This document shows, piece after piece, positions 1 to 64,000 of a stretch of DNA of 64,000 nucleotides. Position 1 is the first letter of the stretch. Each line of letters opens with the position of its first letter. A program made the position numbers and the translations under genes. The DNA lies in assembly GCA_903908245.1 (NCBI GenBank), contig CAIVRE010000008.1, positions 1,432 through 65,431 of the forward strand. The letters are read 5' to 3'. Origin of the DNA: Candidatus Omnitrophota bacterium. GTDB taxonomy: Bacteria; Omnitrophota; Gorgyraeia; Zapsychrales; Fredricksoniimonadaceae. The notes under the pieces were generated by a model that did not search any database, had not been told where the DNA came from, and worked only from the letters and a program-made list of their open reading frames with translations.

Positions 1-3000
1 CCGCCACGCCACAGAAACAACATCACCTGAAAGAACAGCCCGGATCTCCCGCTCTAAAAGAACATTAGACTCATGGGAAAATTGCAGGAAAGCGCCGAAT
101 TCGTGCGTCAGTGTCAATGCAAAAGCAAGGGGATCAGAAAGAAGGGGCTCATCGAAGAAGACGCCCCGGTCGGGAATAAAAGAACCGTCCAGGACCTCCG
201 AAGGCCCGGCCCGTACCTGGTCCGCGCGCTTCAAATAATCCAGGAAAACGTCAAGCGAAGCATCGCCGAACAATACGCGCAGCGCCTCAACAGCTTCCTG
301 CGCCAGCGGATCATTCAGGAGCGGGCGCATGTCCACTATCCGAAGGCCCTGCCACACCCTCCTCAAACGCGCCTGCTCGGCCTCAGCCTCGGCCATGCCC
401 CGGCCAGGCTTCAAACGCGCCGGATCCAAAGGCCTGCGTTGTTTCTCCGGGAAAAGATGGCGGATCGGTTCCGCATTCCCCGGCGTCCCCGGCCGGACGA
501 CCTGCTCCAGGAACGCGTCCACATCAAAATAATAAACCCGGCTCAGCGCGCGGGGCGATGCCAGCTTATTGAACTGCACGGAGAAGCGGCGGATCCTTTC
601 CCTGGAATCGATCAGGATGACCCGCTTGCCATCCTCGATCTGCTGCAAGACCAGGCTGCGCTGATTCTTGCTGTCACTGACAAAATGAATGCGGAAGAAC
701 TTGCGCAACGGGACATCAGCCGCATGAAAATGTTCTTTCTGATAAGACAGGATCTCCGTGATCGCCCTAAGGATATTATTCTTGAACAGCCACAACTCAT
801 CCACGCTCAACGTCTTTCCCAGCTCGGAATGATAAAAAGCCCTCATGACATAATATTCGATATCCCGCATCGCGATCAGGTCGCGCCATCCATAACGCGG
901 GAAACTCAGCGCCAGCATGGTCACAATGAACCCGAAATATAACGGGGCCAGCGTCAGGACATAAGCCGAGGGATTAAGCACGAAATCCCTGTACTTCAAA
1001 CGATGCCACACCAGGACACAGAAACGGGCGATCCCCCCCAGGCACAGCAAAAATATGGATATCATGATCCCCAGCGCGGGATTCCCTGATGCCACCCCGC
1101 CGATCAAGGCCGGGATCCCCAGGAACTTCACAAAACCCAGAGTCCCTTCTATCCCCAGAACGATCTTGCGCACGCGCGTCATGACCGCGTCACGGTCGCC
1201 ATTCAAGGCCGAACTGTATTTCGCGATAAAACCCAGTATCCCGCGATGCTTCGGCTCAGGCAAAGCGGCCTTCTTTGCAATGGCCCTGCGCGCTTTCATT
1301 GAACGGGCCTGGGACCGGATCGCGGTCCTTTCCGTCGGCTTCGATTCATGGATAGCGACCTGGCTTACAAACCAGTCGATCTCCTGACGGGAATACCCTT
1401 CGACAGATCCCGATAACAGGGTCCGGACAGCGGATCCATCAAGCCCTGCCGACCAGCACCAGGTCCCGTCCTTCAACCGCCCGGCAACCGCCACATCTTC
1501 CAGAGACCGGACATCGCCCCCGACCGATGCCGTCTCCCGGGCGATACACAAGGCCATCTGCGCGATCTTCAGGAATTCTTTTGCAAAAGCCGGATACACT
1601 CTTGCCGCAAGGCGCATTCCGCGCGCAGTGATCAAATGCGCAATGGACGCCTTCCTGACAAAAGTACGCGGCCGGTAGATCTGGACAAAATATTCCTTCA
1701 CATAACCGGGAGGGGAAACATCCAGGGGGCGTTCCAACACGGGTTCAAGCCCGGGGAATTTATCAAAATCATACGCCAACTGCCCCGAGACAAAAAGCAT
1801 GACCACCCGGCTTTGCGGCGACATTTCCGCATTGATCTTTTCCTGAAGCCGCGTACGGAAAACCGCCGCCTCTCCCTGGTCAGAGGAATACGCATAAAAG
1901 AAATAGAAGATGTCAGTGCCTGTCCAGTCAAGCTGGAACGCGTCACCCTCATGCAAAACAATATCGGCCTCACCCACGATCTTTTCCTGGCGGGCTCTTT
2001 CCAGCGCCAGCCGGGATATCCGCGCAAGGGCCGGATCAAGTTCCGCCGCCACAGCCGTCATCCCGAAATATCCGCACGCCAGAAGCGCACCGCGCATATC
2101 CGCCCCTGATCCAAACTCAAAGAACCGTTTACCGGCCAATGCCCCGGCCTCCCCCAGCGCGGCGAATACTCCCCATAAACTCTCTATGGGTGTCGGAGAA
2201 TAGATCGTCCCGTTATCCAGCGTATCCCCGTCGTAACTCTTTGCATGCTTTTCATACACATCCTGCAAAAGCGCTTCCACGCGCGCACGCTTATCCTGCG
2301 GCTGCTCTCCTTCTGCCGGAACGCCTCTTTGATAAGCCGTATTAAAATATATTTTAATGAAATCCCGCAGGCTTTCCGGCGCGGTATCCATAACGGTGAA
2401 ATGATCCCGCATACTCTCCGACGGAGCAAGGCGATAAACAGCCCGGAGGGACGCATCGGGGATCCACAGCAGCGGCTCACGGCCGCCGGAAACTGTCTGC
2501 ACAAAAGCGGCATCTTCCTCCCGCGGCGCTAACGGCTGGAAATGGAACCTGGTGACCGCCAGCGACAACAGCAACGGATTGATGACCGTATTATGGATAC
2601 GCATGACTTCCGGAAAACGCGACAGGAACTGTGCGAACAAATGTCCCGCCAGGCCGCGGCCGCGCAGGTCTTCACGGACCCAGATCCCGCGGATGCCAAG
2701 CATATGCCCGTCTTCCTCGGCGCCATCCTCGTGCTGCTGGGCATACATAAAAGCCGCTTTTTTCCCGTCGGCGTCATGAACGTCCAGCGAATGATACGAA
2801 TCACCGATATCGATCGTCCTCATGCTGAAAGAGCCGGGAAGATCCCTCTTCGTCTCAGGCCCGGCCCTGTCGCCCAGCGTAAGCGGCGCCTCGGGATTAT
2901 CCGAATTGTGCATAAAATGCATCAGAACATCGCCAACCACCGCGCCCAGGAAACCACACACCGGCATCGCCAAAAACCACGGCGAGAAAAAGAACGCTCC

Positions 3001-6000
3001 GGCGCCCCCGGCCAGCACCGTTCCGGCGACCGCAGCCAGGCGGATCTCCAGGGTACCCTGCAACCGCGTTTCACGTTCCATCTCCGTCCGATTGTTATGG
3101 GCCATTTCATAACGCAAAGAGAACGCCATAAAAATTTCTATCAACGGCGCAATGAACAGCTCGGTCAGGCGGCCAACCTGTGCCGGCGAAGGACGCCAAA
3201 GGCCGAAGGTCATCTCCCGCACCCAGCCGAACACCCGGCGGCCGAACACATAAGTCTCCGGCAGGGTCAAGGGCGCGCCACCCCGCGGTAACGGAATGAC
3301 CGGAGCGCTTCCGGTCAGGATCGCTTCGACCAGGGCCCTGGCCCTTCTGAACCGCACACTGTCCGCCGCCTGCTCGTGCAGGATGATCCCCTGCAAATGA
3401 CAGAAGAACAGGTCACGGGACTGTGCCGAACGCTGCGCGACCGTACGGGAATACCAGGATAAAAGGATATCGCACACCGCCCCGTCCGGCAGGCAGCTGC
3501 TGATCACGCTCATCAGGGACTTGTCGCCGAAATTGTCGATCCGTTCATCGGTCACCATCCCCAGGAACGCCGCACCGGCCGCGATCCAGGACGCCCCCCG
3601 GCGAATATTCTCGTCGTGATTAAGCAGCATTTTCTTCAAGGCCATCGCCATAACATCCGCCGCGGCCGGGGCGAAATGCATGGCAATGACGTTCGCCATC
3701 GAGAATTCTCCGGAATGTTCGCTGGCATAGCGGCATATCCCGTCAACGGAAAGGTGCCACATCCGCTCGCCTTCATCGGAAACGTCTGCGCGCGGAAGGC
3801 GCCCCTCGCTCATGATCGACCTCAGCCCTGACAGAATATCCCCCACCACCTCCTTGCGCAGCATCTCGGCCCTGACGATCACCAGGACCCCGTCCACCCG
3901 CTGAACCGCCTTGCCGCCCCGGGAAAGAAGGGCCTCCAGCTCCGGCTGTAATGAAATATCGTCCTGTGAACAGATCGCCATCACATACGACCGGCGCCTG
4001 ATCACATCTGTCCCGATATGGATCCAGACGCGTGACTTGCCATCATCAAGGCGCTCGCGTATCGCGGCAATGACCGACGGCAACAATCGTTCGTACTGCC
4101 CGTGGTCCGCGTAAAAACGCTGGCTGATACTGACCCCCGGGGCATAGGACCCTTTGGTATCCAGCAGGATATCCTGCGGGGAAGACCGATGGATATCGTA
4201 CGCCGCCGCCGAAAATTCCTCGAAAAGACGGCCGATCCGCTCCCTGGACAGGCTAAGGACGGACGCGACAAGGCGGACCGTCTCTTCATAAATAGCCGGG
4301 CAACCGACCATGTTCTCCGTGAAATTCAATGTATCCGACATGATGCTGTAAACCGTCAGCCATGCGATCAAAGGGTCAAGCACGAGCGCGCTGGCCCCGT
4401 ACTCCTGGCTGATCATGAACGCGGCCGAAGCGCCCTTCTCGATGCGGCTCCCCTGCCCCGCGGCAGTCCCCGGACGGGCCGGATGATGGTCGATCGTCAG
4501 CCACGTGGCATGGCCTGTGGAATCCACCTGGACCGCATAGGAACGGCGCAGCAACGCAGGCAGGTCGACCTCTTCCGTAAAGCACATTCTGCTCAGGACG
4601 CCGCCGTCCAGGACCCGCGCAAACACAAAGCGGATCAGGTCGTCAACCTTCTCCCTGGCCCCGAACAATACCGGGGCAACAAGGACATCGCGGCGGCCAA
4701 GGACCGCAAACTGGCAATGCAGCAGATAAGCCGTATTCATCGCGCTGACGAAGGAATCGATATCCATATGATCCGCAAAAACGACCACACGCTGACGATC
4801 GTCCGACGTGTCCGCCAGTGCCGCACCCAGGTCCTGAGCAAAGAAATCGCGGGCCGTCATGGGAGCCCCCGCCTCTCCTCTGGTCCTCACCAGCGCGGCC
4901 GCCTGGCGGATGACCGCATAGGACGGCAAACGATCCCCCCTCACCCTGCCGCGGGCCAGATCGATAAGGAAGTCCCCTTCCGCGATCGTCGCCGCGCGGT
5001 GATCACCCGAGGCAAATGCCTTGAGTTCATGGACCAGGGTCGTTTCAAAGAAAGGATCATTCTGCACGGCAAGGAGGATGACAGGAAGGGACCGGTCGCC
5101 GTTATTGGCACCAAGAAAAATGTTCTGCCTATCCGGCCCGGCGAGAATGCGCCCGCAGCGGCGCACCTCCTCGATGAAGGCGGATTCTTTCGGATACGTC
5201 CGCACATACCAGGCCAGCACCGCCTGCACACGCGGATCCCGCATCACATCCGCGAATCCCGGGAATCCCGCGCCGGCCAGCACGCCAAAACGCGCCACCA
5301 CTTCCTGCTCGGTCCTGTCGGGGCACGGTTTGGCACGGTCTGTCTTCTCGCCATTGATCAAGGGCCTGGCAGCGGCAAGCGCCCGGCGCAAACGGCGATC
5401 GAACTGACGGGGCGCCTGCTTGAGGATAATGCTCTTGAACATCCGCCGGGCTTCGACCGAAAGATCGATCGTGGAGGCTTCGACCGAATCAAACCAGGCG
5501 ATCGGCACTTCCAGAACACGCGCGCCCGCCAGTTTTGAGAGCAGCAGCGCTTCCGTGTCCCACGAAAAGCCGCGGTCCTGCACATGCGGAAGGATCGCGC
5601 CGATGACCGCGCGTTTGAAAAGCTTGAACCCGCGCTGGGTGTCTTCGATCCCCCTCAAAGGCGGCAATCCCCAATGAATGATCAGATTAAAGATCTTGCT
5701 GGAAATATACCGCTTCAGCGGGACATGCTCACTCTCGCCGCCGGCAGTCCAGCGCGACCCGATCGCGACATCCGCCTGGCCGTTAACAATAACCGAGGAC
5801 AACAGCGGCGCCAATAACATATTCGTCGATATATCCAGGTCAGTGATCCCGATCAGTTCCGCCCAACCATCACCGTACGCCTCCTGGAACCCGCGATAGA
5901 CCGCGCCGCCCTTGCGGCTGGACAGATATTTCTTTTCCGGCGGTGTCATCACGATCACACGGACCATGTCCATGGGGAGATCATCGGGAAGCGCGATACC

Positions 6001-9000
6001 GCGGGCACGGTATTCATCCCGCACACGGACCCAGGACGCCTTGAAATCCTCCCAGATCGCGCGAACACACCCGGCAGACGCCGCACCCGGCGTGCCGTCA
6101 TCAACAAAATAATACCTGAGTTCCCGTGAAGGATTTTCCGACATCTGGACCAGGGCCTGCAGGAACTTCGCGCGGAGGGCATCTTCCCCGTTAGGATTCT
6201 CCCGGCTATACGGCATGGACCGCGCCATCTCGTTGAACATGGGGATGATCCACGCTTCGCGGATCACACGCCCGACAGGCGCGAGGCCCCGGTTCACGGA
6301 CGACGCTTCGCTGAACTTCACCTTCTCTTTCCCGGAACGCGGCTCAAGAGGAGAATGTTCCACCGGGCCGGCACGAGGCTCCTCGGCTTCACGCTTCAAC
6401 TTCGCCGTTCGAACAACGGCCCTGTTCCGGCTTAAGGCACGAATAACCAATACCGCGAGAATACCCAGCGTCACAATAATAGAAAGCTTGATCACTAATG
6501 GCGAAACCCCGATCGCGGACAATATCACCGGCGCCGCAAGCCAGGCATGGCATGGCATCCCCTTCTCCGAACGCCCGTCACCGGTGAAAACCAGCCCAAC
6601 GAACTGCTTGAATTCCGGCGAATCCAAACCAGCCTGTGCCGTGATCGATGCCGCGTCCAACTTCAGGTCTTCCGCCATGCCGCGCAAAATACCATAGATC
6701 TTCCGGGGATCCCCGCTGGAAGCGATCTGTTCAAGAGCGTCCTGCCAGACACGGCCCGGAATATGTTCAAGACCAAAATTGCCATCATATTCAACCAGCG
6801 CATTACCCTGTATGGTATACAACACCAGGCGCCACAGCTCCCCGGCCATCCTGCGGGTCGCGTTGTAAGCGTCAGTGGTATCAAAAAACGTTGTACGGCT
6901 TTCCGCGGACAGCCAGCCTTCTGCCTGAACCTTCCGTCGGAACGCATAAAAATTCGCCATGGTCCTGCGCTGCTGGACAGGGCTGGCGATAACGATGACC
7001 CGCACCGCAGAACGGGCCTGACGCCTTGCTTCAAGCCAGGGCAGGATATTCTGGAAATTCTCAAGCGTATTGGTGGACGCCGTCTCAAGCATGATCCGGC
7101 CCAGGGCCGGGGCACCGGGATGCTCATGGCGCAGGACAGCCTCAATAAGGCCCGCTTCACTCACTAGCGGCGCGCGGGCATTAAAGAATGCCATCTTCTC
7201 ATCGAGTTTCATGGCCTCGGACATCATGACATCGACAATGAGCCGGTATTCCGGGTGATCCATGGACGCGATCTCAACACCCTCGCGCAATCGTACCGTC
7301 ACCCCGCGCCTTAACGCCTCTCCCAGCGTTTTCCAGGTCAGCCGCCCGCGGCCGCTGGTGATAACAAGCTCCCTCACGTCCCCTTTTTCAAGAAGGCCAT
7401 ACGCCAGCGCCCATGTTTCCGGGACACACGACGCGCACAACACGGCCGCATCATACACGCCTTCCCTGCGTGACAACGCCCGGCCTCCATGAACGGTCAG
7501 GAAATCCACCAATGGCGCCAGCGGGATACGGACCGTCAACCGGGTCCCAGAGGGGATCCCCTCGCGCTCACCCTTGCGGAAACTGACCAGCTCCATGGAC
7601 CCGCCCAATCCCCGCGCGTATTCCCCGATGATCAACAACCCGCGCCCCCCCGTCCCCTTGGGCGATACCAGAGGGAACCTGGACAGATACCGCAGAGCCG
7701 CATCCATGTCCATCACGCCGCCCTCGGCAAAGAAACGGTCCCATTCCTGCAGGGCAGGATTTGGGCCATTCACTTCCCAGACTGTCCGCGTAGAATCCTC
7801 GTCGGCCAGCCAGGCCCTCGCGCCCTTCTCGATCGCGGACGGGTCGATCCCCTCACCCAGGTCACGGACCGACAGGCACAACGCGCCGTCGTCAATGACC
7901 GCGCAAAAAGCAGGCGGAGCGTCTTTGGGAGAAAAAACGACCGCGTTATTGAGCATCTCGAAAACGATCATCCCGATCTGATGCGTATCCATATCCGGCA
8001 GACTGGACGGCAGGTCGATCAACACCTCAAGCGAAGCCCCCGTCGGCGAAGCAGGATCGCTCACCTGCGCCCGGACCTCCTGTTCCACCGCGGAGACCAG
8101 CCCCGGGGCTGGAACAGCCTGCGGACGGGACATCACGGACAGTCCTGCAAAAACAGGGTCCAGGACATCATCGAGGAACAGATTGCGCGTCTTGCGCCGG
8201 CGCCCCTCGGCAAGAATATCCTTTTCAATACGGTCCAGTATCATGGAAAGCTCTTCCGGCGACTCAACGCGACGGATCAGCTCGTCCATGCGGCCATGCT
8301 GCAACAATCCATACGCCAGCAGGGCCCCGCGGCGATGGTCCGGGTCGCCATAGACCTTTTCCAGAAAATCGCGCGCCACCGTCACATATTGCTCAAAGAC
8401 CCTGAATTCCCCGCCGCAACGGTCAACAGCAGCCTCAAGCGCCGTCGCGATAAAGAACTTGAAGATGTAATATCTCTCTTTGGGAGACCACAACTCGGAC
8501 TCCATCTGCTGGAGAAAATCCAGGAACGCATCACGGTCCCCCGGCCTGAACTGCCGATACTGCGACTGTGCCATCGCCAGCGGAGAGAACGGCTTGGCTT
8601 CGGCAAAACGCGCCGCCAGCACCCCCAGAAGCTCCAGGATCTCGCGGCGCTCCCTGACATTGTTCTCGTCGGTCATTTCCGTCACGACACCCCGCGCGCG
8701 AAAAACCCGGTCGACCCCGTGCCACCCCTCCGCGCGGGACAACCGCCGGCGAACGCCCCAGGGGATACGCCGCAGGGCTTCCCCCGGCGTTGTCACCAGC
8801 GCCCTGAAATACGCCGGGGACAAAACCTCCCGACGAGTGCCATTGCGGATGGTCTGTCCGCTCAGCGGCGCCGGAAGCTCAACGAACACATCGTCCATAC
8901 CCTCCAACTGACACGCAGCAAAATATTCATGCCACCCCTGCACGATCTCGCGGCGTTCATTGCGCCCGAAATCATACCGCCCGCCGGCCAGGGCCATCAA

Positions 9001-12000
9001 AAGCCGCCGCAAAAGATTGAGCGACACTTCGCTGGAGATCCCCAGGGACGCCACCTCGCGCAACACACGCTCCCCCTCCGCCGGATGCGCCGCGATAAAA
9101 GCACGCAGGTCCCAGGCCGCGAGCAGGGCATTGTCCTTAAGCAGATCAAGCCCGTACCGCGCCGCCGTCTTTCCAAGCTCTCCGTCACCGCCCAGCGCCA
9201 GCACGGACAAAAGCACCGGCCGCTTCACCTGTCCTTCCACACGGGCCAGCATATCGAGCACGACCGTGTCAGTGACCGGGGACCGGATGGCCGCCTCGGG
9301 ATGTTCCGCGCGGTTGCGCGCGGTCACCGGATAAGGATAACGCGCCAGGACATCGCCCCCCATGTCAACGCCGATGGTCAGGACATCCTTGCCGCGGTTC
9401 ATCGCCAGATACTCTTTTGCCAGGGGTGCGCCGCCATAGGTCAGGTCCATCAGGACCAGGTCGATCCCGGCCGCCGCAAGGCCCTGGACGATCAGGCCCT
9501 CACTGATCCCGACGGATATCTGCCTGCCGCCCACATCCACCCGTGCGACCAGGCCCTCTTCTTTCAAGGGATAGAACAACCGTGTCCCCGACAAAGGCTG
9601 CAAGGGCGTAAAGATCCCGTTGCCTTCCGTCCCCAATGCCGCGGGCGGCGTCGGACCGCCGACTGGATTCTCCTCGCCGCGCTTGAGGTTGGTGGTAAAG
9701 ACCGTAAAATGCGGCACCGGGATCCCGTGTTCCCTGCACAACAGCGCGAGCATCCCGACAAAGAACGTCGCGCCCAAAGCGTCACCGCCCCCGCCAAGGG
9801 TCACAATATGGACTTCCTTGGGTGATCCCCGCAGGACATTAAGGAACAGATCATTGTTCAACACAGATGGTTTCGCGGCAAAAGAACGGGACAGGACCCG
9901 CGGCAGCCATCCCCAGGAACGACGGGCAGAAAAAGGCAGCAACGCCAGGACCTTGTCGGCCAGGGCAGGAAGGTCCTCGCACTCCGGCTCGCCGGCCTCC
10001 ATTGGCGCGACCTGATAATACCGGAAAGAACTATCCGGATACGCCGTGCCCTGCGTCCGCAGCACATCATGATCATCCACCAGCACGTGATACCCCAAAA
10101 GCCGCACATCCTTGATGCCCGGATATATCATGAAACGTTCGATCCAGTCCTCGGCCCGTTCCGGCGCATAAAGAGCATATGCCCCGGACAGGTCTTCAAA
10201 GAAATCCAGGTAATCGGCAGGATCCAGGTCATAACACGAATAATTTTCACGCGTGATGAAGAGTTCGAAATATCCGGCCAGTTGCGGGCAATGGTCGATG
10301 AACAATTCTACCGCCGGTCGCGCGGCATAACTCCACAACACCAAGCGGACCCCGGCATCTTCCAGCCGCTTCAATACTTTTGCCATACCCGGGCGGGCCG
10401 AATATGTATTCGTCACTGGATCATAAAGGGCAAGCGTATTGTCCATATCCATGGCCACCGTATGACGGCGGGAGGATATTTCACGCTGCAAACTGACGAA
10501 AGAATCCTTATAAATAGTTCCTGGGATAAAACGCGCATGAACCGGAACGCTTCTGGGATCAATGAATGCAGGGCAAGGCTGCGGACGAATGGCCTTCGCC
10601 GCTCTCCAGACCCCGCGCTTCCATCCCAGCCAGGCCAGGACCCCAAGCGCAACAGCAGCTCCCGCCAGCATCCAGGCCCCTCCCGCTGACGGCGCCATCA
10701 GGATCAGCGCCGGCCAGGCCGCGCACTGAAGCGACACGGACGGGTGCCGCCTGTCTTCTTCCGGACGGGATAAAAGCCTTTCAACAGACAGCAGCACAAG
10801 ATCCAACGCCTCATTCAAACCGGTTTTATGCCGTTCCGCTTCCATGTCATCAGGCGTCGTCAGAACGACCTCAAGTATAGCCTCCGCCCTGGACAGGGCG
10901 GCCGCAAGCGTGGCGTCTTTGGGATCAAGAATGACCGCCGCGTACGCCTTGAACCGCTCCACGACCGGCGCCGGCATGCTGAGCTTGACCCTGATCCCCT
11001 GGCGGTTAAGGTAGGCCCAGACCGGCCAGAACCGCGGCAGGGCCGCCATGTCCCCGCAAATGGAAGCGTCTTCTCCGGCGGCAGAGCCCGAAGCTGTCGT
11101 CTGGACAATAGCCCGCAAGACCCGCGGCGTCACATTCATAAAATACATTTCATGGTCCTTGGGATCAGCCCGGCGCACATTCGGATGCAGCGCCGCGGTA
11201 AGGTCGTTGGTCCCGAAACTGATGAACGAAGCCATCGTCAGGGCTTCCTGCGGCTCGGCGACCAGCTCCGCGGTCTCCACCATCGTCCCGACGGGGAATA
11301 AAACCTCTTCGTCCGGGACTCCTTCCATCCGGCGGGCCTCTGCCAGAAGGCCCAGGGCTTCTTTCATATCCGCGGCGGACTTGACCATCGGGAACATCAC
11401 CCGGAAATTGGTAAGCCCCCGGCGATAAAGCCGGATCCAGGCCCTGAACTGCTGCAGCGCGACCGCCCGGCCCAGCGGATGCTCCAGATACCACTTGTAA
11501 CCGACATACTTGATCCAGCTGAATGCCCGCGGCAATTTGTCTTCCTGCAGGTCGATCACGCGGAACGTGACCGACCGCCCTTTCGCCGCTTCCGCGATCC
11601 CGGTAAAAATGGCAAGCAACCGGTCGATCGACGGGATGGTCAGGCTCTCGTAAATGTTCTCCACCCGTACCAGTCCGATAAAATTCGCCCGCCAGCGCGT
11701 GACCGCATCCCCGATGAGCCGGCTATTGTCCGCATTGGCCCCTGCCACGATCCGTGGATCCTCCTCACCCTCAACAACGGCCGCCCTCTCTGAAACCGCG
11801 CCGGTCCCCGCCGCACGACGGGTCGAACGCCCCGGGTTGACCAGGATCCCGTCCGCCGTCAGAAGGACGCGCAGATCCTCATGAAGAGGGGTTCCCGCAT
11901 CCGCGAACGAAGCATCGATAACAATAACCGGAAGATTATAACTTTTGGCCATAAGCGCGTAATGAGACTGCGGCGAACCGGCCATATTGAGCACCGCCAG

Positions 12001-15000
12001 CAAACGCTTGCCGAACAGCGCCCGCAAACTCTCGAACTCGGAGGGGGTCGGCACATAGGACAATACCAGGACCACGTCATCCGGGATCTCCCCCATGCTC
12101 CTGGCGCGCACGCGGGACTGGGCTTCCACAATAATATTATTCGCCAGCGAAATAAGATACGGCCTTGCCTCCGCCGGAGGGACCTGGGACTCCGCCGCCA
12201 GTGCGGGAGTATCCGTCACTATCATCGCCTGCTCGTAAAGCTGCCGCCTGGAACTGAGATGCCTCCCCTGCCCGGACCCCAGGTGTATCAGCTCCCGTTC
12301 ACAATTCTCCAGCCAGTGCAGGGCAAGGGCAGACCAGTCCGCCGCCAGGGGCACATCGCGCCCCGCGGCATACCAGGAAGACAGCTGCGCGCGCTCCTCG
12401 GCCACGACTTCACGGATCACGTCCGCCATGTTCCCTTCAAACGCATTGAGGACCAGGCCCTTCAGGGCCGCATGCTGATATTCATGTTCATAAAAGAGTT
12501 CGTAAATGATCTCCTCGTAGATCGCGATCACCTCGGCCAGCTGTCCCTGCATCTTCAGCGAGAACAGGAGAGAACTTAAATGCTTCTCCCTTTTCGGGTC
12601 ATCCACAGGCGCGGCATTAAGGGCCGCCCGCGTCTGGGCAGAGGTTACGCGCATCGAGTCAATATAAGCCTGGACCTTGTCCATGCAATTGAGCAGGACC
12701 GCCTCCGCCCAGGACTCGCGCTGGACAGGCGCATCGAACGCCCTCAAAATATCGTTATGGACCATCTGCACATACACATTGTCGCAGACCACGATCCGCT
12801 CCATCACGGTATCGACCGCGGTCCGGCGCTGGCCGTCGCCGGAAAGGCGTTTTCTCTGCGCCTGCGCCATCTCGTCACGGTCCCCGATCGCCGGCAAATA
12901 ATAAAGATGCTGTTCCTTGGCAAGGCTCTGGACAAGAAGGGCGTACAGGGAATCATGAAAATCTTCGGTCTGCTCCAGCTGGCCCTCGCGGAATGCCCAG
13001 GAGGAAAGGACCTCCTTCTCCTCAGGTGCAACAAGATCGCCCACCAGCGCGATAGGATCGATCGGCAACTGCTGCAGGGCGGGGCTTGCCGCGACCCGGT
13101 CGATCAACGCCTCGATCGCAAGGACGGGGTTGATGCTTTTACTGCCAAAAAGTTTCTGCCAGAGGCTATGGCGCTCGCCCTGGTAGGCCGCGCGGACAAC
13201 AGCGGCAATATGATCAAGATTGCGCAGGGCCAGGATGATCCCCACCATATCGCGCGAAAGGGCATTACGCGTCAGCATCTTCAAATACCCGACCCCGGCG
13301 CGGATCCTCACACCGTTATCGGACAGCGGCACGATCTTCTGCTCCATCCGCTGGAAACGCTCGATGCGCTCGGCGACCGCCTCATAACCCGGTTCCTGCT
13401 TCTGCCCGTCCACGGCCTCCGAATGGCTGTAACCCAGCAGTTCAAGCACCTCATGGCGCACAATGACCCGCCGGGCGATGAATACTTCGTCAGGCGATGC
13501 CCCCTGGAACACATCACGGAAGATCTTGTGTGCCGCGCGGGAACGATAAATGACCAGGCTGTCACGCTCACCCTCCACCAGGTCATCAGCGATGACCGCG
13601 ACCTTGTTCAGCTCGCGCAGCGCGCCGTAACGAAGGGCCTTGGGAATATTGTCGTAATCGAACTGGGCAAAGCGGGCATCAACAACATGCGTGCGGCCGT
13701 CGCGGCCGTCAACAAGGACCGTGACCGCCGACAGGTTATCGACCGGGCTTGGCGTAACACGGCCCTCGCGGACCGCCTCCAGGAACGCCCCGCGCCCGCC
13801 CTCGTCGGTATCGCCGAAAAACCCGACCTTCCCCGTTTCGCGCGCCGCATCAACGGCCGGCAGGGCTTCAATATGCAATAACTGCACCTGACGCCAGCCC
13901 AGTTCCACATAAAGGCCATGCTCCCTCAGGACGCGGGCATCGACCTCGACGAACACCTGGCCGCTGACGGCATCAACGATACGATAACGCGGCGCCCCGG
14001 ACCTGAGCAGCTCGTCCATGTCCAGCTTCACAAAAGACTTGCCATCTTTCCCGGCATTGCCGATATGCGCCGCGACCACGGAAACATCCCCCTGATATTC
14101 GCGGATATAAGCCGCGATATCAGGATTTTCCCAGCCCGCCTTGGCATAGGCGTTGCGGCCGCTCCCCAGGCGATATAACGGCGCATTGACGACCTTAAGA
14201 AGCTCGTCGTAGAACGCCCGGAACTTCGGGTCGAACCTGTTCCAGTCGATCGGGGAACGCCGGTCATGCGGGCACGCATACCCCAGCACCGCCTCGGGCT
14301 GGCCGTTGAACAGCATGAACGGCCCCGGCAATGTCGCCAGCAGCCAGGCCACGCACTGGATCTCTTTGGACGTAAGCGTGCGGAGTTTCTCCATGGACGA
14401 ACGGAGGTCCTGATGGGCCGGATCGCGGATATCATGCCCGTCGGAAAGATGGATCGATGGCCCAAGGGCGCGGTCCGTAAAGAAGAACCGCTCCAGCTGT
14501 GCCTGAAAATAAGGCAGGGATCCTTTGCCGTGCAACACATCACACAAGGACGAGCTCAGGTCCACATCGACCATCGCAACATCGATGCCACACGCCTTGA
14601 GGACCAGGCGCTCCCGGTCATCACCCAGCGCTTCGGCCAGGAAGATCACCCCGGGATATTCCCGGCGCAATTCCCGCACCAGGACCGCCCAGAACTCCTC
14701 GGGGAACGCTTTTTCCACCTCGGCCTCACGGCCGGGATGCCATAATTTGATACGCTCTTTAAGCACGCCCTTGGGCGCGTCCAGGCGCAAGCCGCCAAAA
14801 CCAAGCTCCATCTTGTGGCGGGCGACCTTCATCAAATAAGGCACCACCTCGGGATGAAGAAGATCGAATTCCACACAATCCGCAAAATCCCAGGCCCCCC
14901 GGCAATCCGAGGCTTTGGCAAATGACCCGTTCTTTTCCTTGATGAACCACTCCGGATGGGCCCTGACCAGCGGGCTGTCGTCGGCGACATGGTTGGCTAT

Positions 15001-18000
15001 AAAACAATCCAGGACAACGATCCCCAGGCGGCGGGCTTCGCTCAACAGCTCTTTTAATTGCGCCTCCCCGCCGTAAGACGGCTCGACTGCCGTCGGGTCC
15101 CACAGCGCGAACGGCCATTCCCCGTTCCTGTTCGCCGATGTCCCCGTAAGCCAGATGACCTTGACGCCCTGTGCCGCCAGGCGCGGCAGGCCCTCTTTGG
15201 TAATATATTCGATCTGCCCGCCGGCCGGCCCGAAATCCCGCACCATGGCCTGATACCAGACACCCGCCGAAGCCTTGCGCAACGCCTCCGACGGACGAGC
15301 ATCAACGATATCATCGAACAGGCAATAAACGCTCTCGATCGCCGCGGCCAGGCTCCACGCCTGGGCCGGGCACCCTTCCCGGTTCCACTCGACAGGGCTC
15401 CGCGCGTTCCCGCTGAGGATCTCGGGGATCGAACGCCAGGTCGTGCCATCATTAAGGAATGCCTCGACCGACCGGAACCAGCCCGTTCCTGTCAACAACC
15501 CGGCTGTTCTCTCTTTCCCGTCCACATCAATACTGGCTTCAACAAAGCCCTTCATGAGCCAGGGCCAGATCGTCCCCTGATGATACGACTCGATATGTCC
15601 CTCGTTACGATGCTCGGCACGATACGCCTTGTCGTTCATCGACAGCGTCCGCAGTCCGAACGGCGTCAGCAATTCTTTCCTGACCGTATCGAGCGCCCGG
15701 CGCGCCCGATCCCCGCCGAGCAGGGCCGTACGGATCGCGAATACCTGGTTGGGCCGGACCTGGGCCTGCTGCCGCGGATCCCCGTCAATAACATCGAACA
15801 GGCATTGTTTTTCCTCATTCCAGAACTTCGCAAAGCCGGCAGCCACCCGCGCCGCCGCCGTCTCGTACCCGACGGCCCCGGCCTCATCACCCCTGAAACG
15901 CATCACGCGCGACATGAACAGGAGCCCGTCATACCACAACGCATTGATCTCGACGGCCTTGCCATGACGGCTGGTGGTCGGCCTGCCTCTGCCATCCTCG
16001 GGGGCCGCATCCATCCACGTCAAATTGGTATCCTCACTGCCTGCCGCAACAAGGCCGTCCGCCGGATCCATCCGCACACGCACGGTCTGGCGGTACTGCC
16101 CGCGCTCGCCCCAGACATCTTCGCAGGCAACACCCTCAAGGCTCTGCAGTTGCTCCATGATCCCGGCCAACACATCCAGGACTTTAACGGTCTTCCCCGC
16201 ATCCTTTCCGAACTTTCGCACAACAGGATCATTCAGGAAGGCGTAATCCCCGGTCGCTTTGATATGATCGCTGACCGCCCGGAACAGCCAAAAAGTAGCG
16301 TCAACGCTGTTATACCGCGGATCATTGCCGTTCCCGACAAGATTGGGCAACAGGCCGTCCTTGACGAAACGCAGATAATTCCTCAACACCTGCCGGAATA
16401 TTTCATGATTGCCGGTCATGGAACACAGAGCCGGCAGGGAGATCATGGTATCACGGCCCCAGTTCACGTAAGGCGCGCCGGAACGGCGGTCAAAATTCGG
16501 CATCCCGGCCACAACGGTCAGGCCGATATCGGGATCGTTCACAACAAAATCAAAAGCCGCCCGGCGCAAACGTCCGGCCAAAACCTTGACCTGGGCCGCT
16601 TCGTCATCCGGCATCGAAGAACGCCCTTCATCCAGGACACCGCGCAGGCACGCCGCAACAAAAGTCTCTCCCTGTTCAACCGCCCGCGCCTCCAGCGACC
16701 GGAGCATGGAACGGCGAAGTCCGTCAAGCCTGGCCGGGCCAAAAGCCATCACAAGGTCACGGACAACAAAAACCAGTGTCGTGCGCTCACGGGCACTGCG
16801 GCTCCCGGCCAATACCGCCAATACCGCGTCAATATTCTCAAGAGAAGCGAACCGCGCGCCTTCATGCCCGGCCAGGAACGCCAATGCAAGCGCTAGCCTC
16901 TGACGGACAGGATCCCTGTCCGCGCGGTCGAACAGGCCCGCCAGCCGCGCCGGAAAGGACGGATCGACCGGATATCCGAAAAGGACAGCCGATGTCAATG
17001 TCTCCCCGAAAAGAGCCGCCCAACGCACCGCCATATCCCCCGGCAACGTGATCCCCTGCCCGAACCCGCCAAGGATCCGTGCAAAAAGCTCAGGCGTCGT
17101 TTCCACCGCATCCGACAACCGGATCAGGGCCGTAATGCGGGCTTCCTCGTCATCCGATGTAAAATAAATATTCAAAAGCCGGTCGAACATCGCGGCCGCA
17201 TCCGCCGGCTTACGGACAACTTCAAAATAATTCCGGCTGTACGGGGCGGCCTCTCCCCGGCCGGCCGCAAAAACATGAACAGCCTGCTCAAGGATATCGC
17301 GCTGCGCCCGCGTATCGGCATCCGCCAGGGCCGCCAGCATCGACGGCATAATATCCTCGCCGGGCCGGTCCTGATGCTCATCCGCGAAATGGCGGGCCAG
17401 CCGGGCCAGCACTTCCCGGCGGGAAACATCTCTTTCTTTGCGATACCAGCCAAGCAGGGTCGGCAAAAGCGGATTGATCCGGCGGAACTTCTTCTCCGCC
17501 GTGGTCGATTCTTTAAGGCTCCCGTGGAACAACGCCTGCGCCAGCACAAAGATATCCCCGTCCTCATCCCGGCGGCCTCCCGGCACCATCATGCCTGCCA
17601 TCATCGCCATCCCGGCGGTCCCCGTATGAGAAGGAAAGGCCAAAGCCAGCGCAAGAACGCTCAACGCGACCAGGGCCCTGGCGACCCCGCGGCTTAAATG
17701 CCAGAACGGCTTGCAGGCCTCGCCAAAAGACATCCCGAGCGCACGGCCTTCAGGCCCGGCCACCGGAAGGGCATCCACCTCTTCCGCCGTGACCGGCGGA
17801 AAATGATCCATCAGCTCATGGTACAGCCCCCGGCGGTCCGCCGCATCCGGGCCGACAGCCTCGACCGCGGCCAGGAACTCCCGCTCCGCGCGCGCGAGCT
17901 TCAGGCCAAAAGCTTTTTTGGCGAAGAAATAATTGTAACGGAACAGCACCTCCGCCATGGCCATGATGCGCGTCTGCGGCACATACGACGGATGGTTCTG

Positions 18001-21000
18001 TTTCGGCCCGTCATACTTGCGGTACAGAACGTCCCGTGCCAGGTCGACCAGGCTCACCTGCTCGGACTGCTGGTTCCCGTGCTGATCGATATATTCGATC
18101 AACGCCAGGACATGCGGATCGAACAACCCTGTCTTCATGAAGCGCCGGGCCGTTACGATCATGTCGTTGCGCAGGACCCCCATGAGCTCATCCTCGGAGT
18201 AAGGTCCGAAACGGCCATGATGCTCCATGAACAGGTCGCAATTGCGCGGCTCCCGGCCCTGCAAGCAGATCCCCTCGTATTTTCCATTACCGGAGATAAA
18301 AATGACTCCGCGCAAATGATAGTGCACAAAGTTCGCCGTCTCCAGCGCGTTAAAGACCCTGAACTCGGCCCGTCCGCCCAGCGCCGGATAGACGGCAAAC
18401 CCGACCGCGACGGACTGACCGGCGCGGGCATCGCACAGCTTCTGCAGCGCCGCCAGGATCTGTTCATGGCCCTGCGGAAAAGCCTCGGCCAGCGGGGCCA
18501 TTATCTCCGACGGAGCCGAACGCAGGTACCCGCACACCCTTCCCGCCGCCATCGGCACCAGGATATGGGAATCGGTCAGCCACCGGAACACGGCGTCCGC
18601 ATCAACCCCTTCCGCGGCCAACAGGTTCTTGTCGATCTCGAGACGATACTGCCGAGCCGCGTTCTCGATCATGGACCTCATCTGCAGCGGATTTACCAAA
18701 GGCTGAAGGACTCTGCCCTGCGGATCAACGTTGACCTGAACATATCTCTCCCTCTCGCTGTCCTTCTCTTTAAAATGCTTCCTGAGCCGGTCTTCCAGCC
18801 GCGCCAGGTCATAGCGCCCCTTGACCTCGCTCCCGGCCAATTGCCCGCCGGCAAGGACATCCTCCGCCCGTTTCTGCGGGTCTGTACTGCCCGCGAACCG
18901 GTAGGCCGCAACAAGAATATCGCGCGCGCCGGGACTGGTCATGAACGCATCGGCCATCCGGTGGACGACCGACTGCTGATCATTGAGTTTCTTGCGGAAC
19001 CGGAAAAGCGACAGCGCGGCCGCGGCCCGTGCCCTGGCCTCATAGACCATGGCCTTCGAGAGCCAACGACGGAGCGGGATACGGGCCTCTCCCTCCATCC
19101 CCAGCTCGACAAGGCCGTAAGAATCATGATCACCGGTAGAGAAGAAATCCCGGTAACCGACAAAACGGACACGGAAATCATTCTTAAGCTCGATCTTCTC
19201 GAAGAACCGCTCAATGTCCTCGACATGGATCGCAATGTAGTCGGTGGTCGGCATCGACCCCAGCGGAGCCTCGTCCCGGGCCTGGTCTTTAAGCAGGGAC
19301 GCTTCCATCAGGCCTGTCATCTCGGCCGCCTCTTTGGTAAGGTCCACCGCATGCCCTTCCAGATGCAGGACCGCATAGCGGGAGGCCAGTTCAAGGGCCA
19401 GGTCGGCGGCCGGAACACCCCTTTTCAATTTGGCGATCGTACTTTCAAAACGGCGCCGGAGGCCTGCGATCTGGACATCCTTGCCGAACACCAGCTCGGC
19501 CGCGACCTTCTCGGCGGCGAGCTTGGCCAGCCGCTCGTGCAGGCGGCCAAAGTCACTGGCCCGAAGCAGGCTGACCGGATACGCCATGCCACGCAGATAT
19601 TTGCCTGCCACAGGCCCGTTCACATCCGGCCGGGACGCCAGATAGGCGAAAGACGTCACGCGCATCTGGTCGGCATAAACAATGTGGAAATAAATATCGT
19701 ACAACAGCGTCTCAAGCAATTCGCCGGAGGTCTTGCTGGAAGACACGTAACGCGCATAGTTGATGCGCAGGCGGCCATCGAGGATCTCGGCAACGTTCAG
19801 GGTCTTTGGATCAAAGGCAAAAAGGACCGAGGCAGGCATCAGGGCCTGCATCCCCGCGCTCTGCAATCCAAAACGGACATGATGTTCCAGCGCGTAATCC
19901 ACGTTCTTGGCAACATCCATCAGGCGGGAGAGTTCATCGATAAAAACCTCGCGCCCTTCACGTAAAAAGAGCTCGTGGAACCAGCCGATAAAAACATGAT
20001 CCATTTCCGTGATGCAAGAGGTCTCTGCCTGACTGGCAACAAGATCGGACAATAAAGTATGGAACGCACCGGCAGAAATGTCGGCCGGCACGGCCCTGGC
20101 ATTAACGAACTCGGTTACGCTCTTTTTATACGCCGCGCGCTGCTGGGCCGAAGAGCGCGCGATCAGCTGCCATGTCTCCCTTTGCACATTAGAGGTCGCA
20201 AATTTGAAATAACGATCTGCCGCCAGCTGGATAGCGACCGCTTCATTACGGGCAGACAGGTATATCTCGACCATATCCCCGGTGAGTTCCGCATCTTTCG
20301 GATCGACCCGGCGCACGTCGGTCAGCCAGGCCACAAATGTCTTTTTATCCACAAAAGAGCCCGGCGCCCAACGGACATCATTCCCGACCCTGGCCGCCAC
20401 CGGGAAATACGAATACAGAAAAATGGCCCCGTAACGATGCCAGGAAACATCCTTCTCGGCCATGACGACCTGGGTCTGATACAGGATACGGGAAACGCGC
20501 ATCAGCGCTTCACGCACCTCTTTGCGGCGGGAACGATAGGCGAACGACCGGAACGTCGCAGACGAAGCGATACGGGCTTCCTTTAAATGCGGCCAGAACA
20601 AAAGACGGAACACGCGCGACAGGACCACGCGCACCACCCCGTGCCAGCCGGCAAACAGCGCCGGCTCACCCAAACGCGCCCGTGACGAAGCAATGGAGCG
20701 CAGCGATAAAAGGAGCATGGCAATTCCCGCGATCCCTCCGGCCGCAAGCAAACACAATGAAACGATATGCGTTAAGGACATCCCGGCCGTGGCCAACACT
20801 ACCGGGAAAACCAGCCAGGCATGGCTGTAGAGTCGAACATCCTTGTCGGCAGGCAATGACGCGGGCTGCTGCCCGGGGAGCTCAACGCCATCAACCGTGA
20901 ACGCCTCGGCCAGGATCCGGCCCCAGGTGCCCGGCGCCAGGTCCCGGCGGGTATAAAGATCTCCCCCGGTGATCCTCCTGGCGGCCTCGATCATACGAAT

Positions 21001-24000
21001 CAGGGTCCTGTGCCACCCCTGCGATGCCACCGTGCGGACAAACGCCGCGCGCAGGCCGGTATTGGCAGGATCGATCTCACCCTTTTGGGCCTTCTCGGCC
21101 AGAAGCTCGTCGATATTGCGGCGTTCTTTGCTGTTAAGCCCGTCAGCCCCGCGTAACAGCACCGGATGCGGTACCAGAACGCCAAACAACGCAACCTTCG
21201 GCGAAAGCCGCTGATATTCTCCGGTCAATTCATGGATCACGATCCCCTGCGTGACCGTATCCACCACCGCGTCACCATTGAAAATGAACAGATACCCGCG
21301 CACATCCTTCATGCCCGCCGCGACACGGTCATATTTGGGCATCTTGTATTCGACCGTCGCGGCAATGGTCATGTCCATATCCGTACCGCGGTCCTCGGTC
21401 TTGGACTCGACCAGATAAACCCCTGCCGGCAGGACATTCGTCCGCTGATCGTTCTCATTCGAAGCCTGAGGCGCATCAACGGTCAATTCAAAATCTATTT
21501 CCGGATTCCCGAATGAGAACCGGGTGACCCTGGAATTCCGGACCGCATCCTCCAGGCTCCTGGCCGCAACAAGCTCGCCAAGGAACTCGACCTGCGGGCG
21601 GCCCCGGCCGTTGAAGATACGATTGAGAGTGAGTTCAACCCCGGGAACACGGCGCGCGATGAAATGCATCGCCGCCCGGAAGATGTCCGCAAACTCCGGC
21701 TCGCCGGCCATGATCTCCAGCGCCTGACGGGCTCTTGCCGACGTGACAAGATCATGCGGCTCATCATCGACCATGGCCGCGCGCTGACAAATATCATTCT
21801 CTGAAGCAGAAGGATCAACAAAATGCAGGAGCTCATGACGTGCGACCTTGCGCAGATCCTGCGGCGGTGCGCGCAAAGCGTAATTGTAGCTGACAAACAA
21901 ACGGCCGGCGGCAATATCAGCCTCGGCAATAATACCGGGGACGCTTTCCTCGATAGCAATACCATAAATATCAATACCCTCTGCGCCTTTACCGATCACG
22001 CGCCGGGCATCCGCCAGTGCCAGACGGACCCTGCCGCGAGCCTGGGCCTTCTCGATGTCCGTAAGCGGCACGCGCGGCTCGGTCTCCCCCTCGGGATATC
22101 CACGGCGCATGGGTTTCAGATGCGCGGTCAGCCACGGCACTTCCTGTGACCCGTACTCCCACAAAGCCGCTCCCGTCAACCAATACACCTTAGCCATACC
22201 ATCCGCGCGCATTTCCAGGAAGATCTGACTGTTGAAATCCAGGCAAAGCTCGGGACGGGCATTGTCAAGCATCGCATCCTTGATCCTCATCCCCGGCGTA
22301 GAAAGAGCCTCGAACCCGCCCCATGTGCCCCTGGAATGCCCCACGACCTGCGGCGGAATGCCTGGCACTGCCCGGGTCTGGTCGGCATCCGCCCAGAAAA
22401 TACCGCCGTACTCATTCCCGAAATTATCACTGGTCCTCGATCCCGGGACCCAGAAAAGCGGATGCGACATCACCCAGGCAATCTTCTCCTGGTCATCCCC
22501 GGCGTCGAGGACGATCTGCGCGGCCATACGAACGAAATCATTGATATACGCGACAACATCCCGGATCATCACCATCTGAACCGGGATCCCCTGCTGACGC
22601 GCCACTTCTTCCTTCAGGGATGCGAACATTTCCGGTACCAGCCCGCCATGAACGAACAGAACCCCTTTATGCAGGTACGCCCCGGGCAACCGGCCGGAAG
22701 CCGTTGCCTCAAGCACATACCTGCGCATTGCTTTATGTTCCGGCGTTGATTCGATCTGAAGCGAGCACAAAACCTTGTAAATACGGCTCACATGCCGGCC
22801 GCCGCGGATCTCGCCAAAGACCTTTAGCGGATCATTGGCCGCCTCCCAGCGCGCCCACCCGCCGGCGACAGGCGAAAGGTATTTCTGCTCGATCATCCAG
22901 TCGAACACCGACTCATCATCCGTGAACGCGCCCTTGCCAACGAATCCGTCGGCATTCCAGAGCATCAGCTCGTGATTCCCCATAAGCGTGACCACGCGCC
23001 CGCCGGCCTTCCCGGCCTCGACCTGCAGCGTTTCCAGGAAACGGAAAACGCTCATTGTATTGCGGATCCCCTCTTCGGTTTCCTGGCGCGTCACATCCCC
23101 CAGCTGAATGACCGTCGTATCGCCGCCGATCCAATGGTCCTGGTCATCGATCACCTTCATAAAACGCAAATGCGCGATCACGGAATCCAGCCATCCGTGA
23201 ACATCCGCCAAGACCACCGTACGGCCGGCCTTGTCATCAGCAGTGATCACCTTTGAAGTCGGAAGCGCCTGGACTTTGAAAGCGGACGTAGACGCCGGTA
23301 TCACGGGATCAGCCTTTACAACAGCCTCTTGGCTCTTCTTTCTCAACATCCAGGCAACAACAGAACCGGCCGCCAACGCCAAAAGCCCGGCGAGAGACGC
23401 ATAGAGGATCCACAGGTTGTTCACCGCCGGATGCGGCGCCTGCGGAACCACAGCTGATTGCGTTGCCGGGACATTGGGGACAATATTCGTGGACGGAACC
23501 GCGGGCTTAATGACCGCGGGAATCGTCGCAGGCTGAGCCGGAACATTAGTGACCGGTGTCACAACAGGCGCCGGAACCGTCGGCGCCACAGGCGCGGGCG
23601 GCTGAACAACCGCGACCGGCCGAGCCACTTTCTTCATCAACAGCTCGCGGACAACTTCCGCCGCAGGCTTGGGCGTCAGGTCGCTCTTGAAAAGACCAAA
23701 ATCATTCTCATTGGCGAAATTGTCATACGCCATACCCTCATGCCTGGCGCTGCCCGTTTTCCAGGACTCGTTGGTGAGCTCGAAAACAAACATACCCTTA
23801 AAGCGGGGATCCTTTGCCTTGTCGAGGCCCGCGATCATGCTCTTCAAAATATTACCGACCGCGCGAGTCTGCATCGGCGCATCCTCACGGCCGGTACGAT
23901 TGTTGAAAGAATCGGCGCCGGCCTCACCGAGCACAAGATGGACATCCTTCGGCATCCCCTCGGCAGAAAGCATCTGCTGCCAATCCCTGATGACACTCGC

Positions 24001-27000
24001 CGGAGCATCCCAGCGGTAAACATTGGCGAACCAGGTCTTGATCCCGCTGGAACGAACAGCCTCAGCCGTTGGCAGATCGGCCGTAGCAGAGGCCACCAAA
24101 ACGTTGGGGAAATTCCTGGCGATCCAGTCGGCCGCCGCGTTGCGCTCTTTCTGCCACTGCGCAAGGCTGCCGGCATAAGTCTTGTTCTCTTCTTCATTGC
24201 CCAGGACGATATAACGCAAAGCCGGATGACCGGCAACAGTGCGTAAATATTCCTGATAACTGCCGTTCTGGATATCGCGGCGCTCGATACCAACCGATAC
24301 CATCAGGCCGCGCTTAGCCGCTTCATCCAAAGTTTCCTTAGGCGTGAAAGAATAGGTGCGGATATCAGTAAAGCCGTAGGCACGGGCCAGGTCCATCATG
24401 GCCGGAGCTTTTTCCCAATGATGCTGCTTGCCGTTAAACGTCGAGAAGCACACGCCGCGGATCGGCATAACGCTATTGAGCTCGTCGCGGTTAACCCAGG
24501 TAACATCGGCCGCTATAGCCGGCGGAGCCAGCGTTTGCGGAACATTGTTCTCGATCTGCCGAGCAGGCTCATTCGGACTGGCGCGATCCGGAGCTATTAC
24601 GGCCGCCGGGGCTTGCGGTACAGCCGTCGGAGCTGTAGTAACCATCGTCGCCGCGGGCAGTACAGGCATCGGGGTATTATTAACACGCTTCGAATCCATC
24701 GGGGTCAGGAACAGCAAGGCAAGAAGGACGGCGCCAAAGATCCATTTTCTGATATGGGACATGCGGGACATGGCCGCGGAAGCACTGACCTGCGGCACAT
24801 CAACGCTATTAACCTCTGTGACCATCGTGTTAAATGTCGCGCGGGCCTTTGCCTCATTATTGCCATTGGCGTCCAAAAGACCCTGCCAGAACGCCTTGAA
24901 TTTCTTGTTCGTTGCAACAGCCGCCACCGACGCCTTCGCGATCGCTGTTTCACGCGCCGCATCAATGCCCTTCTGCATGGAAGCGGCCTGGGCGTCACTG
25001 ATCGCTTTCGCGAAAGCTTTCCTTGCGCCCGCTTCATCATTATAAGTCAGGGTCATGGCCTTCTTGAGGCCGGCATCAACCCCGCCCCAAATAACATCCG
25101 TCACCAACGAAGCAATATTGTCATCCTTGCGCGCTTGACGGATATCCGCGACTGCGATCGTTTTCAACGCGATCTCTGCCTGCTTGGCCTTACTATCTGC
25201 CTCGACCTTTTTAGCGTCTTCTTTGACTTTCTTCGCGGCCTCTTCGGCCTTCTGAGCGTCTTCCGCAGCCTTTTTCGCAGCAGCCTTGACCGGATCCGCC
25301 GCATCCCTGGCCGCGGCTTCTTTGTCCGCCGCCGCCTTCTGCGCCGCCAATTCAGCCGACGTCCTGGCGCCATTGACCTTCGCAGCCCCGGCCTGGACCT
25401 GAACAACATCAACCGCCGCCACTTTTGCCTGCGCCAGGAAGTTCGCGGTCACGGCCGGATCAACATTCTTAAAGCCCTTCACCGCCGCTGCCATATCAAC
25501 CGCAGCCAAACTCGCATTTACACCGAACACCCCGGACAGTACATGAACGAAACAACGAACACCGCCCCACAAAGACAGGAATATAAACGCCCCCAACTGC
25601 ACAAGAGCCTCGATCCCGATAAAAGACATGAACCGATCTATAACCTTGCTCCGGAAACCAGACTTACGATCGATCGCAATCGGGGCATATTCCATTTCCG
25701 TCAGCAGCCAGTCGATCGTCTCCAGTTGCTCGCGGGTCGGAGCGCCATTCAATGTTTCTTCCGCTCTCAGAAGCTGAGCGCGCAAGCCCTCAACCATATC
25801 AGCGGCACCCCTGACCAGTTCAAGCGCAGCGAGATATTTCTTCAGATATTCAATGCGATTCAACAGATCATACGCGAACGGATTATAATTGGTGCCATTG
25901 ATCGCCGCCCCCTTAAGAGCGCTCACTTCCACCGGAGCCGGGTAGACATAATCATCAGCGGAAGCATATGCCGCCTTGCCCGCCATCGGCGCATCGCGCA
26001 GGACCGTCAAGGCACGGAAGACCGACGGCAAGGAAGCACGCGTATACAGCCGGCGGGCATGCCCAGGATAAATATGGTACAGGCTCAGGACCTCAGCGAA
26101 TGGCTCATCCCCGCTCTTGCCAACCTTGGCCGCCGCATTAAGAATGCTCTTCTGCAAACGATCCTCGGCATTCCGAAGAACCGGCAGGAACCCGCTCAGC
26201 TTGTACTGCATCCGCTCGATGATATCGATCACGCCCCAGGCAAAGGCATAGCCGACATGACGGGCATTCTCAAGGCGGTCACTGATCTTATGATCCGTCC
26301 GGGCCGGATTTAAGATGAACGGCGCGCCAACGCCGGCCAGCGGCATAAGCATGGTCACGATCCAAAGGACTGCCTTGGCCGGATGGAACCCGACCGCGAT
26401 AAGCACGATCAAGGCGAAACCGGCCGCAGTCTGGATCGCCGGAGAACTGCGCATATAAACCGCCTGCCAATCCAGTTCACGCTCAATGTTCCCGCCCTTG
26501 CCACCCGTGCTGATAAAGCGCCCCAAACGGCTGGCCGCGAGTTTGCCAATGGTCTCGTTATACACAAAGATCATATGAACATAGAAAACAAACAACCTCG
26601 GGAAACCGGCAATGGTCTTGGCAATACCGCCGATATACCCGTTGGCACGGTCAAAAATGTTGTAGCAAAAGAGCCCTGAGCTGATCGCCTGCGACAAGGC
26701 CTGGGACCCGACCCACAATACCAGCGGCAACCCGGAGAAGAGGTTCCAGTCAAGGACCAGATAGAACGGCACCAACCACTTGAGGTAACGGACGATCGAC
26801 GGCTTCTTGAAATAGAACCCGAACCCGTCAAGCCAGAGGTTATTGGCCAGATACGGCCAATCCACGAACGGCGACATCATCATCTTGAGGTTGGTGCGGC
26901 CGGTCGCCGACTCAACAGAATCGTACGACCACTTGCGGATCGGATTACGGGCCGCCTGGAACTGGTTCGGCCAGCCTTTTTCGTCCTTCACATAACCGGC

Positions 27001-30000
27001 ATAACCCGTGATATAACCGAACCGGCGATAATTCATGGCCGTAAGTGCGTCCTCGGCAACGTACGAATCCGTGATCCCTTCCGACCAACGCAGCGCCGAC
27101 ACGCGCTCAAAAAGCTTGCCGTAAGCCGCAAGCCCGCCGAAGAGCGTCTTGCCCCTCATCGCGTGATAATAGAACGCATTTTCCGAAGTCGGCAGGATAC
27201 TGCCCAGAGGCCCGACATCCTGGGTGATCGTGTGTTTAACGACCGGAGTCGAGGTGGCCAGGCCGGGATTATAGAAGAACTCGTTAATATGGGCTGCAAT
27301 GAACTGGCTGTCCACCATATTGGCGCGATGGTCCGCGTCGATATTCAGGACGACCGGGCCGATCAAATACGGCAGGACACATGTTTTCTGATTCCACTTG
27401 GCGCGATGATAGATCTCCTGCTTGTCGCTGAACTTCGGCAATGATGTCCCTTCCAAAAGCAGGCCGGGGAACACACGGTCATTGCGGATCAGGCCGAACA
27501 ACATGCGCAAGCCTTCAGTCTTTGCCAAAAGCTGGACGATCTCCGCCGCCGTAAGGCCTTTGATGACCTGGCCATTGGCATCCAGTTTGGCTGTATCCGC
27601 ATAATTGGTCTCAATAAGAACATCAACAACCTGCCGCAATTTACCATTAAGAGCATTGTTCAACGCCGCCAGCGTCCCGAGGTTGCGCTCGATGACGCGG
27701 ATCTTTGTATAAGCCGCGTTCTCCTCAACACCGAACTGACGGGCATAAGACTTCGCTATTCTCAAGAGCACGTCCTGATGCGAACGGGCATTATTGTAAC
27801 CGGTCGGCAATTGACGGTTAGCCCATTCCTTGATCTCGGGCCAAACAGGCCATTTCACAAGCCCGGCCGGCATATAGCGCGGATCCTTGACCATCTTGAG
27901 GATCTCCTTGCGCTTGGCCGCATCATTGACCAAACGATCGACCATCAACAGGAACGCTTCCGTCTTGTACTTGGCCAGCATACCCAGGCGATGCGTGAAC
28001 TGCTCTGTGCCATCAACCTGCTGGGTAACCGTAAGGCCCGCATCATCGAACCAGTAATCTTCCGTTGCGCCATTGATCAGCAGCGTCATCGGGATCAGGT
28101 CATCCCAGCTCATCGGTTCCAGGCCCTTATCCTGACGATAATTCCCGTTAATATATTCGATCAAGCGAACGATGCCGATACGGTCATCATTCCTGGCTTT
28201 AACCCCGTCCACCACGACCCGGCGAGCCATCTGGGCCACCAGCGCCTCGATCTCAACACGAAGAGCCTTCAGCGCAACTGCCCTGCCAACCCCCATCGCC
28301 TCGACCAGGCTGTCCAGACGAGCCGCGATCGGAGTTCCGATCGTCGACACATCTTTAGCGAAGAAGTTATACCCGTTATTGGCGACCATCTCGCGAATAA
28401 CCTCAACAAAGAACGCCAGGCGCTCCTGGCCACGGGTCGTATACTGCGTACCGATAGCCGGAGTTTCATCGCCAAACAGAGACATCAGGCGACTTACGAC
28501 CTTCCCCGGGCTCTTCTTATTGTTCAACTCGTAGACATTGTTGACCCAGTTGTACCCGAAGCTCGCCATCCCCATGAAAAGATAATTGAACGCATAGAAA
28601 CTCAGGCGCCATGTATCAAGGAAGATGAGGGCCGGTATGACCTGCAAACCGATCTGCAACCAGACCGGCACTGCAATGATCAATGTCGGCAAGCACAGCG
28701 ACCACGGGAAGACCACGGCCGTAATAAGCGCCAGCGCCTGTGCCGCGTAGAACCACATCAGGCGGGAGCGCAGCTTCTTGATGATCGCGGCCTTCTTGGC
28801 CTCAAGCGCCTTGACCACCTGCTCGTTATCCTTGTTCTTGTCGATCGCCTTCTCCAACGCTTTAATATGAGCCTCAAAAGATCTGGTCAAACGCACCTTG
28901 ATCAGGGCACCGAAAATAAGGCCCATCAACGATGCAAATGCTCCCATGATCATGCCCCACGGCATGGCCACAAAATTGGCCACGCCCACACCCTTGACAA
29001 TAAGCCCGGCCGCCGGGAACGCCAGCCAGATGAACAGGGCGCTGACCGTGCCGATCAACGTATAATGATAAACACGGCGCATCAGGTCGCGGGCCGTCTG
29101 GTTATACGCCCCGCCCTGGGAGAAGATGGCCCGGCGCCAGGACCGGCTACTCACAATGGTCCACAGCGCGATCGCATTGATCTTCCACATGGCCAGGCGT
29201 GTCTTGACCACCGGCATGCCGATCTCCTGATCGACCGCGTTGACGAACGCCAGCATGACCGGCTTGAACTCGCGCAAGAAATCCTTGATCGCTTCCTCAC
29301 GCTGGGCTTCAGGGACCGCCAGAAGGCCCTGCATCTGATCCAGCATCGCTTCCATGGTCTGGCGCAGCGGCGCAACTTTGGCCAATGTTTCGGCAGATAA
29401 AGTCCAGCCGGGCGTCTTGATGGTCGGATCCTTCTGGCCCAGGAGATAACGGAACGCATCGTTATAGATCTCTTCGGCAATGATCTCATGGAAGTTCACA
29501 ACTTTGCCCTTGGGATCGCGATTCAATTCCAGACGCTCCTGTGTCTCATTGTTGAGCAACACATGGAACACCTGCTTGAATATCTTGACCTTGTCCAGGA
29601 AGTTCGTGCCGGCAAAGGAGCCGTTGACCGTAAGCGCCGGATAAGCATATTTGGCCCAGAGATAATCCTCGGCGCGGCCCTGGCCGGCCAGCCCGAAGAG
29701 GGCGCGCTGGAAGATGACCTGCATCACAAAAAGTTTCTCGACCGAGACCAGGGCGTTACGGACCTGGCGTTCCATATCGGGCATCTTATGCAGGTCGTCC
29801 CAGGCGTAAACAACCATACCGCTTGTGACATCAAACGTATTAAAGCTGAAAAGCTCCGGCAGCTTGCGGGCATTAAAGATATTGGCGAAGAACGTCTGTT
29901 TGAGCGCCTGGATCTGGTCAGGGAACGCTTTATCGAACCCGGTATCCGTAATGACCTTGTCCGCCGCCGCCTCAACCCTGGCCTCAAAATCCTTATGCTT

Positions 30001-33000
30001 GACCATCTCGGCATACAACCGGACAAGAATGGCCTGCGCGGCACGGCGTTTGTCGAAAGTATTCACCAGGCTCTTCACATAACCGGAATTGAGCACCGCG
30101 CTGATCTTGTTCATGCTCATCAATGCCTGAAGCATCGACTCAAACGCATTCGCCGCATTCTGCTCGGAAGCCTCCACGCCGTACAGCGCCTTAAGCTCCG
30201 CCATGAACGCCGCGATATCCCCGGCCGCGGCAAGTCGGGCAAGATCCGCGCCATCAAAGGCATTACGGGCGATCGTATAGCGGAAATACTTCACGTTGCT
30301 CATCGCCGTGTTAAAACGCGCCCTGGTCATCCAGCGGCGGAAAAGATGGCCGGAAAGAATATTGAGCTGCTGCAGCCTGGCTCCGATACGAGCCTTAAGG
30401 TCCGCCTCATTCCTGTAAGCCCCTTTAAGCTGACGCTCCCGCACGATAAGCTGCGCCTGCGACAGGGTGAAGCCCATCGATTCGAACGTCTGGACGCCAT
30501 CCCCGTTCACATCGGTCCTGGAACGGTTGCGCAACTGATAGAACCGGTGGCCGGCGAACGGCAGGAAGAACCCGATCGTAAGCAGAAGAGCGATCATCCC
30601 GCCGACAAACCAGCGGGCCCCGATACCGGCCTGCTCGAGCGCGCTCATCCAGGTCGAACCTTCCTTGCCTTCATACGCCCCGACCGCCGGGTTCTCGGCG
30701 TTGATCTTGACCTCCTGGCCGTACTGCTCGACATTCGCGATAACATTGTTGTATTCACGGTCCACGACCTTCTGGCCGATCCACCCGAACGGGCCATTGC
30801 GGAACACATCTTCCATATCAAAGATCGATGAATACGGCGTCGTATTATGGCTGAAGCGCTCCGCGGTCCAGACGCGGCGGCCATTCTTGAGCAGCATCTG
30901 ATGGTCCTTGTTGACCCAATTGGCCGCGACCTCATAACCGCTATCCGTCGCCAGCTTTTCCGTGACCAGCTGCCAGACATTCCCCTGCTCGTCGGCCCAA
31001 ACCTTGTTGACCATGCCGCGATAGGCATATTCCTTGCCATCGACCATCCGGTTAACAAAGACCGGATAACCGTTCATGTAATAAACGCGCAGGGTCATGG
31101 CGCTGTATTCGCGATGTTCGTAATACAGCCCCGTCGTGAGGTTAAAACGCGTATCGACATTGCGGACCTTCTCGATCCCCTCACGGCTGCCCGTGTAGGT
31201 GACCATCGACGTGACCGGATCGAAATCCGTATAGGTGGTCTCGCGCAGGACATTACTGCTGCCCGCGACGGTAATAATGCCGGGAGCGATAACGATCTGG
31301 CCGCGGGACAAGTCGCCCATCCCTTTGCCCCAGAGCTTGTTGATGCTAACCTCACCGCTCATGCTCACGCGGGCGATATCACGGGTCAGCGGATCATTGG
31401 GGACCTGATAACGGCTGGCATAGGCCGCGGCTTCCGTATAGGTGCCGTTACGCCAGATCAACGGGATCTCACGCAGCTGCTGGATCCTGCTGTCCGCTGT
31501 CAGCCCGACCACCGCAAACTCGGCGACCTGGCCGTCCACGACTTCAGATAATGCCTTATAACCGTTCGAGTGCAGCCGATAGAGGCGGCCGAATGCCAGG
31601 TCCGTGTTCCCGGGCATCTGGATCATGTAACCATCGGTCGGCTTATCCGCGCTCCAGGCGGCGTTAAGGATCACATCCTGATTACTGCCCGGACGGAGCA
31701 CCGCGACAATAACACGGGCATTCACATCACCATGGATACGATAATTCACGGAGATCTGGCCATAACGGGTCTCAACGGCTTTATCGACAACGATCTTGTC
31801 CAGCGGCCTGCCGGCCAGCCCGAGCTCGCTGAGGATCGCCCTGTAACCCGTCTCAAAACCATTCTCGACAACAGTCCCGTCATCGCGCGTGACCATGTGG
31901 TCCTTGTTCACATAGCCGAGAATATTATCGCCGGCTGTCCCCCGGACCATATCCAAAACAGCCTTCAGGTTGGTCGTTTCAGTCGCAACACCGAGGACCT
32001 TCTCTCCGACAACAAAACTATTGCCCTTCAGTTCCGCGAGATAGGTGGCTCCAACATTCGCATTCGCGACATCCCTGATATAAACGCTATAACCATCGCC
32101 AGGCACACGTTCGATCTTGCCGATCTCCTCGTTCGTATTGCGGTCGACAATAAAGAACTTGTTGTTCGTGGCCGGATCAAGATCATCCTCTTCCGCGATG
32201 ACCACGTCATGGATATTGGCACCCACGATGGTATATTGCGTGCGGATCGCCTGGCCGATCACCGTTCCGAAATCGATCTGATAACCCGGATTAAGCTTGT
32301 AAATATTCCGTAACGGGGCTTCTTTATAACCAACAATGACCTTGCCGTCGACCGGAACGCCATTGGCAAGAACGGTCGGATAAACCTCAACATATTCCTT
32401 GCCCTGCTCCGCTTTATTCTCCGCGCTCTTGATAACGCCCATGACCCGGTCCAGGATGCCGTGCACGCGGCGTTCATAAAGCTGGACCGTACGGCCCTGC
32501 AGGACAGGATCCTCGATCAGCGCCCCGATCTTTTTCGTGTCCGCGGCATACGAACCGTCCAGCAAATAAGTAACCCGCCCGGAAGCGACATCCAGCACCG
32601 TAGCTTTGGCGCGATTCTCTGGAAGGAAGATCATTTCCACCACATCATCGTCGAACGACTTTTCTTCCAGGGTCGGGTCAACCGCCCTGCGGGCGTTATA
32701 ATCCAGCGCCTCCTGCGACGTCGCGATCCGGGAAAGTTCATAATATTTCGAGCGCACAAAGTCATAGGCGCGGGCATCCTTCCTTAAAAGATCAGCGCTC
32801 ACGAAGAACGGCGCTTCAGGAACATTCACCAGGAAGAGATCCTTCATGCCTTCCCCGCTGAGGAGCCGATATTCCATCTTGCCGGTATAAACATGGACCA
32901 GGCGGAAGAACTCGACCGTATTGTTATTCTCGTCAAGCCGCTGGATGCTCTGCACCTTCCCGGCCAATTCTTCGGCATTCGCCATGATCTGCGCCTCGCG

Positions 33001-36000
33001 CATCCACTGGGCAACCCCGTTATTGCCGACAACCAGGCGATAATCCCTCACGAGCTCCGCCATAGTCGTCGCCGTAATATCGATCGGGGCCACCAGCTGG
33101 TTGGCCTTGAGCGTAACCACCATCTGCAGGAACGGACGATACACAACTCCATCAACCCTGACGAACTTTTCCTTGCCCTGCGCCTGGATGACCGCTTCGC
33201 CCTCGTCGAACTTCCCGTTGCGGTTCTCATCCTGATAATAAGGATACCCGTTATTCCAGCGGACATGCTGGAGCGCGGCGCGGCCTTCCCTGATCTTGCC
33301 CAGGAGATAAGACGAATCCTGAATTTCAAATTCCGGCTGTGCTGTCCTGGAAACGATCACCGTCTTGAACGTTCCATCCGCCAGCTCTTCAAAAACCTCA
33401 AAACCATTCTTCAGGGCTTCGATCTCGGCATTGATCCGCACCACGCGCGCCTCGATGGCCTTCACGCCAGGCTCGAAAACCTTGACCACCCCGTTCTCGA
33501 CCAGGACCATCGTATCCGCGCCGAAAACCCTGCCATTGATCGCATACAGGTTGCTCTGGCCGATCTGCTGGGCGCCCTTGGTATAACGGGCCGGCATGAA
33601 CGCCTTCACATCATCCATGCTGCCCACCACGGTGGCTTCCTTGCCGACAACGATATGCCCGAACCCGTTGATCCCGTCAATGCGCGCCTGATGCTCAAGC
33701 TTCTTGTTGGCCACATCCACCTGCCAGGCATTAAGGGTCTTGACCGACGGCTGGAAAATGCCCGCGATATCGCCGCGGAAATTCAGCTTCACGAACCCGT
33801 CCTCGGAAAGGCCCAGCACCTTCGCCTGGGCCTGGACTTTCTCTCCCGCCCAGCGGACGACCACCAGGCCATCGGTATTATCCACCGCCCTCGGCAGGCC
33901 GGTATTGTAGAAGATCACGCCGCCGCGGTTCAGCCCGCTCAGCACGATATCCTTGACCGCGTCACTGCCTTCCATGGAATACTTCATCTGGTCGATGCCC
34001 TGGCGGATCTTCTGCACCAAAGCCGCATCGGTCAGGCCGGGACGGGTACGGAACCCGTCAAACTCGCGGGCATCGTCAACCACCGTACGGGTCATGCCGC
34101 CGAACGAAGCCCAGTTATACCAGGACCGGCGGAACTCGTCGGTCACATAATCAGTGAAAATATTCCCCTTGGCCGGAGCGCGGACCGCAGGCTCGATCAC
34201 AAGGGCTGCATTGGTCCGGCCAACAGCCTGCATGGCCCGGGCACGATCAGGGCCAAGGTCCTCAACGCGCACAGCCACCGTACCCGCGGCCGGATATTCC
34301 GACCGGCTCGCCGTATAAATATCAATGATCCGCGTTGAATGCGGGACCCACTCGCCATTACTGCCTTTTTCGTAAGGACCGCTGTCATCCTTGCGGAACA
34401 CGCCCATCAGGGCGCCCGTATCCTGACGATAGACCGCGACCCAATTCCCATTGGCCACGGGCAGGCGCTCATTTAACGCGGCGCTGACGCCCGCTTCCAG
34501 GCGGTTCTCACGATTGCCTGTCTTTGTGCTGTTCCCGCCTTCATCAGGAGAATAGAAGGACGCTTCGCCCATAAACGCCCGGCCATTAGAGATCTGCGCC
34601 GCCGGGCCATTCTCCTGGCGCAGCGAATCCGTTACCATCTCGACGATCTCGCCCGAAATAGGATGACGGACAACCTGCAGGATCTGGTGGCCCTGCCTGT
34701 CGTAACCATTGATGAACGCTTTCTCTTTAAGGAGGGCATTGGTCGAAAGGCGGGCCTTCATGACCATGGTATCAAAATTATCAACATTGAACTCGCCCTG
34801 CAGGAAGCCCCTGGTAATGAAGCCCGGGGAAGCGAACACGTGGCGGGCGATCAGCTTGCCATTCTCGATCTTGCAGATGATCCCGTGGATCGTCGCGCGG
34901 CGGGCATCGCCCTGGTCGTTCTGCTTCCAGCCATTGGTCGCCTTATCCAGGGAATAGAAATGCTTGTCGCTGGTATTCGGCTGATAGATCTCCAGATAAA
35001 CCGTGTTGCTATCGCCATTGACCGCGGCAAGATGGTTATAAACGAGCTGATACGGGCCATACGCCAGCTGATCTCCCAGGTTCTCGAAATTGAAATGCTT
35101 GTTCACATCGCCGAAAAGTTTCCACAGCGGCGTAAGCTGATGGCCGGTCAGGCGGTCCATCGCGCCGGGCAGGGCACGAACAGTATCGAGCGCGCCCAGG
35201 CTCATCACCGTAGCCTCACGCGCTTTATTGTCCTGGTCATGGAACTCAACATCGGTCCAGTTCCACACCAGGGTGTTGAAGATGCCCTGGACCGGATTCT
35301 TGTCCGTATGATAAAGCTTGGTCTGGCCGCGGCCCGCATGCGTAACAGCGTAGGAATAGATCTCGGCCGCATGATCCGCCAGGATGGCCGGCCCGGCGTA
35401 AGCGCTGAATCCGGTGCCAATACCATTCTGCATCAAACCGGTAACGATCTGATAATCGGTCGCGAACCGCTTGCCCGGATGATCGATATCCAGGATCAGG
35501 GTGTTCGGGCCTGTACCATTGATGGAAACCATCGGGAAGTTATAATTCATGACATAACTAATGGCGACCGGGAAATTGGCATTGACCGTGCTGACCCCCT
35601 CCAGGGCCTTGTTCTCCCGAAGCTTCTTGTCAATATTCTCCAGGCGCTCGGCTGTCGTCTTGCGGCCATCCTTCTCCTTTTGCGCCTTTTCCAGGTTTAC
35701 CAGCGCGCCATTTTTAGGATCGTTCAGGTTCTGGTCCAGGGAAGCCGCGCGGACATCCTGCTCTTGCTTGGCCTTCTCTAATTTGGCAACTTCATCCTGG
35801 ATCGCCGCAATACCCACCTGAGCCTGTGTCAACTGCCCTTCACGGCCTCCATTCTCACCAACCGGAGCAAGATTAGCCGCAAGCATCCCGACAAGCGTGT
35901 TGGTATTCGGCCCCTTAATATCATAATTAATGCGAATACCACGAAGTGAATGATCTTGGAAGAAGCTCTCTTTAAGCTTGTAGGTTGCCCAGACATGTTC

Positions 36001-39000
36001 CGCACGGAGCATATCATCACCTGCCAACGCCTGAGGATCGACCATCATGGCCAACTTACCACCAACCGTAGCCTCTTCCACCTGCTGACGGGTCTCTTCT
36101 GTAACATCTTCGGGCAACCCGACCATCATTCCCGTATTAGCAATGGTCACAACTTTATCGCTGGCATTGCGCGTAACATATACAACACGACGACTCGGCT
36201 CATTATCCTTAGATTTATATTCAATAACACTGCTGACCGTAACCACAATGCGATCTTGCTCAAAAGAAACCGGCGACTTAACAACATGACTGACACTTGC
36301 CGTAGTTGTTAAGCCTGAAACCGCTGTGGCGGAATTATTATCATTGGCCGAAGCAATACCAGCTCCGGCGAACAACACCACCGCAACGATAATGACAATG
36401 ACCGCCCTCCTGATCGGGGAGATGACGGCCGAAAGAGCGGCCAGGGCGATGCGAACAAAGTGCATCGGGGCGGGCACTAATGCCTTTTGACCCTGGCCAG
36501 TGACCATGGCGGAGATACCGCCAATGATCTGGGTGACGAACCCTAAATTTTTATTGTTGGGATTATTGGTATCAGATATACGGCCGGAGAGCTCCGCCGA
36601 CACACCTTCTCCGGTGATGTTCGTTCCCTTGGCGGAACAAACTCCCGGATGCTCGCTATTCTTGCCTGAAGCGTTTGAGGTAAGTCTATCTACAGGGCCC
36701 TGACCGACACTTTCCACACCCTTCACACCTGGCACACCCTGCGCGGAGTAGGCTCTGTTATCGTAACCAGTTCCCACACTTTCCACACCCTGGGCATTGC
36801 CGTAATCGCGAGGAGCCCTTGCTCTGTCCAGAGATCCGGCAGGCACACTCATCACGATCCTGGTGTTACTTCCTACACTCTCGGTATTCGCGCTGTCTTT
36901 ATTACCAGCGATCACACTCCGTGCATAGGTGGTGCCAACGATCACACTACGGGCACCCTTACTTTCATTGCTAGTCCGCGCGTTGCCATTACTGGCAGTC
37001 GCAGTTCCTTCATCAGCGGCAGCACCAGGCACACTTTGGGCATCCGTACTGGACACACCTGTGTCGGTACCCCTGTCAGAGCGGGTAATCCTGGCCGACG
37101 GACGAACCCCGCGGTTCAACTTCAGGGCGAGCCCATTGACCGCTCTTAACACTCTCTCCACCGCGGGCACAATACTGGCACCCTTGGCAAGACCAATGTT
37201 CAGAGCCCTTCTATTCAGAGCCTTACCGATCCCGGCCGCATACCCCAAGATGGCGGCAAACACCAGGACAACACCAGTACGACCCGCAGAACGATGCAAC
37301 GGTACTTCATCGACAGTAACCGCACCGATCACGGCACGGGTATTCGCTACCTTACTCGTATTCGCTACTGTACTACCATTGCCCTTGGCGTGATTGTCAG
37401 CATTCGAACGGTCAGCCAGGACATTAGCCCGCTCGTTGCCTTTACTGTTATTATTACCAGCCTTCACCAGCGCTTTAGCGCCATTCACTACACCCTTACG
37501 AACTGCATTCACAACACTACGAACTACCTTCACTGCATTGCTGCGAACTGCATTCACTGCATTAACAGTACGTACAACCTTACTTGTATTCGCTACTGTA
37601 CTACCATTGCCCTGCTCTTTGTTCTCAGCATCGGTGCCAGCGGTCAGAGCTAGCGCTACATCGACGCTCTTTTCAGCGTTGCGATCATTTAACTTCACCT
37701 CGGCAACCGGCCTGCCGTTGGCCTTAAGCACAACATTAACAGTATCACTACTATCTCTCTTGCCATTCTCGACCGCTCCGCCCCTGAGAGAGGGACTGCG
37801 GCCGGGCTTACGACCTCCATCGCCGGAACGAGACGCAAGTTCCGAATCGGACGGCCCTTTCAGCCGTCCGGCAAAATATCTGGCCCCAAGAACAGCCAAA
37901 GCAAGTACCACACCAAAGACGATCACAGGCAGAGCCCCGGCTCCACCAGCCGCGGCTCCGGCACCCGTTGCCGCTGAAGCCGTATTCGGCGTTAAGGTAA
38001 AGAGAAGCCCCATCAAGCCCATTCCACCTGCTATAGGCCCGGCGCCGGGCAATTGAGGCCCTTGAGGCACTACAGGCATCGCAGGCACAACCGGTGCTGG
38101 CGCAGGCCCTGGTGTCGGTGTAGGCCCGGGTGTTGGCGTTGGCGGTAACGATGTATTAGGAATTGTATTATTGCCTGTAGGCGGAGGCGGCGTATTGAGC
38201 GGATCCGCCTTGGCCGGAGCATCGCCTTCATCCTTAGGCTTCTGCTCATTAGCCTTCAACAAGTCAGGGATATTAACTTCCATCGTAGAATTAGCCGCGA
38301 CCTGTCCAGTCTGGACATTCCCGGCCCTGAACCGATTGATCGCCCTTCTAATGAATCCGGGTTTAGCCGGGGCAGTAGCTTTCTCGAGGCCACTCTGGAC
38401 ATAATAATCGTGTTCTGCCTGCTTTTGCTCGGCTGTTAAAGCCTCGGCCTGAGCAAGAACATCAGAGACAAACTGTTCATCCGCCTGGTACGGAGTGCCG
38501 CCCATAGAATCTGTTACGATCTGCAGGGCCTTACGGACAGTATCCTGATCAGGCTGTTTCTGATCCTCAGCCAGCAGGCCAAAGAACTCAGCCTGCCGGA
38601 CCATGATCGCGGTCAACTTCGGAATATCCCCGGCATTCTTTGTGCTATCCAGGCCAAGCAGACGGATACCAATGGGCTTGAGCAGGATCGGGGCCATCAG
38701 ATCAGCCGGGATCTCGATCTCAAAGGACCGGGCCGCCTGCACCCCGGGATATTCCTTAATATCAAAGGCCGGAACAGTGACCTTGCGGCCATCAACATCC
38801 GCCCTCACGTCGCCATTATCGCCCCTGGAGAAGGCCGCACGGACAGACTGACGGTCATCCCCTTTAAGGATAACGACCAGGCCGATCTCCTCACCCTGCT
38901 CCTGCGCAAAACGGATCAGAATATCGCCCTTGACCAGGCCCAGAGACGGCACATCTTCGGCAATACGCTGTTCCTGAAGGTATTTTTCGCTATCTTTAAC

Positions 39001-42000
39001 ATTCACCAAAAGCTGAACCTTGACCTGCTCTCCGCCAATAGTCTCGGTCTGAATATCACGCGCCGCTACACCATCCTTCACCTCAAGGCGTTCGGTCTTG
39101 TTCCTGCCATCGGTAACCGCGATACCCGTGACCGTACGGTCCTTCACCTCAAAGGCGCCATTAATATCCTTGGGCGCGGTAGCAGCAGGAGCATAGATCA
39201 GGCCGGTTTTGGTCTCATAGGTTTCGCCGGGCTGCAATGTAATGCCGTTATGCTCAACAGGCTTGTCAGCGGTATTATTAACAGCCTTGACCTCTTCTGT
39301 CCCGATCTGGCCGGACTTGTTAAGAATGGTCTGGACCGCCAAAGGCTTGCCCTTGGCCCCGTTGGCCTTCTGATAAGTGACCGCGAGCAGGCTGTCCGGC
39401 CTTGACCCGGCGAACTGCCCAGGCACACGGTCAGCCGGCGTGATCCGGTTGAACACTTTAACGAAATCTTTAAGGTTATCCGCGTGCATAAGATCCGCCG
39501 GGCCGGGCTCTTTCACATCGACCGCGCCAGGCTCGAACGCGAACACGTCAGCCAGAGGCACCGTTGCCGTCAGCTTTTTCGCGGCTTCCTCGGGCATATT
39601 CTTGTCGGCCAGCGCCGCCAGCACGATCGCCTGCATACCGCGCACCATCATGTCGATCGCATTCTGGTAATACTCGCGCATCCTGACAACGCCGCCATCC
39701 ATCACCAGATGATGCAGTTCATACATATCCAGGCTTAACTGATCGGCCTTCTGGCGCATCATTGTGCGGATATCGACAGGGATGGTCTCATCCGCCAGGA
39801 ACGGCTCGAAGACCCTCTTGCCGAACGCGATCAGGTCGTTGGAACGGGATGTCCCGGCGATCTCGCGGTCGAATTCCTGTTCATTGATATCGATCGTGCC
39901 TGCAATATATTTTCCAAAGCTCGTACCGGACGGAATATTGACCGCCAGGACAAATTTATCGATCGGCGTCTCCGTCAGCCGGCCACTCACCTTGACACCG
40001 CGGCTGCGGCCAAGCCCCTGGTCGATCTCGGTATGCGTTGACTTGGTGTCCGCCAGGACCACTAACACATCACCGCTCTTGGTATCGACCGTTTCACCAC
40101 GGATACGGCCCCTGGAAAGAACCACAAGATAACGGCGAGTCGTATCCGCCAGGATCCCGGCCAGAGCTTCAGGCGCGATCTTTGCGTAAGTCCCGTCAGG
40201 CAGGACAAAATAATCATCACCCTCGGGCTTCTCAAGGATCACGCCCATATTATTGCCCGCGGCAACTTCAGCCAGCCGGGCCAGATAAAGGTCTTCGGAA
40301 GAACCTGTTTCTCCAGGCTCGCGGGCCGCCAGCGGAATGACCACATTGCCCGAAGAACCCTTGACCAGTTCATCAAGCTTGCTCATTCCATCAGCTATAC
40401 TGCCGGTAAGGATCGTCCGGCCTTCATCCACAGGATTATCTTTATCCGTCCCGAACATCTTGCGCGACGGCGGCTCAATAGCGGTCAAAGGCTTGGCACC
40501 GTAGAACATGTTCTGTTCCCCGGCAATAAATTCCGTCAAACTACCCGACGCCAGGATGACCGGGCGCTTGGCCAGGGCGAACTGCCGGATGACTTCATCG
40601 CCCCGCACACGCTCACCCTCGATCTGATGCTCGATATCAGCCAAATTAAGCTGCGCGAGTTTGCGGCCTTGCTGTTCAGCGGCCTTGCGAAGCACAAGTG
40701 TTTGCGCCACGATCAGCCACGGGTCAGAGGTAACAACGCCGGGAGAGACCACGCCGTAAGAGTTCACCAGATAAACTTTTTTGCCATCCGCGCTAAGGGC
40801 GATCTCGCCTTCCTTATACATGGCCATGGCTTCCACCACCGCCTGCATATACGCAATGGCCTTGCGCCCGCCGTTCTTGGTGTCGCCACGGATCTCTTCG
40901 ATGGTCATGCCGCTAAAACGCTTGAGCAGAAGATCCTGGGCTTTCTGGCTGACAGCAATACGGATCTGATCCGGCGTGCGGGTCTGCACATCGGCGATCT
41001 GCTCGATCCCAAGCTCGTTGATCGCGGCCTCGATCCCCTGGATAATATCGCCATTAACCTTGCCATGCGCCTTGCCGGCGGTATTAAGGTCAGGATCGGA
41101 AGAAAGCTCGTCGTCATACAACGCGGACCTGGACATCAGCGCGTCCCACGCGGCTTTTGCCGGCGGATGATCCTTGGCCAGGCCGATCAGGGTCTGGATA
41201 TCTTTATTGTCGATCAGAAGGATGTGGTTCTCATCAATGGTCTTTTTAACCTGGTCAATATTCTTGCCATCCGGGCGAACACTGACCTGGGCCACACGTA
41301 AATTCGGGTCATACGCCCTGGCATATTCCGTAACCTCATTGAGGTTCTGGACCATCAACTTGGGCGAATGCAACCGCACCACCAGCTTGCCGTCAGGATC
41401 GTTCTTCCTGTGATCCGCGGCCATGGCAACCACCGCCACCGAGCTCTTACCGGCACCTGTACCGATCTTGGCGATCCAGACACCGGCCTGCTTGAGCGCC
41501 GCAGCGATCTTGCCACTGGCGAACAATTCATTGAAAAGAGTCTGCTCACCCTTGCGCAATACTTTCTTATTCGCGACCAGGACCTGCTCAAAGGAAGACT
41601 GCGCGGCATCAAAGCCGGGGAAGCTCAGCTGAACCGGCTTTTTGACTTCAGGCGCACTCGGCTGTTCCGACACGATCCGCATGGGCGGAGCCACCATCGG
41701 CGTAATCGCCGGAACAACAGGGACGACAGGAACAGCTGGCGGCATAACCCGAACGGGCGAAGGCAGCGGGACAGCCGGGACATTCCTCGGCGTCCTGACC
41801 GGAACAAAGCTGTTCACAACCCGCATGACACTGGCCTGTTGACTTAAAATAAAGGATCGGGACGATCCCGCGAATCTCCTGTTAAGGATGCCCTGGACAT
41901 ATCCCGAAAGGCTGTAAATATCTTTGGGAGCCTTGGCCATAGCCTCGCCAACGGTAAAGAGCGCAGGCTCAATATTGCTCCATTCAGAATTCTTGCGGGC

Positions 42001-45000
42001 CGCGAGGATCTTCCGGCCAAGGTCATTCGCTTCGGCAGCGGTCAATGCCGCGGCGTCAGCATCATTCTTGTCCGTATCATCAGACCGGGCCCAGGAAGGA
42101 AGATGCGGAGCGGTATCCGGATTGCCAGACAGGAAATTATAGAAGGCCTTCCACGAAGCCACCATGCTGCCCGCCATGACCAGCCCGGGATGTTTGCCCA
42201 CTGCCTCAGCGTCCCTGCTGGCAGGCTGAACGATCTCCACCGTTTTCTTTTCATCGGGACGAAGAGCCGCCAGCGACTTGAACAATAAGACGGAAGGCGC
42301 CTTGATAATATAATCGACAGCCTTCTTCACCGGCGAAGGAACGACCGGCACGGTAGCATTGGCCGGCGTAACGCGGGTGGACCACTCGGGGACATTGTAT
42401 TTCTTGAGCTTTTGCGCATCGATCGCGGCCGGAGCAGCTTTGACACTGCCGGTGTCTTCAAAGAAATTCTTACCCTGAGAGCCATCATTCAAAGGAACCT
42501 CGGCAACAACAGGCGCGGCTACCGGCGCAACGGCACCAACAACGGCTTTATGCTGCAGAGCGGCAGACTCGGCCTTGGCAACAGCTTTGGCATCATTCCA
42601 GGGATTCTGGGCGTTATAAGCCTCGGCCGTAACTTCGGGCCTGCCGCCTTCACGCAGATTCTTAAGGTTACGGATCTTGGCAAGAAGGGCCAGTTTCGCA
42701 TCGGTGCTAAGGGTACCGTTAAGCGTGCCGTCATGGAGCTCCTGACGCATTCTGTCAAGCGCCTTGACCTGGCCAACATGCGCTTCCACCTTCTTGGGTT
42801 CGGCGCGTTTAAAGTTCTTCGAATAGAGATCGTCGTAATTCGCATTGGTGGTCTTGATCCAGATCTCGCCCTTCTGGTCAATGTAAACCTTGAGCTGACG
42901 GCCTTCCCACATTCCAAGCCAGGCCTGGAACTTGGCCGTACGGGCCTCGATCGCCGCGGCATTACCGGCATTGGCCTTAATGAACACCCGGACTTCGACC
43001 AGCTGGCTATAGAGCGCATCATTAAGCTCGACCATCTTGAGCACGCGGCCAGAAGCGGCAAGTTCACCATTAACTCCGGCCCAGGCATCCGCAACCTCTT
43101 TCGGCCATTTGCCCGTGCCGAACTTGAAGTTGAGCGTATCCTCAATACCCTTGCGCTGAAGTTCAGCTTTATTCTTGCTATGCTTAAAGGCCTGGATCGC
43201 CTTAACGGCCACAGCCGAGGTAAGCTCGACAGGCTTGATCATCGCCTTCACATCCTGCGGGACAGCTTCAACAAAGATATTGCTTAAGAACCATGTCCAG
43301 AACCCGTCCGGGTTCCCCTTGTACTTCGTATTCAGCGCCCAATCGACCCAAGTGGTCTGACTCGCGTCCTGTTGAGAGCTGGATGAAACCTTGAAGCAGG
43401 AACCGACCTTCTCGGATGGATCGGCCTTATCGGCCTTACGGTCAAGCGCCGGTAAATTCAACTGCTCTATTCTAAATTTATTGATCTTCCAGTCAGGGAA
43501 CCTGGCAAGATGCGCAAGGACCTCAGGATCGGCCGTACCGCCATTAATAGCGCTGACCAGCGATGGCATCGAATAATGCTGCAAAAGAAGTTCAGGTACC
43601 GAGTACACCGGCGCCGGGCCCGGCACAGGACGGTTGATCTCCGGCTTGACGAACGGTGTTGCCCCCTCAATGACCGCGGCACGATCGGCTTCATTGGAAG
43701 GCGTCAATTCCGCTTTATCTTTCTCAACCTTGGCGGCCTGGATACCGGCAAGGCGCATCAGAATACGATTGAAACGCTCAATAACACGCTTGACCAGGTC
43801 ATCGGACGCAATAATATTGCTCTTAGATCCCAGGCGATCTCTTACCGCATCCGATTTAATAAGCGCTGCAACCAAAGGCTTTAATTCATCCGCCCCCTTG
43901 CCTTTAAACATTTCAAGATTGCGATCGATCATCTCCTGGGTAATGATCTTAACGTCTTTCTGATCAAATTCCGGAGCATCTTCGTCGTTGAGCGCCGCTA
44001 AAGTTTGCGGCGCAACAGGCGGCGTGATCACAGGTACCGCAGGAGCCTGAGCGACCACCGAAGTAACCGCCGGAATAACTGATGCCATGGGCTGATTAAC
44101 AACAGGTGTTGGTGTTGTCGTAACTGTAATAGATGAAGTAGATGTTGTGGGCAGAGCAACAGGAGCGGGTGCAGTGCTAGCTGGGCCAACCGGCGCCACT
44201 TGGTTAATATTAGATGTAGATGTTTTTCCTTGTACGATATCAAGCACATCTTGAACCTTCTTCGCAATGTCTGGAGGAGGACCAGCGCCAGCCAGTATCG
44301 GAGCGGAGGCCTTACTCTTCATTGCATCCTTATTATCTTTCACTTCAAGCCCCTGCCCCTGCGGAACAGTACCAGGAAGCTCCTGCTCAGCCGGAACCCC
44401 GAAATTCTTAAGCACACCCGATTGCATATTCTTCACTGTTGAATCGATCTGAGTTGCAATAAAATCGGTAAACGACTGCTCCTGCCCGCTCAAAGCTTTA
44501 ATATCGCCATCCTTGCCCAATGTGACTGAGCGCTTCGCAGCAACAGATGTATATGTGATCGTACCATCCGCATTATCTTTTCTTGTAAAAGCCTCATCCG
44601 CAAAAATTGCCGCCACATGACGATACAACGTAGCGCTATCAGCAACTTTTAACCTCTGCAAGTCAGTCGGCGTCAACGGATCGCTAAAAACAAGCTCCTG
44701 CCCGGGCTGAGTCGCCTTCTTGAGCAACGTCACACGTTCACCAACATACGGCTTGGCGAGGCCAAGGATCATCTGAACCACCGGTTTGTCACTCCACAGA
44801 TCGCCTTTCATGCGATCCTCAGACAAAGACGTCAACAGACTCGCCAAAGGAATGGACATCTCCAGTTGGCCGATCGTACCTGCCAGCATTGTCTTGAGAT
44901 TTTCCGTATATTTACCATCTGCCTGCTGCGGCATCATCAAAACCACCTGCGGATTCTCCTTCTCGCCCATCGGGAGGGTCACGGTAACCTGAACAGGACT

Positions 45001-48000
45001 TTTGCTGTCTGTCGCCGTCCCAATTTTTACAAGTGATCCGCTCTTATCAGAAACAAGCGCATCGTAAACTAACTTCAAGGCCGTCATATCCATACGGCCG
45101 ATATAAAGCGAACGATGCGCAACCTGATAACTGGCATCTCTTAAAGCCGTTTCGCGACCCGCGCCCATCCGGGAAGCACTTTCCAATTTGCCATCAAAAG
45201 AACCTGAATCGCCCACCAATTCACGCATATGAGCAAGCACCTCTTCAACCGCATTCTCAAGGAAATAAATACCGGTGAACATACTGCCTAACTTTTGACC
45301 GGGATCCTGCACACGGACCTGAGTATCAAACAATAATGAGCGTCCCTTGGTCAAACGGGTCAAACTATGGACATCCAATTCATGCGGGAGAACACCCGCC
45401 TCGAGGAACGTATGGGCGTACACTTCATTAAGGAAGACCTCAACACCCAAACGGATCGATGTATCATCTGCCAACGCCGCACTTGCCTTCTTGGTCAATT
45501 CCGGATCAATAATGATCTTTTTATGATTCTTGTGCTCATTCAACCGTTCAATGAACTGATAGCGTTTAAACTTCTGCACATCCGCCAGGGAAACATTCTC
45601 GCCGCCCTTGTTAGAAGCTTCAATTTTCGCTCTTAATCCGGCGTAATCAGCTTTTTCCTGATCATTCAAATCAACGATGCTTTCAACATCCAAAGAACCA
45701 TCTTTAAACTTGATACCACGATCCTTACCCAACAAATTCTCTCCGGCCGCGCGTATCATTGTTGTCAACTTCTCCCGGGCGGCTTCAAGCGGCATTTCCT
45801 GATCCATCTTGCCTTTTAAATTTTTATAAACTTTCTCAAGCATCCCCTCATCAGCACCACGAAGAGCCCCGAACCCGGCATTAATTTCCTGCTTGCGCCC
45901 AAGCAATTCTTTCTGCGCTGCCGATAACTCGGCAAGTTTCTCCCCTGCGGCCTTCCCGACCTTCTCCATATCCTGCATATCACTTGCTTCCAAAGAAAGG
46001 GTCGTCCGCAGCCAATCCAATTTCTTTTGATTTTCTTTAATGATCGCTTCAGCCGACTGCCCCGCTGCAATAAGTTTCGCCACTTTCTTCGTACTATCCA
46101 ATGAATCACTAATATCCTTTGCCATCTTTTCATACTGCGCCATCACCTGTTGATACGGATCGATCTTCCCAATAGCTGCCTTAAAAGCATCAAAATTAAT
46201 AAAGGCCTTCCGCTCTTCATTCTTAACAGAGAAGATCATGCCACGAGTATCAGAATCAAACCATCCAGTCATCTTTAACGCATTCCAGATCGAACGATCA
46301 AAATCTTTAGAAAACTCCTGCATCTGCAGAACGCCATCACGGCTTATCATCTGGGCCAAACGATTGACCTCATACATTTCCGAAGATACCAACGCCGGGC
46401 GGGTCTCTCCCGGAATATACATCAAATGACCAACAAGGCTGTTATCCACAAGATTACGAACGGCACCATCTTTGATATCGATCTTGTGTACCATTGGGTC
46501 AAACTTGAACGCGCCGGAAGCATTTTCAACGATCTTATGATACTCAAGGCCACTGCTTGTACTTAAGGTAGCAAAAGCCGCAGTATTATTTCCAGCGGAC
46601 GGATTAAAAAGAACATTATTCTGCACATTCCACACCATCCCGCGCGGAATGATCAAGCCGCCACCGAGCTGAATGTTCCCATTAAGGGCTTCATAATAAA
46701 CTGGCTCAAAATCCTGGATCTTGTAAACCGTTTTTCCGTCTTGATCCTGTTCAACAATATACCGCGGCGCATAACCGACACGGCGGGAATTCTGCCCCTC
46801 GGTCCTCGCCACGATCGGGCGCTGATCCAAAGCATTATTGATCGTCTTGCCCGTCCGCTCCAAATAAGCAGACAAAATCTCGTTCCTGGAGGCCTTTTCC
46901 ATCGTAGCCAAAGAACCTTCCACACGAGCACGCTGCACTCCTGAAGATACCTGGGCAACCGACACAACAGACTGCGTTAAAGCTTCCTGGGAATGCTGTG
47001 CAGCAATAGAACTGAATTCAGTCACAACTTGCTCAAAAGCCGTTTTGTACGCATCAGAACTCTTATAATCCCCACCCTTTGCTCTGATCGCATCTAATTG
47101 ACTGACCGCATCCTTCAGCATGGTTCTTTGCCCAGTGGTCAAATTAACATCCAATGCGCTAGCCACAAAGAAGTCCATTGTCCCAGGTGTACGCTCATCA
47201 ATAACTTGCGGCACCAATCCAATACGGGTCGGCTGTTGAACAATACCCGTACTATCAAGGACCGCTGTCCCAATAATATGCGCCAAACCGCGGACTTCCA
47301 CCGAGACGCCTTCAACAAAATCTCCCAGAAGAATGCGATGCGTCAAATTCACACGATCCGTCTCCCCATCCCTTTCTGCCTCTAAATAATTCGTTAACCC
47401 TGTTGAAACTTCCTCACCCTTCTCTGTCGTAAAATCCTTAACCCTCTCTTTACCAGATGCCAGCAATGTATCAAAGTTCCATTTAGTCCGGATCTCGTCA
47501 AATGCCACGCGAACTTTTCCGCCATCTTTTGCATTATAAATCTTATCCCAAAGAACATCTCTTTGTGCGCCTTTCTCCATCCATGCATCACGAATTTTCT
47601 TATCCCCAACCAATTTTACAACTTCATTCTTGATCGCATTCTGCAGCAACTCAGGATTCGTCTGAAGTAACTTATATACAGCATCACGGAATAAAGAATC
47701 ATGGCTGGAAACAAGGATCGTATTGGCACGTGCGTAAACCGGCTCAGTATTCAAAGGATCAAGAACCTTTGTTACCACATCATCACTAAACCACCTCTCC
47801 AAATATGTGATCGTATCTGCCTTTACTTTCTGTTCTAATTGTTCGCCGGATAATGATCCCTCAGCCTTGGCATTATTCCTATCTCTAACCCCCTGTTGAA
47901 ACTCATTGGCAATAGTTTTCACATCCCATTGACGCGCAATACCATACGCGATACGACCCACAATGTCCTGCGCCGCGCCGGAACGATCCTTGGCTGAACT

Positions 48001-51000
48001 GATAAAAAAGTTCGTTTTATCTTTATTAATCGAAATGTGCTTGGCAAATTCAACCGGATCAGAGAACCGGGCGATCTTAAAGCCCGACGCATGTAAAGTA
48101 TTATTAATATCCTTGGCTGTACCGGTCATACCAAGAACCTGGTCAAAGAAGTCAATGGCATTGGCTGCGCTCATTCGATCAGAAACGCTCCCCATGGCCT
48201 GCTGAAGAATAGAAGCCTCTTTATCAACCTTTATGCGCTGCGCATCCGGCATTTCCCACATCAAATGAGACAAGGCCATCAACGCACGCGCATTTAATCC
48301 CGTAGGATCACTAAAAATATTATTATCCATATATTTATCGCGCGACTTATCTTTGACCGCGTACTTTACAATTCCGGTGGCCTCATCAAAACTGACCCTA
48401 TATCGTTCACCGATCGTGCCGATCTGATCCAAAGACCAAGCCGCCTCATTAAGCAACTCCCGCAACTGAGATCTTGATAATGCACTCTCTACCCCGTCGA
48501 TCTTTGAAACTTTTTTCCATAATGCTTCAAATGCCTCTGGGGTAAACTGTTTTCGATCAGAAACCTCAGAACCGCCCGCTGTCTTATATGTTTCGATCTG
48601 ATCTTTAAGTTTTGAAGCGATGTCCTTTTCTCCAGGCTTGATCTCAAAATGGCTAGTAACAACTTCCCAAACCTTCCCTGCGATCTCGCCTCTCTGACTA
48701 TAACGCTCCAGCATGCCGGGCATCAAAGCAGACATGATCTCTTTATTGCTGCTTCCCTGGTCGGTAACACGCTCAGGAGCTAAATAAACCCGGTGGAACT
48801 CATCCATCACCGCGGTCACGCCCTCAAAATAATTTGCCGCCGACCCGTTCCTCGACGCATGAACCGCATAATCCTGCACATCAAGAAGTTTAAGGACCCT
48901 GACCTCCCCATCCTTGAATGCCTCAACCTCAACCTTATCACCAGACCGGGTTGCTTCGCGAAACAACCCGCCAAACTTCTTATTCATTGCACCCATTACC
49001 TCATGACTATCAACATTGGCCCAAGCCTTATAAAGGTCATCACTGGTAGCGACCAGGGCTACTTTCTTTCCCGTAGCGGCCAACACCCCGGCCATGGCCA
49101 CAGCAATAGTCGATTTACCACCACCAACGAACTGGTCCCACATCATACGACCGCTCTTACCGAATGCCGTCTGAAAGAATCCATAAATAGCCGCCGCTTG
49201 TTCTTCACGAATATCGAATCTCTTCCCATTAGAGGTCCTCACATCTTTAAGAATACCCAAAACCATCTTTGTCGCGACTTCCGCACGTTCATTAATATCT
49301 TTAATATCATTGAGTTTTTTTATGTCTGCACGCGTTCTCGGAATAGTCAACACTTCAGCGATCGTTGAACTCTGATCAGCAATTGAGTCTTTATTAATTT
49401 TTAACAACCTGTTCAGATCCTGCGCGATCTTCCTCCCTGAAGAGAAAATATCGCTCGAAAACGTCTTAATATCGCTTTCAAGATCTTTATCTGAACCAGG
49501 ATTCTTCCGCCCCTGTTCTGCCTTTACTGCCGCCGTCCTACGACTCGACTCAAAATCCGCCCCATAGAACGGCAATTTCCCGCCTAAGGCATTGCTTTCA
49601 CGTAAAGCGCGTGTCCAGGGAGATGAGCCCATCCCGGGATCATTACGAAGAGCTTTAGCACTATCAGATATGGCTGTTGGTTTAGAAGAGGATTTATCAA
49701 TGGAAACTTCGGCGGGAGAACCTTTCCCAGTCGGAGGTGCTTGAGGCTTAAGAGCTGTCTCAAGCTTGAGCATTGCCTGACGAACATTATTGAATTGCGC
49801 ATCAGAGCCAAGGGAACCAGCCAATTCACGCAATCCCCCAACCAGGTCTGTTGCAGGAGCACTTAAGCCCTTCTTGCCGTTGATCATTTCCGTTGCCTTC
49901 GCTAAAAATTCCCCAAGGCCGGAACGAATACCAATATCATCCCCATTCAATTTTCCCTGCTCTATAGAAACAGCCTCACGCATGGCATCAAACGCTTGCG
50001 CAAATGTCGCACGATCACCTAAAGATTCATACGCCCGAAGCTCCAAAAGCTTCGCTTCCAGCATATTGACAAGCTTTGGCTGATCCTTGCTTTCGCCTTG
50101 CTTATTATTCTGAACTTTCAGGATAGTCTGAACCTGTTCTGCTGCCTTACCAAAATCCCCGCTTCTCTGCAAGGCCTGAACATAGTCCATGCGTAATCCG
50201 ATATCACTAAAACCATTAATACCTTTATTGCCCTTATCACTTAGATCATTGCGGTTTTCCTTCGCGGCTAACGCATCCAATTTAACCGCCTTCTCAAGCA
50301 GCTTAACCGCTTTATTGATCTTCCCGCCTTCAAGCGCCTCGACCCCCTGCTGCCGCACCTGCGCCGCTTCCAACATAGTACGCAACGTCTTAATATCCGT
50401 CTTTAAATTCTCCAGGCTTTCCGCACCATTATCCGCATCTTTCACCCTGGACGATTCTTTAGCAAGAAAAGATTCCAATGACTTGATAACAGAAGCTACC
50501 TCTGCGAAATCTGCGGAAGCGTCCAGCCTCTCGGTTCCCCGCTCACTGATCCGGGTAAGCCTGACAGCCGCGATATTCTTTAAAAGATCCGAATTATTCG
50601 GATTCATTACCTTCGCCAATTCCAAAAGATCAACAGCCCTGGTCGTCTGCTGCGACTGCGCCGAAGCCCGTGCATTCTCTAATAAATGATTGTACCCATT
50701 CTCTCCAAGAACAAGTTCTCTCATGGATGCCAGAACAAAACGAGTCTCCTTCGGTGCGCGATCGTATAAATTATCCACAATATCAAGCATGGATCTCGCA
50801 TGCCCCACTTGAGCTTTTACCGACTCAGCGAATTTATCCATGTCGAAAGACACCGTGCCCTTATCATCAGCCTTATACTCCGTTGCCAGAACAGTCTTGG
50901 ATGCTATATCATTAACCCATGCCTTCCGTGCCTGCGCTACTTCTGCTGCAATAGTCTTCCTGGCACCAACCGAAACGCCTCCCTGCTGATCTAATAAATG

Positions 51001-54000
51001 CTCTATGATCGCATTCTCTAATTTTTCAACTGTCTGATGCTCTCTTTTCAATGCATTAAGTGTATCCTGATCAATCAATTTACGCGTAACAAACTCACCA
51101 TACGCCCCCTCAAGCCCATCGCTGATAATTTTTCTAATAGGCGATTCCGCCCCCGCATCCTTACCACCTACTGTTGTAGTCAAATTATCCACAAGAAGAG
51201 AACCATTGTTCTTTAAATGCGAGGTAACTTCACTGATAGTGCTATCGAGCAATTCATGATATCTTGTCCACTCCCCATGATCCGCCGGCTGAACCCTTTC
51301 AGCACTACTAAACTGCTCAATAAGTTTATTGAACTTCTCGGCATCGATCGTTCTCAAAGGACGAACCTTGTCATAAAAACTCAACGTGTCCCTCGCCCGA
51401 TCAACCATCCGCTCCAAGCGTCCGGCACTTCCCTCTGAAGCTGTTAAAGTATCCGCAACCGCCTTACGAAGTTTCTCCGCAACCTGCGCAGCAGCACCCC
51501 CCTTAAACTCCAGGGCATAATCGTTAAGGTCCCGCGTAAGCCTGTCCAGATCGCTTCCTCGAGAAGCAGACTTTAACTGTGCCTTGGCGATATCCGCCCG
51601 CCCGATCTCCTGCAAACGCCCTTGAGCCAAGGCGCTATTGTTTGATGATTGTGCCACTTCCTGATGAAGCGCTTCAACTTCAGCATCAGTTCCGGATTTT
51701 TTGGAATCCCGAACCAATTCTCTCACATTCTGACTGCGCTCTTTACTGCCCTTGATAGCAGTTTCTAAGAATCTTGCTAATTCCGCTTTCTTTTGCTCAA
51801 GTCTTTTCTGGAACATCCCGACCTTGCTGAATTTTGTTAAGGCTGCGATCTCTTGCTCAAGTTTCTTAACCTGAGCACGTTCAACCGCTGCATTAACAGC
51901 ATGATCTACAAGAAGCTTGAATTTGCCGATCTCCATCTCCACCTTTTCCCGCCGCTGTTTTAACGCAGTTGAATCGCCCATCCCATTTTCGATCTTCCAG
52001 TCAATGAGAGAAAGCTCTGTTTCAAGCGACCGGCTCCGCGCATTAGTCCTATCAGCGATCGCTAACGCCTTTTCCGTTGTCCCAGCTTTCCTGGACATTA
52101 CATTAACCAATGTGTTCCCAAGAATAAAAGCATCCCGCAGAAGTTGCGTCCGCAGTTGAGCCGCTTTCGACATCTTGTCGATCCTCACATCGAGGGTCTG
52201 CGGCGTAGCCGTAGTGCTGGCCTGTGGGGCGATCGCAACATCGCCAACCGCCTTCGCAGAATTCAACCCATCATTCAAAGCTTTATTACGAACTTCCAAA
52301 GCCGTGCGTTCCTGTAATAATTGATTCCTTTGCTCCGAAGTAACATCCGGCTTAATAAGCGCCGCATCAATGGCCACTGTTCTGGCATTATTGACAGCCA
52401 TGGTTCTCCGCGCGAAATCCTCAACACGTTTGGCCACGTTCTCTTGCAACCGGGGAGCAGACCCATCATTGGCTTCAACCGCGCTCTGAAGTTTTTGTTC
52501 TGCCCGAGCTAATCCTTCCGCCCGAACCTGAAGAGCCGCCTGGTCATGGATAAATTGAGCCTGATCAAGTGCTCCCTTGGCTTCCTGGGCCGCTGGAGAC
52601 TCCTTATCTGTTATAGATTCATAAACAGTCTTCGCTTCCGTAAGGTCACGACGAGCCATCCTGTACGCCTCAACCGGAGAGGTGGCATTATGATACGATT
52701 TCACAGCCAGCATGGGTGCATACGCCCAAACCGTTTCCTCAAGCCCAGAAGAAATAATCGTCCGGTCCTTAGGATTAAACCCTTTACCATCGATCAAATT
52801 GGACAACGACGCAAGAGACCACTTTCCAGCCTCAAGTCTTTTCTTATCTTCCTCGCTTTTTATTAGAGATTTATCTTTATACTCACCAAACATGTAATTA
52901 ACCGCCTCCTTCGTTCCCGTAACAACCAGCGGCATATAAAACATATCTCTATACGCGGCACTAGCAATAGAACCTTCAGCAAAAGGCTGTTGAATATAGC
53001 CGAAGCCCTTCTGTACGCTGCTCATCAATCCATTGCCCGGCTTCGGAGTCCCCTGTAACTGAAGGACCGCGAACAACGGAGACATCCATGCGCCCTGCCG
53101 CGGGGACATAATGGTCTCTTCTCCGAGTAAAGCCTGATGTAAATTGTCCTGGGTAAACAACGACCGCCCGTTATCAGCCATGAAAAGCGGAATATCTTTC
53201 CAGCTACGATACCCATACTTCTTAAAAGCACGCGAATCCTCTCCATCAATCGCCACTTCAATCTGCGCCGATGCGCCTTTCCAGAAAGCACCGCCACCGC
53301 CCATCATAATATTGACACCCGGCCAGCGCACTGCACCGCTGGAGGTCATATCAATAAGCCCTTTCTCGGCACCAGGGTTGGAATAGAACCCCTTAAGTGT
53401 ATTCATGTTTGTCATCCCGAGACCTTTCAAGATCCGCAAAGACAACATCGCAGCGCCAGCACCTGCAATAGCATCTGTTACCCCACGCCCCACAGTATAA
53501 TTCTTACGATCATTGTAATATTCATACCCGACCTTTAACCCCGCGCCTGCCAATCCAGTCGCGGTATATTTGACCCAAGTAGGCGTTTTGGAAAGAGCGC
53601 TCACAAAGCTGTTATTAAAAAGTCTGCTCCCCGAAGCATACGTGGCGGCAGCACCAGCTCCGACAAAAACCGTTCCCCATACTGCCCCGGTCTTAAGGCC
53701 TTCTTTATAATCTTGCGCCATCGCCGAATCAAAAGTATCTGTTTCCAATCTTCCTCTGGAAGCCGTTCCGGTCACAGCGTATGTTTGACCAAAAACAAGC
53801 GCCTCCGAACCGATCGACCTTGCCGTACGCTGAGCAATATTAATAGCCCTTCCCCATGTCATAGCGCCTCCTTCTAACGCACTAGCAGGCGCGATCGCTT
53901 TTGCTAACGGATATGAAGCAGCTATTCCAAGCAATTGCACATTTTGCTTCCAGGTCAATTCCCCTTTTCCATTCATTAACGATATCGCATTGGCACCACC

Positions 54001-57000
54001 GATCGAAAGAGAAGCACTCGCCGCATACTGCAGCCCAATCCTGGCAGCCGCTGTCTTGACACTACTGGCAGCACCGGAGAAAGGAACCGACAGCGCAGCA
54101 AGGGAGACAAACGCGCTTTCTTGCAAATCTAACCCGCGGCCTCTGGCCGCATAAGAAATAGCATTACCACCGATATTAAATGCCCCGATAGCTCCGACAC
54201 CACGAACCACGCCCACAGCCCATGGGTTGGCGGACATCGCTATTAACGACGTTCCTACGCCAGCTAAACGTGTTCCCTGCAAAGCATTCCCCGTGCCTGC
54301 CATAAATCTGGTTGCGAGCGAAAGATTACTGCTCCCCAGCCATCCACCCGCACGCGCCATCAATGCGCTCGAAACACCCGCCTGCAAAATATTACTAACA
54401 GAAAAATCGCCCGTTTTATTATATTTATAGATTTCTGCCGCTGTCGCAACCCCCGCGCCAAGCGCAGCGTACACCAAAACCCTTTTAGTGGCATACCTTG
54501 TCGCAATTGTCTCCGTAGCCTGAACAGCAACTCTAACCGCCACCCTAGCTGCAGTAGTCACCGATGCATGCAATGCCCCTTTAGCTGATTCAGCAGCAAG
54601 AACAGAAGTTCCCGCAGAAAAAAGAGCCGTACCCAATTCAACCGCCGTAATAACTCCATCTACCACATAAATAGCCCCCATCACTTTTGCACCGTTATTC
54701 ATCGCGTGCAACTGATCCGAGAATGCCCTGGCACTGGAATAATCATTGCGAACCAATTCATCCGCGATCCCTTTCATTTCATTACCATCAGCAAAATAAT
54801 GATTCATACGTCCGTCTTTATTCACATACCAGACCGCAATATCATTATCCCGAACTCCCATCCAAGCCTCACCCTTACTCTTCCATGCATTGATCTCTTC
54901 AGGCAATGCAGCCGTACCCGCCTTATTTGCGCCAAACACTGAATCCATCCAGTTCGACCCGGAACCACCGGACTTGCTGGATATTTTATCCATATCATTC
55001 AACCAGACCGTCTTCCCCTCACCCCACCTGTTCACAACATCCGTAGACCCTGAACCAAACATTGGATAAATATAGCGAGCCGCAAGTGAATTTCGTCCAC
55101 CGACCCAATACCCCTGATGATTTTCTATCTCGGAGGATCTTGTGATCGCAAAATCCCCTTCCGGCGTCTTAACGATCGTTGAATCTTGTAATATCCTGTC
55201 TGACTGCGCCGGATTAAGCAGCAGCTTCATGATCTTGATCGCCTCGGGAGAATATTGAGTGTCTAAAACTTTCTTGCCATCTTTCACAACCCATTGTTCT
55301 GAAACGATATCCGGCATATAAACAAATGCCTGCATCCCTATTCCACCTAACCCGCCTTGATTACGCGGAGTGATCAGCCCTTGGACCAAGCTGACCATCA
55401 AAACCTCGGAATCCCTTTCTTTCGAATACTCCGCATACGAACCAGAACCATATTTATTCCTGATCTCTGTCGGCTTGGACAGGTCATTTCCCAACGCTGA
55501 ACGCACCGCAAACTCCGTCATCTGCGAATTACCCATTCGAGGATCACGCAACAAATCGTTATAAAGAAGAAGGTTTTTATTAGAACCAACATCCATCGGC
55601 GGCATATTGGAAGGCAACGCCGGCAAAGAAGCAATCCTGTCGCCCCAAATAACAGAAGAATACGCATTATCAAAAGCCGTTGTCTGGGCGCCCACTGTAA
55701 CAGTCGTCAATTGCTGATTATCCAATTCAGACAAGAACCGGCCACCATTACGCATATCTCCGGTCTCAACATCCTGCAATAACAATCTGGATCCCGTACC
55801 ATATCCAGTTTCTACCACAACAGTACCGCGATCTTGTAAATGCCCCGCGATATTAGAGGTCACCTTTGTTGGTTTCCCATCAGTCCCAAGGACAGCAAGC
55901 TCAACATCTTTCATGGCTTGCCCATAAGGCGTTGTTGATGTCGCCGCATCACTTGTTTTCTTGGAAGACAGCAGATCTTTAAGCATCGCAGTGAACCGTG
56001 ATCCAGGCAGGTTCGCGAACAACGTTGCAGAAAAAGGAACCTCTACCAATCCTTCATTAACCACCAATCGCTCACCGACCACTTTTCCCGTCTTGCTATC
56101 GATTATCGCAACCCAACCCGGATCGCGAGAACCATACGATCGAGACCCTATCTCAAAACCTTGTCCTGAAGCCCCTAATTCTATTTTATAACTGCCATCG
56201 GCCTGAATATCCTTGGCAAGGCCTGAACGGAACTCCCCGCTAACCCGATACTGACCGGCAACACCAACAAAAGTTCCCCAGCCTTCTACATTCCTTGTTA
56301 ATTGTTTAAGACCATGTTCTGATAAAGTGCCATAAGCCGCAGGCAATCCCTGGGACAAATTAACATTAGCAAGCGTATCCGTATGCTGACTCGGCTGAAG
56401 AAGCACGGTCATAACTTTATAAATATTGGTATCCTTTACTAATGTACCTTCACCAAAAAAATCAACAAGTCCATCTTGTCTATACGTCCATCCGGCGAAA
56501 GCATCCTTAGCTCCTTCTTTCATATAAAGTTTTGAATCCTCGGAATACCACATCCCCGAACCAACTTTATCCCCTTTCCTAACGCCATCATATTTAAGGG
56601 CAAAGAAAGTGGATTGATCAAGGCCGACCGTGCTTAATGCCTCTTTCTCCTGCCTGCTCAATGAAAAATAATCAGTCCACGCTTTCTCTGCGATAGACAG
56701 CCTTTCACCAGACACCCCAGCGGTCTTAAGCTTGGCAATAAAATCCGCTTTGGTCTGCCGCGGCGCTTTATATTCGTAAGGAGCAGAACCAAAATCCGAT
56801 TTAACCGGAACACCCATATTCTGGTCTTTATTTTCCTGGCGCGCTTCATCGGCTAACAAAACAACCGATCCCTTCTTGTCCCCGGCGAACCGCAATCCAT
56901 CCGTCATGATCCACTTGCCATCACTATCAAGTCCACCTAAGTGAAATCCAAGACGGGTGACATAACTGCCTTTATCATCCAAGAGCCCTTTTTCTGATGC

Positions 57001-60000
57001 CGCAGCGTTGGGGATCGCACTCGCAAATCGAAGGTCCGCCTTATTCCCCACAGAATAAACAACCTTATCCGAACCCGCCTCGCCTGTGCCTCTGGCCGTA
57101 TAAAGAGAACGCTGCTCAAAATCCGCCTGAAGGCGGCGCTGTTTTCCTGCTTGATCAGCATCCGCGATCGCAGACTCTTTAAGTGCAAACTCGGGCCCCT
57201 TGCTCTTCTCTTGTGTCGAGCCCTGACCGGTCTTTTTATGCGGTGTCACATCTGAATAAGACCCGTTAGTCTTCCCATCGGATACCGCCATGATCAAACT
57301 CTCTCCTAAGAAAGCAACATCTTCTGACTGCCCCAATGGACCAGACGCAAGCTTACGCCAAGTCGGAGAGAACATATTAAATGCCAACTCGTTCTTAACT
57401 TCCCCTGTAACGACCCCATTCTCCATCTTGGCACCCTTGGCATATTCCTTAACCCCGCCACGGGCAAGAACATTCGTCCTGGAATCATCAGCAAAAACAA
57501 CAATGCCATCCTTATATTCCAACATGGCCTTACGAATATCCCCGTCATTGATCGCAACACCTTGCGCCATCAGCCCGTTGGTTGAAACATATGATTGCAA
57601 TGGGCCGCTCAAATTATTTATATTAGTAAAAAGCTCCGCGATCTGCTGTTTCTTGGTTTCCGGGTTCCAATTGGCTTCCTTCAAATAAAGCACCATATTC
57701 TGCTTACTACCGGACACAGCATCGGGCAGGGTAACAAACTGCTTAAGAATCCCGCCGCCATTCCCTGATATCGATCTTTCCATGGCAACAGTGCTTCCAT
57801 CCATCACATATTTACCGTCCTGTACCGTAAACCCGCCCTTATATATCCCGTCCTGACGTGCCCCAGCATAATCATAAAGCAATAAAGGAGACGACCAAAT
57901 AACCCCTCTCCCCGATACTGATTTACTTCCTGTGGCAATTCCATCCTGCTGTTGGGGAATAATATTGGTAATAGCCTGCGTTGCCGCCGTTCCTTCGTTA
58001 TATTTATAATGAGACCCTGTCGTCTGAAAATGGATCGGAGTGACATCTCCCGTCAACACGATCTTCCCGGCCAACGGGTTCTGACTAACGGCAAAATTAT
58101 TTAAATTATCACCGGTAAACATCAACGCGGATATCTGCTTGGCTGTCGATGAAAAAACCTTGGCATCAATCCCGGAACCATCTTCTTTTAACGCTTTTAA
58201 AGCCACCTGCTCCTGCTGCATGGTCTTAATATCCGTGTCCGAAACTCCCATCGACTTTAACGCTTCTGCAAATTTTTCCGGAGTCATCTCCCGAATAGCC
58301 TGGACAGCGATACCTCCAACACCCAAGGCCTGCCCCATCCCCGCTGTCAATCGTTGTCCTGGTTCATTGGCACTTAACACAACATGTCCAGCCTCCACTC
58401 CACTCTGACCGACCGTCGCCTCTTCTTTGACCGGAACAAATGTTCCTGCATGCGCCCCAAATATCTTCTGCCTGGATTCTTCTTCTGCGGCAGCAGCCAC
58501 AAGTTGCTGCCCTTGGGAAACCCATGCAGTGACTGCACCCATATCCGCACCAGCTTTTGTCAACTCCGTCGCTTTTATCTTTAGATCAAAAGCCTTATAA
58601 GACTTGTCTTCCGCACCCTTGCGAACTTTCTCGTCAGTTGACTCCCTATCGGCAACAACCTCTGCGTCAAGCGCCGTAGACTGCCTCATCAAGTCCTGCG
58701 CAGTTTCCGCTATGGCTGTCTTTAATATTTTCTTTTCATCATCAGAAAGAACAGCGCCGGGCTTCATGGACTTCTGGACAACTTCTGCCATCGATCCCAG
58801 ATTCTTCGCCTGCAACGACTGGACCATCATCTGTGCCGCGCTGATCGACCTCACCGGAGCGTTTGTCTTTTCCGTCCCTGAATAAACCGCAACCGCCTGA
58901 GAAAGCGGCAACGTCTTTTCACCATTACCTTCAGCTTTATACTCCCTAAGATCTGTGACTTCCTTCCCGTCAGCATCCACCGTCTTAACCGGGATCTTGC
59001 CGGATACAGAAGCGCCGTTCATCATCGGCATCCATCCATCGCCCGCCGGATCATAAAGATATTGATTGGAGCCTGTCTGATATGTTAATTTCCCAAGGCC
59101 CAATTGAGCATTATTTAAGAAAACCAGTTTTCCGCCTTTAAACAACCCATCCCTAAAATTATCCTGATTATAGCCACGCTGCATCCTGCCGGAACTGCCA
59201 TCACCGATAGTAGCCTGGCCATCAAAATAATCCACAATAGCTCTGTCTCCCGCCGTACCCGCGATAACATCTACCCTGCCCGTTTCATTAGATAGCGCCT
59301 TGCCATCGATAATATAACGCGCTCCATGATATTTATCCGTCCCGTTCACAACACTCATGCCACCCTGATTCATTCCCAAACTAAATGGCTGCGCGATATA
59401 CCCGATCGCATCCTTAACACTGGTGTCCTCAGTCCTGAGCGTTTCCGTACCATCCAAAACCGGTATATTTTCTCTGACGATCCCCCGGCCTAAACCGATC
59501 TCCGTCGCCTTCGCCCCATCAACCTTTACCTCTGCCGAACCTCCTGTATAATTCAATAATCTCCCAACAACCTGTTCTTTATCATCGAGGATCGCCCCTA
59601 TAAGATTCTTTGAATTGATGCTCAAGACAGTATCTGTACTCTTTACCCCTGACGCCGGTTCATCAGCAGAATTATCCTTCTTGGGATCAGCATCCCCTTT
59701 TGCCAACCCGAACGGCGTTGCCATAAACCACCCGGTCGTCTTGCCCTTGCCAACAAGAGGATTCGACCCTGCGAACTTGATCTGGCCATCACTTGTTACA
59801 GAAGCCTCAGCATCACTTAAGCGGCCAACAGACGAAGGATCTTTGCCCTTCTCTGTCCCATTCTCCCACCTAGACTGAGTCATTGCCGTATTTGCAAACG
59901 TTGCGTTAGGCTGAAGTCTTACATTCAAATACGGAAAATCTGCCAATGTGACCACGCCATCTTGTAAAGCGGACTGATATTTTTCCTTTACCCCAAAATT

Positions 60001-63000
60001 AAATGTTCCGGTAATATCAGTCTGCGCGGCATCTTGATACTTAATAACCTGCCCATTGGCATCCAATTTAGCTGTACGCTCACCATCGAAAAAGGAATGC
60101 GTAACACCTTCCTGTGTTAACGTTCCAACTTTTCCTTTCTCAACACCAAACATGACCTTTCCATCCTTCATAAAGATCGTAAGATTATCGGCGATCCCCT
60201 GAGCGGTAGTACTATATGCACTGTGATACCGAAGGATACTATTGCTTGTCTCAACATTCAGCGCACCGCCCGTCAGCATGCTGACCGATAATTGTTTATT
60301 ATAATCTGTAAGGGGAAGACTTTCCAAAGAAGCCCCTTTAAGACTCTCTTCAGAAAGAGTATTTGTCGTTAATTTCCCATTAGCCGAATACAGCAGAGCC
60401 CTGTTTGTAGCAGTATCCAGCGTGGCCAAATTCCCGGTCAATATCCCATGAAATTCACTAATATTGCCGCTCTTATCCGTCGTCCAGGGATTCTTCCCTG
60501 AAACCAACGACGCTGAATAAGCCACTCCATCTTTGGAAGAATCCCAGCCATACACCTCCGCAACAGTCTGATTACCCGATTCCTTTGCTTCCGGACCATC
60601 AACTCCTTTGACAACTTTAGCCTGACCACGTTCCCAAACCATGGATATAACTCCACCCTGGCCATTGTCCTTATTATCCGCGCCGACCTGGGTAAAAGAA
60701 GCCGAACGATTCGGGTTAACCAGCCACTTGCTAATATCATCCGCCCGTATACCAACAAGACTTCCCGCCTGGAATGTCTTCCTATAAGCCCCAGCCCCCA
60801 TCAACGCATGAGCAGCATTAATATTCACCCCGCGAAAATCACCATGCAATACCGGATCTGGAACGCCCATATTATAAAAGTCAACCGTACCATGGAACTC
60901 ATCACGTGACTGAACCTGTCCCTGCTCCTGAACACTCTTGAACGTCATGTTCTGTGCGAAAACCTTTTGGGTTGCAGCCTCACCGGCTTTGGAACTAGCC
61001 TTTCCCGTCGGCGTCAAAACACTGAAATTCAACGCGATCGGATCGCTCACCTTGCCACTGCTTTCCTGCGACGGAGTGATCACATAATCATTGCCACGGC
61101 TCAATCCTTGAGAAGACGCCGTCAACTCCGTCATCAATGCCGCCAACTCAGTATCCCCTGTGGCCTGAGTAACCAGCGCTCCGGCCATGCCACTAAAACC
61201 AACACGAGTCAGCTCCTTTGCCAATGCAAGCGATTCCTGGGCCTCCGGTGTTGATAATTGTTTCGCAAGGTACGGCGCGCTAATAGAAAGTTCTTTGGGA
61301 GTTCCCCGAGGATCATTCATCTGACGATTGACATAAGTCGTCGCAATCGTCTGCAAGGGATCGCCGCTAAAATTAAAATCCCCGGCTGAAAGATCCAGCA
61401 GGGTCTTTTTCTGGGCATCTGCCTGATAAACAAAACCAAACCCGCCCTTGCTTTCCTGGCCGACAAAAGACCCGTAGAATGATGTCGATGCCGCCGAGGA
61501 ATAATCGCTCTTCGCCAGGGCCAACGCCGCAGGATCAGCATTCAATGTGTCCACTTTCACTTGCAATTCATTAAGCTGATTATTAAGCCTTGCAATCTGC
61601 ACTGGATCGGCACTAGCCCCCTTGGCATTTTCTTTGGCTATGGCAAGCTTAAGACTATCCCCCTGACCCTTCAGTTGTTCCACGGCATTTTGTAAATTAT
61701 TTGAAACACTGCTCGAAACACCCCGCCACGCGCCCGGCATCCCCTGCACACTCGTAAATCCTTCAGTCACGAGCTGCTGGGCTTGAGCATTATTTGCATC
61801 CTGCATATTCAACACCGGAACAACCTTGGCGTTCGAAACCAATCCAAAAAAAGATGTTCCATCAGGCTCAAGCTTGGACGCCGACTCTTTTGTATAAGTA
61901 CCATACGAAATCCCATTCACAGAATTCCCGCTCACCGGAACAGTAATACTCACATTGCCAATATTCATGCTCTGCGCATAAACCTGCCCGCCAAGGCCAC
62001 TGAGCCCGTTGGTTCCGGCATCACCTAATGTCGCCGCCATCAACTGTTGATACGCCACGCTCTTTGCTGACCCGTCATTGAACATCGGCTGAAGGCCCAT
62101 AAAATACTGATCCTGCCCCGCCGGAAGCTTACCGCAGCAATAATTCATCGCACTAAAGTCCGCCACCAGGCGCGTTTGAGCCTGCACATCCGAATCCGTG
62201 AATGACATCGTCATCTTATAGAAATTGGGCGTATAAAGCTCTGTTTCAAACTGTTGCCCTGTTCCAACCTTTGCGCCGGAGAATGCCTGAAAAGCCCCGG
62301 TATTCTGATTATAAAGCTGTTGATTAACGATCGATAGAGACCCGGTCGTATTAGCTGCGAACTTCTGGCCAAAAGTATAGGTATTGGCTGTCTTCACTAA
62401 ATTATTCATGGATTCGGAGCCAACCTGGGCATACTGGTTGCTCATATAGCTCACCCCCGCCAGGGTATGACGATTCACTGAATCCATGCGCCACTGCGTA
62501 TCCATTTGTTCATCCGTACGGCGCTGGTCCTCAGGCAAAGCGGCGTTCTCTTTTTCGGACTTCTTCTGCTGACGCTCAAACTCGATCGCGCTATCAATAG
62601 AGAAGCCAGCTGCTCCGGCAAGATGCTCACCATACCCCATCATGGCTGTTGGACTATCAAACGAAAAACCGCCCTTTGTATTAATAAAGTTCGTACCATA
62701 AACGATCCCCATCCCCATATTAGCCTGGGAATACATTGCCGCGCCAAACATATCGCCTTGCAAAATACCTGTTGCTGAACTAACGAGCGCAAGCTTCCCC
62801 TGGAACGTATCAATATTCTGTTTGAACTCCCAGCCATTGGTAGCCGACATTCTTACCAATTTTGCCATATTCTTTTCATCATTAGCCCAAGCTTGCACGA
62901 TCGGCGCCGCGGCAATAACAGCCTGTCCGGCCGCCGTTTTACTTTCTGTTTCCCACGCCGCTGCATACGCTGCCTTAACAACATCAGGCCGGATCCCGGC

Positions 63001-64000
63001 AATGCTTTGATAAAGCGCTGTTTTCTCCTCCATAGTCCCTGCCGTAGCCAATGCCGCATTAAGCTTGGCAAGATCCCCTGGCGAAAGATTTGCAATTTTA
63101 GCCTGAAGAACCGCATCTTGCGTCTTTGCCGTCTGATCCATATCCCTTTGAACAGTTTGAGCATTTGCCGTAAGTTCCTCCACACCCCCCTGTCCAGCAT
63201 CTTTCAATGTGGAATTCAGACCTTCTCTTTCTTTTGATCTCTCCCACTCCGCAGCTCCACCCAACACAATTCCGGATACCATATTCATTGAAAGCCCGGC
63301 AACCATATTGAACTGGGCAGCGCTATATGTATAATTCCTTGACCCGTCATCTTTACCGATCGCCGACTCCCGCAATTTATCAAAAACAAGCCCTGTCCCG
63401 GCCACAAGAAGACCAGAAATCACACGTGCACCCATGTTGTCCCAAAGCTGCCCACTGGCCATTGATTTCTGTCCGGAATCCATCATCGTATAACCTACGC
63501 CATACGAAACAACCGCTGAAACACCCTGGCCGATCCCCTTGGAAAGAGCGCTGTCCGGATCGCCGCCGAAGGCATAGCGGGCAACACCGCCTGCCGCTTT
63601 ACCCACAGAATCAGCTACAACAGAAGAAAGATTTTTCGATAATGCTGCACCAAAACTCGCCCAGCTCACTTTGCCATAAGACGTTTCCGCCTTTGCCATG
63701 GCCTGATCCGCGTCCATATGCCCACCGTCAATGGCATCTTGCTTCAAAATCTTCTGCTGTTCCGCCTTAAGACCTTCTTGATTAGAAGGATCACTCACCC
63801 AAGCTTGTCCGGCAACAGCCTGAGACGCACCGTCATATGCCTTATATACATCACTGTTCATGATCGCTGCCGCTTTGGCATTGGTCATTCCACCGTCACT
63901 GGCATTGGCCTCCGCGATCTTTTGATTGATCAGATCTGCATTAGGCAGATCCGCACCCCCGGCCTGTGTCGGAAGAGCTTTGCCATCAGCAACAGTATTC
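1..64000 (-). CDS. Single giant ORF spanning the whole window (>=21,333 codons), partial at both ends; multi-domain membrane-anchored mega-protein of unknown overall function
   Basis: Minus-strand codons correspond to + triplets 1-3, 4-6, etc. No tta/cta/tca in that + phase in any scanned line (1-420, 36421-37680, 44041-44400, 50161-50760, plus 53401, 55021, 57001, 60001, 63841-64000). About ten independent motif anchors are in this one phase: GNAT ~2640, MTase ~2090, DHH ~4490, GT2 ~5600/6100, DUF218 ~7040, HATPase ~7650, FCP1-like DxDxT ~10435, PEP-utiliser ~11200/11950, GH13 ~14793, GDE_C ~16400, DVHG ~23205, Walker A ~41440 and ~49120. The ORF track lists no minus ORF ending on a coordinate divisible by 3. 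All long + ORFs share the antisense-aligned phase. Strong GC3 bias on the minus frame in the GC-rich part. Confidence 0.8.
880..1180 (-). other. C-proximal cluster of about three transmembrane helices
   Basis: Reverse complement of 900-1185 reads MTRVRKIVLGIEGTLGFVKFLGIPALIGGVASGNPALGIMISIFLLCLGGIARFCVLVWHRLKYRDFVLNPSAYVLTLAPLYFGFIVTMLALSFPRYGW. Confidence 0.4.
1500..2250 (-). other. Class I SAM-dependent methyltransferase-like fold
   Basis: Reverse complement of 2041-2127 reads RFFEFGSGADMRGALLACGYFGMTAVAAE (motif I-like h-h-E-h-G-x-G-x-x), followed about 20 aa later by an acidic ELDP (motif II-like). Confidence 0.35.
2520..2950 (-). other. GNAT-type N-acetyltransferase-like domain
   Basis: Reverse complement of 2581-2670 reads ...IWVREDLRGRGLAGHLFAQFLSRFPEVM (GNAT motif A, R-x-x-G-x-G/A). 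Preceded by a hydrophobic TM pair (2930-3050). Confidence 0.45.
4300..4850 (-). other. DHH-family phosphoesterase-like domain (N-terminal DHH motifs only)
   Basis: VVVFADHMDIDSFV (reverse complement of 4748-4790; DHH motifs I/II) and ATWLTIDHHPARPG (4476-4499; DHH motif III). No GGGH DHHA1 motif seen downstream. Confidence 0.35.
5450..6150 (-). other. Family-2 glycosyltransferase (GT2, DPM1/GtrB-like) domain
   Basis: LRYYFVDDGTPGAASAGCVR (reverse complement of 6061-6120), SKIFNLIIHWGLPPLRGIED and TQRGFKLFKRAVIGAILPHV (reverse complement of 5581-5700): DDG ... ED ... QRGFK motifs. Preceded by a hydrophobic TM stretch (6440-6545). Confidence 0.6.
6850..7330 (-). other. DUF218 (YdcF/SanA/ElyC-type) domain
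   Basis: ELVITSGRGRLTW ... LETASTNTLENFQNILPWLEARR (reverse complement of 7021-7090; the S-x-T-x-EN signature of DUF218). Confidence 0.45.
7560..8000 (-). other. GHKL-type ATPase (HATPase_c; histidine-kinase / anti-sigma Ser-kinase-like)
   Basis: IVFEMLNNAVVFSPKDA (N-box; 7921-7970) ... DLGEGIDP (G1) ... RFPLVSPKGTGGRGLLIIGE (G2; reverse complement of 7621-7680). Confidence 0.5.
10000..10460 (-). other. FCP1/NIF-type HAD phosphatase domain
   Basis: Reverse complement of 10381-10500 reads FVSLQREISSRRHTVAMDMDNTLALYDPVTNTYSARPGMA (DxDxT/L signature), followed by ...VRLVLWSYA... and ...HVLVDDHD... Confidence 0.5.
10900..12000 (-). other. PEP-utilising enzyme module: swivelling phospho-histidine domain plus TIM-barrel PEP-binding domain
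   Basis: LAVLNMAGSPQSHYALMAKS (reverse complement of 11941-12000; PEP-utiliser signature 1-like, G-x-x-x-S-H-x-A-h-h-A-K) and MASFISFGTNDLTAAL (11185-11226; signature 2, S-h-G-T-N-D-L). Confidence 0.55.
14300..15350 (-). other. GH13 (alpha-amylase family) catalytic-domain-like module immediately downstream of GDE_C
   Basis: DCFIANHVADDSP (14972-15016; region I, DxxxNH) and GFGGLRLDAPKG (14767-14800; region II GFRxDAAK-like with the catalytic Asp). Confidence 0.5.
15400..16500 (-). other. Glycogen-debranching-enzyme C-terminal (amylo-alpha-1,6-glucosidase, GDE_C / six-hairpin) domain
   Basis: YVNWGRDTMISLPAL (16390-16470), RYNSVDATFWLF (16283-16320), GKAVEINALWYDGL (15900-15970), QGTIWPWL, CPAQAWSLAAAIE. 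These are characteristic GDE_C signatures. Confidence 0.6.
22400..23230 (-). other. Calcineurin-like metallophosphoesterase domain
   Basis: Full motif set in order: LADVHG (23194-23205), QLGDVTRQ (GDxxDR), LMGNHE (about 22960-22976), LFVHGG (about 22640-22665). Preceded by a TM helix (23345-23420) and a Pro-rich hinge (23440-23640). Confidence 0.65.
23650..24520 (-). other. Clan GH-A-like (beta/alpha)8 glycoside hydrolase domain (GH5/GH17/GH128-type NE acid/base motif)
   Basis: Reverse complement of 24181-24240 reads TVAGHPALRYIVLGNEEENK (h-h-h-G-N-E motif). Downstream LVLGEAGAD and ELTNESW. Preceded by a signal-anchor-like TM (24705-24750) and a P/T/A hinge (24530-24690). Confidence 0.45.
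25100..25460 (-). other. Lys/Ala/Glu-rich charged segment (ER/K-type single alpha-helix-like spacer)
   Basis: Reverse complement of 25201-25320 reads EAAARDAADPVKAAAKKAAEDAQKAEEAAKKVKEDAKKVE. The track's minus ORF 25164..25412 is the out-of-phase Arg/Lys-rich image of the same region. Confidence 0.45.
25480..30620 (-). other. Polytopic membrane module (about 1,700 aa; ten or more hydrophobic helix-length segments separated by soluble loops)
   Basis: Examples: ARWFVGGMIALLLTIGFFLPFAGHRF (reverse complement of 30541-30610); LIGTVSALFIWLAFPAAGLIVKGVGVANFVAMPWGMIMGAFASLMGLIFGALI; LMWFYAAQALALITAVVFPWSLCLPTLIIAVPVWLQIGLQVIPALIFL; LIVLIAVGFHPAKAVLWIVTMLMPLAGVGAPFI; GIEALVQLGAFIFLSLWGGV. Confidence 0.4.
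30650..36340 (-). other. Large soluble region (about 1,900 aa) of unrecognised function between the membrane anchor and the polytopic membrane module
   Basis: Open minus frame; hand translation is protein-like but no confident family motif was recognised. Confidence 0.25.
36340..37940 (-). other. Membrane-anchor segment with three predicted TM helices (about 37875-37935, 37215-37270, 36345-36405) flanking an internal repeat region
   Basis: Hydrophobic runs: LPVIVFGVVLALAVLGARYF (reverse complement of 37861-37940), TGVVLVFAAILGYAAGIG (reverse complement of 37201-37290), VIVIIVAVVLFAGAGIA (reverse complement of 36340-36420). Confidence 0.4.
37300..37660 (-). repeat. In-frame coding repeats: a 34-nt core duplicated with a 228-nt period (37351-37384 and 37579-37612, 33/34 identical), plus 21-nt periodic units at 37440-37575
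   Basis: Direct repeat cttact[c/t]gtattcgctactgtactaccattgccc at 37351-37384 and 37579-37612. Each copy sits in the reverse complement of a run encoding GNGSTVANTSKV. Short repeats gaactgcattcac / cactgcatt encode VNAVRSNAVKVVRSVVNAVRKGVVNGAK (heptad-like VNAVR units). The frame stays open throughout. Confidence 0.6.
38040..38200 (-). other. Pro/Thr/Gly-rich hinge
   Basis: Reverse complement of 38041-38160 reads ...NTSLPPTPTPGPTPTPGPAPAPVVPAMPVVPQGPQLPGAG... Confidence 0.5.
39950..41500 (-). other. Second P-loop SF2/SecA-like ATPase module (paralogous to module 1)
   Basis: Reverse complement of 41401-41490 reads QAGVWIAKIGTGAGKSSVAVVAMAADHRKN, a Walker A close to the one in module 1. Reverse complement of about 39961-40080 reads ...SGDVLVVLADTKSTHTEIDQGLGRSRGVKVSGRLTETPI, resembling SF2 helicase motifs V and VI (QxxGRxxR). 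Confidence 0.4.
41650..41830 (-). other. Pro/Val-rich hinge
   Basis: Reverse complement of 41641-41820 reads ...VPVRTPRNVPAVPLPSPVRVMPPAVPVVPVVPAITPMVAPPMRIVSEQPSAPEVKK. Confidence 0.45.
44000..44290 (-). other. Pro/Thr/Ser/Ala/Val-rich low-complexity hinge
   Basis: Reverse complement of 43981-44280 reads ...GPASTAPAPVALPTTSTSSITVTTTPTPVVNQPMASVIPAVTSVVAQAPAVPVITPPVAPQTLAALNDE. Confidence 0.5.
47950..49250 (-). other. SecA-like DEAD motor ATPase module 1 (P-loop NTPase)
   Basis: Reverse complement of 49021-49200 reads ...GFFQTAFGKSGRMMWDQFVGGGKSTIAVAMAGVLAATGKKVALVATSDDLYKAW. This matches the SecA N-domain pattern RHFDVQLxGG...GEGKT...LNALTGKGVHVVTVNDYLA. Upstream KRFDIREEQ matches SecA RHFDVQ. 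Downstream MDEFHRV is Walker-B-like (about 49.0-48.8 kb in the uncheck hand read). About 330 aa further on, VLGMTGTAKD (+ 48100-48135) matches the SecA GMTGTA motif. Confidence 0.55.
49300..53100 (-). other. Long charged alpha-helical/coiled-coil spacer (E/K/A/L/Q/R-rich, heptad-like)
   Basis: Verified stretch: reverse complement of 51721-51840 gives LTKFSKVGMFQKRLEQKKAELARFLETAIKGSKERSQNVR. Similar composition throughout, e.g. ...LEAAQVRQQGVEALEGGKINKAVKLLEKAVKLDALAAKENRNDL... Confidence 0.4.
53100..64000 (-). other. N-terminal Gly/Ser/Thr/Asn/Ala/Tyr-rich beta-type region (about 3,600 aa) with alternating aromatic/hydrophobic patterns; adhesin-, beta-helix- or beta-barrel-like; no catalytic motif recognised
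   Basis: Hand translation of the minus frame, e.g. ...NTVADGKALPTQAGGADLPNADLINQKIAEANASDGGMTNAKAAAIMNSDVYKAYDGAS... Repeated G-x-G, N-x-x-G and Y/F-alternating stretches. Lower GC (~45-50%). Confidence 0.35.

Follow-up and report, generated by a model that had tools for sequence, protein, structure and literature searches.

What kind of ATPase is carried inside a bacterial reading frame so long that neither end lies within 64 kb, and do the two ATPase modules reported there descend from one duplicated cassette? The stretch of DNA analysed here, 64,000 nucleotides and called the window below, had been described in an initial annotation as encoding two paralogous P-loop ATPase modules about 2,500 residues apart. 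The whole window is a single stop-free frame on the minus strand, 21,333 codons long and open at both ends. No stop codon interrupts this frame, compared with 259-1,332 in each of the other five frames. The window lies entirely within one giant gene (>21,333 codons), of a kind described in Candidatus Omnitrophota. This window-wide open reading frame was overlooked in the initial annotation. Amino acid i corresponds to nucleotides 64000-3i to 64002-3i of the window, and the overall layout is as follows.

1..63999, minus strand: frame of the giant gene, with 0 stops; the Pfam domains and the homologues fall in this same frame
47080..49299, minus strand: module 1, aa 4901-5640, SF2 / SecA-like, from profile scores and the orthologue in a relative
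38827..41673, minus strand: module 2, a conserved island, aa 7443-8391, comprising RecA1, insert, RecA2 and a helical tail, from homology and Foldseek
36349..37938, minus strand: first strong transmembrane-like (TM-like) helices, aa 8688-8706, 8910-8928 and 9199-9217, from hydropathy

Enzyme domains matched by Pfam in the frame are GDE_C, alpha-amylase, PEP-utilising, Metallophos and GNAT. The first three TM-like helices have Kyte-Doolittle 19-residue means of 2.0-2.8 and start 300-800 aa past the end of the module 2 island; at least 17 more follow up to aa 21032. On hydropathy alone, about 19 peaks of at least 1.8 lie between aa 8688 and 21032, and no comparable peaks (Kyte-Doolittle, 19 residues) are found in aa 1-8687. 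The region of about 12,000 aa after module 2 alternates TM-like helices with enzyme domains, while the TM-free N-terminal part of the giant protein is presumably cytoplasmic.

Module 2 carries SF2 motifs, located by direct reading, alignment and structural modelling.

41680..41790, minus strand: Pro/Val/Ala-rich linker, aa 7404-7440, at the N-terminal edge of module 2 (direct reading)
41443..41463, minus strand: motif I / Walker A, GTGAGKS, aa 7513-7519 (alignment)
41104..41121, minus strand: probable motif II / Walker B, LYDDEL, aa 7627-7632 (inferred)
40615..41061, minus strand: insert of about 150 aa between motifs II and III, aa 7647-7795 (alignment and model)
40540..40548, minus strand: motif III, SGS within VILASGSLTEF, aa 7818-7820 (alignment)
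40090..40113, minus strand: motif V-like RGRIRGET, aa 7963-7970 (alignment)
39997..40020, minus strand: motif VI, QGLGRSRG, aa 7994-8001, candidate arginine fingers (alignment)

The linker forms a weak hydropathy peak and no transmembrane helix. The two peptides quoted in the initial annotation, IAKIGTGAGKSSVAVVAMAADHRKN and DQGLGRSRGVKVSGR, are present where it had placed them, in one minus-strand frame, and contain GTGAGKS and QGLGRSRG, respectively. Motif conservation was scored over 10 aligned sequences, of which 6-9 cover any given motif. The GKS of the Walker A motif, where the Pfam DEAD match begins, is invariant in 7/7 covering relatives. Motif III reads SG[ST] in 8/9 relatives, the exception being P0004 with TGS, and in the motif V-like R..GE the first Arg is kept in 7/7 relatives and G-E in 6/7. 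The second peptide had been likened to SF2 motif VI, and this call is borne out by a Q and an RxRG that are invariant in all six covering relatives.

Motif II is less straightforward. LYDDEL sits at the end of a strand, 'SALYD', predicted in the AlphaFold model, and is the probable motif II, while hhalign places it elsewhere, pairing ILLIDNKD (aa 7593-7600) with VDEVD of SecA. Walker B conservation holds for the Glu, which is invariant in 8/8 relatives, but not for the preceding Asp, which occurs in the window and in one relative (L002, below) only and is Gly or Ser in 6/8. The insert occupies the position of the SecA preprotein-crosslinking domain (PPXD) in both the alignment and the AlphaFold model, and nowhere is the family more conserved than in the core of this insert, 'TIEELRG...IAYMQA.VEA...GV..D'. 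The sequence similarity of the insert to PPXD is not significant (hhalign P=0.046), and Pfam SecA_PP_bind has no match in module 2. Given the conserved P-loop Lys, motif II Glu, SG[ST] and arginines of Q...RxRG, module 2 is most likely an active ATPase.

Conservation sets module 2 apart from the rest of the frame. In a comparison with the giant ORF of L002, a Candidatus Omnitrophota MAG (REEB252) whose conserved anchors are collinear with those of the window, module 2 is 38.8% identical (E=4.6e-166) and its flanks are almost unalignable by BLASTP. On this comparison module 2 is the best-conserved part of the giant protein. An exhaustive search of 1.84 billion representative proteins yielded seven real homologues, whereas word-indexed protein searches with module 2 or its alignment gave no matches. 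Relatives are 22-39% identical overall, yet the motifs are kept. They include Candidatus Omnitrophota nDJH6bin28 (E=8e-37) and a sequence with a Planctomycetales label, and in the Candidatus Omnitrophota MAGs the ORFs span the entire retrieved stretch. In another relative, a gene of 7,820 aa encodes a C39 peptidase at its N terminus; it is preceded by two T2SSF genes and followed by a gene of 17,588 aa. No relatives came up when GTDB genomes, IMG/VR and JGI metagenomes were scanned with single proteins, and a further scan of the JGI metagenomes gave none either. A phage collection gave no match, and NCBIfam gave nothing meaningful.

Profile searches assign module 2 to SF2 and do not name SecA. 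Of all Pfam families, DEAD and ResIII alone give matches to module 2 or to its relatives. The DEAD match to module 2 has E=9.5e-5 at 22.6 bits and reaches at most 24.5 bits, under the gathering score of 26, and the L002 orthologue scores 25.1-28.0 bits (28.0 without the insert) against the same threshold. Pfam SecA_DEAD (PF07517) does not match module 2 even at E<=10, no helicase C-terminal Pfam match was obtained, and SecA was never named for module 2 by Pfam, NCBIfam or PDB sequence searches. Searches of PDB sequences with phmmer, using module 2, module 1 or sub-segments of module 1, gave only noise, and the module-2 profile found only weak helicase P-loop matches in the PDB. Module 2 also lacks the SecA signatures GMTGTA and RIDNQLRGRSGRQG. 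A by-eye alignment of its motifs II, III, V and VI to E. coli SecA was no better than shuffled sequence (z -0.7 to -0.2) and was rejected.

Comparison of families and of predicted structure points to SecA. The SecA profile used for comparison combined 11 sequences, drawn from plasmid-borne secA and secA2 genes. With it, hhalign gave a single alignment of the module-2 family, 311 columns long (P=6.5e-4), that runs from Walker A across the insert and reaches NBD2. Taken domain by domain, only the initial half of NBD1 matches significantly; for NBD2 the value is P=0.083. An AlphaFold model from a single sequence was uninformative (pLDDT 36.7), and the model built from 8 sequences has medium confidence (pLDDT 68.5). 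In the latter, strands and helices alternate in both halves of module 2, consistent with two tandem RecA-like domains, and the helices after RecA2 have pLDDT 33-58. Foldseek with this model gave 236 PDB chains at E<=0.001, the best 50 of which are all SF2 proteins. SecA or SecA2 structures of four species fill ranks 1-10 (E 1e-12 to 7e-9), at low TM-scores of about 0.3. DinG, XPD, DEAD-box and RIG-I-like helicases follow (E 7e-9 to 1e-5). Module 2 is a real, conserved ATP-driven motor domain whose predicted fold is closest to SecA.

The best structural matches, among them PDB 1tf2, 4uaq, 1nl3 and 6t4h, share several features with module 2: a pair of RecA-like domains, an insertion separating motif II from motif III, and the same succession of Walker A, motif III and motif VI arginines. 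Only 11-13% of residues are identical in these structural alignments. Unlike SecA and SecA2, module 2 has no identified helical scaffold, two-helix finger, wing domain or C-terminal zinc site, nor a Pfam SecA_SW match, and in contrast to free SecA of about 900 aa it forms one segment of a polypeptide exceeding 21,000 aa. According to the literature, SecA copies in giant genes are without scaffold and wing.

Upstream in the same frame, module 1 retains more of the SecA signatures.

49108..49125, minus strand: VGGGKST of module 1, aa 4959-4964 (direct reading)
48793..48804, minus strand: DEFH of module 1, a clean motif II (direct reading)
48115..48132, minus strand: GMTGTA of module 1 (direct reading)
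47266..47280, minus strand: HIIGT of module 1 (direct reading)

Of the two modules only this one retains the GMTGTA of SecA, and the alignment of that motif to E. coli SecA scores z=3.6 against shuffled sequence. As in module 2, a large insert separates motif II from motif III in module 1. With the insert removed module 1 matches ResIII at 25.4 bits (E=1.5e-5), above the gathering score of 22.5, and SecA_DEAD at E=6e-4. Its SecA_DEAD scores, 17.9-19.5 bits, stay under the gathering score of 24.6. An HMM of SecA built here matches it in two collinear stretches (E=2.6e-4), and hhalign against the SecA profile gives P=0.004 and 0.016. The initial description of two P-loop ATPase modules of SF2 type stands, with helicase-type Pfam RecA1 matches at or just below threshold in each, and the measured distance between them is 2,556 aa. 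The orthologue of module 1, aa 20-800 of L002, is about 25% identical and has no DE at the aligned motif II. Window module 1 in turn lacks the motif V and VI arginines where aligned to SecA (GDFVEGVSV, QQPTRIG). By these comparisons module 1 is a second SF2 / SecA-like module, faster-evolving, much less conserved and partly degenerate. The order of module 1 and module 2, with similar spacing, is also found in L002, and a third conserved anchor (aa 6148-6264) lies between them. In a further relative, P0001, homology of the upstream P-loop 'DTGGGKT' to module 1 could not be demonstrated, so the two-module architecture is demonstrated for the window and L002 only.

These features can be read in several ways. 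The initial annotation took module 2 for a near-repeat of module 1, produced by internal duplication of one ATPase cassette in the same gene. In its favour, both modules are SF2 domains whose motifs II and III are separated by a large insert, their order is kept in L002, and their P-loop surroundings are alike (GxGKS[ST][VI]AV.AMA; hhalign P=0.012 over 45 columns). Beyond the generic GxxGK[ST], however, there is essentially no significant similarity: the second hhalign comparison of the two modules gives P=0.34, BLASTP between the two modules, each taken as a 1,000-aa region, finds nothing better than E=3.1, and the module-2 family HMM misses module 1 (score -3.4). Self-BLASTP of the whole 21,333 aa reveals no internal repeats at E<=0.01, and a third copy of either module was not found in the window. 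Each module is also somewhat closer to the SecA profile than to the other module in hhalign, so any common origin would be ancient, at the level of the SecA/SF2 family. Moreover, the two are already distinct in L002, where each has a separate, very different orthologue, module 2 being only 39% identical; any duplication would thus far predate that split. Modules 1 and 2 are, by sequence comparison, not recent duplicates. Duplication as a recent event is largely refuted, and the near-repeat reading as a whole is highly doubtful.

A loss of function has also to be weighed, in which either module, or both, would have lost catalysis and act purely as a structural or nucleotide-sensing scaffold. 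For module 1, this reading draws on the missing motif II DE of its orthologue, the missing motif V/VI arginines of the window copy and the identity of only about 25% between the two; for module 2, the replacement of the Walker B Asp by Gly or Ser in 6/8 relatives points the same way. Yet the catalytic motifs of module 2 are kept across very divergent relatives, as is typical of a working active site, and no other part of the protein is nearly as conserved as module 2, which makes this reading very unlikely. An active module 2 could instead work on RNA or DNA rather than on polypeptides, as a helicase or translocase (DEAD-box, DinG/XPD-like or ResIII-like) that would, for example, remodel its own mRNA of more than 64 kb. 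XPD and DinG have an insert between motifs II and III as well. The Pfam matches of module 2 are confined to helicase families, it has motifs I, III, V and VI and a probable motif II like generic SF2 helicases (PF00270, PF04851), and DinG and XPD, with their RecA1 inserts, are the next-best folds after SecA. Against this, SecA and SecA2 surpass the helicase folds by 3-4 orders of magnitude in Foldseek E-value, the surroundings of module 2 yielded no nucleic-acid-binding domain, and the protein context is that of a membrane protein; published giant-gene domains of this type are named SecA_DEAD. A helicase role is accordingly judged unlikely. The XPD/DinG type with an Fe-S cluster is ruled out, because module 2 contains no Cys and cannot hold such a cluster; module 1 likewise has none.

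The favoured reading, held at somewhat better than even confidence, is that the window belongs to a giant Omnitrophota gene with a divergent SecA-like SF2 (DEAD/ResIII-type) ATPase, probably a tethered translocation motor. On the hydropathy profile module 2 lies in the TM-free N-terminal part, just upstream of the region of TM-like helices and enzyme domains. As a tethered motor it would spend ATP on translocating either segments of the giant chain itself or partner proteins, through the membrane or into it; this role in moving protein is inferred from the resemblance to SecA and from the context. A more elaborate version, which we regard as rather unlikely, would treat the ordered pair of very different SecA-derived motors, together with the anchor at aa 6148-6264, as a built-in, cis-acting export machine. 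The motors would be made first and would then thread the TM-rich, enzyme-bearing part of the same polypeptide through the membrane. The protein would in that case translocate itself, with loose coupling to the housekeeping SecA or none at all.

West-Roberts et al. (2023, bioRxiv 10.1101/2023.11.21.568195) have already published divergent SecA_DEAD domains from giant proteins of Omnitrophota, reporting them in 'Archaeovorin' and in dockerin-type proteins. A cluster of 20 proteins with a PF07517 architecture has also been described among long Omnitrophota proteins (bioRxiv 10.64898/2026.06.07.730766). The window resembles the giants of West-Roberts et al. in its giant single ORF, its many TM-like segments and its embedded, fast-evolving SecA-like DEAD motor. 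The nearest relatives again come from Candidatus Omnitrophota MAGs, and T2SS-type genes stand beside the giant gene of a relative. It differs from them in that module 2 reaches neither Pfam SecA_DEAD nor SecA_PP_bind and module 1 stays sub-threshold. In addition, no dockerin, TSP3 or C39 domain was found in the 64-kb window, and its enzyme set is different. Both ends of the gene, and the genes next to it, fall beyond the window. The presence of two very different modules about 2,550 aa apart is not found stated in the accessible part of that report.

Module 2 is thus a further case of the SecA-like domains already described in giant genes of Omnitrophota. Since standard domain searches miss it, existing counts of SecA-like domains in giant genes are probably too low. 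Module 2 bears on how a cell makes, folds and membrane-inserts a protein exceeding 20,000 residues. As the sole strongly conserved island in a fast-diverging protein, with a predicted fold closest to SecA, it gives the published idea of self-export by giant Omnitrophota proteins a concrete target, of about 950 aa, that could be expressed.

The stop-free minus-strand frame covers the whole window (nt 1-63999, 21,333 codons) and runs off both of its ends. Stops number 259-1,332 in the remaining five frames; the 35 plus-strand ORFs in the window, the longest of 783 codons, arise only as antisense shadows of the giant frame. Residue i of the frame corresponds to nt 64000-3i to 64002-3i. The frame encodes both P-loop ATPase modules, module 1 (aa 4901-5640, nt 47080-49299) and module 2 (aa 7443-8391, nt 38827-41673), and both peptides quoted in the initial annotation (GTGAGKS and QGLGRSRG) are present in it. 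The separation between the modules, estimated there at about 2,500 aa, was measured as 2,556 aa, with the GGGKST of module 1 upstream.

Motifs of the two ATPase modules in the giant frame
aa 4959-4964, nt 49108-49125, minus strand: GGGKST of module 1
aa 7513-7519, nt 41443-41463, minus strand: GTGAGKS of module 2
aa 7994-8001, nt 39997-40020, minus strand: QGLGRSRG of module 2

Module 2 has an SF2 fold in which nucleotide-binding and catalytic residues are conserved, and its sole Pfam matches are DEAD (PF00270) and ResIII. On DEAD, the window copy reaches 22.6 bits (E=9.5e-5), slightly below the gathering score of 26, while its orthologue in L002 (Candidatus Omnitrophota MAG REEB252) scores 25.1 bits, or 28.0 bits with the insert between motifs II and III spliced out. 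Motifs were surveyed in ten aligned relatives, 22-39% identical overall except for a 131-aa fragment at 53%. Wherever the relatives cover them, [TV]G[AST]GKS, the QN of motif Ia, R..GE and Q...RxRG are kept, as are [LF][YH]xxE, with an invariant Glu, and SG[ST], which is TGS in one relative, P0004. Since Q...RxRG is conserved, the earlier assignment of motif VI is correct. Walker B conservation holds in part: the canonical D-E pair (LYDDEL) occurs in the window and L002 and the Glu is invariant, but Gly or Ser precedes it in six other relatives.

An exhaustive HMMER search with module 2 against 1.84 billion representative proteins returned nine matches, seven of them real, and several of these are fragments of very long proteins (5,479, 5,689 and 7,820 aa). 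Module 2 thus goes beyond a P-loop that arose by chance. Scanning GTDB genomes for the pattern of its conserved core (alignment A2) yielded three loci.

Loci found with the conserved core of module 2
L002: Candidatus Omnitrophota MAG REEB252, a single ORF across all 20.4 kb of the locus
L003: Candidatus Omnitrophota MAG nDJH6bin28, the same protein as P0001
L004: a MAG labelled Planctomycetales

By BLASTP, the window protein can be aligned to L002 only at aa 7443-8391 (38.8% identity, E=4.6e-166). With the more sensitive tile-by-tile phmmer, the only additions were weak collinear anchors in module 1 and aa 6148-6264, and nothing downstream of aa 8263 matched L002. Within a protein that diverges fast, module 2 therefore stands out as an island under strong constraint, and purifying selection on it is strong relative to its flanks. 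The anchor at aa 6148-6264 (window 45210-45558) is a third short conserved segment, lying between the two modules; it is collinear in L002 (E=3e-6) and P0001/L003 (E=8e-4) and has no Pfam match.

To which SF2 family module 2 is closest was addressed by structure prediction and profile comparison. AlphaFold gave a pLDDT of 36.7 from the single sequence, and 68.5 (pTM 0.50) from an 8-sequence alignment. With the latter model, places 1-10 of a Foldseek search against the PDB were SecA or SecA2 of B. subtilis, M. tuberculosis and C. difficile (E 1e-12 to 6.6e-9), and lower ranks held more SecA chains, those of E. coli and T. thermophilus among them; TM-scores were low, at ~0.3. In the predicted model, the best structural resemblance is to SecA. 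A profile of E. coli SecA with ten diverse plasmid-borne SecA/SecA2 genes and SecA-like homologues gave one 311-column alignment with the module-2 family that starts at Walker A, spans the insert and reaches into the second RecA domain (P=6.5e-4). Domain by domain, significance was confined to the first half of NBD1, with P=0.046 for the insert against the preprotein-crosslinking domain (PPXD). A nucleic-acid helicase is an unlikely reading given this ranking, though DinG/XPD, DEAD-box and RIG-I-like helicases follow SecA in the Foldseek results, sequence searches with module 2 never named SecA, and by-eye motif alignments to E. coli SecA did not exceed shuffles. XPD/DinG-type Fe-S helicases are excluded because neither module contains Cys. 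That module 2 is a catalytically dead scaffold is less probable still, its catalytic residues being conserved; such a role is likelier for module 1, which looks degenerate in places.

Module 1 is an SF2 domain with an insert of ~185 aa between DEFH and GMTGTA. Without the insert it matches ResIII end to end (25.4 bits, E=1.5e-5, above the gathering score of 22.5) and SecA_DEAD at 19.5 bits (E=6e-4). It was the sole match of our own SecA HMM over tiles of all giant proteins (full-sequence E=2.6e-4), the match comprising two collinear stretches, one at Walker A and the other at motif III, and its GMTGTA region aligns to E. coli SecA above shuffles (z=3.6). The initial annotation had taken module 2 for a near-repeat of module 1, arisen by internal duplication. 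BLASTP between the modules gave E=3.1, self-BLASTP found no repeats in the whole giant frame, the module-2 HMM did not detect module 1, and the window holds no third copy of either. With hhalign, the two families gave P-values of 0.012 at the P-loop (45 columns) and 0.34 at motif III, both weaker than either module's match to SecA, so that essentially no similarity extends beyond GxxGK[ST]. Judged by sequence comparison, the near-repeat claim is wrong, and even an ancient in-gene duplication, to which the shared P-loop columns could be ascribed, is the least probable of these alternatives. In L002, an orthologue of module 1 (three collinear matches, E=3e-6, 0.004 and 0.056) precedes module 2 by 3,050 aa, so the pair is old and its order conserved. 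Of the two, module 1 is by far the faster-evolving, with ~25% identity to that orthologue.

By hydropathy, strong TM-like segments are absent from aa 1-8687 and begin with those at aa 8688, 8910 and 9199; beyond these, as far as aa 21032, there are at least 17 others. Module 2 thus sits in a TM-free stretch shortly before a TM-rich, enzyme-bearing region. Metabolic-type enzyme domains are interleaved with the TM-like helices at window about 2600-23230 (aa about 13590-20470).

Pfam domains of the TM-rich region
aa 13593-13714, minus strand: Metallophos
aa 15815-16221, minus strand: GDE_C, glycogen-debranching (E=1.9e-81)
aa 16271-16463, minus strand: alpha-amylase
aa 17306-17688, minus strand: PEP-utilising mobile and PEP-binding domains (E=1.7e-29)
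aa 18671-18828, minus strand: HATPase_c
aa about 20408-20464, minus strand: GNAT
within aa about 13590-20470, minus strand: DUF1152 and DUF218

Pro/Val/Ala-rich low-complexity linkers, e.g. VPAVPLPSPVRVMPPAVPVVPVVPAITPMVAPPM, occur at aa 7404-7440 (window 41680-41790), 6641-6659 and 7152-7170. With one of them right at the N-terminal boundary of the module 2 island, these linkers resemble separators between domains.

Giant Omnitrophota genes have been described with many TM regions, C39 peptidases, adjoining type II-like secretion genes and divergent SecA DEAD domains lacking scaffold and wing, proposed to export the giant protein itself, in two reports (bioRxiv 10.1101/2023.11.21.568195; bioRxiv 10.64898/2026.06.07.730766). 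A relative, P0006/L005 (GCA_050250375.1, JBFWOS010000003.1), is a complete 7,820-aa gene with a module-2 homologue and an N-terminal C39 peptidase; two T2SSF genes lie upstream, and directly downstream there is another giant gene, coding for 17,588 aa. The window gene and P0006 match the published genes in TM regions, SecA-like DEAD domain, C39 and type II-like secretion genes, the last two features being those of P0006. Giant Omnitrophota genes are hence already known to contain SecA-like DEAD domains, and module 2 is a new, unusually divergent copy missed by standard Pfam thresholds.

SecA-like loci were also seen on plasmids. Most of the 13.8-kb Legionella geestiana plasmid NZ_CP041715.1 (L017, record 453-9296) is one hypothetical gene of ~2,947 aa whose SecA-like domain is 25% identical to E. 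coli SecA; it adds a case from outside Omnitrophota in which a SecA motor is part of a very large protein. The Pseudomonas amygdali megaplasmid pMPPla107 (L013, record 954703-957249) carries a SecA homologue whose motor domains share 42.5% identity with those of E. coli SecA; its annotation reads only 'DEAD/DEAH box helicase'.

That two very different modules occur as a conserved, ordered pair, module 2 being the conserved island, is a modestly new detail; the available parts of the published descriptions do not state such a pair. The gene is spectacular, yet its kind is already known. Module 2 is most likely a tethered SecA-like motor, which would hydrolyse ATP and help to carry portions of the giant polypeptide, or else partner proteins, through the membrane or into it.
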